From Gemmata obscuriglobus (GTDB taxonomy: Bacteria; Planctomycetota; Planctomycetia; Gemmatales; Gemmataceae): a stretch of 32,000 nucleotides of DNA. The notes beneath the pieces were generated by a model. It was given only the letters and a program-made list of their open reading frames with translations. It did not search any database and had not been told where the DNA came from. Position 1 is the stretch's first letter; each line of letters starts with the position of its first letter. The translations under genes and the position numbers were made by a program. Below are positions 1 to 32,000 of the stretch, piece after piece. The DNA is taken from contig NZ_CP042911.1 of the NCBI RefSeq assembly GCF_008065095.1, positions 3,360,001-3,392,000 of the forward strand, written 5' to 3'.

Positions 1-619
1 CCGCGGTGCGGTAAGCTTCGCCTTCAAGCGTGCGCAACTCCATCTTGCGCTCGTGCTCGAGTTCGGACAGCGGGCCGAACTCGGCCCGGGTGCCGTCGGC
101 GAGCACCGCCGTGAGCGACCGCACGTGATCGACGGTCTGGCGGTACACCACCGACCGGGCGCCGGCGGAGTTGTTCCCAATCATCCCGCCGAGGGTGGCG
201 CGGCTGGCGGTCGCGACATCGGGACCGAACATCAGCCCGTGCGGCGCCAGCGCCCGGTTCAGGTGGTCCAGCACCACCCCCGGCTGAACGCGGACGCGGC
301 GGCCGGAAACGTCGAGCTCGCCGATCGCGTTGAGGTGCTTCGAGCAGTCGATGACGATGCCCGGCCCGATGCTCTGGCCCGACAGGCTGGTCCCGCCGCC
401 GCGGGCGGTGATCGGGACGTTCAGCTCCGCGGCGATCTGCACCGTCACCGTCAGATCGTCGATGGTCCGCGGCAGCACGACCCCGAGCGGGCGCACCTGG
501 TAGTGGCTGGCGTCGGTGGAGTAGAGGTGGCGGGAGGTGTCGTCGAACCGCACCTCGCCGCTGACGTGCCGGCGGAGGTAGCGGACCAGCGAGTCCCGGC
601 GTGCGGTCGCGAAGTCCAT
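1..619 (-). CDS. FAD-binding oxidoreductase (PCMH-type FAD_binding_4 / GlcD-like), N-terminal part; gene runs off the window start
   Basis: Absent from the ORF track because it is open at the window edge. Reverse-strand reading starts at the ATG (complement of cat 617-619). It gives MDFATARRDSLVRYLRRHVSGEVRFDDTSRHLYSTDASHYQVRPLGVVLPRTIDDLTVTVQIAAELNVPITARGGGTSLSGQSIGPGIVIDCSKHLN...VQPGVVLDHLN...GPDVATASRATLGGMIGNNSAGARS. This contains the classic RGGGTSxxGQ and GGxIGNNSxG FAD-domain motifs. Confidence 0.8.
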   Translation of the reverse strand, partial: MDFATARRDSLVRYLRRHVSGEVRFDDTSRHLYSTDASHYQVRPLGVVLPRTIDDLTVTVQIAAELNVPITARGGGTSLSGQSIGPGIVIDCSKHLNAIGELDVSGRRVRVQPGVVLDHLNRALAPHGLMFGPDVATASRATLGGMIGNNSAGARSVVYRQTVDHVRSLTAVLADGTRAEFGPLSELEHERKMELRTLEGEAYRTA

Positions 620-674
620 ACGCTCAGGGTATGCGCCCGGGGGAGGGGAGGGCAGGAACCGCGGGGCGCGAAAA

Positions 675-2033
675 TCAGATCGGGTTCAGGAGGCCGATCA
701 GTCGCAACGCGATCACAACAACGATGCCGGCGAGCAGCGGCCCGGCGACCCGCTTCACGAGCGTGAACGGGTTCGTGTTGGTCAGCGTGCCGCACATCAG
801 CACCACCGCCGCCACCGGCGACATGGTCCGGCCCGCGGCGCTGCCCAGCGAGACCAGGGCGCCGATGGCCACGGGGTCGAGCCCGAGCCGCTCAGCCGGC
901 CCGTGAAAGAACTCGTAGAGGCTCTGCGTGCTCGCCATCCCGGACCCGCAGATGGCGGCGAACGCGAGCGGCACAAGTGCGGCCAGCGGGAGCATCAGGT
1001 GGGGCGCGTCCGCGATGAGGACGCCGAGCGTGTCCGCCAACCCCGCGGCCTTGATCGCCTTGCCGAAGCAGTTCGCGGTGACGATGAGGCTGATGATGTT
1101 CGTGAACCCGTACCCGGCCCCCGCGAAGAACTCCTTCACGCAGTCGCGGGACCGCCCCGGCGCAGCCGCCGCGGCGCACAGCACCCCGACCAGCATCGCG
1201 AGCCCGATGAGCCGGCTGCCATAGGCCGGGTTGCGGGCACCGCCGGGAGCGTCGCCGACTACCCACACCGCGGGGACCTCGACCGCGCTGAACGGCGGCG
1301 CCGCGGCGAACAGCAGCACCAGCGGGACCAGTGGTACGGACGCCTTCAACAGGCTGATGCGCTCGGGGGACGGAGACGGGGGGGCGGCCGGTTCGGCGGC
1401 CGCCGGCCCCTCACTCCGGCGCTCCCACCACACGCTCATGGCCCACAGCACGCCGGCTGAGACTGCCAACTGTGTGAACACCAGCGGCGGCAGATAACTC
1501 CCGGCCTGAACGGTGGTGCGGACCTTGGTCACGGACTCAACGGTCAGCAGCTCCGGGGCGCCGGGGTTCAGCAACTCCCCGCCCACGGAAGCGCCGAGCA
1601 GCAGGCACGCGCCGACGGTGGCCATCGAGTACCCGGCGGCCCGCATCAGCGGCACGACCACCGCGCCCAGGCACACCGCGGTGCTGGTCTGGCTCACGAG
1701 CGGGATGTTGACGACGAAACCGACGGCGATCACGCCGGGGACGAGGAGCCCGCGCACGTATCGGAGCGGGTTGACGAGCAGCAAGATGAGGTGCCGTTCG
1801 CACCCGGTATGCTTGAGGACGTAAGCGAACCCCATCGCGGTGCAGATCGGGACGACGAACTTTTCATTGGAGAATGTCGCCAGGAATTCGCTGACCACCA
1901 CCCACGGGGCGCCCGCAGCGCTTGCGATGATTAGAGCCGCAGCGAGCAGCACCAGCCGCACGTCCCAGCCCCGAACGACCAGCGTCACGGCCGCAACGAC
2001 CACGATCAGCGCGAGGAGGCCGGCGAAGGTCAT
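675..2033 (-). CDS. dcuC: C4-dicarboxylate anaerobic carrier family transporter (DcuC-like)
   Basis: 452-aa polytopic membrane ORF. Blocks AMGFAYVLKHTGCERHLILLLVNPLRY and GSGMASTQSLYEFF...GRTMSPVAAVVLMCGTLTNTNPFTLVKRVAGPLLAGIVVVIA match, from memory, E. coli DcuC (GFAAYMTHIGAN..., GSGNAPFYAF...GRTLSPVSGVVVAVAGMAKISPFEVVKRTSVPVLVGLVIVIVA). Confidence 0.85.
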   Translation of the reverse strand: MTFAGLLALIVVVAAVTLVVRGWDVRLVLLAAALIIASAAGAPWVVVSEFLATFSNEKFVVPICTAMGFAYVLKHTGCERHLILLLVNPLRYVRGLLVPGVIAVGFVVNIPLVSQTSTAVCLGAVVVPLMRAAGYSMATVGACLLLGASVGGELLNPGAPELLTVESVTKVRTTVQAGSYLPPLVFTQLAVSAGVLWAMSVWWERRSEGPAAAEPAAPPSPSPERISLLKASVPLVPLVLLFAAAPPFSAVEVPAVWVVGDAPGGARNPAYGSRLIGLAMLVGVLCAAAAAPGRSRDCVKEFFAGAGYGFTNIISLIVTANCFGKAIKAAGLADTLGVLIADAPHLMLPLAALVPLAFAAICGSGMASTQSLYEFFHGPAERLGLDPVAIGALVSLGSAAGRTMSPVAAVVLMCGTLTNTNPFTLVKRVAGPLLAGIVVVIALRLIGLLNPI

Positions 2034-2217
2034 TGGGTCGTCCGTTTCCGTCGGTCGAAGGAAGTCAAGTTATGACGCCGGTGCGGGCGGTGCCCGATCT
2101 GCGGCGCGGGCCGGGGGTGCGAACAGCGTTTCCCACGAATTACTTCAAGTCAACCGACCGGTCGCAAAATCGTCGCGGATAGTTCAGCGTACCCAACTCA
2201 CGCCGCAGGGCGGACGA

Positions 2218-2493
2218 ATGACGAACGATGCGAAGCTCGGGATGCTCGTTGGCGTGGTCGGCGTTGTCCTCGCGGCCGTGTTCCTGGTGAAGCCGCCCGC
2301 GCAACCGGTATCGGCCGAACCCCAATCGCAAGTGCAGCCTGCGGCCGTGCCGTCGGTGCCGGTGAGTGCGCACGTCGCGGCACAACCGGACGCTTCGTCG
2401 AACGCGTTCCCCTCCACACCCGTTGTGCGGAACCGGAAGGACACGCCCGTGCGGCCGGTTTCGCGGCAGCCGCTGGCGGACGAGGAGCCGTGA
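2218..2493 (+). CDS. small membrane-anchored hypothetical protein (91 aa)
   Basis: Internal ATG (2218) of track ORF 1840..2493. The product MTNDAKLGMLVGVVGVVLAAVFLVKPP... has one N-terminal TM helix followed by a Pro/Ala/Ser-rich tail. The upstream part of the track ORF overlaps dcuC antisense and looks non-coding. No family recognised. Confidence 0.45.
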   Translation: MTNDAKLGMLVGVVGVVLAAVFLVKPPAQPVSAEPQSQVQPAAVPSVPVSAHVAAQPDASSNAFPSTPVVRNRKDTPVRPVSRQPLADEEP

Positions 2494-2495
2494 GC

Positions 2496-3608
2496 CTATT
2501 TCGCCCACATGCTCTTCGGGATGCGGAACCGGAAGTCTTCTTCTGAGTTTGTGTCCGCCCAGGTGCCATCGGGTTTTCGCTCTTTCCATTTCGGCCACAC
2601 CGTCAGGATCAGCTCGTCCGCCTCTGCGGCCTTCGCCTCGAACGTGATCAGGTCGGTCACTTCGGGTTGCTGGGCCGACAATTCGGCCTCGTGGCTCTGA
2701 CGCCCGAGCACCTCGCCGAACCCGAACGAGGTGAGCACCTTGTAGGGCTCGCCGCCCCGCGCCGGGCGTAGCGCCAAAGCAGGGTTGGCGAACGCCGCTC
2801 CGATGCTGCTCGGCACGAACGGCGGTTTCTTCACCCGCGCGGCCGGGTCCGCGAGTTTTACACGCACCGCGACGCACAACAGGTCTTCCGACGAGTCCCC
2901 GTTGCCGTGGAGCGTGCGCACCTTGACCTTCCCGAGCCGGACGCCCTCGACGCTCACGCTCACGGGACCGACGGTCGCCCACCGCCCCGGTCCGGCATCG
3001 ACCGTGGGCGGTTGAGCGTCCCATACTTCCTTCGGAATGCGGATTTTGAACGTCCCGGGGCTCTTCTGGATCGCATAGTTCCCGTTCGGTTGCATGGGCT
3101 GGTAGCTGGCCGGCACCTCCAGGGTGAGGTCCCCCGTTGCGCCGGGGATCGACTCGAACGTGAGCAGGTCGGTCGATTCGCTGTTCTCGGCGTTGAGAAC
3201 GGTTGTGCCTGTGCGGCGCGCGCTGACCGCGTCGAGTCCCCAGGCGGCCACCGGTTTGGCCTCGCGCCCCTGGCCGTCGATCAGGCGCAGTTTGTTCTCG
3301 CCGAAAGAGAACTGGATGCCGCCGTCCTGTTGGATCGCGGGCTGCTTGACGGGCATGCTCGTGTCGAGCAGTTTGAACCGCGTTTTGATTACGAACACGT
3401 CGTCCTTCGATTCGCCCTCTTGCCCCATCATTCCCCGGACCCGTACCTTGCCGTGCCGGACGGATTCAACAGCCAGTCCGAGAGGGCCAACGCGGGCGTA
3501 GCTCCCGGCCCCGGCGTCGGCGGTGTCGAGCCGGTCGATCAGGCCGCGCTTGCAGCCGATCGAACCGACCAGAACCAGCAGGAGTAACGAAGCGGCGAGC
3601 GCACGCAT
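2496..3608 (-). CDS. lipoprotein with an internally duplicated ~165-aa beta-rich domain
   Basis: 370-aa ORF. The signal peptide with lipobox is MRALAASLLLLVLVGSIGC. Two homologous halves are visible: VGPLGLAVESVRHGKVRVRG...TDLLTFES...FKIRIPKEVW versus VGPVSVSVEGVRLGKVKVRT...TDLITFEA...FRFRIPKSMW. Confidence 0.8.
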   Translation of the reverse strand: MRALAASLLLLVLVGSIGCKRGLIDRLDTADAGAGSYARVGPLGLAVESVRHGKVRVRGMMGQEGESKDDVFVIKTRFKLLDTSMPVKQPAIQQDGGIQFSFGENKLRLIDGQGREAKPVAAWGLDAVSARRTGTTVLNAENSESTDLLTFESIPGATGDLTLEVPASYQPMQPNGNYAIQKSPGTFKIRIPKEVWDAQPPTVDAGPGRWATVGPVSVSVEGVRLGKVKVRTLHGNGDSSEDLLCVAVRVKLADPAARVKKPPFVPSSIGAAFANPALALRPARGGEPYKVLTSFGFGEVLGRQSHEAELSAQQPEVTDLITFEAKAAEADELILTVWPKWKERKPDGTWADTNSEEDFRFRIPKSMWAK

Positions 3609-3796
3609 GATGTCACCTGTGTTTGAAGTGGCGGTACGTTTTTACCCCGGCTGCTGCTGCTCTCATAGCCCAGCGCCGCCCGGAAGTCGAACCGGGGCGG
3701 CGGAGCTTCTGGGCCGGGGCGCTTCCCTTTGACGGACCAAACGCCGCCGACGCGCCTACAACGATCGCACCTGCTCGTTTTGTTTCCGGAGCCGCC

Positions 3797-5554
3797 ATGT
3801 CGCGCGTTGCGTTCCTGTTACTGGTTCCCCTGGGGGCCGTTCTCATGATTACCCCCGCCGACGTACCAGCCGCCCAACCGGCTGCGGAAGACGTGCGGCT
3901 CAAGAACCTCTTTCAAACCTACCTGGACGAGGAGTTTCGGCGGCACCCGGCGTTCGCCACGCAGCAGGGCAGCCACGAGTTTGACGACCAACTCGACGAC
4001 CTCTCGCCGGAGGCCCGCGCGAAGGACATCGGCCGCACCAAGGCGCTGCTCGACTCGCTCGCCAAGGACATCGACTTCAAGAAGCTGTCGCGCGGCGCGC
4101 AGATCGATTACGAGATCTGGACCCACAGCCTCCGCTACGCGCTGTGGTCGAGCGAGAACGACAACCGCTTCGAGTACGACCCGCGGACGTATGGTGAGTT
4201 CATTTCCGACAGCGTGTTCATTCTTCTGACACAATCGACGCTGCCGCGCGAGCGGAACGTCGAGAACGCGGCGAAGCGCATCGCGCACATTCCGAAGGTG
4301 GTCGCGGCCGCGAAGGCGAGCTTGAAGAACCCGCCGAAGATCCTCACCGAGGTGACGATCAAACGCAACCTGGGCGCGATCAGCTTCTACGAGAAGGACA
4401 TTTACGAGTTCGCCAAGGAAACGCCCGGGACCGAACCCCTTGCCACCCCGTGCAAGGCGGCGGTCAAGGCGCTCAAGGACTACCAGGAGTGGCTCGAGAA
4501 GGAACTGCTGCCGAAATCGACGGGCGAGTGGCGGCTCGGGAAGGAGAAGTTCGCGAAGAAGCTCGAACTGGAACTCGACGCCGGACTGACCGCCGACGAG
4601 GTGGTCAAGATCGCCGAAGCCGAGGCCGACCGCGTCGAGCAGGAAATGTACTACGTAGCCAAGCAGTTGTGGAGCAAGTTGTTCACAGACAAGCCGCTCC
4701 CTCCCGATGATAAGGCTGGGCGCCGCGCCACGATCAAAGCCGCCCTCGACGAACTCGGGAAGGACCACGGCAAACCGGACACGTTGGTGGAGGACGCGAG
4801 GAAGACCGTCGCAGCGATCAAGGACTTCATCCGCGCGAAGAAGATCCTGACGCTGCCCGAGCCGGACAACTGCCAGATCATCGCGATGCCCGAGTTCCAG
4901 CGGGGATTCTCGGCCGCATACCTTAACCCGGCGCCGCCGCTGGACCCGAAGGCGAACAGCCTTTACGCCGTGGCGCCGCCGCCGAAGGACTGGCCGCCGG
5001 CGCGTCAGGAGACGTTCTTCCGCGAGTACAACTCCGCGATGCTCCAGATCCTGACGGTCCACGAGGCGTACCCGGGGCACTACGTGCAGCTCGCGTACTC
5101 GAACCGTCACCCGTCCCTGGTGCGCAAGGTGCTGTGGTCGGGGTCGTTCGCGGAGGGTTGGGCGGTCTACACCGAACAGATGATGCTCGACCAGGGCTAC
5201 GGGGACGGTGACCTGTCGCTCCGCTTGCACCAACTCAAGTTCTACATCCGCGCCGTGCTGAACGCGATCCTCGATCACAAGATGCACTGCGCGAACCTGA
5301 CCGACGAGGAGGCGCTGGAGTTGCTGGTGGGGCGCGGGTTCCAGACGGAAGCGGAGGCGGTGGGTAAGATCGCCCGCGCGAAGCAGAGCAGCACGCAGCT
5401 TTCGACCTACTTCGTGGGCCGGACCGCCTTCTACCGCCTGCGCCAGAACGTGCAGCGGAAGCGGGGCGACACGTTCGATCTGGGCAAGTTCCACGAGGAC
5501 GTGCTGAGCCACGGCACGCTTCCGGTGAAATACCTGCCAGAACTGGTGAAGTAG
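3797..5554 (+). CDS. DUF885 family protein (metallopeptidase-like HExxPGH motif), secreted
   Basis: In-frame ATG at 3797 inside track ORF 3623..5554 gives signal-peptide-like MSRVAFLLLVPLGAVLMITPADVPAAQP. The motif VHEAYPGHYVQ and the overall ~585-aa size fit DUF885. The upstream 58 codons are Ala/Arg-rich and overlap the divergent promoter region. Confidence 0.85.
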   Translation: MSRVAFLLLVPLGAVLMITPADVPAAQPAAEDVRLKNLFQTYLDEEFRRHPAFATQQGSHEFDDQLDDLSPEARAKDIGRTKALLDSLAKDIDFKKLSRGAQIDYEIWTHSLRYALWSSENDNRFEYDPRTYGEFISDSVFILLTQSTLPRERNVENAAKRIAHIPKVVAAAKASLKNPPKILTEVTIKRNLGAISFYEKDIYEFAKETPGTEPLATPCKAAVKALKDYQEWLEKELLPKSTGEWRLGKEKFAKKLELELDAGLTADEVVKIAEAEADRVEQEMYYVAKQLWSKLFTDKPLPPDDKAGRRATIKAALDELGKDHGKPDTLVEDARKTVAAIKDFIRAKKILTLPEPDNCQIIAMPEFQRGFSAAYLNPAPPLDPKANSLYAVAPPPKDWPPARQETFFREYNSAMLQILTVHEAYPGHYVQLAYSNRHPSLVRKVLWSGSFAEGWAVYTEQMMLDQGYGDGDLSLRLHQLKFYIRAVLNAILDHKMHCANLTDEEALELLVGRGFQTEAEAVGKIARAKQSSTQLSTYFVGRTAFYRLRQNVQRKRGDTFDLGKFHEDVLSHGTLPVKYLPELVK

Positions 5555-5603
5555 GCCGGGCGGCACGCTTCCAGCCAAGTACCTCTTCGAACTGGGGAAG
5601 TAG
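5513..5603 (+). repeat. diverged tandem duplication of the last 42 nt (including the stop) of the DUF885 gene
   Basis: 5513-5554 is ggcacgcttccggtgaaatacctgccagaactggtgaagtag (GTLPVKYLPELVK*). 5562-5603 is ggcacgcttccagccaagtacctcttcgaactggggaagtag (GTLPAKYLFELGK*). The two copies are separated by 7 nt. A 10-bp GC hairpin follows at 5603-5627. Confidence 0.6.
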
Positions 5604-5869
5604 CGGCGGGCGGTCTACGTCCGCCGCCTCGCCTGCCCGCCAAACACCTCAGGTTGGCGCAACTGCCGCCCGCTAATGACGTTAAATTGTCGGCGGTGTG
5701 ACGGTTGGGTGCATGTCAGCAAATTCCGGAGAACGGGATTATGGATGCAGACCGAAATCGGGTAGAATCGGAGTAAATACAGCCGCGCGGGGTACGAACA
5801 ATCTGGTATGAACGGCAGGAGCCCGGCGTTCGGGACGGCCGGCTGGAACTTCCAACGTGAGGGTCTGCA

Positions 5870-6658
5870 ATGCTCAAGAAGATGGTGATCCTGGGGGTCA
5901 TCGGCACGGTGGCCGTCGTAGCGTTCGGCGGCACCAAGGCGGTCTCGTACCTCAAGTCCGAGTTCCGCTCGTTCAGTAAGACCGTCGAAGAGAGCATTCC
6001 GCCTGAGAAGGAGATCGAGCGCCTCAAGAGCGAGGTGTCGCACCTCGACGCCGACTACCGGAAGCTGATCAACCACCTCGCCAAGGAGCGGGTGGAGGTG
6101 GTCAACTTGACTGCCAAGATCGACGAGATGACGGCCAAGCAGAACAAGGATCTGGCGGCTTACGACGCCCGGTACGCGGCGCTGGAGAAGGCGGAGAAGG
6201 GGAACACCCAGCAGGTTTCCTACGGTGACCGCACGGTGCCGCTCAACGACGCCCGCCGCGATCTCGACGGCCTGCTGGTCCGATTGGAGAACAACAAGAA
6301 GTCGATCGTGGCGCACGAGTCGCTGCTGACCAACCGGATCAAGGTGCGGGACACGCTTGAGAAGCAGCTCGAGGCGATGAAGAACCAGAAGTCCGAATTG
6401 GCGAACAGCATCGACGCGATGGAAGCCGAGCTGGCGAATGTGAAACTTGCGCAGATGGAAAGCAAGTACCAGACCGACGACACCCGGCTGGCCCGGATCA
6501 AAGAGGATATGCAGAAGTTGAAGACTAAGCTCGCGGTTGAGCGTGAGAAGATTAACCTGATGCCGTCTGCCTACGACGACAATGCTTCGACTATCAAGAC
6601 CAGCGAGAGCCTTAAGAGCCGCCGCGATGCCCTCAGCGGTGGTAAGAAGTCCGACTGA
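5870..6658 (+). CDS. N-terminally membrane-anchored coiled-coil protein (262 aa), function unknown
   Basis: GAGGG lies 7 nt upstream of the ATG. One TM helix (MLKKMVILGVIGTVAVVAFGG) is followed by ~230 aa of heptad-like, K/E/L-rich sequence. The gene is flanked by a lower-GC upstream region and an intrinsic terminator. Confidence 0.8.
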   Translation: MLKKMVILGVIGTVAVVAFGGTKAVSYLKSEFRSFSKTVEESIPPEKEIERLKSEVSHLDADYRKLINHLAKERVEVVNLTAKIDEMTAKQNKDLAAYDARYAALEKAEKGNTQQVSYGDRTVPLNDARRDLDGLLVRLENNKKSIVAHESLLTNRIKVRDTLEKQLEAMKNQKSELANSIDAMEAELANVKLAQMESKYQTDDTRLARIKEDMQKLKTKLAVEREKINLMPSAYDDNASTIKTSESLKSRRDALSGGKKSD

Positions 6659-6689
6659 TCTCGGAACGTGTAACGAATGAAACGTCCCC

Positions 6690-6723
6690 AACACCTCGGT
6701 CTCTGGACCGGGGTGTTTTTGTT
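6690..6723 (+). terminator. rho-independent terminator
   Basis: The stem is aacacctcggtc (6690-6701) / gaccggggtgtt (6706-6717), 12 bp with one G-U pair. The loop is tctg. It is followed by tttgtt, 32 nt after the stop of the coiled-coil gene. Confidence 0.6.
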
Positions 6724-6779
6724 GCTGCAGGTTGCAGGTTTTGCCCGTCCGACAACCTGTTCGGTATCCATTCCCTAAA

Positions 6780-8042
6780 ATGCAGGGAATGTCACAGGGA
6801 TCGTCCGACGGAACGCTGTTTACCCGTTCGTACACGTTTTTCCTCGCGGGGCGGTTTTGCGCCGTCCTCGCCAGTACTTCCCAGGCGGTGGTCATTGCCT
6901 GGGAGGTGTACGAGACCGCCCGGCAGACCATGAGCGTTGTCGAGGCGTCGTTCGTTGTCGGAATGATTGGGCTGGTTCAGTTTCTTCCCCTATTCGGTCT
7001 TGCTCTTGTTGCTGGTGAGACCGCGGACCGACACGACCGTCGCGTGATCTTGCGGTTGTGTTACCTGGGGCAACTCGTCACGTCCGCGGCTCTCGCGATC
7101 CGGTCCGAATTTAGTGGCGGGTTGTGGCCGATTTTCGCGCTTGCGGCGCTGTTCGGGTGCGCGCGAGCATTCTTTCAGCCCGCAGCCAGCGCTCTTGGCC
7201 CCATGCTGGTGTCTTCCCACCTGTTGCCGCGTGCGATCGCAACAAATTCGTTGGTCGCTCAGGTCGCGAACATCAGCGGCCCGGCGCTCGGTGGAGTGCT
7301 CTGCGCTGTTTCGCCGGTACTCGGGTATGTGGTGAGCGTGGGGTTGTACGCGGCGGCGGTTGTGTGCATGTCGCTGATCCGGGCAAACACCCGCCCTGAT
7401 ACTCAACCCGGACGGTCGCGGGCCGCCCAGATCAAAGAGGGGCTCGCGTACGTGTGGGGCAATAAGTTGGTGCTGGGTGCGATTTCCTTGGATATGTTCG
7501 CGGTCCTGCTCGGCGGAGCCACCGGACTTCTGCCTGTATTTGCGCGTGACATTCTGCACGTTGGCCCGGAAGGGTTCGGTGTGCTGCGAGGAGCGCCGGC
7601 CATCGGGGCGCTCCTCACCGCCGGTGTTCTTTCCATCCGCCCGATCCGCCGGCACATCGGACTAAAAATGTTCGCCGCCGTCGCGATGTTCGGCCTAATG
7701 ACGCTGGCGTTCGGGTACTCACGGTCGTTCCCGCTGTCGGTGGCGTGTCTGGCGGTCTTGGGGGCCGCAGACATGGTATCCGTCTTTACGCGCCAGAGCC
7801 TCGTGCAGATCGTGACGCCCGACCGAATGCGTGGTCGCGTGTCGGCGGTCTCGACGCTGTTCATCGGCGCGTCGAACGAGTTGGGTGAGTTCGAGAGCGG
7901 TGTTGCGGCGCGGTTCCTCGGGCCGGTAGGCGCCGTCGTGTTCGGTGGCGCAGGTGCCCTTGCTGTGACCGGGTTGTGGGTGTGGCTATTCCCCTCCTTG
8001 CGGAGGGCGGACCGACTCGTGTCCGACCCGGTGCATCAATGA
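6780..8042 (+). CDS. MFS transporter (EntS/MFS_3-like)
   Basis: About 12 predicted TM segments. The N-terminal block TRSYTFFLAGRFCAVLASTSQAVVIAWEVYE and the loop ETADRHDRRVIL resemble enterobactin-exporter-type MFS proteins. The start is set at the internal ATG 6780 (alternative 6789), because track start 6732 overlaps the terminator. Confidence 0.8.
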   Translation: MQGMSQGSSDGTLFTRSYTFFLAGRFCAVLASTSQAVVIAWEVYETARQTMSVVEASFVVGMIGLVQFLPLFGLALVAGETADRHDRRVILRLCYLGQLVTSAALAIRSEFSGGLWPIFALAALFGCARAFFQPAASALGPMLVSSHLLPRAIATNSLVAQVANISGPALGGVLCAVSPVLGYVVSVGLYAAAVVCMSLIRANTRPDTQPGRSRAAQIKEGLAYVWGNKLVLGAISLDMFAVLLGGATGLLPVFARDILHVGPEGFGVLRGAPAIGALLTAGVLSIRPIRRHIGLKMFAAVAMFGLMTLAFGYSRSFPLSVACLAVLGAADMVSVFTRQSLVQIVTPDRMRGRVSAVSTLFIGASNELGEFESGVAARFLGPVGAVVFGGAGALAVTGLWVWLFPSLRRADRLVSDPVHQ

Positions 8043-8521
8043 AACGTGAGTAAGACGGTCACCGGTTTGAATCTGGCGCCACACGGGCGACGTTTTAGAC
8101 CTGTTGCTCATGGACGTGATGCCGACCTGCGTGTCATCAACCAGGATCGCAGAACGGGCCGCTTGTCACTTGCCCACGCTGACGGGCTCTTCAAACCCCT
8201 CGGATAACTCCGCGACTCGGGCTTCGATCTTCTGCCAGACGCGGGAGCCGTTCCCGACATTTGAGGCGCACGGGCTCACTCACATCACGACCTGACCAGA
8301 TCAGCCGTCATCCAACTGCAACGCAAGCGGGCGAGGCGCTAAACAAGTACCTCTGCCATATCGTGAGGCGTGGAATGGCTTGAGCCACGGCAGGGAAGAA
8401 CGTGTCGTCGTAAAGGAAGGCGGGACGACTCGCCGATATCACAAGGATGCCGCGTTCGAGGAGCTGAAAAAGGGTTGGCCCCGCGGGCTCAGCAAACCTG
8501 GCAAGAAGGAGTAGTCCCACC

Positions 8522-9793
8522 GTGTCGCTCCTCTCCCCCGCCCCCTCGCTCACTCGCACGGCATGGTTGACGGTCGGGCTGTTGTGGCCGGTCGCGTTGC
8601 TCAACTACCTCGACCGGCAAATGCTCTCGTCGATGAAGTTCTCGGTTATGGCCGATGTGCCCGATATCGCCACCCAGGAAAACTGGGGCTTCATGCTCGG
8701 GCAGTTCAAGTGGGTGTACGCGTTCCTCAGTCCGGTCGGCGGGTTCGTCGCGGACCGGTTCAGCCGCAGGTTCACCATTTGCGGCAGCCTGTTCGTGTGG
8801 TCCGCGGTAACGTGGGCGACCGGGCACGTCACGTCGTTCAACGAACTCTTGGTCGCGCGCTCGCTGATGGGCATCAGTGAAGCCTTTTACATCCCCGCGG
8901 CACTCGCTCTCATTGCCGACTTTCACACCCGCGGAACACGGTCTCGGGCGGTGGGCCTGCACCAGATGGCGATCTACTGTGGGGTGATCGCGGGCGGGTT
9001 CGGGGGCTACGTGGCGGACGCCCCCGACCTGGGCTGGCGGCTCGCGTTTACCGCCTGTGGCGTGTGCGGGATGCTGTACGCCGTTCCCCTCGTCCTGCTG
9101 CTTCGCGCCGCGCCGCGACCGCCCGACGCCCCGATCGAGGCGAGTCTCTCTCCCGTGCGTGCAATTCAGGAACTGTTAACGAACGTCTCGTTCGTGCTTT
9201 TGGTGCTGTACTTCACGCTTCCGGCCCTGGCGGGGTGGGTCGTGCGGGACTGGATGCCGGCCATCCTCAAGGAACAGTTCGGCATCGGTCAGGGCAGGGC
9301 AGGGGTCGCAGCCACGATCTATTGGCAGGCAGCGGCAATCGGAGGCGCGTTCCTTGGTGGATGGCTAGCGGACCGCTGGATGCGGCGTACCGAGCGCGGG
9401 CGAATCAACGTCAGTGCAATCGGCATGTGTCTCATCATCCCGGCGATGTTCGGCGTCGGGAACGCCGACACGCTCGGCGTGGCGGTCGCGTTTCTGGTGC
9501 TGTTCGGCCTCGGTTGGGGGTTCTTCGACTGCAACAACATGCCGATCCTGTGCCAGATTGTTCGACCGGAACTGCGCGCCACCGGGTACGGCATCATGAA
9601 CCTCGTCAGCATCAGTTGCGGGGGACTCGCAGACTGGGGGTTCGGCGTGCTCCGCGACCGGAACACGCCGCTGAACGTCATCTTCGGCGTGTTCGCCAGC
9701 GCGGCGGTGATTTCCGTCGCTCTCGTCCTCTTCATCCGGCCGATGGCAGAACGCGTATCTGCGCCGCGCACCCAAGCTGACGAGAAACGGTGA
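8522..9793 (+). CDS. MFS transporter
   Basis: 423-aa ORF with a GTG start preceded by AAGGAG (8505-8510). It has typical MFS signatures: LLNYLDRQMLSSM, GFVADRFSRR, and 12 hydrophobic segments. Confidence 0.85.
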   Translation: MSLLSPAPSLTRTAWLTVGLLWPVALLNYLDRQMLSSMKFSVMADVPDIATQENWGFMLGQFKWVYAFLSPVGGFVADRFSRRFTICGSLFVWSAVTWATGHVTSFNELLVARSLMGISEAFYIPAALALIADFHTRGTRSRAVGLHQMAIYCGVIAGGFGGYVADAPDLGWRLAFTACGVCGMLYAVPLVLLLRAAPRPPDAPIEASLSPVRAIQELLTNVSFVLLVLYFTLPALAGWVVRDWMPAILKEQFGIGQGRAGVAATIYWQAAAIGGAFLGGWLADRWMRRTERGRINVSAIGMCLIIPAMFGVGNADTLGVAVAFLVLFGLGWGFFDCNNMPILCQIVRPELRATGYGIMNLVSISCGGLADWGFGVLRDRNTPLNVIFGVFASAAVISVALVLFIRPMAERVSAPRTQADEKR

Positions 9794-9951
9794 CCCGTCC
9801 GCGGCACGCAGCTTCTATCCCTTTCCCGACCGCTACCGGTTCACTCAAGACGTATTAACTCGGCGGCGGGCACCGGTATTGCTTCTTAGTGAGTCGCGTT
9901 TGTGGGGAATAATGTCCCCGGAACGCTGTGGCTCACCGGGAGGGACTCTCC

Positions 9952-10170
9952 ATGAAACTGCTCCTCATGTTCGTGTGTTCGGTCCTTGTCGGGTGCGGTG
10001 TGATTTTCGGGCTGGTGAACGGAATCGTGCCGCACCTCGTCACCCCTCAGTTCTTCCCGGACGCCCACGCCGCTACGGCCCCGGAGGGTGGTTCCCAAGT
10101 TGCTGCGGGCGAAGCGACAAGAACCGCTGCCGAAAAGACGCGCGGCGCCCTTGTGGCCGGCAGTCGCTAA
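9952..10170 (+). CDS. small putative lipoprotein (72 aa)
   Basis: ATG at 9952 is preceded by GGGAGGG (9938-9944). The N-terminus MKLLLMFVCSVLVGCG has lipobox L-V-G-C. No homology recognised. Confidence 0.4.
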   Translation: MKLLLMFVCSVLVGCGVIFGLVNGIVPHLVTPQFFPDAHAATAPEGGSQVAAGEATRTAAEKTRGALVAGSR

Positions 10171-10577
10171 CAACGAGAGTCGGCGCAAGTTGCCTGCGAG
10201 CGGGCGTTACTCACGCGACCCCCAATCGCAGGCAGCCAACGCCATGTGGACCCAGACTCTCGCACTCACCCTTCAAGCCGTAATCGCCGCGGGCATGCTG
10301 TTTCAGATCGTCGCGCTTGCTCGCTGCACCATTAAAATCGTCCGCAAAGGCCGGTCCTCCCAAACGTCGTCCCGATCGGCGGTTGTCTCAAGCCGGGCGG
10401 CAACGATTCACCAGGCACCGGTGCGACGCCACCGGCGTCGGGACTATCGGATTGCTCTGCGGACCGCCCGTGTGACGCTGGCGGCCTGACGCCAGACGGC
10501 GCGCCGGTTGCTCACACCAGCCTCCCGTTCCCGCCTGATAACCGGAAACGCTTCTCCCATCTCCACGGAGGCTCGCT

Positions 10578-10892
10578 ATGCTTCGTCGCACGTTCGCCCT
10601 GGCTGCGGTCGCGGCTCTGGTGTTCGCTTTCAACCCCATTCAAGCGGAAGACACCAAACCGGGCACCCATGAGGGCAAAGTGGTTAAGGCCGAGGCCGGC
10701 AAGCTGACGATGACCGACAAGGACGGCAAGCACGAGCACACGCACACCATCCCCGCCAGCGCGAAAGTGACGTGTGACGGCAAGGAGTGTAAGGTCGAGG
10801 ATCTGAAGCCGGGGTCCAGCGTGAAGGTGGTCACCGAGAAGAAGGAAGATAAGGTGATGGTGGTTCGTGTCGAGGCGAAGAAGGCCGATTAG
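10578..10892 (+). CDS. small secreted His/Lys-rich protein (104 aa)
   Basis: GGAGG lies 7 nt upstream of the ATG. The cleavable signal peptide is MLRRTFALAAVAALVFAFNPIQA. The mature part contains HEHTHT and CDGKEC. The gene is monocistronic with a strong terminator downstream. Confidence 0.75.
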   Translation: MLRRTFALAAVAALVFAFNPIQAEDTKPGTHEGKVVKAEAGKLTMTDKDGKHEHTHTIPASAKVTCDGKECKVEDLKPGSSVKVVTEKKEDKVMVVRVEAKKAD

Positions 10893-10937
10893 CGCGCGTG
10901 GGAACACAGGTTCTCAATCCAGTTCCAGTCGAGAAAG

Positions 10938-10970
10938 GAAGCCCCGGGACACCGGGGCTTCTTTGCATTT
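10938..10970 (+). terminator. rho-independent terminator
   Basis: The stem is gaagccccgg (10938-10947) / ccggggcttc (10952-10961), a perfect 10 bp. The loop is gaca. It is followed by tttgcattt. Confidence 0.65.
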
Positions 10971-11076
10971 CGCCTCTCGGAAACTCTTGGCCGCGCCGCT
11001 TTGTCTGAGCTAAGATCGAGTTGACCCGAGCACCACCGGCCCCGCCGGATTGCACACCTCCCGCACCGGGCACCCT

Positions 11077-11808
11077 ATGGCGAGCAAACGCGCCCCGCGC
11101 GATTTCGATCCGGAAGACGAAGTTCCGCTCCCCCGTAACACCCTTTCGACAAACGGGCAGTGGTTTTTCGGCTCGCTTTACGCCGGGCTGGCCCTCATCG
11201 GGTTCAGCTTCGGCGTGTGGGCCGGTGCGAACAGACCCAAGGTCGAAATCGTTGAGGCCAAGAAAGATCCGGAACGGTCCACGGCGCAGGCGACGCCGGT
11301 CGTAAAGCCGCCGATTACTCCGACGCCCGAGCCGAAAGCCAAGGAGCCCGAACCCGAACCAATGCCCAAGGAGAAGGAAAAGGAACCGGAGCCGACTCCC
11401 GAACCCAAAAAGAAAGAACCGGAGCCCGAGCCCAAAAAGAAGGAGCCGGAACCCGCTCCCAAGAAGAAAGAGCCCGAGCCAAAGAAGGTCAACGCAAAGC
11501 CCGTCGCGTTCAAGGAATTGGAACCGATCTTCCGGTCCTACTGCAACAACTGTCACGGGGCTGCCGGCAAACCGAAGGCCGGCGTTGACCTGCGCACCGC
11601 CGCAGCCATTTTGAAGGGCGGGACGGGTGGCGCGATCGTCAAACCCGGCGACCCTGAGAACAGTCCGCTTTACCTGTCCATGAAACCGCCCGACGCGACC
11701 ATGCCGCCGGACGGGAAGCCAGGGCCGAACGAGAAGGAACTGAAGCTGATTCACGATTGGATCGCCGGCGGCGCCAAGCCACGCCGCACGGTTCGTCGTC
11801 GGCGCTGA
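11077..11808 (+). CDS. membrane-anchored protein with C-terminal PSCyt1 (planctomycete cytochrome c, CxxCH) domain and KEPEP-repeat linker
   Basis: The start is the ATG at 11077 (MASKRAPRDF...). The TM segment is WFFGSLYAGLALIGFSFGVWAG. The linker is PEPKAKEPEPEPMPKEKEKEPEPTPEPKKKEPEPEPKKKEPEPAPKKKEPEPKK. The C-terminus FRSYCNNCHG...GVDLRT...ILKGG..GAIVKPGDPENSPLYL...MPP...EKELKLIHDWIAGGA matches the PF07635 pattern. Confidence 0.8.
   Translation: MASKRAPRDFDPEDEVPLPRNTLSTNGQWFFGSLYAGLALIGFSFGVWAGANRPKVEIVEAKKDPERSTAQATPVVKPPITPTPEPKAKEPEPEPMPKEKEKEPEPTPEPKKKEPEPEPKKKEPEPAPKKKEPEPKKVNAKPVAFKELEPIFRSYCNNCHGAAGKPKAGVDLRTAAAILKGGTGGAIVKPGDPENSPLYLSMKPPDATMPPDGKPGPNEKELKLIHDWIAGGAKPRRTVRRRR
11401..11481 (+). 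repeat. three imperfect 27-nt tandem repeats (EPKKKEPEP coding)
   Basis: The three units are gaacccaaaaagaaagaaccggagccc, gagcccaaaaagaaggagccggaaccc and gctcccaagaagaaagagcccgagcca. They lie within a wider KEPEP low-complexity tract at 11326-11487. Confidence 0.7.
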
Positions 11809-11894
11809 CGCCGACCGGAGTGGTTCCACCTGTTCTTCCCGGGTTGCTGCCCTTGATGGCACCGCAACCCGGTTCTAGAAGCATGTGACCGAGG

Positions 11895-12632
11895 TCACTC
11901 ACCCAGCACGAACGCGAACAGCGCCTCGGCGGCCTTCTGGCGTTCCACCTCCAGCAGGTTCGCCTGCTCCTTCGCCACCTTGATCGCGTCTTGGAGCTTC
12001 CGCACCCGGGCCAGGATCGCGTTCTTGCGGTCGGTGGCGATGCAGCCGCTGTACACGATCTGCGTCCAGGTCCCGACCGGCACGTCCTTGGTGAACAGCT
12101 CCGTCTGAGCCGGGTGCTCCTTCGTCGCCTCGTACTTCACGATCACCGTCGGTTCCTTGCTGGTGCGTAGCGACTCGGTCGCTTTGCTCCGCAGCAGGCC
12201 GGTGTTTGGGTCGTGTACCCACTCCTCCGCCGGGTCCGGGGTCGGGAGCTTCGACACGAAGGTTTCGAGGTCGTTCACCTGCTTGTCGAGGAACAGCAGC
12301 GTGGTGACCGGTACGTTTGCCAGGATCACCTTGCCGTCCACAACGATGTCGGCCCGCGCCGACTGGTTCCCCGTGTCCTGGGTGAACACGAGGTTCCACA
12401 GCTCCGTCCACTTCTCGCGCGCCTGACGAACCAGGTCGTCGGCCCGCTGCTGGACGCGCTGGCTTTCGGGCGGGAGCTTCTGCCCGTTCACTTCGTCGAG
12501 CGGGCGGTACGTCCGCTCCCGGCCCGTGAAGAGCTGTTCCTTCTGGATCAGTTTGTACAACTCGGTGACGTGCTTCTCGGCCTCGCCCTTGCGTGCGGTG
12601 ACGACGGCGTTGATCTGGTTCAGTTTGGGCAT
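11895..12632 (-). CDS. conserved hypothetical protein (245 aa), no assigned function
   Basis: Clean ORF with non-biased composition: MPKLNQINAVVTARKGEAEKHVTELYKLIQKEQLFTGRERTYRPLDE...PPESQRVQ...ADIVVDGKVILANVPVTTLLFLDKQVNDLETFVSKLPTPDP...HPAQTELFTKDVPVGTW. From memory it resembles an uncharacterised family also seen in Actinobacteria. No motif of known function was seen. Confidence 0.85.
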   Translation of the reverse strand: MPKLNQINAVVTARKGEAEKHVTELYKLIQKEQLFTGRERTYRPLDEVNGQKLPPESQRVQQRADDLVRQAREKWTELWNLVFTQDTGNQSARADIVVDGKVILANVPVTTLLFLDKQVNDLETFVSKLPTPDPAEEWVHDPNTGLLRSKATESLRTSKEPTVIVKYEATKEHPAQTELFTKDVPVGTWTQIVYSGCIATDRKNAILARVRKLQDAIKVAKEQANLLEVERQKAAEALFAFVLGE

Positions 12633-12713
12633 GGTCTGCGAATCGGGCTGTGAGTTTGATAATGAGTCTGAGACGAAGACACGCCCGGCACACCGAGGTT
12701 CGCCGGGCCGCGG

Positions 12714-13310
12714 TCAGCGCGCCTTCTGCTCGGCGGCGAACGCAATCAATTCGGGGTAGAAGGCGTGGAAGTCCACGGCCAAGTCGGCGTCGCGTGCGAC
12801 GAGCAGCGGCATCGCGTCGGGCAGCCACATCGCGCGGTTCGGAATCCGTTCGGCGATCACCCGCGACACCCGCGCCAGGGTGTCTTGAATCCCCTCGCGC
12901 GTGGCGTAAAGGTTCAACCGGTCCTGATCGATGAATGTGCGGATGAAGTCGCGTGCGTGCCCGGGCAGCGCGCCGTGTCGGTCTTCCAGCACCGCGTAAC
13001 TGCGGGTCGCGAACGCCCTCAGCGATTCCGCGCTGTAGGTGCGCCAGTCGCGCGCGAGGATGTGGTCGTAGTAGATGTCGATAACGATCCCGGAGAACCA
13101 GCCGAACTCCCGGGAGATGCGGCTGATGCTGCGGAGGGTGATCGGGTTGCGGTCGGTGAACCCGTCAACGGCCCGGTGCAGCATGACCCCGCGCAGCACG
13201 TCCGGGGCCAGTGCCGCTAGGTCCGGGTGCCGCACGAAATCGGCCGCGATGCCGCCGGTCATGTCGCCCGCATCACCGTCGGCTAAATGCAAATGCGCCA
13301 GAAAGTTCAC
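12714..13310 (-). CDS. acpH: acyl carrier protein phosphodiesterase (AcpH family)
   Basis: 198 aa. The N-terminus MNFLAHLHLADGD...GGIAADFV, together with HRAVDGFTD and DHILARDW, is characteristic of AcpH (PF04336). Confidence 0.85.
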   Translation of the reverse strand: MNFLAHLHLADGDAGDMTGGIAADFVRHPDLAALAPDVLRGVMLHRAVDGFTDRNPITLRSISRISREFGWFSGIVIDIYYDHILARDWRTYSAESLRAFATRSYAVLEDRHGALPGHARDFIRTFIDQDRLNLYATREGIQDTLARVSRVIAERIPNRAMWLPDAMPLLVARDADLAVDFHAFYPELIAFAAEQKAR

Positions 13311-13494
13311 AAATACGCCGTGGTTGAGATCAGGAAACCGACGCCAGAAGCGGCGACGCTATACGGCTGATGTCACACGGCACGGAACCGCGTAAACACT
13401 GGCGTCTGACTCTGATACCCGATCCGGATGGCGGTCTGTCTTCGCGATCCAGGCCGGAACGCCGATCGGCGATCAGACTGGTTGCGTCTGCTCC

Positions 13495-13562
13495 TTGTGG
13501 CACAGACATTCCTGTCTGTGCGGCCTTCCCGCGTCGCACAGACAGGAATGTCTGTGCCACAA
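13495..13562. repeat. nested-palindrome (REP-like) element, copy 1
   Basis: The left arm is TTGTGGCACAGACATTCCTGTCTGTGC (13495-13521). A 14-nt spacer ggccttcccgcgtc follows. The right arm GCACAGACAGGAATGTCTGTGCCACAA (13536-13562) is the exact reverse complement. Each arm contains its own 8-bp hairpin (CACAGACA/TGTCTGTG, 4-nt loop). The arms are identical to copy 2 at 22455-22522. Confidence 0.8.
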
Positions 13563-13624
13563 AGGCAGCAGAGACAGTAGCCAACGACCGGGCCGTGGAT
13601 GAAGAAACAAAACGCACCAGAGTG

Positions 13625-14026
13625 TCAGTCCCCCTCGCGTTCGATGTTGTCGCGCGCGTCGCGAACCGCGTTCGACAACACCCGCTGCATCTCGCCCTTG
13701 GTGGTGTACGGGATCAGCAGCAGCAACAGTCTCAGCAGGAACAGGAAGAACACCCCGAGTACCAGCAGCACCCAGCACGTGACGGAGGGCGCCACCCGGT
13801 AATCGACCGTCAGCACCCACTCGCCGTCTTTCCGCCCGCGCGACAGTTTCCCGTCGATCCGCGGTTCCACGAACGTGCCCTGGAACCGCGAGGCCCGCAC
13901 CTCGAACTCGCCGCGGGAGAAGAACTTGACCCGGCCCACCCGGTCGAAGGCGTCGCGCACGGCCTCTTCCAAGTCGGCCTCGGGCTTGGACGAACGGATT
14001 CGCACCGATTCCTCGCCGCTGAACAT
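13625..14026 (-). CDS. small hypothetical protein with C-terminal TM helix (133 aa)
   Basis: This is the C-terminal part of track ORF 13625..14575, starting at ATG (complement of cat 14024-14026) with GAGG 6 nt upstream. The product is MFSGEESVRIRSSKPEADLEEAVRDAFDRV...WVLLVLGVFFLFLLRLLLLLIPY... The rest of the track ORF overlaps the ThuA gene out of frame. Confidence 0.6.
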   Translation of the reverse strand: MFSGEESVRIRSSKPEADLEEAVRDAFDRVGRVKFFSRGEFEVRASRFQGTFVEPRIDGKLSRGRKDGEWVLTVDYRVAPSVTCWVLLVLGVFFLFLLRLLLLLIPYTTKGEMQRVLSNAVRDARDNIEREGD

Positions 14027-14088
14027 ACGTAGCCTCAACGAAACGGGACTGGAACGGAGGTCGCGAGCGGCTCGCCGGAGCCGGCCTC

Positions 14089-14976
14089 TTACTTCTTCGC
14101 GCCGCTCGGGGTGGCGTCGCCTTTCGCTTGACCGGTCGCCCACCGCAGCCCGCCGAACAGGTGGGACTGGAACTTCTCGTCCTTCCACACCTTCGGGTCG
14201 TGCCCGAAGGACGTGTAGAACACCTTCCCCTTCTCCTCTTCGCGGCACCACGCGATCGCGTAGTCGCCGTCCTTCCGGACGAGGTTGCCGGGCAGTTTGG
14301 TGTTGGTCCAATCGCTCACGCTGAAGATGATGTGCAACCGCTCGCGCGAGTACGGGGCGTCCTTGAAGATGTACATCTCGTCCTGGTAGTCCATCCCGTT
14401 GGTGAAGCCGGCGGCGGCGGGGTGCTTCGGGTCCTCGACCTTCACCTTGATCTTCTGCAACCCCGACGGGTGCCCCTTGAAGTACCCGCCGATCAGGTCG
14501 CCGTAAACGGTGTCGGTGTACTGCGTGTCGGTGGCGCAGTGCGTGCCGCAGAGGGCGCCGCCGGCCTTCACCCACTCGCGCAGGTCGGTGAGTTCGGCCT
14601 TTGTCAGCGGGTTGCCGGTTGTGAAGAACAGCACCACGTCGAAGTTCTTGAGCGTCTCCTTGTTGATCCGCCCGCAGTTCTCTTTCTCAACGGGCAACTT
14701 GGTCGCGCCCCGGAACCGGTCGCTGTAAACCTGTAGCGCCGTCTTTCCACTCTTGTCTTGTGCGTCGGGGTCGCCGGTGAACCGCCAGCAGGTGACATCG
14801 AACCCGCTCGCCGGCCCGATGGCCTTCAGCACCTCTTCGGCGGTGCCAACGGACCCGTGAATGAACCCGCCGCTGTGCGTGACCAGCAGCAGCCGCTTGT
14901 TCTTATCGGCGCTCTGGGCAACGGAACCGGCACCGCACAGGGCGACGACGGCGAGGAGGAACGCGATTCTCCGCAT
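14089..14976 (-). CDS. ThuA domain-containing protein (secreted)
   Basis: The start is the internal ATG (complement 14974-14976), giving signal peptide MRRIAFLLAVVALCGAGSVAQSA. Blocks LLLVTHSGGFIHGS, FDVVLFFTTG, GGALCGTHCATDT, YFKGHP, EMYIF and VFYTSFGHD match the ThuA/PF06283 layout. The 183-codon upstream extension of the track ORF is R/W-rich and looks non-coding. Confidence 0.85.
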   Translation of the reverse strand: MRRIAFLLAVVALCGAGSVAQSADKNKRLLLVTHSGGFIHGSVGTAEEVLKAIGPASGFDVTCWRFTGDPDAQDKSGKTALQVYSDRFRGATKLPVEKENCGRINKETLKNFDVVLFFTTGNPLTKAELTDLREWVKAGGALCGTHCATDTQYTDTVYGDLIGGYFKGHPSGLQKIKVKVEDPKHPAAAGFTNGMDYQDEMYIFKDAPYSRERLHIIFSVSDWTNTKLPGNLVRKDGDYAIAWCREEEKGKVFYTSFGHDPKVWKDEKFQSHLFGGLRWATGQAKGDATPSGAKK

Positions 14977-15665
14977 GACGGGACTCCGCAGGTGGGAAAG
15001 GTGAACGGCAGGCCGACACGCGGATTGTAATCGCGTGCGGAGCGGAAACCTATCCCCAAGCCCTTCAGAACAACTGGCCGCGGGCCGCAGGCGGGCCGTC
15101 AGTATTGCTTCGGCTGGTGTGAGCCGATCTTTTGGGCCGCAGAACCACCATCGGGCAATTCGGCGACACATCGGGGTTTTCCTCCCACTACTTCCCGCTC
15201 GCGGCATTTCTCCGCCCTCGAACCACGCAAAACGGACCACCCGACACCGCGTTCCGATCCAAACCCGAAACCACTTGCGCGCATGCCACGCTTCGTAAGT
15301 TGCTGCGGAACATATTGCTACCTCCTGCCATGCTGACGCATCCGGGGCCGATCTCGAAGCATCCGCGGGTGTCGTATCCCGGTCCGAAGCCTGTGATTCG
15401 TGGGTAGCGACGACCCAGCGAAGTGGTAGCTCCGGACCAGTCCACCGGCAGCGAACGTCCAGTCGGCGACCCACCGAAGCGCGAACGGTGCGGTTGAAGT
15501 CCCGAACACCGCCAAGGCCGCCCAACAGCGCAGTACCCTAAAGACCAGATGGCACGGAGGTCCCGGCGGCGTATTGTCCGTTCAGTACGAGTTACCGGCT
15601 AATGTTTGTCGCAACGTGTCCGGCTGGAGTGGTGAGCAACCCATTTGAACGCGGAGGGCGTTGGC

Positions 15666-16091
15666 GTGATACGGAAGGACGAAACCGACTGGCGTGAGTT
15701 TCAGCGACGGATGGACGCGTTCATCGCTACGGCGTGCGCGTGCCACATGAGCGACGCCAAGTGGCGAAAGCTGTTTAGGGCGCTCGGTGAGTTGAGGGTC
15801 GGCCGCATGGCATGGAAGTTCGTCCGGTCCGACCGCATTCTCTACCAGCCTCCTCCGCCCCCGCAGGCGCTGCTGCGATCCTGCCTGGGCGACTTCGGGC
15901 TGACCGCGGGCTCGCCATACCGGGAGATCGATTGGGTTGAGGTGCCAAACGAGCGCGCCGCAGGTGTCGCGGAGGGGTTGGCAACAGTCGGTCGGTTTCC
16001 CGTCGAACGGTTGACGACGGGTTTGCGAATTGTCGGATACACGTGGCCGCGAGCAGAGACGGCCTCCGGTCCCCCACAAACTCATTCTTGA
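15666..16091 (+). CDS. hypothetical protein (141 aa), island gene A
   Basis: The frame of track ORF 15645..16091 is used. GTG at 15666 is preferred because GGAGGG (15653-15658) lies 7-8 nt upstream. The composition looks protein-like (VIRKDETDWREFQRRMDAFIATACACHMSDAKWRKLFRALGEL...). No family assigned. Confidence 0.5.
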   Translation: MIRKDETDWREFQRRMDAFIATACACHMSDAKWRKLFRALGELRVGRMAWKFVRSDRILYQPPPPPQALLRSCLGDFGLTAGSPYREIDWVEVPNERAAGVAEGLATVGRFPVERLTTGLRIVGYTWPRAETASGPPQTHS

Positions 16092-16149
16092 CCCGGTCGC
16101 GCCGGCGAAGGCAGTGCGCGACCCTGTCGTCCCACGAGGTGCGAACAGC

Positions 16150-16467
16150 ATGACGCCGCTTCAGCAGGACTTGGCACAACGGCTCCGGCACCTCACCGGA
16201 ACCGCCGGCACCCCGCGAGTCGTGTACCGGACGGAATACCTCGGGTATTTGCCGTTCGGCCAGTATCACGGGGTCACGATCGCGAGCGCGGACCGGTCTC
16301 GGGCGTTACCCGACGGTTGGGCCTGGTCTGACCTTGAAGCGCTGGCCGATGCCGGGGTTCTCGCGCGCGTCTCGGTATGGACCAACCCGCAGGACGAGTG
16401 TGAACAGGAGGCGCAGTACGACGTGATCCCACCGCCGGCTGAAGCCGAAACGAATCCGACCAAGTAA
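16150..16467 (+). CDS. hypothetical protein (105 aa), island gene B
   Basis: ATG at 16150 has GAGGTG 9 nt upstream. The product is MTPLQQDLAQRLRHLTGTAGTPRVVYRTEYLGYLPFGQYHGVTIASADRSRALPDGWAWSDLEALADAGVLARV... No family assigned. Confidence 0.5.
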   Translation: MTPLQQDLAQRLRHLTGTAGTPRVVYRTEYLGYLPFGQYHGVTIASADRSRALPDGWAWSDLEALADAGVLARVSVWTNPQDECEQEAQYDVIPPPAEAETNPTK

Positions 16468-16475
16468 CCGAAACG

Positions 16476-16775
16476 GTGTCTCGCTGCTGGCCGGGGCGTT
16501 TCCCGCCGACGTCTGTCGCGACCGGCGGGCGAGTTCGCCGCTGCAAAGAGTTCCGTGCGACGACTTGCCCGCACTGCGCAACGCGGCTCCCTGTTGTCGA
16601 CGCGTTTTGCCCCGAGTGCCGTGAGCCCATCGCCGAACCGCCAAGCGGCAACGGCCAGACCGAGGCACGGGGCACCGCGTCACCGCCCGCTCCCGCATCG
16701 GCCCCACGTCACGTTGAGTTGATCCCACGCGCGCGAACCGCGCTCGACGATCCGGGGTCACATACCAGCGTCTAA
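16476..16775 (+). CDS. putative zinc-ribbon protein (99 aa), island gene C
   Basis: A CPHC-x9-CPEC pair (TTCPHCATRLPVVDAFCPECREPI) forms a Cys4 zinc-ribbon signature. The GTG start is only 8 nt after the stop of gene B and has no SD. The Pro/Ala/Arg-rich remainder makes the coding status uncertain. Confidence 0.35.
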   Translation: MSRCWPGRFPPTSVATGGRVRRCKEFRATTCPHCATRLPVVDAFCPECREPIAEPPSGNGQTEARGTASPPAPASAPRHVELIPRARTALDDPGSHTSV

Positions 16776-16848
16776 CTCCTGCTCATCCGATCCGCCATGC
16801 CGCCGATTCGTTCGGCGGCGGTCGGTTCGTGCCCTGCACTCGGCTATT

Positions 16849-17781
16849 ATGAAGCTCTACATCCGCACTCAGGCCGCTGGCGAGCGGCGTGAACACGTCC
16901 AGTTCGATGAGTGTTACGAGGTGCGATCGCAAGCCGAATGGAGAGCCCACATCGAAGCTGTCGGTGCGAACATCATCACGTCCGTGCTGAAACCCGATGA
17001 GCATCGGTTCCAAATCCGCGGCAAGCACCTTTACACCAAGTCGCACCCGCACGAAACGCATTACACTTACGATTCCGAACTCCATGCGAGCTACCGTGAG
17101 GCCGCGAAGAAGCTCGCGCGCCGGCTCGAACCCGTTCTACACGGCACGCGGCGGTGTCTCGTGTACCTGCCGCTCCGCGGCGCGCTCCCGATCTGGCGGG
17201 CGGTGCGGGTCCACCTCAGCGCCGATGCCCGCGCTCGGTGTGAGGAGTACCACGCGGTCACGTCGAGCTTCGTGGCGTACCCCGAAGGGCTCAACATTCG
17301 TGGCCCGGGTGTGCGCGCCAGCGGTCGCTATGCGAACATCCTCGAACTGCGCCGGCTCCGCGACTGGTGCATCCGGTCGATGGGCTTTGATCACCTCCTT
17401 TACGTGGACGAAATCATCTCGGGCGGGATGATGCGGGGGCACGTCAACGAGATGATGGACCTTGGCGTTACGAGCCTCCTACCGGTAACGGTAGCGGCCC
17501 TCGCGGACTCGTTCGGTACGCGCTCGAAGGCGAACGGTTACCTCAACGGCCTCGCGGCCACCGGCAAGATCCATGCGTTCCTCTGGGAGGGTTGCCACAC
17601 TCTCGTTTCCGAGGACCAAAAGTTCACGCTCGGAACGCACTTCGTCGATCACGCCTTCGGCCCGCACGTCGTTCCCGTTCTCACAGACCAACTGTCTTGG
17701 TTCGACGAAAAAGCCCGCTTCGATCTCGATGTGGTCGGCGCGGTGGAGCCGTTCGCGCCGGTTGATGATGAACGGCTCTGA
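16849..17781 (+). CDS. phosphoribosyltransferase (PRTase)-like protein with ~85-aa N-terminal extension, island gene D
   Basis: 310 aa. A PRPP-loop-like motif is present (HLLYVDEIISGGMMRG: hydrophobic strand, acidic pair, then SGG). An upstream VYLPLRGALPIWRAV element resembles the RAG/RGG loop of type I PRTases. The first ~250 nt are visibly lower in GC (hand count 55-62% per 60-nt line, versus ~77% in one hisD line). Confidence 0.65.
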   Translation: MKLYIRTQAAGERREHVQFDECYEVRSQAEWRAHIEAVGANIITSVLKPDEHRFQIRGKHLYTKSHPHETHYTYDSELHASYREAAKKLARRLEPVLHGTRRCLVYLPLRGALPIWRAVRVHLSADARARCEEYHAVTSSFVAYPEGLNIRGPGVRASGRYANILELRRLRDWCIRSMGFDHLLYVDEIISGGMMRGHVNEMMDLGVTSLLPVTVAALADSFGTRSKANGYLNGLAATGKIHAFLWEGCHTLVSEDQKFTLGTHFVDHAFGPHVVPVLTDQLSWFDEKARFDLDVVGAVEPFAPVDDERL

Positions 17782-17811
17782 CAAGACGACAGTTGTGGCC
17801 TTCAGTGTGGC

Positions 17812-17839
17812 CCGCTCGCTCCGCGAGCGGTGCTTTGCG
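17812..17839 (+). terminator. candidate intrinsic terminator after island gene D
   Basis: The stem is ccgctcgc (17812-17819) / gcgagcgg (17823-17830). The loop is tcc. It is followed by tgctttgcg, a weak U-tract. Confidence 0.45.
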
Positions 17840-17904
17840 CGTCAAATTAATCGTATCCAATGCGATTTGCACGATGTTGCAACCACTCGTTTCGCGGGGC
17901 TCAC

Positions 17905-17951
17905 TCAAAAAGCGTCACCCGGCCGGCTCGCTTTCGCCGGTCGGGTGACGC
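17905..17951 (-). terminator. rho-independent terminator of the PP2C phosphatase gene
   Basis: A 16-bp stem gcgtcacccggccggc (17912-17927) / gccggtcgggtgacgc (17936-17951) has one mismatch and an 8-nt loop. On the minus strand it is followed by TTTTT (17907-17911). It lies 19 nt after the stop at 17970. Confidence 0.65.
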
Positions 17952-17969
17952 CTTGAGTGTGGCCACTGG

Positions 17970-19286
17970 CTACTTCGCTTTGCTGCCTTCCGTTCGCTTC
18001 ACGACCACCAGCGTGCGGTCGTCGGCCGGCGTCGTGCCCGAGGTGAACAGCGCGTGCGACGCCAGGATCGAACGCAGCAGCGCGTTCGCCGTCGGGAGGC
18101 AGGTCTCCAGCTCCTCGTCGATCCGGGCGGAGCCGAACACGTCGCCGTCCGTGTTCACCGCCTCAATCACCCCGTCGGTGAACAGCACCACCTGATCGCC
18201 GGGGAGCAGCGGAAGCGTCTGTTCGAGGTACACTTCATCGGGCTTGATCCCGAGCGGCAGCTTCTGGGCGCGGTTGAGCGCGAGCTTGAACCCGTCCGCA
18301 CAGCGCAAGAGGCGCGGCGGGTTGTGACCCGCGCTCGCGTAGCTCAGGGTCGCGTTGATCGGGTCGAAGACGGCGTAGAAGGCGGTCATGAAGCTGCCCG
18401 TCGGGCGGGTGTACCGCCGCGTCAGGTGCGCGTTCATGTAGGTCAGGAACTCGCCCGGCCGCTGCGGCGGTTCGGGGCGCGTGTGGGCGATGCTGTGGGC
18501 CAGTGCCATCAGCACCGCCGCGGGCGCGCCGTGGCCGCTAGCGTCGGCGATCAGCACGCCCAACCGGTCGTTCGGCAGCGGGAAGAAGTCGTAGTAGTCG
18601 CCCCCGGCCCGCTTCGCCGTTTGGTAGTGGACGGCCACGTCCAGGTGCGGGACCTTCGGCAGGGCGGCCGGCAGCAGCGACTTCTGGATCTCCGCGATCG
18701 ACCGCAGTTCGTAGTCGAGCCCGTCGAACGCTTCCTTCACCGCCTGCGACAGCACCACCGTTTGCGTCGCCCGGGCGAACAGGTTGCTCAGCAGCAGCAG
18801 GTCCGGGACCCGCTCGCGCGGGAACGTGTCCACATCGTCGCGGGTGGCGATCACCATGTTCTGCGACGGGCCGCTCTCGACGTGCGGGATAGCGACCAGG
18901 GACCGCTGGCCGGCGAGGTACTCGCTCGCGGGGTCGTCCGGTTCGAGCCGCAGGTTGTCGATGACGCGCGGCTGGTCGGCGTACAGCAACTCGGCTAACA
19001 GCCCGCCGTGGTGCATGGGCAAGCGGTGCTGCTCCTTCCACGGGTTGACCGGCTCGTTCCACTGGCTGAATCGCGTGACCCGGTACTCCGGGTCGCGCAG
19101 CCCGCGGCGCGAGATGGTCAGGTGCCGGCTGACGGGGAACAGTTGCACCATGCGGCGCGCGAACACCGCGTACATCTCTTGGGGGTCGGCGGCGCGACTC
19201 AGTTCGCGCATCACCTCCACGCTGACGGCCAGCCTTGCCCGCCAGTTCCGCGGTTCGGTATCGAAGAAATCGGCTGCCACGGTCAT
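17970..19286 (-). CDS. GAF domain-containing PP2C-family (SpoIIE/RsbU-like) serine phosphatase
   Basis: 438 aa. The C-terminal half has SpoIIE motifs: QKSLLP..LP, GGDYYDFFPL, LGVLIADASGHGAPAAVLMA, TAFYAVFDP, YASAGHNPP, LFTDGVIEA and DDRTLVVVKR. The N-terminal ~180 aa look GAF-like. Confidence 0.85.
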   Translation of the reverse strand: MTVAADFFDTEPRNWRARLAVSVEVMRELSRAADPQEMYAVFARRMVQLFPVSRHLTISRRGLRDPEYRVTRFSQWNEPVNPWKEQHRLPMHHGGLLAELLYADQPRVIDNLRLEPDDPASEYLAGQRSLVAIPHVESGPSQNMVIATRDDVDTFPRERVPDLLLLSNLFARATQTVVLSQAVKEAFDGLDYELRSIAEIQKSLLPAALPKVPHLDVAVHYQTAKRAGGDYYDFFPLPNDRLGVLIADASGHGAPAAVLMALAHSIAHTRPEPPQRPGEFLTYMNAHLTRRYTRPTGSFMTAFYAVFDPINATLSYASAGHNPPRLLRCADGFKLALNRAQKLPLGIKPDEVYLEQTLPLLPGDQVVLFTDGVIEAVNTDGDVFGSARIDEELETCLPTANALLRSILASHALFTSGTTPADDRTLVVVKRTEGSKAK

Positions 19287-19673
19287 TTGCCGCCTCCGCG
19301 GCCGAGATGCGGGGTCTCACAATCCGTCGCACGCACGGGCGAGCACGAGAGGTCGGCTCCAGTAGACCCGCGCACGGGACCGAACGCAAGCGCGAGGTTC
19401 GGGTTTCACCGTTTCGCCACAACGCCGGCTGCGACGGTAGCCCGGCTAACGGCGTTCAGTGAACTAACCCGAGGGTGATTACGGCTCGCAGTCACGTGTT
19501 GTTCGCCGCCGATCGTGACCTGGGATACATCACCCGGTGTAACCCACCTTTCACAATTATTCAGAAAAGCACTAAATTAATGCACTATCGGAATCGCAAA
19601 GTGTCATTCGTCACAACCTGCATTGTCGGAATGGTTTACACCACCGATTTTGCTTAACGCGTGCCGCCGTTCC

Positions 19674-19702
19674 TTGCATCGCGACGCGTGAACCCGTATA
19701 AC
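19674..19702 (+). promoter_or_regulatory. candidate sigma70-type promoter upstream of hisD
   Basis: TTGCAT (19674-19679), a 17-nt spacer, then TATAAC (19697-19702). It lies in a lower-GC divergent intergenic region, ~105 nt upstream of the hisD ATG. This is sequence pattern only. Confidence 0.3.
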
Positions 19703-19806
19703 GAGGGAAACATGTGCCCGGTGTGCGGTTAGCACAATCTGGGGCGTGCCATGATGTCCCGCTCGGGCAGGTGGCCCCTCTTCACGCTGCCTGCGAGGTT
19801 CAACAG

Positions 19807-21231
19807 ATGCCAGCACTCAAGCTGCGGCGGATCGACCTTTCAGCCAACAACGCCGCGGCCCAGATCCTTAAGCTTCGCGACCAGTTTCGCACCGATGCCG
19901 ACATCTCATCGGCCGCCAGTAAGAAGAGGACTCTTGCCGTGTTCGGTGAGGCCCTGTCCCCGACGCGGGCCGTCGAACGCATTTGCAACGAAGTCCGAGA
20001 GAAGGGGCTGTCCGCGGCCCTGCATTACACCGAGCAATTCGATGGCGTGAAGCTGAAGTCCGACCAACTCAAGGTGAAGCCGGCGGAACTCGCCGAGGCC
20101 CACGCCAACGTCGGTGCCGACTTCCTCGAAGTCATCAAACAGATCCGGTACAACGTCGTTCAGTTCCAGTCCGGGTTGCTCCAGCGCGACGCGGTGATGC
20201 CGGTTTCCGGCAAGCACGAACTGACGGTGCGTTACCGGCCCCTGAAGCGGGTCGGCGTGTACTGCCCCGGCGGCGCCGCGGCGTACCCCTCGACGCTGCT
20301 CATGACCGTCTGCCCCGCGCAGGTGGCCGGGGTGGAGCAGATCGTCGTCTGTATGCCGCCCAACGCCACCGGCGGGTACAACCGCGAGATGCTCGCGACC
20401 TGTTACGAACTGGGCATCACCGAGGTGTATCGGCTCGGCGGCGCGCAGGCCATCGCCGCAATGGCCTATGGCGTGGAGGGGATCAAGCCGGTCGATATGA
20501 TCGTCGGTCCGGGCAACCAGTACGTCGCCCTGGCGAAGAAGCACGTGTTCGGGCAAGTGGCGATCGACTGCATCGCCGGCCCGAGCGAGGTGGTGGTGCT
20601 GGCCGACTACTCGGCCCACCCCGATTACGTCGCGCTCGACCTGATCGCGCAAGCCGAACACTCCCCGGGCGTCGCCGTGCTGGTCACCTGGCACGAGCAA
20701 CTCCTGGAAGAGATCCAGGACGCGCTTCAGAAGCGGCTGGCGAAACTCTCGCGCGGCGAACTGGCCCGTGAGAGCCTGGAGCGGTACGGCGCGCTCGTGT
20801 TCGCCCCGGACGAGCAGGCGGCCATCGACTGCACTAACGCGCTGGCGCCTGAGCACCTGCACATCCAGACCAAGGACCCCGAAGCCATCCTGGAGCGCAT
20901 CGACAACGCCGGGGCGGTGTTCCTCGGCCCGTTCACGCCGGTCGCGGTGGGCGACTACGCCGCCGGCCCGAGTCACGTGCTCCCCACCGGCGGCACCGCC
21001 CGGTTCGCGAGCGGCCTGACCACCAACGACTTCCGCAAGCGCACCAGCGTCATGCACTTCACCCGCAACGGGCTGAAGGAGATCGCGTCGGATGTGATCT
21101 TCCTGGCCAACAAGGAAGGGCTGACCGGCCACGCCGCCAGCGTCGAACTGCGGGCCAACGACAACGGCCCGATGAACCGGCCCAAGCCGAAGCCGGATAA
21201 GGTGCCCGCCGCCACGACCGCCAAGAAGTGA
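19807..21231 (+). CDS. hisD: histidinol dehydrogenase
   Basis: ATG at 19807 lies in frame within track ORF 19714..21231. The blocks PLKRVGVYCPGG.AAYPSTLLM, IAAMAYG, IVGPGNQYVALAKK, IAGPSEVVVLAD, QAEHSP and APEHLHI are canonical HisD. Confidence 0.9.
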   Translation: MPALKLRRIDLSANNAAAQILKLRDQFRTDADISSAASKKRTLAVFGEALSPTRAVERICNEVREKGLSAALHYTEQFDGVKLKSDQLKVKPAELAEAHANVGADFLEVIKQIRYNVVQFQSGLLQRDAVMPVSGKHELTVRYRPLKRVGVYCPGGAAAYPSTLLMTVCPAQVAGVEQIVVCMPPNATGGYNREMLATCYELGITEVYRLGGAQAIAAMAYGVEGIKPVDMIVGPGNQYVALAKKHVFGQVAIDCIAGPSEVVVLADYSAHPDYVALDLIAQAEHSPGVAVLVTWHEQLLEEIQDALQKRLAKLSRGELARESLERYGALVFAPDEQAAIDCTNALAPEHLHIQTKDPEAILERIDNAGAVFLGPFTPVAVGDYAAGPSHVLPTGGTARFASGLTTNDFRKRTSVMHFTRNGLKEIASDVIFLANKEGLTGHAASVELRANDNGPMNRPKPKPDKVPAATTAKK

Positions 21232-21342
21232 CACCACACCCGATTGAAGAGTAATCCCCTTCTGGGGTCGGCCTCACATCGGCCGGCTCCAGAATACGGC
21301 GTGGATACGGATCAATCGGCTTCGACTCTCGGACCTCCCCCG

Positions 21343-22413
21343 ATGACCGTTCGACCCAACGTCCGCGCCATGTCCGGCTACGTCCCGGGCGAGCAGCTCA
21401 ACGACCCCGAAATCGTCAAGCTGAACACGAACGAGAACCCGTACCCGCCCAGCCCGCGGGTGTTCGAGGCCGTCCGCGCGGCGCTCACGCCGAACAGCCT
21501 GCGCAAGTACCCGCAGCCCCTCGGCGACACGTTCCGCAAGGCCGCCGGCCGCGTGCTGAACGTCGATCCCGACGCCATCCTGATCGGCAACGGCTCCGAC
21601 GACATCCTGACCATCCTGACGCGCGCGTTCGTGCCCGAGGGCGGGCTGATCGCGTCCCCGACCCCCAGCTACATCCTCTACAAGAGCCTCGCGGAGATTC
21701 AGGGGGCGCGGTTCGCGGCTGTCCCGCTCACGGCGGACTGGCAGCCGGACGCCGACCGCTGGCCGCGCGACGCGCACCTCTCGTTCGTACCCAACCCGAA
21801 CTCGCCGTCCGGTACCGTCATCGCACCCGCGCAACTGGCTGCGTTGGCTGGGCTCGTTTCCCCGGCCCCGTTTGTCTGCGACGAGGCCTACGCCGATTTC
21901 GCCGACGGCAACAGCTTGGCACTGCTCCCGAGTGTGCCGAACCTTATCGTCACACGCACGATGAGCAAGTCGTACGCGCTGGCGGGTATCCGGTTCGGGT
22001 TCGCGGTCGCCCGCCCCGAACTCGTGCGCGAGTTGGTCAAGGTAAAAGACTCCTACAACTGCGACGTGCTGAGCCTGGCCGCAGCGACTGCGGCGATCGA
22101 AGACCAGGACTATTTCCGCGACATCCGCGCGAAGATCCGCGCCACCCGCGACCGGATGACAACCGACCTCACCGCCCTTGGGTTCGAGGTGACGCCCAGC
22201 CACGCGAACTTCGTGTGGTGCCGCCGCGCGGACCGCGCTCTCAAGCCGATTTACGAGGCACTCAAAGCGCGGAAGATCCTGGTGCGGTACATGAGCTACG
22301 CCGCCGGGCCGGTCGGGCACCCGGAGGGCTCGGCTTACGACGGCCTCCGAATCTCGGTCGGAACCGATACGGAAATCGACCAACTGTGCGCCGCACTGCG
22401 GACCTTTCTCTGA
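21343..22413 (+). CDS. hisC: histidinol-phosphate aminotransferase
   Basis: ATG at 21343 (MTVRPNVRAMSGYVPGEQ..VKLNTNENPYPPSP). A PLP-lysine region TMSKSYALAGIRFGF is present. The length and motifs are typical of HisC. Confidence 0.9.
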   Translation: MTVRPNVRAMSGYVPGEQLNDPEIVKLNTNENPYPPSPRVFEAVRAALTPNSLRKYPQPLGDTFRKAAGRVLNVDPDAILIGNGSDDILTILTRAFVPEGGLIASPTPSYILYKSLAEIQGARFAAVPLTADWQPDADRWPRDAHLSFVPNPNSPSGTVIAPAQLAALAGLVSPAPFVCDEAYADFADGNSLALLPSVPNLIVTRTMSKSYALAGIRFGFAVARPELVRELVKVKDSYNCDVLSLAAATAAIEDQDYFRDIRAKIRATRDRMTTDLTALGFEVTPSHANFVWCRRADRALKPIYEALKARKILVRYMSYAAGPVGHPEGSAYDGLRISVGTDTEIDQLCAALRTFL

Positions 22414-22454
22414 TTCACGGTTCGGTTGCGGGTGCCCGTTTTTGGCTAATACCC

Positions 22455-22522
22455 TTGTGGCACAGACATTCCTGTCTGTGCTGTCTTCTCACGCCGCACA
22501 GACAGGAATGTCTGTGCCACAA
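22455..22522. repeat. nested-palindrome (REP-like) element, copy 2 (hisC-hisB spacer)
   Basis: The two 27-nt arms are identical to copy 1 (TTGTGGCACAGACATTCCTGTCTGTGC ... GCACAGACAGGAATGTCTGTGCCACAA). The spacer is again 14 nt but has a different sequence (tgtcttctcacgcc). Confidence 0.8.
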
Positions 22523-22625
22523 ATAACAGACACCACCCGGACCGTGTAGGAGCCGGGGATCGCGCTCCATCGGGATCAGGTGACTGGAAGGACACGCCAC
22601 GCCGGCAAGGACTAAGCGAGCGACT

Positions 22626-23213
22626 ATGCCCCGTACCGCACGTATCCAGCGCAAGACGAACGAGACCGAGATCGACCTGACGTTGAACCTCGACGGCACC
22701 GGCACCGCTCAGTTGGCGACCGGCGTCGGGTTCTTCGACCACATGCTGACGCACATCGCGCGGCACGGGCTGTTCGACCTGTCGGTGAGCTGCAAGGGCG
22801 ACCTGCACATCGACGCGCACCACACGGTCGAGGACGTGGGCATCTGCTTCGGCAAGGCGCTGGTTCAGGCGCTCGGCGATAAGGCCGGCATCCGGCGGTT
22901 CGGGGACTGCACGCTCCCGATGGACGACGTGCTGGCGACCGCCGCCGCGGACCTGAGCGGGCGCCCGTACCTCGTGTGGCGCGCGAACGTCCCGCTGGAA
23001 ACGCTCGGATCGTTCTCCTCACAACTGGCGGAGGAGTTCTGGCGCGCCGCGAGTTCGACGGGGCTGTTCAACCTGCATGTTGTGTTGCACCACGGCCACA
23101 ACACGCACCACATCGTCGAAGCCATTTTTAAGGCGTGCGCCCGTGCGCTCCGCGCGGCGGTGGAACCGGACCCGCGGTCCACCGCGGTGCCGTCCACGAA
23201 GGGCGTTCTCTAG
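22626..23213 (+). CDS. hisB: imidazoleglycerol-phosphate dehydratase
   Basis: 195 aa. The blocks RKTNETEI..L.LDGTG, TGVGFFDHML, GDLHIDAHHTVEDVGI and HHGHNTHHIVEAIFKA are canonical IGPD motifs. Confidence 0.9.
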   Translation: MPRTARIQRKTNETEIDLTLNLDGTGTAQLATGVGFFDHMLTHIARHGLFDLSVSCKGDLHIDAHHTVEDVGICFGKALVQALGDKAGIRRFGDCTLPMDDVLATAAADLSGRPYLVWRANVPLETLGSFSSQLAEEFWRAASSTGLFNLHVVLHHGHNTHHIVEAIFKACARALRAAVEPDPRSTAVPSTKGVL

Positions 23214-23368
23214 CCCGTCGCGCCCCCGCTCCTATACTCACGACTTCGAGAACCGGACCCGGTCGTTAAGGGTCCGCCCGCGCGCAGGTCGCACTTGCCG
23301 ATTTCGCTCGGAACGCGCTTTCGCGCGCCGGTACGGACGGTTAAACTCCCGACGGTGAGGACACGGAC

Positions 23369-24328
23369 GTGGCAAAGAAACCAGCGGCCCCGGTTCCGGT
23401 TGCCGAACTTGTGCGGCTCGCGCTGTTGAACGTCGCGAACGCCACCGGCGACGTGAAACTCGGCGGCAAGGGCGGGCTGTTCCCCACCGCGAGCGGCCCG
23501 AACAAAGAGGCGGCCGACGCGTGCATGACCGCCGCCGTCCCCCTGCTGACGGTACTCCGGACCGAGGGGAAGGCGCAGATCGTCGGGCTGACGCCGGCGG
23601 GCTTCGAGCGGATCGCGGGCGAACTCGCCGAGGACAAGGTCGGACCGCTCGCGAAAGCGATCGCGGCAGCGGCACCGGCCGCGGCGCGGATCGAGTTCAT
23701 TCAGTCGGTAATCGGTCGAACTCCGTTCGCGGCGCCGGAACTGACTCCGCTGCTCGAAGAGGCGGTTGCGGCCGAAAAAGCCGAGCAAGAAGCGAGAATT
23801 GAAGCGGCGAAGAAGCGCCGCGAGGCGGAAGAGATCGCGCTCGCCGCACTGGAACGGGCGAAAGCCCTGCTCGAAGAGCGCCGCCGGAACCGGCTCGACG
23901 CGCTGCGTCGCGAATACGAACTCGAAGGCGCGAAGGCGACCGAGTTGCCCGAGCCCGCGCCGCGTGTGGAACCGCGCCCGGAGCCGAAGGCCGCCGCGCC
24001 CGCACCGGCATCGGCTCCGGAACCCAAGACGGACGAGGAGCGCGACTTCCGGCGGTACACCGCGGACCGACTCGCCGCCGCGTGGCGCGACGCCTGGACC
24101 GACGGGAAGACCGAGGGCCGCGACTACCTCGAAACGGCGATGTGGAACATCCGCGGGATGCAAATGATCGGCGAGCCCGGGCAGCAGATCGCGTTCAACG
24201 GCCGGGTCCACGAATCGGAGCAGCCGGCCGCCCCGGGAGACCCGCTCACCGTGCTGCGCCCGGGCTGGCTGCTCAAGACCGACGACGAGGATTACGTCGC
24301 GCTGAAGGCCGCGGTCGGCGACCTGTGA
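23369..24328 (+). CDS. hypothetical coiled-coil protein with GrpE-like C-terminal domain (319 aa)
   Basis: The GTG start has GGTGAGGA upstream. The N-terminal ~110 aa are globular. A long charged helix follows (AEKAEQEARIEAAKKRREAEEIALAALERAKALLEERRRNRLDALRREYELEG), then a Pro/Ala linker. The C-terminus is RGMQMIGEPGQQIAFNGRVHES....PGDPLTVLRPGWLLKTDDEDYVALKAAV. It resembles the GrpE beta-domain pattern G.e.I...G..FdP..HeA....PG.vv.V...GY.l..r.lRpA.V.V (comparison from memory). Confidence 0.6.
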   Translation: MAKKPAAPVPVAELVRLALLNVANATGDVKLGGKGGLFPTASGPNKEAADACMTAAVPLLTVLRTEGKAQIVGLTPAGFERIAGELAEDKVGPLAKAIAAAAPAAARIEFIQSVIGRTPFAAPELTPLLEEAVAAEKAEQEARIEAAKKRREAEEIALAALERAKALLEERRRNRLDALRREYELEGAKATELPEPAPRVEPRPEPKAAAPAPASAPEPKTDEERDFRRYTADRLAAAWRDAWTDGKTEGRDYLETAMWNIRGMQMIGEPGQQIAFNGRVHESEQPAAPGDPLTVLRPGWLLKTDDEDYVALKAAVGDL

Positions 24329-24356
24329 TACCCGTGTCGGCCGGTTGTGATCATTT

Positions 24357-24429
24357 TTGTGTCACGGACGCGCGCGTCCGTGTGCCTTCAGCGCCCGAAG
24401 CCGCACCGACCGGAACGTCGGTGCCACAA
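24357..24429. repeat. divergent member of the nested-palindrome family, copy 3
   Basis: The left arm is TTGTGTCAC-GGACG-CGCG-CGTCC-GTGTGC (24357-24385). A 17-nt spacer follows. The right arm is GCAC-CGACC-GGAA-CGTCG-GTGCCACAA (24403-24429). The termini match copies 1 and 2 (TTGTGKCAC / GTGCCACAA). The inner hairpin stems differ but remain self-complementary. Confidence 0.6.
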
Positions 24430-24481
24430 AGACCAAGCGCCAGTAACGGGCGCTCATAACCGGACCGGTGTGAGGTTCTCA

Positions 24482-25912
24482 ATGGCCGAGCGCGTGTTCT
24501 GCGTGGACTTCGGAACGTTCTACACCAAGGTCGCGCTCCGCTCGGCGCCCCAGGAAGCGGGGGCTCTGGTCCCGTGCTCGGACGAAGGGTTGGAGTTCTG
24601 GGCGCCCACTGTGGTCTCGGCGGACTGGACGCGGGGCGAGGCGCGTCTGGAGTTCGGGCACCGTGCGGCCGATGTCAAACCGGGCGGCAAGGTCGTCGTT
24701 TACTCGAACTTCAAACGGGAGCTGTTCGCTCCGCCGCCGGCGCAAGGCCCGGACCTCCACCCGATCGACGCGCTGTTGCGGTCCGAAGAGTTCGAGGCGC
24801 TGGCCGCCAAACACGGCGTGCTGCCGGCGTGGGTCGCGGGCCTCCGGTCGCTGACCACCTCGGCCCGGACCCTCTTCGGCACCCCGGACGCGAGCCCCGG
24901 CGGCGCGGCGGCCCGGCGGCAGGAAGAGGCGAAGCGGCTCACCTACCACTACTTCAAGTGGCTCCGGGAGTGCGTGCTGAAGGCGTGCGAGCGGCTCCCG
25001 CACACCGCGCTGAACTACAAGGACATCCCGCTCCGGATCACCGTCCCGCTGTTCGGGCCGATCGAAACGCTCGCCCAGCACCCGGGGTGCGTGCGGCTGC
25101 GCGACGCGCTGGCGTCGGCCGGCTGGCCGCTCGCCGACCCGCTGTTCGTGTCGGAGCCCGAAGCCAACGCGGTCGGGATCTTGACGAAGGCGGTCAACGC
25201 GCTCACCGTCCGCACGAAGAAGATCAACTTCCGCGAGATGTTCAACCGCGGCCCGCTCATCACGGTGCTGGCCGGCGACGCGCACCACCCGACCTACCGC
25301 GCCCTGGTGATCGACGTGGGCACGTTCACGAGCGACTTCGCCGCCCTCGGGATCGACACCGGCGGGAAAGAGGTTGACACGTCCAACGGTGCCGGTTTCG
25401 GGGTGACCCAGCAGTCGATCGCGTTCGGCATTTCGGACCTCGATGCGACCGTGCGGGACGCGCTGCCCGAGGAGAAGCGGGCCGCGCTGAACGGGATGGC
25501 GCGAAAGGACTTCGCGGCGTTCCAGGTGAGCGCGTACAGCGCCGAGACCGGTTACCGGATCGGCCCCGGGAAGGTGATCGGCGGCTCCGCCGACCGGCCG
25601 ATCGTCGAGAGCTGCCTCGCCGCCTTCTGCACGCGCCTCACGGACGAGACCACGGCCTTCCTCCAGCAACTCGGCCCGGCGTCGATGCAGGAGCTGATCC
25701 TCACCGGGGGCGGCAGCAACATCCCCGCGGTCCGCGAGGCGCTCATCAAGGCCGCCGCCGCGACCCCGGGCGCCGCGTTCGTGAAGACCCACGCCCCGGG
25801 CCTCAAGAAGGTGAAGTCCGGCCCGCCGGTCGACTCGCTCGACGACAAGTTCGCCCGCGGCGCGACCGCGCTCGGCGGTGCCAGCCTCTACTTCGAGCGC
25901 GAGTACTTCTGA
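24482..25912 (+). CDS. Hsp70/actin-fold (ASKHA) ATPase, nucleotide-binding domain only (476 aa)
   Basis: ATG at 24482 has GTGAGG upstream. The upstream part of track ORF 24347.. covers the repeat element. The motifs are phosphate-1 VFCVDFGTFYTKVAL, connect-1 VSEPEANAVG, phosphate-2 ALVIDVGTFTSDFAAL, adenosine ELILTGGGSNIPAVREAL and connect-2 ARGATALGGA. No Hsp70 substrate-binding domain is present. Confidence 0.8.
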   Translation: MAERVFCVDFGTFYTKVALRSAPQEAGALVPCSDEGLEFWAPTVVSADWTRGEARLEFGHRAADVKPGGKVVVYSNFKRELFAPPPAQGPDLHPIDALLRSEEFEALAAKHGVLPAWVAGLRSLTTSARTLFGTPDASPGGAAARRQEEAKRLTYHYFKWLRECVLKACERLPHTALNYKDIPLRITVPLFGPIETLAQHPGCVRLRDALASAGWPLADPLFVSEPEANAVGILTKAVNALTVRTKKINFREMFNRGPLITVLAGDAHHPTYRALVIDVGTFTSDFAALGIDTGGKEVDTSNGAGFGVTQQSIAFGISDLDATVRDALPEEKRAALNGMARKDFAAFQVSAYSAETGYRIGPGKVIGGSADRPIVESCLAAFCTRLTDETTAFLQQLGPASMQELILTGGGSNIPAVREALIKAAAATPGAAFVKTHAPGLKKVKSGPPVDSLDDKFARGATALGGASLYFEREYF

Positions 25913-26022
25913 CCCGCCCCGCGGCAGGGTGGGTTTGCGTGGTAGCGGGTTCGTGTGTACCATTCGCACAGTCACGGCCACGCGATGGTTCGCAACGCCG
26001 GCGCCACCACCGAACACCCGCT

Positions 26023-27576
26023 ATGTCTTCACAACCCGTCACGTTCCCGTGTTCCTTCTGCACGCGCCGGATGGGCGTACCGGCCGAACTCCTCGGGCGA
26101 CAGGTCCGGTGCCCGCACTGCAAGCAGGTCGTCGTCGCGCCCGCCACCGCCGGCGCCGCCCCGGAGATCGTGCCCCCGCCTCCGCCCCCGCCCGCTCCCG
26201 TTCCCCCACCGGAGCCAGAACTGCGGTCGTTCGACCTGCCGGTGCAGAAGGAAGAGGCCGACAGCATCCTGAGCGACCCCCACGAGTCCGAAGACGAGGT
26301 GTTCGGGTCCAGTACCGCCTCGCGCCTTCGGACCCTGACGCGCGAGCCGGCCCCGGAACCGGTGGCCCCGGCGCCCGCCCGCCCGATCAACGCCGGGCCG
26401 GCACCGGTCGCGGGTGGGTCGGCTCCCGCCCACCCCTTTAGCAGCTCGCTCCCGCTCCCAAACCTGCCGGCGCCCGTGAAGGCACCGCTCCCGCAACCGG
26501 TCGCGAAACCGACGGCACTCGCCCCCGCCGACGATCCCAAACCTGCACCGCCGCCAGCGCCAGCGGCCCCACCGTCGCCGCCGAAATCGACGCCCGCGCC
26601 GCCCCCCGCGCCCGCACTGGACAACCCGTTCGCGCTGCTCAGCGCCATCCAGTCTGCCGCGAAGACGCCCGCGCTCGCACCCGCCGTCGAGGAGCGGCTC
26701 GAAACCGGCGAAGACGAGCCAGCTCAAACGAAGAAGCGCAAGGAACGAGACGAGGAGCCTGAAGAGCGGCCGATGCGGGCGACCTCTGGTCGCGCCGGCG
26801 GTGGTGCCGGAGGCGCGAAGACCGTGCTGCTGGTGGTTCTGGCGGGCTACGCGTTCATCGCCACCGTGGCCGCCGTGTACGGACTGTTTTTCCGCTCCGG
26901 GACGCCCGCCGGGCACCCGCTTTCCACCATCCCGGACACCTTCGGCGAGTTCGACCCCGTGAGCCGGAAGAAGGTCACCCAGGCGACGTTCCCGGTAGAC
27001 GGCCCGCTGCCGCCCGAGTTGCGCGCCGGGCTCGGCAACACGATCTCCATCGGTCAGCTCGAAGTCCAGCCGACGAAGGTCGAGAAGCGCAAGCTCGCGA
27101 TCCGGGTCGCGGGGACCGACGACCGTGAGGCCGAGCGCACGATGTACCCCGGCCCGGCGCTGGTCATGACGCTCGACATCAAGAACACGTCGCCGGATCT
27201 GCCGATCCTGCCGATGGACCCGGCGTTCACCCGGCGCGAGGCCGCGAGCGATCAGCCGATTACCCGACTCGTCACGAGCAAGCGGGCGTTCTACGGCGGC
27301 GAAATCGAGTGGCCGTGGCCGAAGGGGGTGAAAAGGAAGATCGAGGTGCAACAGGGCAACGACGCGATCCCGCTGCGACCGGGCGAAAGCCGCGAGTACG
27401 TGGTGTTCACGGCCGCCGGCGCGGACCTGATCCGCACCGCCGAGGCCGAGAAAGGCCCGTTGCAGTGGCGGGTGCAGTTGCGCCGCGGGCTGATCGAGTA
27501 CAAGGGGAAGGAGGTCCCGGTTACGGCGGTGATCGGGGTGGACTTCCAGGCGGCCGACATCCGCACGCCCGACTGA
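26023..27576 (+). CDS. zinc-ribbon / proline-rich linker / single TM / beta-rich extracytoplasmic domain protein (517 aa)
   Basis: ATG at 26023. The N-terminus CSFCTRRMGVPAELLGRQVRCPHCKQVV is a CxxC-x17-CxxC ribbon of the MJ0042 type. About 230 aa of Pro/Ala-rich sequence follow. The TM helix is VLLVVLAGYAFIATVAAVYGLFF. The C-terminal ~200 aa have a beta-sandwich-like pattern (DIKNTSPDLPILP...LRPGESREYVVFT), reminiscent of DUF4352-type domains. Confidence 0.75.
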   Translation: MSSQPVTFPCSFCTRRMGVPAELLGRQVRCPHCKQVVVAPATAGAAPEIVPPPPPPPAPVPPPEPELRSFDLPVQKEEADSILSDPHESEDEVFGSSTASRLRTLTREPAPEPVAPAPARPINAGPAPVAGGSAPAHPFSSSLPLPNLPAPVKAPLPQPVAKPTALAPADDPKPAPPPAPAAPPSPPKSTPAPPPAPALDNPFALLSAIQSAAKTPALAPAVEERLETGEDEPAQTKKRKERDEEPEERPMRATSGRAGGGAGGAKTVLLVVLAGYAFIATVAAVYGLFFRSGTPAGHPLSTIPDTFGEFDPVSRKKVTQATFPVDGPLPPELRAGLGNTISIGQLEVQPTKVEKRKLAIRVAGTDDREAERTMYPGPALVMTLDIKNTSPDLPILPMDPAFTRREAASDQPITRLVTSKRAFYGGEIEWPWPKGVKRKIEVQQGNDAIPLRPGESREYVVFTAAGADLIRTAEAEKGPLQWRVQLRRGLIEYKGKEVPVTAVIGVDFQAADIRTPD

Positions 27577-27685
27577 AATCCTGAAATCCGGCGCGGGGGT
27601 TGAACCTCCCGGCCCCGTGCGGCATCATGAACAACGCACAGGCGTGCAGGCTGAGGATCAGGTTCCGGCTCAACCGCGGCCAAGA

Positions 27686-27830
27686 AGAGTGTGGGTTCGA
27701 GTCCCACCCCCGCCACTCCCTTTGGGAAGTCAAAAGGGGCCAGTAGAAAGGCGAACGGCGACCGAAGATGTTGTTGCCCCACTTTCCCCTTGTGCCTTGT
27801 TTCTGGCGGGGTAGCCCAACGGTAGAGGCG
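27686..27830 (+). ncRNA. tRNA-like half-set X: T-arm + acceptor 3' strand, 90-nt insert, then acceptor 5' strand + D-arm
   Basis: The T arm is GTGGG-TTCGAGT-CCCAC (27691-27707). CCCCGCC (27708-27714) plus A follows, with no encoded CCA. Downstream, GGCGGGG (27805-27811) is a 7/7 complement, followed by TA and the D-arm GCCC-AACGGTAG-AGGC (27814-27829). No anticodon-type stem was found. The identity is uncertain (pseudo-tRNA or structured RNA). Confidence 0.4.
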
Positions 27831-27909
27831 ATACGGCTGCCCCCAGGTTCAGGTTGTCACGCCAAGCTCAAACCCGTGCCGAGGTGCCCAATCGAACGAC
27901 CGGCTCCAA

Positions 27910-27988
27910 CCAACCTATAGTGGTTCGAATCCATTCCCCCGCGCTTCGCCCGACCCACGCGGGGGTTGCCTAACGGTAAGGCAGTTGG
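27910..27988 (+). ncRNA. tRNA-like cloverleaf core encoded in circularly permuted order (acceptor stem closed by a 14-nt loop; YrlA/Y-RNA-like tRNA mimic candidate)
   Basis: The order on the + strand is as follows. CCAAC (27910-14), CTAT, then T arm AGTGG-TTCGAAT-CCATT (27919-35). CCCCCGC (27936-42), G, then the loop CTTCGCCCGACCCA. C, GCGGGGG (27959-65), TT, then D arm GCCT-AACGGTA-AGGC (27968-82). A, then GTTGG (27984-88). All four stems pair (7, 4, 5 and 5 bp, with one G-U). U8, A14, G18G19, A21, G53, T54T55C56, A58 and C61 are all in place. Confidence 0.55.
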
Positions 27989-28070
27989 TCAACAAACTCA
28001 AAGCCGGCGACCGGATACTGTGAGCACTCCCTGAGACGGCACACCTACACGCGCGAGCGAGAGGGACCCA

Positions 28071-28113
28071 GCCCCGGCGAGCCGGCGAAAGCTCGACCGG
28101 GGCGCTTTTATTT
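28071..28113 (+). terminator. strong rho-independent terminator ending the tRNA-like RNA locus, 8 nt before the cca-family ATG
   Basis: GCCCCGG-CGAGC (28071-28082), the loop cggcgaaa, then GCTCG-A-CCGGGGC (28091-28103). That is 12 bp with one bulge, followed by gc TTTTATTT (28106-28113). Confidence 0.7.
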
Positions 28114-28121
28114 CCGCACCC

Positions 28122-29381
28122 ATGACCGACCGCGAGTTTGCTCTTAGTGTGGTCCGCACCCTTCAGTCCGCCGGGTTCACCGCTCTCTGGGCCGGCGGGT
28201 GCGTGCGCGACGAGTTCCTCGGGCTCGTGCCCGAAGACTACGACGTGGCCACGTCGGCGCGACCGGAGCAGTTGCGCCCGCTGTTCCGCCGGCGGAACGA
28301 GATCGGCGCGCACTTCGGTGTGGTGCAGGTCATCGGCCCGAAGAAGGCCGACGGCACCTGGCACACCATCGAGGTGGCGAGCTTCCGGTCCGACGGCGCG
28401 TACACCGACGGGCGCCGCCCGGACACCGTCACCTTCTCCACGCCCGAAGAGGACGCGCAGCGGCGCGACTTCACCGTCAACGGAATGTTCTTCGACCCTG
28501 TTCGGAACGAGCTGCTCGACTTCGTGGGCGGCCGGGCGGACCTGGACGCGAAGGTGCTGCGCGCGATCGGCGACCCCTTCGCACGGTTCACCGAGGACAA
28601 GCTCCGCATCCTGCGCGCGGCCCGCATGGCGACGCGGTTCGGGCTCGCCATCGACCCCACCACCCGTGACGCCGCGCAACAAATGGCGCCGCAGGTGAGC
28701 GTGGTTTCGGCCGAGCGGGTTGCCGAGGAGTTGCGGAAGCTGTTCGCCCACCCGAACCGCACACGCGGGCTCGCGCTGCTTCGCGAGCTGGGGCTCATCG
28801 AACCGATTTTGCCGGAACTGACACCCTCAGCGGATCGTGCCAGCGCGGCACTCGCGGCGCTGAGCGAAGTGGGCGGGCGGCTCCCCTTTCCTCTCGCGTT
28901 CGCGGTCACACTCCACGCGGTCGGCAGAGCGGTCACGGAACGCGTCGCCGAGCGGCTGAAGCTCTCGAACGTTGAGAGCGACCGTCTCTGCTGGCTGGTG
29001 GCGAACCAGAGCGTGCTGACCGATGCCGAGGTCATGCGCCCGAGTAAGCTCAAACCGCTGCTGGTTCACCCGGGCATCGACGACTTGCTCGCGCTCCACC
29101 GGGCGCTGGCGACCGCGACCGGCGGGAGCCTGGCCCCGGTCGAGTTCTGTACACGCGTCCTGCGGGACACGCCGCCCGAGGAACTGAACCCGCCGCCCGT
29201 GCTGACCGGGGCGGACCTGATCGCCCGGGGGCTGAAGCCCGGTCCGGCGTTCAAGCGCCTGCTCGATGCCGTTCGGGAAGCCCAGCTCGAAGGGCGGGCG
29301 GCGACGAAGGAGCAGGGGCACGCCCTGGTAACCCGGCTGCTCGCGGAACCGGGAGACGCGCCTGAACCACCGCCGGGGTAG
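28122..29381 (+). CDS. cca: CCA-adding enzyme / poly(A) polymerase family (class II) tRNA nucleotidyltransferase
   Basis: 419 aa. The N-terminal head motif is LWAGGCVRDEFLGLVPEDYDVATSARPEQ. The blocks FRSDGAYTDGRRP, RDFTVNGMFFD, F.EDKLRILRAARMATR are canonical for the PolyA_pol/Cca family. CCA-adding versus A-adding or PAP specificity cannot be decided by eye. Confidence 0.85.
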   Translation: MTDREFALSVVRTLQSAGFTALWAGGCVRDEFLGLVPEDYDVATSARPEQLRPLFRRRNEIGAHFGVVQVIGPKKADGTWHTIEVASFRSDGAYTDGRRPDTVTFSTPEEDAQRRDFTVNGMFFDPVRNELLDFVGGRADLDAKVLRAIGDPFARFTEDKLRILRAARMATRFGLAIDPTTRDAAQQMAPQVSVVSAERVAEELRKLFAHPNRTRGLALLRELGLIEPILPELTPSADRASAALAALSEVGGRLPFPLAFAVTLHAVGRAVTERVAERLKLSNVESDRLCWLVANQSVLTDAEVMRPSKLKPLLVHPGIDDLLALHRALATATGGSLAPVEFCTRVLRDTPPEELNPPPVLTGADLIARGLKPGPAFKRLLDAVREAQLEGRAATKEQGHALVTRLLAEPGDAPEPPPG

Positions 29382-30096
29382 TTCGGCGGTCGCCGCGCAC
29401 CACTTCATGCCACCAGAAGTTGAGCAGCGTTCGCGCGGTCCGCGGCACCTCACGAAGGGACACCTTGCTCTCACCGCCGGCCCGCGGCCGGTGCGTGACC
29501 GGCAATTCCGTCACCTCCAGCCCCAACTGCCGCGCCCGGGTGAGCATCTCCGTGTTCACGAAGAACCCACGCGACTCCGGCATCAGCCCGGCCAGGGTGT
29601 CGCGCCGGAAGACCTTGAGCGCGCAATCCACGTCGCGGACGCGCGTGCCGAGCAGTGCGCGGGCCAGCACGTTATAGCCCCACGACAGGAACCGCCGGCG
29701 CCACGGGTCCTGCCGGTCCGCGCGGAAACCCACCACCACCGGTACGCTCCCCGCGTGTTCCGCCAACTGGGCCAGGTCGGTGAGATCGAACTGACAGTCA
29801 GCGTCGGTGAACGCGACCAGGTCGAACCGCGCCGCCTCGAACCCCGTGCGCAGGGCGGCCCCGTACCCGCGGTTCGTCGGGTGCCGCAACAGCCGTGTGT
29901 GGGGGGCGGCTTCCAGCGCCCGGCTCGCCTCAGTGGCGGTCGCGTCGGAACTGCCGTCGTCCACCACCAGGATCTCGAACCGCTCGAACGAGCGCCCGAG
30001 TGCGGCTTCGGCCTCGGCGATCGCGCGGCTGATGACAGCGGCTTCGTTGAACGCCGGGATCACCAGACTCAACCCGGTGCGCGTGAACGTGCCCAT
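29251..30096 (-). CDS. family 2 glycosyltransferase (dolichyl-phosphate mannose synthase-like)
   Basis: 281 aa. The blocks LSLVIPAFNE, FEILVVDDGSSDAT, NRGYGAALRTGF and AFTDADCQFD are the GT2 DxD-type signature. The C-terminal ~45 aa (Pro/Ala/Arg-rich) overlap the convergent cca 3' end. Confidence 0.85.
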   Translation of the reverse strand: MGTFTRTGLSLVIPAFNEAAVISRAIAEAEAALGRSFERFEILVVDDGSSDATATEASRALEAAPHTRLLRHPTNRGYGAALRTGFEAARFDLVAFTDADCQFDLTDLAQLAEHAGSVPVVVGFRADRQDPWRRRFLSWGYNVLARALLGTRVRDVDCALKVFRRDTLAGLMPESRGFFVNTEMLTRARQLGLEVTELPVTHRPRAGGESKVSLREVPRTARTLLNFWWHEVVRGDRRTTPAVVQARLPVPRAAGLPGRAPAPSSPPALRAGLPERHRAGA

Positions 30097-30171
30097 CGCG
30101 GCCCCCTGGAAAACAGCACGGCGGACGGGGAATAGCGAGACGGCGAAGCGGCGTAAAGGGCACCCGCCATC

Positions 30172-30227
30172 GAAATAGCACTTGCCAAATACGGTAACCA
30201 GGGTAGAAATAGATCAGGTGAAGTGCT
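30172..30227 (+). promoter_or_regulatory. candidate promoter/operator region of the Rrf2-iscS operon
   Basis: A possible promoter reads TTGCCA (30182-30187), a 16-nt spacer, then TAGAAA (30204-30209). It is bracketed by the inverted repeat AGCACTT (30177-83) / AAGTGCT (30221-27) and by the direct repeat GAAATAG (30172-78, 30206-12). This is pattern only. Confidence 0.3.
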
Positions 30228-30259
30228 GATTCACGACCTGACCACTTCGAGGGCGAGCC

Positions 30260-30769
30260 GTGACGCTGCTGAGCCGCAAGGCGGACTATGCCCTCCTGAT
30301 TCTCTCGTACCTGTACCAGAACAAGAGCGGTGGGACCGCTCGCGCGATCGCCGAGCAGTTCGGGCTGAGCCGGTCGTTCGTGGCGAACATCCTGAAAGAG
30401 CTGTGCCAGAGCGGGTTCGTCGCCAGCCACCGCGGCGTGAAGGGCGGGTACGCCCTCTCCCGCGACGCCGCCGGCGTGAGCCTTGCGGAGCTGCTCGAAA
30501 CCGTGGAAGACGGGTTCCGGCTCACGGTATGCAACACCGTCCACGCGGACGGGGCCGAACCGTGCTCGCACTCGTCAACGTGTACCGTAAAAGGGCCGAT
30601 GGCCGGGGTGTACCAGCGGCTCATGGGCGTGCTCCGCGACGTGACGCTCGCGGAACTCTTCGACCCACAGAGCCCCCCGCCCGCCCTCCACGCGCTCCCG
30701 CTATTGGCGGGCAGTTGCTCGCCGACGTCCCCGGTCGAACCGTTCCCGGCGCAGGCGGTCGGCACCTGA
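30260..30769 (+). CDS. iscR: Rrf2 family transcriptional regulator (IscR-like, three-Cys cluster)
   Basis: GTG start. The N-terminal w[19 protein letters not shown]....[42 protein letters not shown] is typical Rrf2. Cys ligand candidates are [18 protein letters not shown]. It lies directly upstream of iscS. Confidence 0.75.
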
Positions 30770-30795
30770 CAGAACACCCCCAACGCGGAACCGCT

Positions 30796-32000
30796 ATGTC
30801 GAAGATGCCGGTTTACATGGACAACAACGCCACCACCCGCACCGACCCGCGGGTGGTGGACGCGATGCTCCCCTACTTCACCGAGAAGTACGGCAACGCG
30901 GCCAGCCGCAACCACCCGTTCGGGTGGCACGCCGAGGAGGCCGTGGAGACGGCCCGCGGGCAGATCGCCGCGATCATCGGCGCCAGCGCGAAGGAGATCA
31001 TCTTCACGAGCGGCGCGACCGAGAGCAACAACCTTGCGATCAAGGGCGTTGCCGCGATGTACAAGAAAAAAGGCAACCACATCGTCACCCAGGCGACCGA
31101 GCACAAGGCCGTGCTCGACACCTGCAAGCGTCTGGAGCGCGACGGGTTCCAGGTCACGTACCTGCCCGTGGATAAGTACGGCCAGGTCCACGCCGAGCAG
31201 GTGCGGGAGGCGCTGACCGAGAAGACCGTGCTCGTCTCGATCATGGCCGCCAACAACGAGATCGGCAGCCTGTTACCGATCAAGGACATCGGGCGGTTGT
31301 GTAAAGAAAAGGGTGTGCTGTTCCACACCGACGCCGTCCAGGCCGTTGGCAAGGTCCCGCTCGACGTCGAGGCGATGGGCATCGACCTGCTGAGCCTCAC
31401 CGCCCACAAGATCTACGGCCCGAAGGGCATCGGGGCGCTCTACGTCCGCAAGAAGGACCCGCGGGTGCGGCTGGAGCCGCAAATCGACGGCGGCGGGCAC
31501 GAGCGCGGGATGCGGTCCGGGACGCTGCCGGTGCCCCTGATCGTGGGGCTGGGGACCGCGTGCGACATCGCCAAGAACGAGATGGGCGAAGAGGTCGCGC
31601 GGACGTTCGCCCTCCGCGAGCGGCTGCGGAACGGCATCATGTCGAAGCTGCCCGAGAGCTACCTGAACGGGCACCCGACCGAGCGGCTGCCGGGCAACGC
31701 CAACATCAGCTTCGCCTATGTGGAAGGCGAGGGCCTGATGATGGGCATCAAGGACGTGGCGGTGTCGAGCGGGTCGGCCTGCACGAGCGCGAGCCTGGAA
31801 CCGAGTTACGTGCTGCGGGCGCTGGGCGTGGGCGACGAACTGGCGCACTCCAGCATCCGGTTCGGCATCGGCCGCTTCAACACCGAGGCCGAGGTGGACT
31901 TCGTCGTCGAACTGGTCACGCGCGAGGTCACGCGGCTCCGCGAAATGTCCCCACTGTACGAGATGGTGCAGGCCGGGATCGACCTCAAGTCGATCGAGTG
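30796..32000 (+). CDS. iscS: cysteine desulfurase (IscS/NifS class I), 3'-truncated by the window end
   Basis: Not in the ORF track because it has an open end. The sequence from ATG 30796 is [42 protein letters not shown]...[15 protein letters not shown]...TEHKAVLD...[10 protein letters not shown]...[10 protein letters not shown]...[22 protein letters not shown]...[13 protein letters not shown]...[20 protein letters not shown]. Confidence 0.9.

What the first reader, a model, noticed from the sequence alone, without database searches (positions are those of the whole stretch)
23369..27576. Three-gene cluster resembling a non-canonical, membrane-tethered Hsp70-type machine (GrpE-like protein, SBD-less ASKHA ATPase, zinc-ribbon membrane protein)
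Three co-directional genes have short gaps (153 and 110 nt) and follow hisB without functional relation to histidine synthesis. The first is a 319-aa protein with a long charged coiled coil and a GrpE-like beta-domain tail. The second is a 476-aa protein with all five Hsp70/actin-fold ATPase motifs but no substrate-binding domain. The third is a 517-aa protein with a cytoplasmic CxxC...CxxC zinc ribbon, a ~230-aa proline-rich spacer, one TM helix and an extracytoplasmic beta-rich domain.

The domain logic (ATPase, putative exchange factor, zinc-finger partner) parallels DnaK-GrpE-DnaJ. However, every component is truncated or rebuilt, and one is membrane-spanning. I do not recognise this as a described system. 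It could instead be an actin-like (ParM/MamK/PilM-type) cytoskeletal module with an adaptor.
Basis: partly seen in the sequence, partly recalled or inferred. Interest (0 to 1): 0.65.

Follow-up and report, generated by a model that had tools for sequence, protein, structure and literature searches.

The report
Hsp70-like ATPase with its own GrpE-like partner
Two of the three genes form a conserved, undescribed pair found in several bacterial phyla: a stripped-down Hsp70-type ATPase and a dedicated GrpE-like partner, while the third (membrane) gene is only a lineage-specific neighbour.

Summary
All three ORFs exist exactly as described (319, 476 and 517 aa; gaps of 153 and 110 nt).

**p2, the ATPase.** It gives a confident model (pLDDT 90.5). 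Its 50 best PDB matches are all Hsp70 nucleotide-binding domains. The Hsp70 catalytic motifs are invariant, and there is no linker or substrate-binding domain.

**p1, the partner.** The model shows a winged-helix N-domain, a 67-residue helix, a disordered linker, then a helix pair plus beta-domain. GrpE structures are its top PDB matches, but weakly (E = 0.16). A profile-profile comparison with real GrpE sequences gives P = 1.4e-5; the best control gave 0.023.

**The pair.** The p1 C-domain lies directly upstream of a p2 homologue in 60 of 64 testable loci. These come from Gemmataceae, Verrucomicrobiota, Gemmatimonadota and Myxococcota. The usual gap is about 9-20 nt.

**p3, the membrane protein.** It has a zinc ribbon, a proline-rich spacer, one TM helix and a domain of unknown family. 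It has no J-domain. It is adjacent to p2 in only 9 of 24 Gemmataceae loci, and elsewhere it sits beside ThuA/SpoIIE genes.

**Verdict.** This is a new variant of the Hsp70/GrpE theme, as a two-gene module. The three-part, membrane-tethered machine is not supported. Function is unknown.

The parts
23369..24328 (+). p1: 319-aa partner or adaptor protein (winged-helix domain, long helix, linker, GrpE-like C-domain)
   Evidence: ORF. 68 homologues. Model pLDDT 88. Its C-domain lies immediately upstream of p2 homologues in 60 of 64 testable loci.
23399..23623 (+). p1 residues 11-85: winged-helix-like N-terminal domain
   Evidence: Secondary structure. Weak Foldseek matches to forkhead, PadR, MarR and ScpB (E 0.4-4) and to TubR. 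The domain is replaced by a long, different N-region in Gemmatimonadota homologues.
23723..23923 (+). p1 residues 119-185: single 67-residue charged helix, a putative dimerising coiled coil
   Evidence: Model. 45% charged residues and 63% hydrophobic residues at a/d positions in the best heptad phase. Dimerisation was not tested.
24032..24319 (+). p1 residues 222-317: helix pair plus beta-domain. This GrpE-like module is the conserved core of the p1 family.
   Evidence: GrpE is the top PDB match (3a6m, 9bls, 9blt, 4ani) but with E 0.16-1.8. hhalign against a GrpE alignment gives Prob 75-80%, P 1.4e-5 to 2.6e-5. Controls gave 0.023 or worse. G..F-D/N-x-x-x-H aligns with GrpE G..FDPxxH, and PGW aligns with KGY.
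24329..24481 (.). 153-nt spacer between p1 and p2, unusually long for this gene pair
   Evidence: The typical gap in other loci is about 9 nt in Gemmataceae and about 20 nt in Verrucomicrobiota. Only the window and G. algarum (L003, 156 nt) have the long spacer. No plus-strand terminator or sigma-70 promoter match was found.
24482..25912 (+). p2: 476-aa Hsp70-NBD-like ATPase without linker or substrate-binding domain
   Evidence: Model pLDDT 90.5, pTM 0.85. Foldseek top 50 are all Hsp70 NBDs, E 5e-13 to 2e-11. Catalytic motifs are invariant. hhalign maps E225, D278, T283 and D285 to DnaK E171, D194, T199 and D201. No Pfam, NCBIfam or PADLOC family reaches threshold.
26023..27576 (+). p3: 517-aa zinc-ribbon / Pro-rich / single-TM protein with an extracytoplasmic domain. 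It is a lineage-specific neighbour and is not shown to belong to the module.
   Evidence: ORF. 127 homologues, all with Gemmataceae-type labels where labelled. Motifs and TM segment. Variable location.
26044..26136 (+). p3 residues 8-38: CxxC...CxxC zinc ribbon
   Evidence: C10, C13, C30 and C33. Zn_ribbon Pfam families match 11 of 37 homologues weakly. MJ0042-type and RpoP-type weak hits.
26821..26892 (+). p3 residues 267-290: transmembrane helix
   Evidence: Kyte-Doolittle 19-residue mean of 2.4. My own count from the sequence gives about 9 K/R in the 30 residues on the N-side of the TM and 4 on the C-side; this favours an N-in topology (inference).

Best explanation
The core feature is a two-gene module, p1 plus p2, not a trio.

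**p2.** It is an ATP-hydrolysing nucleotide switch of the Hsp70 type. It keeps the whole four-lobed nucleotide-binding domain and its catalytic residues, but has no interdomain linker and no substrate-binding domain. It carries lineage-variable insertions: about 50 aa of helices in lobe IB, and about 35 aa before the phosphate-2 motif.

**p1.** It is the dedicated partner. Its conserved C-terminal helix pair plus beta-domain is GrpE-like. By analogy with GrpE-DnaK, this module is inferred to dock on lobes IB/IIB of p2, open the cleft and control ADP/ATP exchange. The 67-residue helix probably dimerises p1. The variable N-terminal part would couple the ATPase cycle to a target (DNA or protein). 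That part is a winged helix in Planctomycetes and Verrucomicrobiota, and a long, different N-terminal region in Gemmatimonadota.

**Consequence.** Without a substrate-binding domain the pair cannot act as a general chaperone. It is more likely a specialised regulatory or remodelling switch.

**p3.** It is a membrane protein that happens to follow p2 in one Gemmataceae clade.

**Shown:** the folds, the motifs, the tight gene pairing and the phyletic spread. **Inferred:** physical interaction, exchange-factor activity, dimerisation and the cellular role.
For: **p2 is Hsp70-NBD-like.**
- Foldseek top 50 are all Hsp70 NBDs over the full length, with target-normalised TM-scores of 0.41-0.66 (mostly 0.55-0.66).
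- Profile search against PDB sequences puts DnaK and BiP first, though weakly (E 0.013).
- The Hsp70 motifs NEPTAAA-like (EPxxNAxG), DxGxxTxD and LGGxDxD-like (G-I-S-D-L-D) align with DnaK.
- These residues are invariant or nearly so.

**p1 C-domain is GrpE-like.**
- GrpE is the top PDB match.
- hhalign against 11 real GrpE sequences gives P 1.4e-5 to 2.6e-5 in the same register. Reversed and shuffled controls gave 0.023 or worse.
- Conserved residues coincide with the GrpE signature positions.
- An independent public annotation calls the Urbifossiella pair 'Hsp70 family protein' and 'Nucleotide exchange factor GrpE'.

**The pairing is tight.**
- The p1 C-domain lies directly upstream of p2 in 60 of 64 loci. 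Gaps run from -38 to +51 nt except for L003 (156 nt), as in the window (153 nt). The loci span Gemmataceae, Verrucomicrobiota, Gemmatimonadota and Myxococcota.
- No other neighbour is conserved across all the distant loci.
- Tandem duplicated pairs occur in L059 and L062.

**The family is distinct.** It is small and separate from canonical Hsp70: 342 representatives at E <= 1e-10 among 1.84 billion.
Against: - No sequence model recognises either protein. Pfam HSP70 and GrpE are absent even at E <= 10 for 44 p1 homologues.
- A profile of the p1 C-domain finds no GrpE among PDB sequences.
- The Foldseek GrpE matches are not statistically significant on their own (E 0.16-1.8).
- Unlike GrpE, p1 has a roughly 35-residue disordered linker between the long helix and the helix pair.
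- No complex prediction, interaction data or activity data exist.
- Weak sub-threshold matches of p2 and its distant relatives to ParM-like PRTRC_D, MreB-like_C, PilM_2 and Actin keep a cytoskeletal reading open.
Confidence: 0.55

Rival explanations
1. p2 is a cytomotive, filament-forming actin-like ATPase (ParM, AlfA or MamK style). p1 is its adaptor, linking DNA or another cargo to the filament through the winged-helix domain, as ParR, AlfB or TubR do.
For: - ASKHA fold.
- Weak hits to PRTRC_D (ParM-like, E 0.006) and to MreB-like_C, PilM_2, Actin and Salactin for distant members.
- MamK, MreB and FtsA appear at E 0.1-0.5.
- p1 has a winged-helix N-domain with a weak TubR match.
- The two-gene 'ATPase plus adaptor' logic fits.
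Against: - All 50 best structural matches are Hsp70 NBDs, not actins or ParM.
- Hsp70-type motifs align with DnaK.
- The conserved part of p1 is the GrpE-like C-domain, while the winged helix is replaced in Gemmatimonadota.
- No iterated centromere-like repeats lie around the genes.
- The adaptor gene is upstream, not downstream as in the parMRC, alfAB and alp7AR loci (from my own knowledge of those systems).
- In Gemmataceae it is a chromosomal core locus beside the his genes.
Confidence: 0.15
2. p2 is an NBD-only DnaK derivative that acts as a co-chaperone of the canonical DnaK (an Hsp110-like exchange factor or disaggregation enhancer) through NBD-NBD contacts. This role is proposed for bacterial DnaK 'derivates' in PMC13580251. 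p1 would modulate that activity.
For: - The fold and catalytic motifs are Hsp70-like.
- The family occurs in large-genome, 'complex' bacteria (Gemmataceae, Myxococcota, Verrucomicrobiota). This is the setting in which such derivatives are reported (PMC13580251).
Against: - p2 is far more diverged than the described derivatives, which are 'recognizable by a well-conserved NBD'. It gets no Pfam HSP70 hit, and canonical Hsp70s do not appear at E <= 1e-3 in the library search (537 hits in all).
- It has its own GrpE-like partner, which points to a self-contained cycle.
- No dnaK, dnaJ or canonical grpE lies nearby.
Confidence: 0.12
3. All three genes work together. p3 is the membrane receptor or tether, its cytoplasmic zinc ribbon or conserved acidic motif recruiting the p1-p2 switch.
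For: - p3 directly follows p2 in the window and in 8 further loci (L002-L005, L007, L009, L020, L048, plus L013 at 1.4 kb).
- A p3 homologue also lies 1.7 kb from a distant (28% identity) p1-p2 pair in L038.
- The cytoplasmic region of p3 carries conserved short motifs (ADSILSxPxESxDEVF, NPF) that look like docking peptides.
Against: - p3 is absent within 8 kb in 15 of 24 Gemmataceae loci and in all Verrucomicrobiota, Gemmatimonadota and Myxococcota loci.
- In Fimbriiglobus ruber and other Gemmataceae it is next to ThuA/SpoIIE genes.
- One genome keeps p3 but has hisB-ACP_PD-cca with no p1-p2 at this locus.
- It has no J-domain or HPD motif.
Confidence: 0.1
4. The pair is an anti-phage or conflict system.
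For: - Patchy, multi-copy and tandemly duplicated occurrence in Verrucomicrobiota MAGs.
- A weak PADLOC hit of the p2 C-terminus to candidate PDC-M61B (E 1e-4).
- Hsp70-like domains occur in CoCoNuT restriction systems (PMC11090510).
Against: - No effector domain.
- No PADLOC family for p1 or p3, no PHROG match and no viral structural match.
- In Gemmataceae it is a single-copy gene pair in conserved ThuA-SpoIIE-hisDCB synteny.
- Neighbours in Verrucomicrobiota look like housekeeping genes. By eye, one resembles the tRNA thiolase MnmA and one an M23-type peptidase; neither was confirmed with a family search.
Confidence: 0.06

Closest known systems
DnaK-GrpE (the bacterial Hsp70 and its nucleotide exchange factor)
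   Same: - An adjacent gene pair in the order exchange factor then ATPase, as in the hrcA-grpE-dnaK operons seen in L080 and L081.
- p2 has the Hsp70 NBD fold and catalytic residues.
- p1 has a long helix followed by a helix pair plus beta-domain. GrpE signature positions are conserved.
   Different: - No interdomain linker, substrate-binding domain or lid in p2.
- No J-protein in the cluster.
- Both proteins fall below every sequence-family threshold.
- p1 has an extra winged-helix N-domain and a disordered linker.
- p2 has two insertions.
- The family is small: 342 representatives at E <= 1e-10.
NBD-only DnaK derivatives (E. coli YegD; the Myxococcus 'derivates' reviewed in PMC13580251)
   Same: Hsp70-type NBD without a substrate-binding domain, found in large-genome bacteria, function unknown.
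   Different: - Those proteins are recognisable as DnaK relatives by sequence. p2 is not.
- No dedicated GrpE-like partner gene is mentioned for them in the passages I read.
Anabaena All4144, a GrpE carrying a helix-turn-helix domain (bioRxiv 10.1101/2025.04.14.648684, abstract seen)
   Same: A GrpE-type module combined with an HTH domain in one protein.
   Different: All4144 is a bona fide GrpE that works with canonical DnaK. p1 is not recognised by the GrpE sequence models and is paired with an SBD-less ATPase.
Type II plasmid partition (ParM/ParR) and TubZ/TubR
   Same: A two-gene 'nucleotide-driven ATPase or GTPase plus winged-helix or RHH adaptor' logic. p2 has the actin-superfamily fold.
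   Different: - p2 is structurally nearer to Hsp70 than to ParM.
- No centromere repeats.
- The conserved part of the adaptor is GrpE-like, not the DNA-binding domain.

Membership tests
Hsp70/DnaK family | Four-subdomain actin-like nucleotide-binding domain most similar to Hsp70 NBDs | tested here: met
   Foldseek against PDB: the top 50 are all Hsp70 NBDs, E 5e-13 to 2e-11, target-normalised TM 0.41-0.66, on a model with pLDDT 90.5.
Hsp70/DnaK family | Match to the Pfam HSP70 (PF00012) or NCBIfam DnaK models above the curated cut-off | tested here: not met
   No HSP70 hit at E <= 1 in Pfam or NCBIfam. Profile against PDB sequences gives only E 0.013.
Hsp70/DnaK family | Catalytic and nucleotide-binding residues (DnaK D8, K70, E171, D194, T199, D201, GG of the adenosine motif) | tested here: met
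   D9, K78, E225, D278, T283, D285 and G409-411 are invariant in 50 homologues. hhalign register for residues 171-334 is.
Hsp70/DnaK family | Hydrophobic interdomain linker plus substrate-binding domain (beta-basket and helical lid) | tested here: not met
   The protein ends at residue 476 with the last NBD helix. All homologues are 470-490 aa.
GrpE family | Match to the Pfam GrpE (PF01025) model | tested here: not met
   No GrpE hit for p1, nor for any of 44 homologues at E <= 10.
GrpE family | C-terminal helix pair plus compact beta-domain fold | tested here: inconclusive
   The model shows H222-244, H248-259 and six strands over 264-317. GrpE structures rank 1, 2, 4, 5, 6 and 13 in PDB, but with E 0.16-1.8.
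GrpE family | Profile similarity including the signature G..FDPxxHxA and GY positions | tested here: met
   hhalign of 67 p1 C-domains against 11 GrpE sequences: Prob 75-80%, P 1.4e-5 to 2.6e-5. Reversed control 0.16, 30 column shuffles 0.16 or worse, 10 block shuffles 0.023 or worse.
GrpE family | Dimerisation through long N-terminal helices and nucleotide-exchange activity on the partner ATPase | not testable with these tools
   A 67-residue helix is predicted. No multimer prediction or biochemistry was available.
DnaJ / J-domain proteins (for p3) | J-domain with HPD motif, and a CxxCxGxG zinc-finger repeat domain | tested here: not met
   No HPD and only two CxxC motifs. No DnaJ Pfam hit in 37 homologues, only generic zinc-ribbon families.
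ParM-type (type II) partition system | ParM-like ATPase family match, centromere repeats, downstream adaptor | tested here: not met
   PRTRC_D scores only 15.6 bits against a cut-off of 214.8. No iterated repeats. The adaptor-like gene is upstream.
Known or candidate anti-phage defence systems (PADLOC) | Match of the component proteins to a PADLOC model | tested here: not met
   Only a partial hit of p2 residues 392-468 to PDC-M61B, E 1e-4. Nothing for p1 or p3.

The most novel reading that the evidence does not exclude
The p1-p2 pair is a self-contained Hsp70-type nucleotide switch with its own exchange factor. It has been repurposed away from protein folding. In PVC-type and other 'complex' bacteria it would drive a DNA- or membrane-linked remodelling or regulatory process through the winged-helix domain of p1. 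In the Gemmata clade it would do so through the membrane protein p3, whose conserved cytoplasmic acidic and NPF motifs would be the docking sites. This would be a new functional class of Hsp70 machine.
Probability: 0.2. Interest if true: 0.8.

Novelty: new variant of a known kind. Interest (0 to 1): 0.55.

Why it matters
NBD-only Hsp70 relatives are common in large-genome bacteria, and their function is an acknowledged open question (PMC13580251). This family offers an unusually clean handle on that question.

- It has a defined two-component system: the ATPase plus its own GrpE-like partner.
- It is conserved across at least four phyla.
- In Gemmataceae it is single-copy and part of the core genome.

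If p1 is a true exchange factor, GrpE-type regulation is not restricted to chaperoning Hsp70s. The pair would also give a tractable way to ask what an Hsp70 engine does without a client-binding domain. It would further supply a name and a testable role for several hundred 'hypothetical protein' clusters.

Tried and rejected
**Searches that recognised nothing.**
- Pfam, NCBIfam, PADLOC and PHROGs scans of the three proteins.
- Pfam scans of distant homologues.
- Sequence-profile search of the p1 C-domain against PDB found no GrpE.
- The p3 profile against PDB found nothing.
- Foldseek of p1 against viral structures found nothing significant.
- tblastn found no canonical grpE in the window or in the related loci.
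- Six literature searches found no description of this pair. The Hsp70-like domains of CoCoNuT systems have a different architecture: NBD plus SBD plus HEAT repeats in McrBC operons.

**Ideas rejected.**
- p3 as a DnaJ analogue: rejected (no J-domain, variable location).
- A ParMRC-like locus: judged unlikely (no repeats, Hsp70-like fold).
- The longer p2 ORF starting at 24347: rejected because the 45-aa extension is absent from all homologues.


Full report
**1. Observation**

The three co-directional ORFs are present as described.
- p1 is 23369-24328 (GTG start, 319 aa).
- p2 is 24482-25912 (476 aa).
- p3 is 26023-27576 (517 aa).
- The gaps are 153 and 110 nt.

hisD (19714-21231), hisC (21244-22413) and hisB (22626-23213) lie upstream. 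A PolyA_pol/CCA-adding-type nucleotidyltransferase gene (28122-29381) lies downstream.

Alignments with homologues fix the starts.
- All p2 homologues begin at MAERVF, so the longer ORF from 24347 is not used.
- The first CxxC of p3 is conserved wherever the N-terminus was called in full, so the 517-aa reading is right.

The window comes from a Gemmata genome. The proteins are about 97% identical to those of Gemmata algarum, and the source contig is 9.03 Mb.

**2. p2 is an Hsp70-type nucleotide-binding domain and nothing else**

No curated family recognises it (Pfam, NCBIfam, PADLOC). Public names go no further than 'acetate and sugar kinases/Hsc70/actin family protein'.

An AlphaFold model built on 50 homologues is confident (pLDDT 90.5, pTM 0.85). 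Its 50 best PDB matches are all Hsp70 NBDs: DnaK, HSPA6, mortalin, BiP, Ssz1 and Hsc70. They have E 5e-13 to 2e-11 and full-length coverage.

Sequence evidence agrees.
- A profile puts DnaK and BiP first among PDB chains, but only at E of about 0.01. MamK, MreB and FtsA follow at 0.1-0.5.
- hhalign aligns p2 residues 171-334 with DnaK 122-243. This matches VSEPEANAVG to INEPTAAALAYG, VIDVGTFTSDFA to VYDLGGGTFDIS, and GISDLD to GGEDFD.
- The corresponding residues are invariant in the family, as are D9/G11/T15/K16, K78 and GGG409-411. An active ATPase is therefore likely.

The chain ends with the last NBD helix. There is no linker and no substrate-binding domain. Relative to DnaK there are two insertions: helices in the 94-169 region (lobe IB), and about 35 residues before the phosphate-2 motif. 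The first insertion is not matched in distant relatives (two-stretch hits), so it is lineage-variable.

**3. p1 has a GrpE-like C-terminal module**

The model (pLDDT 88) shows the following parts.
- A winged-helix-like domain at residues 11-85.
- Short helices.
- One 67-residue helix at 119-185, with 45% charged residues.
- A disordered Pro-rich linker at 186-221.
- Two helices (222-259) followed by a six-stranded beta-domain (264-317).

Foldseek against PDB ranks GrpE structures 1, 2, 4, 5, 6 and 13 (T. thermophilus 3a6m, human GrpEL1 9bls/9blt, Geobacillus 4ani). However, E is only 0.16-1.8. The N-domain matches forkhead, PadR, MarR and ScpB winged helices equally weakly.

Sequence HMMs see nothing.
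- No Pfam GrpE hit in 44 homologues at E <= 10.
- No GrpE among PDB sequences when searched with a C-domain profile.

I therefore collected ten GrpE genes from annotated plasmid or chromid records and added E. coli GrpE. My typed copy of the E. coli sequence proved 99.5% identical to the database copy. I compared this alignment with a 67-sequence p1 C-domain alignment.
- hhalign gave Prob 75-80% and P 1.4e-5 to 2.6e-5 over 52-64 columns.
- The match covers the last helix and the beta-domain of GrpE (E. coli residues 126-190).
- p1 G..F-D/N-G-R-x-H aligns with GrpE G..F-D-P-x-x-H. The invariant p1 PGW aligns with GrpE KGY.
- Controls were far weaker: reversed alignment 0.16, best of 30 column shuffles 0.16, best of 10 block shuffles 0.023.

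One public annotation independently names the Urbifossiella limnaea pair 'Hsp70 family protein' and 'Nucleotide exchange factor GrpE'.

I regard a GrpE-like C-domain as likely (about 0.7) but not proven.

**4. The conserved unit is the pair**

A scan of one genome per species found 74 loci with p2 relatives.
- Gemmataceae and other Planctomycetes: 38-97% identity.
- MAGs labelled Verrucomicrobiota, Gemmatimonadota and Myxococcota: 22-31% identity.
- Several MAG labels are obviously wrong.

An HMM of the p1 C-domain hits the ORF immediately upstream of p2, on the same strand, in 60 of the 64 loci that have enough upstream sequence.
- The gap is typically 9 nt in Gemmataceae and about 20 nt in Verrucomicrobiota. 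Some pairs overlap.
- The exceptions are L028 (686-nt gap), L029, L047 and L049.
- Clustering of neighbours in the distant loci finds no other gene family conserved across them all. L059 and L062 carry two pairs in tandem.

The N-terminal part of p1 varies. It is a winged helix in Planctomycetes and Verrucomicrobiota, and a long, different N-terminal region of 450-500 aa in Gemmatimonadota. The C-domain is constant. This is what one expects of an adaptor with a fixed ATPase-binding module.

The p2 family is small and distinct. A profile search of 1.84 billion representatives returns 537 proteins at E <= 1e-3, 342 at E <= 1e-10 and 233 at E <= 1e-30. Canonical Hsp70s are therefore not reached.

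Within Gemmataceae the pair sits in conserved ThuA-SpoIIE-hisD-hisC-hisB-p1-p2 synteny. That pattern indicates vertical inheritance as a core locus rather than a mobile island.

**5. p3 is not a consistent partner**

p3 has the following features.
- An N-terminal zinc ribbon (C10, C13, C30, C33).
- A 23%-proline spacer with two conserved short motifs (about ADSILSxPxESxDEVF, and NPF).
- One TM helix at residues 267-290.
- A conserved domain of about 225 aa with no family or PDB match.
- No HPD motif, no J-domain and no DnaJ-type CxxCxGxG repeats.

p3 follows p2 in 9 loci, all from the clade nearest the window. It is missing within 8 kb in 15 other Gemmataceae loci. In several of these cca directly follows p2 (L017, L023 and L033, about 650 nt apart; about 1.5 kb in L015). 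It is missing from every distant locus except L038. There a p3 homologue lies 1.7 kb away on the opposite strand, behind an oxidoreductase gene.

Elsewhere p3 homologues sit next to ThuA and/or SpoIIE genes: Fimbriiglobus ruber L085, L087/L090 and L088. One such genome has hisD-hisC-hisB-ACP_PD-cca with no p1-p2 at that site. The window itself has ThuA (14089-15525, minus strand) and SpoIIE (17970-19286, minus strand) just upstream of hisD.

So p3 moves about within a conserved chromosomal region. It does not travel with p1-p2. A functional link in the Gemmata clade is not excluded, but there is no positive evidence for it.

**6. Mechanism**

The best-supported reading is an Hsp70-type ATP/ADP switch (p2) whose nucleotide exchange is controlled by a dedicated, probably dimeric, GrpE-like partner (p1). 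The variable N-terminal domain of p1 supplies the target. Without a substrate-binding domain the pair cannot be a general chaperone.

The folds, motifs and gene linkage are shown. The interaction, the exchange activity, the dimerisation and the cellular role are inferred.

The rivals are:
- an actin-like filament with an adaptor;
- an Hsp110-like co-chaperone of the canonical DnaK, as proposed for bacterial NBD-only 'derivates' (PMC13580251);
- a defence system.

None is excluded by experiment. The first and the last fit the structural and genomic data less well.

**7. Comparison and novelty**

NBD-only DnaK derivatives such as YegD are a recognised but uncharacterised class. A GrpE fused to an HTH domain has been reported in Anabaena.

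I found no description of a family with both of these properties:
- the Hsp70-like ATPase and the GrpE-like protein have both diverged below every sequence-model threshold;
- they nevertheless remain an obligate adjacent pair across phyla.

I classify it as a new variant of a known kind. Interest is moderate to fairly high for chaperone and PVC cell-biology specialists, and limited by the lack of any functional clue.

Noticed in passing
window 27577-28121 (spacer between p3 and the PolyA_pol/CCA-type gene): This 545-nt spacer contains tRNA-like pieces in circularly permuted order. There is a T-arm plus 3' acceptor strand at 27691-27717 and again at 27921-27946. There is a 5' acceptor strand plus D-arm at 27806-27830 and again at 27959-27985. 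ARAGORN finds no tRNA. Rfam gives only a weak YrlA (Y RNA-like) match (17 bits against a gathering score of 69, E 0.97). GGTTCGARTCC occurs twice where 0.08 is expected. Segment 27915-27990 folds as T-arm, closed acceptor and D-arm hairpins, but with no significant z-score. Related genomes have only 36-100 nt here, so the spacer is an insertion. It lies directly upstream of a tRNA nucleotidyltransferase-family gene.
   Followed up: partly
window 24329-24481: The p1-p2 spacer is 153 nt here and 156 nt in G. algarum (L003). Almost every other locus has about 9-20 nt. The extra sequence has no recognised promoter or plus-strand terminator. It does contain a terminator-like hairpin on the minus strand (24434-24456).
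   Followed up: partly
window 26230-26300 and about 26700 (p3 residues about 70-95 and about 225): Two short motifs are conserved inside the otherwise hypervariable proline-rich cytoplasmic region of p3. One is an acidic motif (about K-E-G-A-D-S-I-L-S-E-P-x-E-S-D-D-E-V-F-G). The other is an N-P-F-A motif. They look like docking peptides for an unknown partner.
   Followed up: no
L059 7120-11307 and L062 7214-11351 (Verrucomicrobiales MAGs): Two p1-p2 pairs lie in tandem. The same MAGs carry further unlinked copies (L032, L047 and L059 in one; L035 and L062 in another). The pair has therefore expanded into a small paralogous family in some Verrucomicrobiota.
   Followed up: partly
L090 1-5013, compared with window 19714-29381: A Gemmataceae-related genome has hisD-hisC-hisB-ACP_PD-cca with no p1-p2 between hisB and cca. 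It keeps a p3 homologue beside SpoIIE-ThuA about 5 kb away. Several genes in this record are fragmented, so assembly quality is doubtful.
   Followed up: partly
L048 7338-8333: Only p1 residues 1-117 and p2 residues 361-473 are detectable, about 320 nt apart. This suggests an internal deletion (or a masked or misassembled stretch) that removes most of the pair while p3 and cca remain.
   Followed up: no
loci L022, L024, L036, L038, L046, L051, L064, L066, L069: Contigs carrying this Planctomycetes/Verrucomicrobiota-type gene pair are labelled Alcaligenaceae, Bacteroidales, Akkermansia muciniphila, Enterobacteriaceae or Bifidobacteriaceae in their record titles. These are probably MAG mislabels, so phylum counts taken from titles are approximate.
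   Followed up: no
window 11895-12632 (minus strand) and 3623-5554 (plus strand): Strong matches to families of unknown function: DUF7873 (E 9e-94, full length) and DUF885 (E 1e-108). Several other long ORFs gave no Pfam match at E <= 1e-5: 2496-3608, 5615-6931, 10831-11862, 13370-14032 and 16849-17781.
   Followed up: no

What the first reader, a model, noticed from the sequence alone, without database searches (positions are those of the whole stretch)
27577..28130. tRNA-mimic RNA locus sits as a terminated leader immediately upstream of the CCA-adding-enzyme-family gene
The whole 545-nt gap between the zinc-ribbon membrane protein gene and the class II nucleotidyltransferase gene is filled by co-oriented tRNA-like modules. 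Their acceptor 3' strands are not followed by an encoded CCA. The gap ends in a strong intrinsic terminator (28071-28113) only 8 nt before the ATG at 28122. There is no room for an independent promoter and no SD.

One inference is that cca-family expression depends on read-through of this terminator. The tRNA-like leader would then be a mimic of the enzyme's own substrate, giving autoregulation comparable to the tRNA-mimic operator of thrS or to T-box logic.

Alternatively, the enzyme may act on the adjacent RNA, for example by maturation or tailing of a Y-RNA-like molecule. Either would be an undescribed pairing of a tRNA mimic with a nucleotidyltransferase.
Basis: inference. Interest (0 to 1): 0.6.

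Follow-up and report, generated by a model that had tools for sequence, protein, structure and literature searches.

The report
Double tRNA-mimic RNA gene before cca
The gap in front of the Gemmata CCA-adding-enzyme gene is not a regulatory leader but a separate, conserved gene for a roughly 480-base RNA. The RNA carries two back-to-front tRNA look-alikes and belongs to an apparently undescribed RNA family that usually sits next to a protein of unknown function (DUF7873).

Summary
The sequence features are real, but "leader of cca" is the wrong frame.

**What it is.** Window 27636-28113 is a stand-alone non-coding RNA gene. It has its own conserved promoter (TTGAAC-17 nt-CATCAT, 27600-27628) and its own intrinsic terminator (28071-28113). 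The RNA has two domains. Each is a circularly permuted tRNA mimic, in the order T-arm, 7-bp acceptor stem capped by a loop, D-arm. Each is closed by a long helix, and compensatory base changes support the fold strongly.

**Closest known.** Architecturally it is a tandem pair of divergent YrlA-type (bacterial Y RNA) units. It fails Rfam's YrlA threshold, and this genome has no detectable Ro60 gene.

**Neighbours.**
- Across Gemmataceae the RNA co-occurs with DUF7873 (21 of 22 genomes), usually directly downstream of it. I found the same pair in phage tRNA clusters.
- cca lies downstream mainly within the genus Gemmata: 13 of 19 loci there, 3 of 19 loci from other genera.
- This cca is the genome's only class II nucleotidyltransferase.

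**Processing clue.** Both acceptor stems are followed by N73-C74-U75, the trailer typical of this genome's CCA-less tRNA genes. RNase P cutting and CCA tailing, as shown for M. smegmatis YrlA, are therefore plausible.

**Not tested.** Autoregulation has no support.

This scan had already found the same RNA/DUF7873 pair on other DNA.

The parts
27600..27628 (+). Promoter-like element of the RNA gene: TTGAAC (27600-27605), 17-nt variable spacer, CATCAT (27623-27628). The predicted start is about 27636.
   Evidence: TTGAAC plus a 17-18-nt variable spacer plus an ATCAT-containing -10 element is present in 16 of the 17 Gemmata regions scanned; the 17th is cut off at its 5' end. Other genera carry TAnnnT-type -10 boxes at the same distance. 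Not mapped experimentally.
27636..28113 (+). Predicted transcript of the double tRNA-mimic RNA, about 478 nt here and about 400 nt in relatives that lack the insertion.
   Evidence: It is conserved in 18 of 24 other genomes of the same genus. Full-length domain-2 matches occur in 22 of 151 Gemmataceae genomes. RNAalifold predicts 82 pairs, 30 of them with compensatory changes.
27641..27655 (+). Domain 1 closing helix, 5' strand (GGCGTG, then GGCTGAG). It pairs with 27848-27863.
   Evidence: The helix is invariant within Gemmata but covaries in distant loci: GGAGTG/CACTCC, CGAGTG/CACTCG, GCAACG/CGTTGC (read by eye).
27691..27717 (+). Module A: T-arm (27691-27707), acceptor 3' strand CCCCGCC (27708-27714), then A73-C74-T75 (27715-27717).
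   Evidence: T-stem and acceptor pairs carry changes on both sides. The A-C-T after the stem is invariant in 16 sequences. It matches the host tRNA-gene trailer.
27718..27804 (+). Capping loop of acceptor stem A. It includes a lineage-specific hairpin insertion of about 85 nt.
   Evidence: This stretch is only about 12 nt long in 11 of 16 aligned relatives. Unrelated insertions sit at the same spot in G008, G018 and G019.
27805..27829 (+). Module A: acceptor 5' strand GGCGGGG (27805-27811) and D-arm (27814-27829).
   Evidence: It pairs with 27708-27714, not with the downstream 3' strand. Covariation examples: CCCCTTC/GAAGGGG, TCCCACC/GGTGGGA.
27848..27863 (+). Domain 1 closing helix, 3' strand (TTCAGGTT..CACGCC).
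27876..27890 (+). Domain 2 closing helix, 5' strand (GTGCCG-A-GGTGCCCA). It pairs with 28021-28042.
   Evidence: Helices 1 and 3 are 99% and 95% paired, with 4 of 6 and 6 of 7 pairs changed on both sides.
27919..27945 (+). Module B: T-arm (27919-27935), acceptor 3' strand CCCCCGC (27936-27942), then G73-C74-T75 (27943-27945).
27959..27982 (+). Module B: acceptor 5' strand GCGGGGG (27959-27965) and D-arm (27968-27982).
   Evidence: In the 8-pair acceptor helix as modelled (the 7-bp stem plus a flanking pair that often fails), 7 pairs show changes on both sides. In the D-stem, 3 of 4 pairs do.
28021..28042 (+). Domain 2 closing helix, 3' strand, around the near-invariant internal loop CCCTGAGA (28029-28036).
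   Evidence: CACTCCYTGAGACRGCAC is shared by all Gemmata copies. The helix covaries, while the loop is conserved only within Gemmata and close kin.
28071..28113 (+). Intrinsic terminator: 12-bp GC-rich stem (28071-28103), GC spacer, UUUUAUUU (28106-28113).
   Evidence: The 71-nt stretch 28055-28125 folds at -32.6 kcal/mol, z = -3.0. A hairpin plus T-run is present in all 16 relatives, with compensatory changes. The simple scanner missed it.
28122..29381 (+). cca: class II nucleotidyltransferase, the only one in the genome. It starts 8 nt after the terminator.
   Evidence: PolyA_pol head plus RNA-binding domains. The best NCBIfam match is CCA tRNA nucleotidyltransferase, below its cut-off. There is a single PF01743 hit in the 9.0-Mb genome. 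99 of 101 tRNA genes lack an encoded CCA.
11895..12632 (-). DUF7873 gene, the family's usual upstream partner. Here it is displaced 15 kb and lies on the other strand.
   Evidence: PF25283 at 314 bits. It is the only copy in the genome. For co-occurrence and adjacency elsewhere.

Best explanation
The gap holds an independent gene for a structured non-coding RNA of about 480 nt. It is transcribed from its own sigma-70-like promoter (27600-28) and ended by its own intrinsic terminator (28071-28113).

**Architecture.** The RNA consists of two tandem domains. Each is a circularly permuted tRNA mimic, in this order: closing helix, anticodon-stem-like helix, T-arm, 7-bp acceptor stem capped by a loop, D-arm. 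There is no anticodon loop. It is built like two fused YrlA-type bacterial Y RNAs. It belongs, however, to a separate, Ro60-independent family whose constant genomic partner is the 245-aa protein DUF7873.

**Inferred steps.**
1. Each capping loop is treated like a pre-tRNA junction. RNase P cuts 5' of G+1 (27805 and 27959). The 3' side is trimmed to N73 or C74.
2. The cell's single CCA-adding enzyme, encoded immediately downstream, completes a CCA end. This would leave up to three base-paired pieces with two tRNA-like heads.
3. The large insertion in loop A would be discarded in the process.
4. cca has no promoter space of its own. It is probably expressed by transcription that passes the RNA's terminator.

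I read this as operon-style coupling of an enzyme gene to one of its abundant substrates, kept mainly in the genus Gemmata. It is not a sensing or attenuation device.
For: **Shown**
- *Own promoter and terminator.* Both are conserved while the spacer and stem sequences vary.
- *Permuted pairing.* The acceptor 3' strand covaries with the downstream 5' strand, not in gene order.
- *Domain-2 fold on 37 sequences.* 96.3% of cells are paired, against about 40% when partners are slid. 34 of 44 pairs change on both sides. 0 of 500 shuffles reach the observed values. The alignment was fitted to the model.
- *Relation to YrlA.* Full-length but sub-threshold YrlA matches to both domains in a relative: 39.3 and 26.5 bits.
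- *Ro60.* No TROVE gene in this closed genome. In the 7 genomes that hold both, the RNA and TROVE are never on the same contig.
- *DUF7873.* Present in 23 of 151 Gemmataceae genomes, 21 of them among the 22 with the RNA. In 16 of those 21 it lies directly upstream on the same strand.
- *Same pair elsewhere.* Found in three divergent metagenomic loci with RNA regions of 38-53% GC and inside a Gordonia phage tRNA cluster.
- *cca.* A single PF01743 gene. 99 of 101 tRNA genes lack CCA.

**Supporting the inferred processing**
- Both acceptor stems are 7 bp. Both are followed by N-C-T, the trailer of 68 of 97 host tRNA genes; 83 of 97 have C74.
- Phage homologues encode N-CCA at exactly this spot, followed 2 nt later by the 5' strand.
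- M. smegmatis YrlA, the one YrlA with a 7-bp acceptor stem, is cut by RNase P and receives CCA in vivo (PMC4201824).
- Insertions of 80-100 nt are tolerated only in capping loop A.

**Supporting read-through**
- Only 9-42 nt separate the RNA from cca in 12 Gemmata loci.
- Where the RNA is absent from this site, cca sits 32-50 nt behind the upstream gene.
Against: - No transcript, end-mapping, binding or processing data exist for this organism. The tool for finding sequencing runs was unavailable.
- S. Typhimurium YrlA and D. radiodurans Yrn1 are not cut by RNase P (PMC4201824), so tRNA mimicry does not guarantee processing.
- The N-C-U trailer could simply be inherited from a tRNA ancestor.
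- The terminator looks strong, so read-through may be low. A leaderless cca mRNA from a promoter overlapping the terminator is not excluded.
- In this genome DUF7873 lies 15 kb away on the opposite strand, so adjacency, the main argument for a partnership, is not met here.
- Co-occurrence across kin is not independent evidence. An earlier in-scan check priced the RNA-protein binding claim at only 22/100.
- The anticodon-like helix of domain 1 has only modest statistical support: median z = -1.5, and 11 of 30 sequences at or below 0.05.
Confidence: 0.8

Rival explanations
1. First reader's main model. The tRNA-like RNA is a cis-acting leader of cca. The CCA-adding enzyme, or uncharged or CCA-less tRNA, binds the mimic and sets the balance between termination and read-through at 28113, which autoregulates cca.
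For: - The terminator ends 8 nt before the ATG, with no promoter or Shine-Dalgarno space.
- The tight RNA-cca spacing (9-42 nt) is kept in 12 of 19 Gemmata loci, under two different upstream contexts.
- The mimic resembles the enzyme's substrate.
Against: - The RNA is conserved in structure where no cca follows: 6 of 19 Gemmata loci, 16 of 19 loci from other genera, three metagenomic loci and one phage locus.
- No alternative antiterminator pairing that involves the terminator is predicted.
- The terminator is separated from the tRNA-like domains by a variable hairpin.
- The RNA has its own promoter directly upstream. In other genomes it ends with the same kind of terminator in front of unrelated genes.
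Confidence: 0.07
2. It is a genuine Y RNA (YrlA family member) that works with a Ro60/Rsr orthologue, as in Salmonella, Mycobacterium or Deinococcus.
For: - It has the same permuted T-arm / capped acceptor / D-arm core, with weak to moderate YrlA hits.
- Near-threshold YrlA arrays sit next to TROVE genes in other Gemmataceae.
- The domain-2 closing helix contains GCCGAGG, which resembles the Ro-binding GNCGAAN(0-1)G motif.
Against: - YrlA scores 17 bits against a gathering score of 69.
- No TROVE gene was found in this 99.5%-complete closed genome.
- 15 of 22 RNA-bearing genomes have no TROVE hit, and the two are never linked.
- The exact Ro-binding motif is absent.
Confidence: 0.05
3. Relic or mobile-element cargo. 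The locus is a decayed or rearranged tRNA gene cluster, or a prophage-derived tRNA-like remnant, with no present function. Its position before cca is accidental.
For: - Homologues lie inside phage tRNA clusters.
- The locus has been rearranged repeatedly within Gemmata.
- An insertion sits in loop A.
Against: - Compensatory changes keep every helix, from sequences of 38% GC to 68% GC.
- The promoter and terminator are kept.
- The partner protein is 82-99% identical across genera, which indicates strong purifying selection.
Confidence: 0.03

Closest known systems
YrlA (Y RNA-like A; Rfam RF02553; Chen et al. 2014, PMC4201824; Wang et al. 2018, 10.1101/312249)
   Same: - A circularly permuted tRNA mimic: T-arm, acceptor stem closed by a loop, D-arm, all closed by a long helix formed by flanking strands.
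- The M. smegmatis member, with a 7-bp acceptor stem, is cut by RNase P and CCA-tailed.
- Often encoded in tandem copies.
   Different: - Two units are fused in one promoter-to-terminator transcript of 400-480 nt.
- It is far below the Rfam threshold (17 bits here).
- The exact GNCGAAN(0-1)G Ro-binding motif is absent.
- No Ro60/TROVE gene is in the genome or linked anywhere.
- The conserved neighbour is DUF7873 instead.
The DUF7873-associated double tRNA-mimic RNA noted earlier by this scan on other genomes and phages (e1-2703945, e1-4274050, e1-3443960 and others). I found no publication or Rfam family for it.
   Same: - A two-domain permuted tRNA-like RNA of about 360-400 nt.
- Co-occurrence with DUF7873.
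- No Ro60.
- Phage copies lie in tRNA clusters, some with CCA in the capping loop. I re-derived all of these points independently here.
   Different: - In G. obscuriglobus the DUF7873 gene has been separated from the RNA (15 kb away, opposite strand).
- The RNA carries an ~85-nt insertion in loop A.
- The sole cca gene follows 8 nt after the terminator.
Two-piece (circularly permuted) tmRNA genes of alpha-proteobacteria and cyanobacteria, and permuted tRNA genes of Cyanidioschyzon merolae (from my own knowledge)
   Same: The 3' acceptor strand and T-arm are encoded upstream of the 5' acceptor strand. The intervening segment is removed by tRNA-processing enzymes to give a CCA end.
   Different: - It has no tag reading frame, no G3:U70 and no pseudoknots.
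- A standard tmRNA lies elsewhere in the genome.
- It has no anticodon loop, so it cannot decode.
   Same: A tRNA-related RNA and a terminator lie upstream of a gene for a tRNA-handling enzyme.
   Different: - There is no specifier loop, no T-box sequence and no antiterminator alternative. Rfam gives no T-box hit.
- The RNA mimics the acceptor/T/D part of a tRNA. It does not bind a tRNA.
- It is conserved independently of the downstream gene.

Membership tests
YrlA (Rfam RF02553) | Covariance-model score at or above the curated gathering score (69 bits) | tested here: not met
   17.0 bits for 27690-27829, covering only model positions 30-81. The best full-length match in a relative is 39.3 bits.
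YrlA (Rfam RF02553) | Permuted tRNA-like core: T-arm, capped acceptor stem, D-arm, closed by a helix of the flanking strands | tested here: met
   Present in both domains and supported by covariation.
YrlA (Rfam RF02553) | Ro60/Rsr (TROVE) orthologue encoded in the genome, usually adjacent | tested here: not met
   No PF05731 match in the closed genome, while the control genomes did match. The RNA and TROVE are never on the same contig in relatives.
YrlA (Rfam RF02553) | Ro-binding motif GNCGAAN(0-1)G in the closing stem (PMC4201824) | tested here: inconclusive
   Read by eye. The nearest strings are GCCGAGG (27879-27885) and ATCGAACG (27890-27897), and neither fits exactly.
DUF7873-associated double tRNA mimic (class from this scan, unpublished as far as I found) | Two permuted tRNA-like domains in one transcription unit | tested here: met
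DUF7873-associated double tRNA mimic (class from this scan, unpublished as far as I found) | DUF7873 gene directly upstream on the same strand | tested here: not met
   In this genome DUF7873 is at 11895-12632 on the minus strand, 15 kb away. The feature is met in 16 of 21 co-occurring family genomes and in 8 of 19 Gemmata loci.
DUF7873-associated double tRNA mimic (class from this scan, unpublished as far as I found) | Co-occurrence of the RNA and DUF7873 in the same genome | tested here: met
   One copy of each in G000. 21 genomes are shared out of 22 with the RNA and 23 with DUF7873, among 151 genomes. Kin are not independent.
tmRNA (standard or two-piece) | Match to a tmRNA model, a tag reading frame, alanine identity pair G3:U70 | tested here: not met
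   ARAGORN finds none in the window. No Rfam tmRNA hit in the gap. The real tmRNA is at C1:1055235 with 131.7 bits. The acceptor stems have C3-G70.
T-box or other tRNA-responsive transcription attenuator | Mutually exclusive terminator and antiterminator, plus a tRNA-binding specifier or platform | tested here: not met
   No T-box hit. The consensus and minimum-free-energy folds show the terminator as an isolated hairpin. No experiment was done.
Functional tRNA gene (linear or permuted) | Anticodon stem-loop with a 7-nt loop | tested here: not met
   The anticodon-like stems continue into long closing helices. ARAGORN is negative.

The most novel reading that the evidence does not exclude
In vivo the RNA is cut at both capping loops by RNase P and a 3' processing enzyme. 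The result is a three-piece, base-paired particle with two CCA-tailed (perhaps aminoacylatable) tRNA heads, bound by DUF7873. This would be a Ro60-independent counterpart of Y-RNA particles, shared by bacteria of several lineages and by phages that carry tRNA clusters. In Gemmata the sole CCA-adding enzyme would be made from the same transcript by terminator read-through, which would tie the enzyme's supply to this RNA.
Probability: 0.2. Interest if true: 0.8.

Novelty: new variant of a known kind. Interest (0 to 1): 0.6.

Why it matters
If the reading holds, bacterial tRNA mimics of the Y-RNA type are not tied to Ro60. A second, widespread lineage would exist: two-headed, paired with the very highly conserved protein DUF7873, and carried by phages inside their tRNA gene sets. 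That points to an unexplored RNA-protein machine acting somewhere in tRNA metabolism, surveillance or phage-host conflict.

The Gemmata locus adds one testable handle. The RNA's heads carry the host's pre-tRNA 3' signature, and the gene of the only CCA-adding enzyme sits 8 nt behind its terminator. End-mapping in one culturable organism could therefore show whether such mimics are matured like tRNAs.

For annotation, it also explains a 545-nt 'empty' gap, and it warns against calling such loci tRNA pseudogenes or leaders.

Tried and rejected
1. **tRNA or tmRNA gene.** ARAGORN finds nothing in the window. Rfam gives nothing at gathering score.
2. **Gene-order tRNA-like units (27593-27716, 27805-27946).** Rejected for two reasons.
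   - The strand at 27593 lies in the non-conserved promoter region.
   - Acceptor strands covary only in the permuted pairing, for example CCCCTTC with the downstream GAAGGGG.
3. **Divergent tmRNA.** A normal tmRNA exists elsewhere in the genome.
4. **Ro60 partner.** No TROVE gene was found.
5. **Specialised cca paralogue.** It is the only PF01743 gene in the genome.
6. **Ancestral order up-DUF7873-RNA-cca.** The upstream membrane-protein gene is not within 4 kb of DUF7873 in four Gemmata genomes. The rearrangement history stays unresolved.
7. **Function of DUF7873 from its fold.** The AlphaFold model is confident (pLDDT 90.6). Neither PDB nor BFVD gives a significant match: the best E-values are 0.064 and 0.024, with low TM-scores. 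The weak PUR-alpha hits are not evidence.
8. **tRNA identity of the heads.** Module A resembles a tRNA-Met(CAT) acceptor and T-arm. The acceptor sequence varies among relatives, so no identity is conserved.
10. **Literature.** There are no papers on DUF7873 and none found on Gemmata transcription starts. Burroughs and Aravind 2016 is not held in the library.
11. **Terminator scan.** The simple promoter/terminator scanner missed the terminator because of its 8-nt loop and a bulge. Folding showed it.
Full report
**1. Observation**

The 545-nt gap lies between the 545-aa ORF (25939-27576, no Pfam family) and the PolyA_pol-family ORF (28122-29381). ARAGORN calls no tRNA or tmRNA, and Rfam has no hit at gathering score. 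With permissive thresholds, the only informative hit is a 17-bit partial match to YrlA over 27690-27829. It reads T-arm, acceptor 3' strand, a 91-nt interruption, acceptor 5' strand, D-arm, which is permuted order.

- Neither acceptor 3' strand is followed by CCA.
- A 12-bp GC-rich hairpin (28071-28103) is followed by GC-UUUUAUUU. The 71-nt stretch 28055-28125 folds at -32.6 kcal/mol, z = -3.0.
- The hairpin ends 8 nt before the ATG at 28122. The conserved N-terminus MTDREF fixes that start.

**2. It is a gene of its own, not a leader**

The stretch is conserved in 18 of 24 other genomes of the same genus.

*Promoter.* Sixteen of the 17 regions scanned share TTGAAC, a 17-18-nt variable spacer and an ATCAT-containing -10 box; the 17th is cut off at its 5' end. 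An invariant GCACAGGCGTGC follows 7 nt later. That is the pattern of a promoter and a transcript start (window 27600-27628, start about 27636).

*Terminator.* All copies end with a hairpin plus T-run whose stem covaries.

*Insertion.* In 11 of the 16 aligned copies the two halves of module A are only about 12 nt apart. The roughly 85 nt at 27720-27804 are a lineage-specific insertion. Unrelated insertions occupy the same spot in three other lineages.

**3. Structure**

RNAalifold on 16 full-length copies predicts 82 pairs, 30 of them with compensatory changes. The RNA has two domains of the same design:
- a long closing helix (27641-55 with 27848-63; 27876-90 with 28021-42);
- an anticodon-stem-like helix;
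- a T-arm;
- a 7-bp acceptor stem capped by a loop;
- a D-arm.

The acceptor 3' strand covaries with the 5' strand that follows it: CCCCGCC/GGCGGGG, CCCCTTC/GAAGGGG, TCCCACC/GGTGGGA. It does not covary with the one that precedes it, which rules out gene-order tRNAs.

I built a covariance model of domain 2 (R1) and aligned 37 copies from Gemmata, other genera and metagenomes. On that alignment:
- 96.3% of cells are paired, against about 40% when partners are slid by 1-3 columns;
- 34 of 44 pairs have changes on both sides;
- none of 500 shuffles reaches the observed values.

The alignment is model-fitted, which favours the structure. The slid controls and the spread from 38% to 68% GC still make the fold secure.

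The domain-1 closing helix is invariant within Gemmata but covaries in distant copies: GGAGTG/CACTCC, CGAGTG/CACTCG, GCAACG/CGTTGC (by eye). The anticodon-like helix of domain 1 is present in every lineage with different sequences, but its statistical support is modest.

**4. Relation to YrlA and Ro60**

Other Gemmataceae carry tandem arrays of near-threshold YrlA RNAs next to TROVE genes: 68.1 and 63.6 bits against a gathering score of 69. In a relative of the present RNA, both domains give full-length YrlA alignments of 39.3 and 26.5 bits. Each domain is therefore a divergent YrlA-like unit, and the RNA is a fused pair.

It is not a YrlA member in the defined sense:
- The score is far below threshold.
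- This closed, 99.5%-complete genome has no TROVE match, although the controls did match.
- Of the 22 Gemmataceae genomes with the full-length RNA, only 7 have a TROVE hit, and it is never on the same contig.

**5. The constant neighbour is DUF7873, not cca**

Clustering of flanking ORFs showed a conserved ~245-aa gene directly upstream in 19 loci. It is Pfam DUF7873, at 322 bits.

*Within the family.*
- Among 151 sampled Gemmataceae genomes, DUF7873 occurs in 23 and the RNA in 22, with 21 shared.
- In 16 of those 21 the gene lies immediately upstream on the same strand.
- Kin are not independent, so this is a description and not a test.

*Beyond the family.*
- Three divergent DUF7873 genes taken from metagenomes (63-68% identical to the query) are each followed by a 450-500-nt gene-free gap. 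The gap holds the RNA at 58.7-84.2 bits, in RNA regions of 38-53% GC.
- In Gordonia phage Phendrix the gene and both RNA modules sit in the middle of a tRNA gene cluster.
- In Rhizobium phage RHph_TM61 the DUF7873 gene also lies in a tRNA gene cluster. The model found no significant match there, and I could make out only one tRNA-like module by eye.

*The protein.*
- It is 82-99% identical across Gemmataceae genera.
- It gives a confident AlphaFold model (pLDDT 90.6).
- It has no significant structural match in PDB or BFVD.
- I found no paper that mentions it.

*In G. obscuriglobus.* The single DUF7873 gene is at window 11895-12632 on the minus strand, 15 kb from the RNA.

**6. The cca link**

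cca lies 9-42 nt downstream of the RNA in 12 of 19 Gemmata loci, and 312 nt downstream in one more. It follows the RNA in only 3 of 19 loci from other genera, and in none of the metagenomic or phage loci.

Gemmata genomes show several arrangements:

| Arrangement | Loci |
|---|---|
| DUF7873-RNA-cca | 5 |
| upstream membrane protein-RNA-cca (includes this window) | 4 |
| DUF7873-RNA, no cca | 3 |
| upstream membrane protein, ~800-nt gap, RNA, no cca | 2 |

In two genomes cca sits 32-50 nt behind the membrane-protein gene with no RNA between them. Three conclusions follow:
- The RNA does not need cca beside it.
- Within Gemmata the tight RNA-cca junction has survived changes on the other flank.
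- cca in these genomes is regularly placed as a promoter-less downstream gene.

Read-through of the RNA's terminator is therefore the simplest way for cca to be expressed here. This is an inference.

cca is the only PF01743 gene in the genome, and 99 of 101 tRNA genes lack an encoded CCA. It must therefore be the essential housekeeping CCA-adding enzyme, not a dedicated partner of this RNA.

**7. Are the heads matured like tRNAs?**

Four observations bear on this.
- Both acceptor stems are 7 bp. Chen et al. found that the one YrlA with a 7-bp stem (M. smegmatis) is cut by RNase P in vitro, and is cut and CCA-tailed in vivo. The Salmonella and Deinococcus RNAs are not cut (PMC4201824).
- In G. 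obscuriglobus tRNA genes, 83 of 97 have C at position 74 and 68 of 97 have C74-T75. Both heads of the RNA read N73-C74-T75 (A-C-T at 27715-17, G-C-T at 27943-45). The A-C-T is invariant in the 16 aligned copies.
- In phage Phendrix both capping loops read N-CCA plus 2 nt before the 5' strand. In phage RHph_TM61, where all 18 tRNA genes scored in the fetched stretch encode CCA, the head reads C-CCA.
- Large insertions are tolerated only inside capping loop A. That is what one expects of a segment that is cut out.

Together these make RNase P cleavage, 3' trimming and CCA completion by the downstream-encoded enzyme a reasonable prediction (about even odds). No step has been shown in this organism.

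**8. Verdict**

- *Observation:* partly confirmed.
- *Interpretation:* partly supported. The autoregulatory-leader model has no support. Co-transcription and CCA-tailing are plausible but untested.

The object is a stand-alone, two-headed, Ro60-independent YrlA-like tRNA mimic of the DUF7873-associated family. That family is not in Rfam 15, and I could not find it in the literature held here. This scan has already reported the same RNA/DUF7873 pair in at least 28 other genomes and phages. I reached it independently before that look-up, and after it I checked the phage, tRNA-cluster and CCA-loop claims myself. One of those earlier notes carries a later check that priced the protein-RNA binding claim at 22/100, which I take as a caution.

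New in this window:
- the cca junction;
- the separation of the RNA from DUF7873;
- the insertion in loop A;
- the match between the heads' trailers and the host's tRNA-gene trailers.

Noticed in passing
Same genome outside the window: G000:C1:1267680-1268100 (locus L126 5680-6100): A tandem array of at least two or three single-headed YrlA-like RNAs, with closing stems GAGCGGGCCGCAC/GTGCGGCCCGCTC and CCCGTAC/GTACGGG. Rfam YrlA scores are 51.6 and 41.4 bits, below the gathering score of 69. The genome has no TROVE/Ro60 hit, and the adjacent 605-aa ORF has no Pfam family.
   Followed up: partly
window 27649-27680, with equivalent stretches in L089, L094 and L120: Between the closing helix and the anticodon-like helix of domain 1 there are 3-4 head-to-tail hexamers of the form NNUCAG. 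Examples are GCUGAG GAUCAG GUUCCG GCUCAA here and ACUCAG x3 in other genera. Similar CUCAG motifs sit on the 3' side. This may be a repeated protein-binding site.
   Followed up: no
window 28029-28036: The internal-loop sequence CCCUGAGA, within CACUCCCUGAGACGGCAC, is invariant in 17 of 19 Gemmata copies (one has U for the third C). It is not conserved in distant homologues.
   Followed up: partly
L071 and L072 (G015, G008): In two Gemmata genomes cca follows the 545-aa membrane-protein gene directly (32-50-nt gap), while DUF7873-RNA lies elsewhere. The locus has therefore been rearranged at both RNA boundaries within one genus.
   Followed up: partly
L122 and L124 (metagenomic loci with RNA regions of ~40% GC): Here DUF7873-RNA sits among small unannotated genes, a cpYpsA (SLOG) gene, an Ogg-HhH-like gene and an HNH endonuclease gene. 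This context looks phage- or mobile-element-like.
   Followed up: no
L089, L090, L091, L096: In several genera the RNA starts within about 15 nt of the DUF7873 stop codon, and a TAAAAT-type -10 box overlaps the stop codon. The RNA's promoter therefore lies inside the end of the protein gene.
   Followed up: no
G000 genome-wide: G. obscuriglobus tRNA genes almost never encode CCA (2 of 101). They do show a strong N73-C74-U75 trailer signature (68 of 97), which may mark the 3' processing site in this organism.
   Followed up: partly

What the first reader, a model, noticed from the sequence alone, without database searches (positions are those of the whole stretch)
27910..27988. Complete tRNA-type cloverleaf core encoded in circularly permuted order, with the acceptor stem capped by a loop and no free CCA end
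The + strand shows, in this order: the anticodon-stem 3' strand CCAAC, a 4-nt variable loop, and a canonical T arm (G53, TTC, A58 and C61 all present). The acceptor 3' strand CCCCCGC plus G follows, then a 14-nt loop, then the acceptor 5' strand GCGGGGG (7/7, or 8/8 with flanking G:C). After that come U8-U9, a perfect D arm with A14, GG18-19 and A21, position 26, and the anticodon-stem 5' strand GTTGG (5/5 with CCAAC). GTTGG sits exactly at positions 27-31 after the D arm, and CCAAC sits exactly 4 nt before the T stem. So an L-shaped tRNA core can fold, but it is entered and exited through the 'anticodon stem' rather than through the acceptor ends.

Three precedents are known. Bacterial YrlA (Y RNA-like) RNAs that bind Rsr/Ro60 contain a tRNA mimic that lacks a free CCA end and continues through the anticodon-stem equivalent. 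Permuted tRNA genes occur in the alga Cyanidioschyzon. Two-piece tmRNA genes are also permuted.

My inference is that this is a YrlA-like tRNA mimic or another permuted tRNA-derived RNA. No rsr/TROVE gene is visible in this window, so if it is a Y RNA it is unlinked. If it is not, it is a different use of a tRNA mimic.

One caveat applies. The G-rich acceptor strands of neighbouring units are near-identical (the upstream GCGGGGT at 27806-12 also pairs 6/7 with the same 3' strand). Acceptor pairing alone is therefore not decisive. The positional fit of the D arm and anticodon-type stem is what favours the permuted fold.
Basis: partly seen in the sequence, partly recalled or inferred. Interest (0 to 1): 0.8.

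Follow-up and report, generated by a model that had tools for sequence, protein, structure and literature searches.

The report
Two-headed tRNA-mimic RNA in Gemmata
The flagged stretch is real: it is the better conserved of two tRNA-shaped heads, wired in circularly permuted order, inside a previously undescribed non-coding RNA of about 480 bases that Gemmata-family planctomycetes usually keep just upstream of their tRNA CCA-adding enzyme gene, and it resembles the bacterial Y-RNA-like (YrlA) tRNA mimics without qualifying as one.

Summary
The window is Gemmata obscuriglobus.

The permuted cloverleaf (27909-27989) is under selection. In 25 distinct homologues from Gemmataceae genomes and metagenomes, 97.8% of pair cells are paired, against about 42% when the partners are slid. 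All four stems carry 3-4 compensatory pairs, and the tRNA elbow and core nucleotides are kept. The canonical-order alternative pairs no better than shuffles.

The element is one head of a conserved RNA of about 480 nt (~27635-28113). This RNA has:
- a conserved promoter-like TTGAAC-N17-CATCAT;
- a covarying terminator;
- two helical domains, each tipped by a permuted tRNA mimic (module A 27691-27829, module B the finding).

ARAGORN finds no tRNA or tmRNA. Rfam 15 finds nothing at gathering score. The best sub-threshold match is YrlA (17 bits here, 24.6 bits in a relative, against a cut-off of 69).

About 20 of 26 loci have cca directly downstream. Others have the RNA without cca, or cca without the RNA. 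No Ro60/TROVE gene lies in any flank.

Best reading: a stand-alone, Y-RNA-like scaffold or decoy with two tRNA mimics, possibly opened by RNase P and CCA-tailed. It is a new variant of a known kind, and its function is untested.

The parts
27600..27628 (+). Putative promoter: TTGAAC (27600-27605), 17-nt variable spacer, CATCAT (27623-27628). The predicted RNA 5' end is near 27635.
   Evidence: Both hexamers are conserved while the spacer and the 6-7 nt after the -10 vary across homologues. The generic sigma-70 scan did not flag it because it matches only 8/12. This is an inference from the conservation pattern, not a mapped transcription start.
27635..28113 (+). The whole conserved non-coding RNA (about 480 nt with the module A insert, about 390 nt without it in relatives).
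   Evidence: nhmmer finds the full element in every planctomycete locus fetched. There is a 16-sequence full-length alignment and a consensus fold with 34 covarying pairs. It lies between the stop codon of ORF 25939-27576 and the cca ATG at 28122.
27641..27654 (+). P1 5' strand (GGCGUG CA GGCUGA), which closes domain A.
   Evidence: RNAalifold pairs it with 27849-27863. 99.5% of cells are paired, but the helix is almost invariant, so covariation support is weak. A local CUGA...UCAG hairpin is a competing possibility.
27691..27829 (+). Module A, the second permuted tRNA mimic. Components: T arm 27691-27707; acceptor 3' strand CCCCGCC 27708-27714; A27715; loop with a roughly 90-nt hairpin insert 27716-27804; acceptor 5' strand GGCGGGG 27805-27811; UA; D arm 27814-27829.
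   Evidence: The T stem and the acceptor stem each have 3 covarying pairs, the D arm is invariant, and 99-100% of cells are paired. There are sub-threshold Rfam YrlA matches. Model R1, trained only on module B, finds module A at 31-47 bits in loci with short loops. A covarying basal stem joins 27676-27681 to 27835-27840.
27849..27863 (+). P1 3' strand (UCAGGUU GU CACGCC).
27876..27905 (+). 5' strand of the basal helix of domain B. Components: P-a GUGCCG 27876-27881; P-b GGUGCCC 27883-27889; internal loop AAUCGAACGA 27890-27899, with UCGA conserved in most homologues (its U in at least 90%); P-c CCGGCU 27900-27905.
   Evidence: P-a is invariant. P-b has 3 covarying pairs. P-c covaries: CCGGCU/AGCCGG, CCGGCG/CGCCGG, CCGGCC/GGCCGG, UCGGCU/AGCCGA and UGUCGGC/GCCGACG. 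AAUCGAACG matches 7 of 8 positions of the YrlA motif GNCGAAN0-1G (PMC4201824).
27909..27989 (+). Module B, the finding: a permuted tRNA-type core. Order: anticodon-type stem 3' strand, 4-nt variable loop, T arm, 8-bp loop-capped acceptor stem, U8-U9, D arm, position 26, anticodon-type stem 5' strand.
   Evidence: Sequence; covariation; RNAalifold; tertiary nucleotides; covariance model scores of 72-95 bits in all homologues.
28002..28042 (+). 3' strand of the basal helix of domain B. Components: P-c AGCCGG 28002-28007; loop CGACCGGAUACUGU 28008-28021; P-b GAGCACU 28022-28028; asymmetric loop CCCUGAGA 28029-28036; P-a CGGCAC 28037-28042. It contains the family-wide invariant 18-mer CACTCCCTGAGACGGCAC (28025-28042).
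   Evidence: The 18-mer retrieved 14 planctomycete loci from the genome collection. The 13-mer core CCCTGAGACGGCA, which was the second half of the two-motif metagenome pattern, is exact in all 14 loci of that scan.
28049..28059 (+). Small hairpin between domain B and the terminator.
   Evidence: RNAalifold gives 3 pairs, all with compensatory changes, but several sequences have broken cells. Support is weak to moderate.
28071..28113 (+). Intrinsic-terminator-type hairpin (GCCCCGGCGAGC ... GCUCGACCGGGGC) followed by UUUUAUUU. It ends 8 nt before the cca start codon.
   Evidence: A 12-bp consensus hairpin, 8 of whose pairs show compensatory changes, followed by a conserved U run. The generic terminator scan did not flag it, probably because of its loop or bulge rules.
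28122..29381 (+). Neighbouring gene (context, not part of the RNA): a class II tRNA nucleotidyltransferase (cca/pcnB family).
   Evidence: Pfam PolyA_pol and PolyA_pol_RNAbd. The best NCBIfam matches are CCA tRNA nucleotidyltransferase and PcnB, both below their curated cut-offs. It is 100% identical to the G. obscuriglobus protein that NCBI names 'tRNA nucleotidyltransferase/poly(A) polymerase'.

Best explanation
The finding is the distal head of domain B of a stand-alone, structured non-coding RNA of about 480 nt that is specific to Gemmataceae-type planctomycetes.

Architecture. The RNA has its own promoter-like element and intrinsic terminator. It consists of two helical domains in tandem, and each is tipped by a YrlA-type circularly permuted tRNA mimic: T arm, then a loop-capped 7-8-bp acceptor stem, then a D arm, joined to the rest through the anticodon-stem equivalent.

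Proposed mechanism (inferred by analogy, not shown). It works like a Y RNA or YrlA, as a modular protein scaffold or decoy.
- The two L-shaped heads present tRNA elbows and acceptor stems to tRNA-recognising enzymes.
- The basal helices carry invariant asymmetric loops (CCCUGAGA, UCGA/CGACCGGA) that bind another factor. Ro60/Rsr is one candidate, but it is untested.
- Both acceptor stems have tRNA length and are followed by a conserved R-C-U. The heads are therefore likely to be opened by RNase P, trimmed and CCA-tailed, as shown for the 7-bp-stem YrlA of Mycobacterium smegmatis. That would leave a nicked RNA held together by the acceptor helices.
- The usual position directly upstream of cca may reflect co-transcription or functional coupling with the CCA-adding enzyme.

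What is shown: the fold, its conservation, the tandem organisation and the gene context. What is inferred: transcription boundaries, processing, protein partners and biological role.
For: Fold:
- 97.8% of cells are paired, against about 42% when slid. There are 117 double-change cells against 34 in shuffles, and covariation in all four stems plus P-b.
- P-c covaries.
- tRNA tertiary nucleotides are kept.

Second head:
- T and acceptor stems covary.
- It is detected by a model trained only on module B, at 31-47 bits, while nothing outside this RNA family in 261 kb exceeds 10.5 bits.

Stand-alone gene:
- The -35/-10-like hexamers are conserved around a variable spacer, and the terminator covaries.
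- The RNA is intact without cca downstream in L015, L016/L041, L017, L018 and L035.
- cca occurs without the RNA in L005 and L006.

Resemblance to YrlA:
- The best Rfam match is YrlA, with a full-length 1-114 alignment at 24.6 bits and E 0.005 in L004, and 17 bits in the window.
- There is a near-match to the GNCGAAN0-1G motif on the 5' strand before module B.

Literature precedents:
- RNase P cleavage plus CCA addition of a 7-bp-stem YrlA, and two Y RNAs processed from one precursor (PMC4201824).
- YrlA described as a circularly permuted tRNA with a closed acceptor stem and a dimeric-tRNA origin (bioRxiv 10.1101/312249).

Link to cca:
- cca is downstream on the same strand in about 20 of 26 loci, including the most divergent clade.
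Against: - There is no expression, end-mapping or binding data of any kind.
- The generic promoter and terminator scans did not flag the proposed signals.
- The Rfam YrlA score is far below gathering. tandem tRNA-like T and D arms are a known source of false YrlA matches (PMC4201824).
- No rsr/TROVE, rtcB or PNPase gene lies in the window or in any flank, so the Y-RNA analogy has no protein partner to point to.
- In YrlA the T and D stems are extremely conserved in sequence. Here those of module B covary freely.
- One clade has lost the tRNA features of module A. Another has lost G18 of G18-G19 in module B. Neither head is therefore universally intact.
- The acceptor loop of module B is partly conserved (GCUUCGCCCAA in about 15 of 25). 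A spacer that is simply cut out would not be expected to show this.
- Domain A folds no better than shuffled sequence (z -0.06).
Confidence: 0.55

Rival explanations
1. It is a bona fide member of the Y RNA/YrlA family. The RNA, or its two processed halves, is bound by a Ro60/Rsr orthologue encoded elsewhere in the genome. It tethers Rsr to an effector such as PNPase or an RNA ligase.
For: - The architecture is the same as YrlA (papers).
- The best Rfam match is YrlA, with a full-length alignment in L004.
- AAUCGAACG resembles the proposed Rsr-contact motif GNCGAAN0-1G and sits on the 5' strand ahead of the T arm, as in YrlA.
- M. smegmatis makes two Y RNAs from one precursor.
Against: - The score is 17-24.6 bits, against a gathering score of 69.
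- Published YrlA genes lie within 4 kb of rsr on the same strand. Here there is no TROVE gene in the 32-kb window or in about 309 kb of flanks.
- The first G of the motif is not conserved.
- The RNA is about 480 nt, not 80-220 nt.
- Whether Gemmataceae have rsr at all could not be checked.
Confidence: 0.2
2. It is a cis-acting leader of cca. The tRNA mimics in the nascent transcript are bound by the CCA-adding enzyme (or by RNase P or tRNA-related factors). This controls read-through of the terminator that sits 8 nt before the cca start codon, giving autoregulation by substrate mimicry.
For: - It lies on the same strand directly upstream of cca in about 20 of 26 loci, and the terminator U-run ends 8-10 nt before the ATG in most, leaving no room for a separate promoter.
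- The linkage persists in the most divergent clade, L029/L039.
Against: - The RNA, with its terminator, is intact where no cca follows: L015, L016/L041, L017, L018 and L035.
- cca exists without it in L005 and L006, within the same synteny.
- Gaps of 140-700 nt separate the RNA and cca in L004, L020, L030, L029 and L039.
- No conserved antiterminator alternative was seen.
- The closed acceptor loops are not substrates for the CCA enzyme unless they are first cleaved.
- Most loci come from related genomes that share synteny, so the number of independent linkage events is small.
Confidence: 0.15
3. It is a precursor of a translational adaptor. It could be a circularly permuted tRNA gene of the Cyanidioschyzon type, or a two-piece (permuted) tmRNA, that matures into a molecule with a free CCA end and is aminoacylated.
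For: - The gene order (T arm and acceptor 3' strand before acceptor 5' strand) is that of permuted tRNA and tmRNA genes.
- The acceptor stems have tRNA length.
- There is a weak match to Rfam tmRNA_permuted on module A of L004, at 15.9 bits.
Against: - There is no anticodon loop or bulge-helix-bulge. The anticodon-type stem runs straight into a covarying basal helix.
- From general knowledge, bacteria are not known to have the splicing endonuclease this route needs.
- ARAGORN finds no tRNA or tmRNA, permuted tmRNAs included.
- The Rfam tmRNA families are below threshold.
- The acceptor has G3-C70, not the G3:U70 of tmRNA. A full D arm is present, and there is no room for a tag reading frame.
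Confidence: 0.03
4. It is a decaying tandem array of canonical tRNA genes (pseudogenes) without present function. The permuted fold would be an accident of near-identical G-rich acceptor strands.
For: - The Rfam tRNA model gives weak canonical-order matches at 27806-27943 (16.6 bits) and 27649-27715 (15.2 bits).
- A tandem-tRNA origin is the published model for how YrlA arose and plausibly explains the ancestry of this RNA.
Against: - Canonical-order acceptor pairing (27806-27812 with 27936-27942) is 65% paired, identical to shuffles, with no covariation.
- The permuted pairings are 98-100% paired with many compensatory changes.
- The whole element, including non-tRNA parts such as an invariant 18-mer, is conserved across genera whose cca proteins are only 58-87% identical.
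- No relative has intact tRNAs at the syntenic site.
Confidence: 0.02

Closest known systems
YrlA (Y RNA-like A; Rfam RF02553), the Rsr/Ro60-bound bacterial tRNA mimic (Chen et al. 2014, PMC4201824; Wang et al. 2018, bioRxiv 10.1101/312249)
   Same: - The element order is the same: T arm, loop-capped acceptor stem, D arm.
- Entry and exit are through the anticodon-stem equivalent, which continues into a long helix.
- The tRNA elbow and core tertiary nucleotides are kept.
- A CGAA-containing motif sits on the 5' strand ahead of the tRNA-like part.
- It is the best, though sub-threshold, Rfam match.
   Different: - About 480 nt with two tRNA-like heads, instead of 80-220 nt with one.
- Scores 17-24.6 bits, against a gathering score of 69.
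- Not within 4 kb of rsr; none was found in any flank.
- The T and D stems of module B covary rather than being sequence-invariant.
- Usually next to cca rather than rsr/rtcB.
- No evidence of Rsr binding.
Mycobacterium smegmatis YrlA/YrlB (Chen et al. 2014)
   Same: - The acceptor stem has tRNA length (7 bp). That feature made the mycobacterial RNA an RNase P substrate that is then trimmed and CCA-tailed in vivo.
- Two tRNA-feature-bearing RNAs are made from one precursor.
- A C is encoded right after the discriminator position, so adding CA would complete CCA.
   Different: - Processing here is only predicted.
- The mycobacterial RNAs lie upstream of rsr.
- YrlB has only a possible T arm, whereas both Gemmata modules are complete in most species.
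Circularly permuted tRNA genes (Cyanidioschyzon merolae and other algae, one archaeon)
   Same: The 3' half is encoded before the 5' half. The acceptor stem is initially closed by a loop, and the ends pair as an extended anticodon-type stem.
   Different: Those precursors mature into real tRNAs through bulge-helix-bulge cleavage, ligation into a circle and opening of the acceptor loop. Here there is no anticodon loop, no BHB motif and no known bacterial machinery for that route.
Two-piece (permuted) tmRNA genes of alpha-proteobacteria, some beta-proteobacteria and cyanobacteria
   Same: The order of T arm and acceptor strands is permuted, with an intervening segment between the acceptor strands. 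The tRNA-like domain sits on a long helix.
   Different: Here there is no tag reading frame, no pseudoknot series and no G3:U70. A complete D arm is present, and there are two tRNA-like domains. ARAGORN and the Rfam models are negative.
Eukaryotic tRNA-like ends of lncRNAs (mascRNA from MALAT1, the MEN-beta tRNA-like)
   Same: [quoted passage not shown]
   Different: Those modules have canonical strand order, and cleavage releases them. They are unrelated in lineage and sequence. The weak Rfam match here is only 13.8 bits.

Membership tests
YrlA / bacterial Y RNA (RF02553) | T arm, then closed acceptor stem-loop, then D arm, entered and left through the anticodon-stem equivalent | tested here: met
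   Covariation supports all four stems of module B and the T and acceptor stems of module A. RNAalifold agrees.
YrlA / bacterial Y RNA (RF02553) | Conserved nucleotides for tRNA tertiary contacts (G18G19 with U55C56, U8-A14, Levitt pair 15:48, U54-A58) | tested here: met
   Present in at least 21 of 25 module B sequences, and A15:U48 in 24 of 25. Module A has an invariant UAGCCCAAC.GGUAGAGGC and GGUUCGA.
YrlA / bacterial Y RNA (RF02553) | Reaches the Rfam gathering score (69 bits) | tested here: not met
   No match at gathering score. The score is 17 bits in the window and 24.6 bits (E 0.005, full-length alignment) in L004, both on module A. Module B is not reported at E<=10.
YrlA / bacterial Y RNA (RF02553) | Encoded within about 4 kb of an rsr (Ro60/TROVE) gene, on the same strand | tested here: not met
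   There is no TROVE domain among the window ORFs or in the precomputed Pfam of the flanks of L001-L008. A rough tblastn probe with a recalled Ro60 sequence found nothing in 309 kb.
YrlA / bacterial Y RNA (RF02553) | GNCGAAN0-1G motif near the 5' end (proposed Rsr contact) | tested here: inconclusive
   AAUCGAACG (27890-27898) matches 7 of 8 positions. The CGA core is invariant, but the first G is A, C or U in all homologues. Domain A has GGCUCAA at the position the model aligns to GGCGAAU.
YrlA / bacterial Y RNA (RF02553) | Bound by Rsr/Ro60 in vivo | not testable with these tools
   This needs immunoprecipitation.
Canonical tRNA gene (RF00005) | Cloverleaf in 5'-to-3' order with acceptor ends paired and a 7-nt anticodon loop, detected by tRNA finders | tested here: not met
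   ARAGORN finds 0 genes in the window and in L001-L004. RF00005 scores 16.6 and 15.2 bits, against 29. Canonical-order acceptor pairing equals shuffles. There is no anticodon loop.
Circularly permuted tRNA gene | The termini form a bulge-helix-bulge next to a split anticodon loop, so that ligation yields a functional tRNA | tested here: not met
   The anticodon-type stem continues through internal loops into covarying helices P-c, P-b and P-a. The flanking loop sequences are variable and not like an anticodon loop.
Two-piece / permuted tmRNA (RF04321 and relatives) | tRNA-Ala-like acceptor with G3:U70, reduced D loop, tag reading frame with resume codon, pseudoknots | tested here: not met
   ARAGORN finds no tmRNA. 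RF04321 scores 15.9 bits, against 47, and only on module A of L004. The acceptor has G3-C70, a full D arm is present, and only about 70 nt remain between domain B and the terminator.

The most novel reading that the evidence does not exclude
This is a Ro60-independent, two-headed tRNA-mimic RNA, a new class of large bacterial non-coding RNA. It works with the tRNA end-maturation machinery. Its heads would be cut by RNase P and CCA-tailed by the enzyme encoded immediately downstream. The RNA would then titrate, sense or regulate RNase P or CCA-adding capacity, possibly setting cca expression through terminator read-through, rather than serving as a Y RNA.
Probability: 0.25. Interest if true: 0.85.

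Novelty: new variant of a known kind. Interest (0 to 1): 0.68.

Why it matters
- Conserved bacterial non-coding RNAs of more than 400 nt with complex structure are rare, and each has opened new biology. This one is not captured by any Rfam 15 family at gathering score, and I found no paper describing it.
- It puts two complete, circularly permuted tRNA mimics into one transcript. This arrangement is close to the tandem-tRNA intermediate proposed for the origin of Y RNAs.
- It does so in a lineage where no Ro60 gene is nearby, and beside the CCA-adding enzyme gene.
- If Gemmataceae lack rsr, then the YrlA-type tRNA mimic has a Ro-independent use.
- If they have rsr, this is the largest and first double-headed Y RNA, and the first found unlinked to rsr.
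- Either way it offers a tractable handle on the unanswered question of what the tRNA-like domain of bacterial Y RNAs binds.

Tried and rejected
- ARAGORN on the window and on four relatives: no tRNA or tmRNA.
- Rfam at gathering score on the window and five loci: nothing. At permissive E-values there were only sub-threshold YrlA, tRNA, tmRNA and mascRNA matches.
- Generic promoter and terminator scan: it flagged neither the conserved TTGAAC/CATCAT pair nor the + strand terminator.
- Single-sequence folding z-scores are not significant: -1.27 for domain B, -0.06 for domain A and -0.02 for the whole RNA. Thermodynamic stability is therefore no evidence here.
- Canonical-order tRNA pairing between module A's 5' strand and module B's 3' strand: rejected.
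- Local hairpins CCGG-CGA-CCGG and UCG...CGG, which RNAalifold proposed inside the basal helix: rejected in favour of the inter-strand helix P-c. L001, L024 and L030 break the local hairpins but compensate in P-c.
- Viral contig scan with the invariant 18-mer: no hit.
- Five genome-scan hits outside Planctomycetota (L010, L013, L021, L022, L023): chance 18-mer matches with no element.
- Literature searches for a Gemmata or planctomycete tRNA-like RNA, Y RNA, Ro60 or TROVE: nothing relevant. The supplements of Chen et al. 2014 are not held.
- A rough Ro60 probe recalled from memory found nothing in the flanks. This is weak evidence only.
- Pfam and NCBIfam give nothing for the three conserved upstream ORFs.
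- I ran no further search on rsr, because the tool lists only the 120 best hits without a taxon filter and could not answer whether Gemmata has one.
Full report
**The observation.**
- CCAAC 27910-27914
- CTAT 27915-27918
- T arm AGTGG-TTCGAAT-CCATT 27919-27935
- acceptor 3' strand CCCCCGC 27936-27942, plus G27943
- a 14-nt loop
- C27958 plus GCGGGGG 27959-27965
- TT
- D arm GCCT-AACGGTA-AGGC 27968-27982
- A27983
- GTTGG 27984-27988

A27909-T27989 adds a sixth pair to the anticodon-type stem.

**Standard detectors are silent.**
- ARAGORN finds no tRNA or tmRNA in the 32-kb window.
- Rfam 15 has no match at gathering score.
- With permissive thresholds on 27500-28150, the best matches are YrlA at 17 bits (27690-27829, which is not the finding but a unit upstream of it) and canonical tRNA at 16.6 bits (27806-27943, with an 81-nt insertion) and 15.2 bits (27649-27715).
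- Single-sequence folding reproduces the permuted cloverleaf, but it is no more stable than shuffled sequence (z -1.27).

The sequence alone therefore cannot decide the question.

**Organism and homologues.**
- The downstream ORF 28122-29381 is a class II tRNA nucleotidyltransferase. It is 100% identical to the Gemmata obscuriglobus protein.
- I fetched the loci of its homologues. The whole intergenic element of about 480 nt is conserved upstream of cca in L001, L002, L004, L007 and L008. It is absent upstream of cca in Frigoriglobus tundricola (L005) and in L006.
- An 18-mer invariant in all copies (CACTCCCTGAGACGGCAC, 28025-28042) retrieved 14 planctomycete loci from the species-representative genomes. 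These are Gemmata algarum, Gemmata sp. IIL30, Urbifossiella, several Gemmataceae and Planctomycetia MAGs, and one MAG labelled Singulisphaera. It also retrieved 5 chance hits in other phyla that lack the element.
- A two-motif pattern retrieved 14 metagenome loci, and all of them carry the element.
- No viral contig has the 18-mer.

**Test of the permuted fold.**
- On a MAFFT alignment of 25 distinct domain B sequences, the structure I named gives 97.8% paired cells, against 40-45% when the 3' partners are slid by 1-3 columns.
- There are 117 double-change cells against 34.4 +/- 4.6 in shuffles (0 of 500 reach the observed value), and the covariation score is 0.413 against 0.150.
- Compensatory pairs occur in every stem: 4 in the anticodon-type stem, and 3 each in the T stem, acceptor stem, D stem and basal helix P-b (17-sequence version).
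- Examples seen directly in the sequences:
  - acceptor CCCCCGC/GCGGGGG, CCCGUCCG/CGGGCGGG, CCCCCAC/GUGGGGG, CCCCCUC/GAGGGGG, CCCCUGC/GCAGGGG
  - anticodon-type stem CCAAC/GUUGG, GAACAAG/CUUGUUC, AACCUUG/CAGGGUU, AGCCUCG/CGAGGUU
  - D stem GCCU/AGGC, GUCU/AGAC, GCUC/GAGC
- RNAalifold predicts the same cloverleaf unaided.
- The nucleotides that build the tRNA L-shape (U8, A14, A15:U48, G18G19, U54, U55C56, A58) are kept in at least 21 of 25 sequences.
- The rival canonical-order acceptor pairing (27806-27812 with 27936-27942) is 65% paired, the same as shuffles, with no covariation.

The 'decaying tandem tRNA array' reading is rejected as a description of the present state.

**The larger RNA.**
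The finding is one part of a conserved RNA. From the full-length alignment and consensus fold, the layout is as follows.
- Promoter-like element. TTGAAC (27600-27605) and CATCAT (27623-27628) are conserved around a variable 17-nt spacer, and invariant sequence starts at 27636. This looks like a promoter with a start near 27635. That is an inference, and the generic scan did not flag it.
- Helix P1. It pairs 27641-27654 with 27849-27863 and encloses domain A. P1 is nearly invariant, so it has little covariation support.
- Module A, a second permuted tRNA mimic inside domain A.
  - It consists of T arm 27691-27707, acceptor CCCCGCC/GGCGGGG (27708-27714 with 27805-27811), UA, and D arm 27814-27829.
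  - Its T and acceptor stems covary: CCCCACC/GGUGGGG, CCCCUUC/GAAGGGG, UCCCGCC/GGCGGGA.
  - Its acceptor loop is 11-13 nt in many species. In the window and some relatives it holds a long hairpin of about 90 nt.
  - A covarying basal stem joins 27676-27681 to 27835-27840.
- Domain B, a continuous helix under module B.
  - The helices are P-a GUGCCG/CGGCAC, P-b GGUGYYC/GRRCACU and P-c.
  - P-c covaries: CCGGCU/AGCCGG, CCGGCG/CGCCGG, CCGGCC/GGCCGG, UCGGCU/AGCCGA.
  - Between the helices are invariant asymmetric loops: CCCUGAGA, and AAUCGAACGA opposite CGACCGGAUACUGU.
- 3' end. A small hairpin and a 12-bp covarying hairpin with a U run (28071-28113) end the RNA 8 nt before the cca ATG.

**Independent check of module A.**
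A covariance model built only from the module B core finds module A at 31-47 bits in the loci with short A loops. It finds nothing outside this RNA family above 10.5 bits in 261 kb. In those alignments the match covers T arm, acceptor and D arm, and the anticodon-type stem positions are skipped. The two heads therefore share the permuted core but join their basal helices differently.

**Lineage variation.**
- The L029/L031/L033/L039 clade keeps module B, its basal helix and P1, but has lost the T loop and D arm of module A.
- The L007/L018/L020/L036 clade has lost G18 of G18-G19 and altered the T loop of module B.
- Module B, the finding, is the more widely kept head.

**Gene context.**
- cca follows on the same strand in about 20 of 26 loci. 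It usually starts within 10 nt of the terminator, sometimes 140-700 nt away.
- The RNA is intact without cca downstream in L015 (a convergent kinase gene), L016/L041 (a PSCyt/PSD1 gene), L018 (convergent EF-G), L017 and L035.
- cca occurs without the RNA in L005 and L006.
- No TROVE, RtcB or PNPase gene lies in the window or in the annotated flanks. A rough Ro60 probe found nothing in 309 kb.
- The other window genes are hisD, hisC, hisB, three ORFs with no family match, a GT2 glycosyltransferase, an Rrf2 regulator and a cysteine desulfurase.

**Comparison with what is known.**
- Chen et al. 2014 (PMC4201824) define YrlA by three features: a GNCGAAN0-1G motif near the 5' end; V, T, closed acceptor and D arms that mimic tRNA; and a position within 4 kb of rsr.
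- They also show that M. smegmatis YrlA, which has a 7-bp acceptor stem, is cleaved by RNase P and gains CCA in vivo. YrlA and YrlB there come from one precursor.
- They warn that tandem tRNAs can score as false YrlA matches.
- Wang et al. 2018 (bioRxiv 10.1101/312249) solved the tRNA-like domain. They call YrlA a circularly permuted tRNA with a closed acceptor stem, note extreme conservation of its T and D stems, and cite the model that YrlA arose from dimeric tRNA transcripts.
- The Gemmata RNA shares the architecture and the tertiary nucleotides. It has a 7/8 match to the motif, and it gets a full-length but sub-threshold YrlA alignment in L004 (24.6 bits, E 0.005).
- It fails the gathering score, the rsr linkage and the size range, and its module B stems covary freely.
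- I therefore say it works like a YrlA-type tRNA mimic, but I do not file it as a member.
- Permuted tRNA genes and two-piece tmRNA share only the strand order.

**Proposed mechanism.**
- Shown: two covariation-supported, loop-capped tRNA-like cores on conserved helices, within one conserved unit that has promoter-like and terminator-like signals.
- Inferred: it is a stand-alone RNA that acts as a modular scaffold or decoy. The heads engage enzymes that read tRNA shape. The invariant basal loops bind another factor.
- Further inference: the 7-8-bp acceptor stems are followed by a conserved R-C-U (A-C-U in module A, G-C-U in module B). By analogy with M. smegmatis, this makes RNase P cleavage, trimming and completion to CCA plausible. 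The enzyme for that last step is encoded next door.
- Alternative: a cis-regulatory role on cca is possible as an added function or instead. It is weakened by the loci where the RNA and cca occur apart.

**Novelty and limits.**
- I found no Rfam family and no paper that covers this RNA.
- It is a new variant of a known kind, the YrlA-type permuted tRNA mimic. It is distinguished by size, two heads, lack of rsr linkage and cca linkage.
- There is no expression or binding evidence.
- Whether Gemmataceae encode Ro60 could not be checked with the tools and caps available.
- The homologues are related genomes, so the cell counts overstate the number of independent events. The slid-partner control, which keeps relatedness, still separates the structure cleanly.

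Noticed in passing
window 27716-27804; L001 about 3585-3683; L008, L016/L041, L018, L024, L027: The acceptor loop of module A holds a long hairpin of about 90-100 nt with a purine-rich arm and a pyrimidine-rich arm in some species. In others the loop is only 11-13 nt. L008 and L026 are nearly identical elsewhere but differ in this insert, so it is gained or lost quickly. It could be a mobile hairpin or an expansion segment.
   Followed up: partly
L007:3787-3872, L018:3987-4074, L020:320-407, L036:801-890: In one clade the D loop of module B lacks G18 of the G18-G19 pair (AAUCGCA, AAUCGUA or AACCGUA), and the T loop is changed (UUCAAU, UUCAAUU, UUCAAGU). The two partners of the tRNA elbow changed together.
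   Followed up: partly
L029:3370-3510 (also L031, L033, L039): A divergent metagenomic clade keeps P1, the basal helix and module B. In domain A it has only a CCCCGCC/GGGCGG hairpin, with no T loop or D arm. Module A is therefore dispensable or was remodelled in this clade.
   Followed up: partly
window 29251-29381 (cca 28122-29381 on +, GT2 gene 29251-30096 on -): The cca gene and a family 2 glycosyltransferase gene overlap convergently by about 130 nt. The same overlap of about 100-135 nt is annotated in L001, L002, L004, L006, L007 and L008.
   Followed up: no
window 23369-24328, 24347-25912, 25939-27576 (all +): Three consecutive ORFs with coding-type GC3 have no Pfam or NCBIfam match. They lie between the his genes and the RNA. 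Homologues of the last one flank the RNA in many relatives, and flank cca in L006, which lacks the RNA.
   Followed up: partly
window 27806-27943: In canonical order, module A's 5' half plus module B's 3' half read as a tRNA with an 81-nt insert in place of the anticodon arm (RF00005, 16.6 bits). This layout fits an origin from a tandem array of three tRNA genes, as in the published dimeric-tRNA model for Y RNA origin. The canonical acceptor pairing, however, is not maintained.
   Followed up: yes
Genome-contig scan: The species-representative genome scan did not return G. obscuriglobus itself, although the 18-mer is in the window. The stretch is presumably masked in that collection. G. algarum (L027) is identical to the window across domain B.
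   Followed up: no
L009 (contig CAMDQN010000182.1): A MAG labelled Singulisphaera (Isosphaeraceae) carries an RNA nearly identical to those of the Gemmata sp. loci L004 and L015, with the Gemmata-type synteny. The contig or bin label may be misassigned.
   Followed up: no
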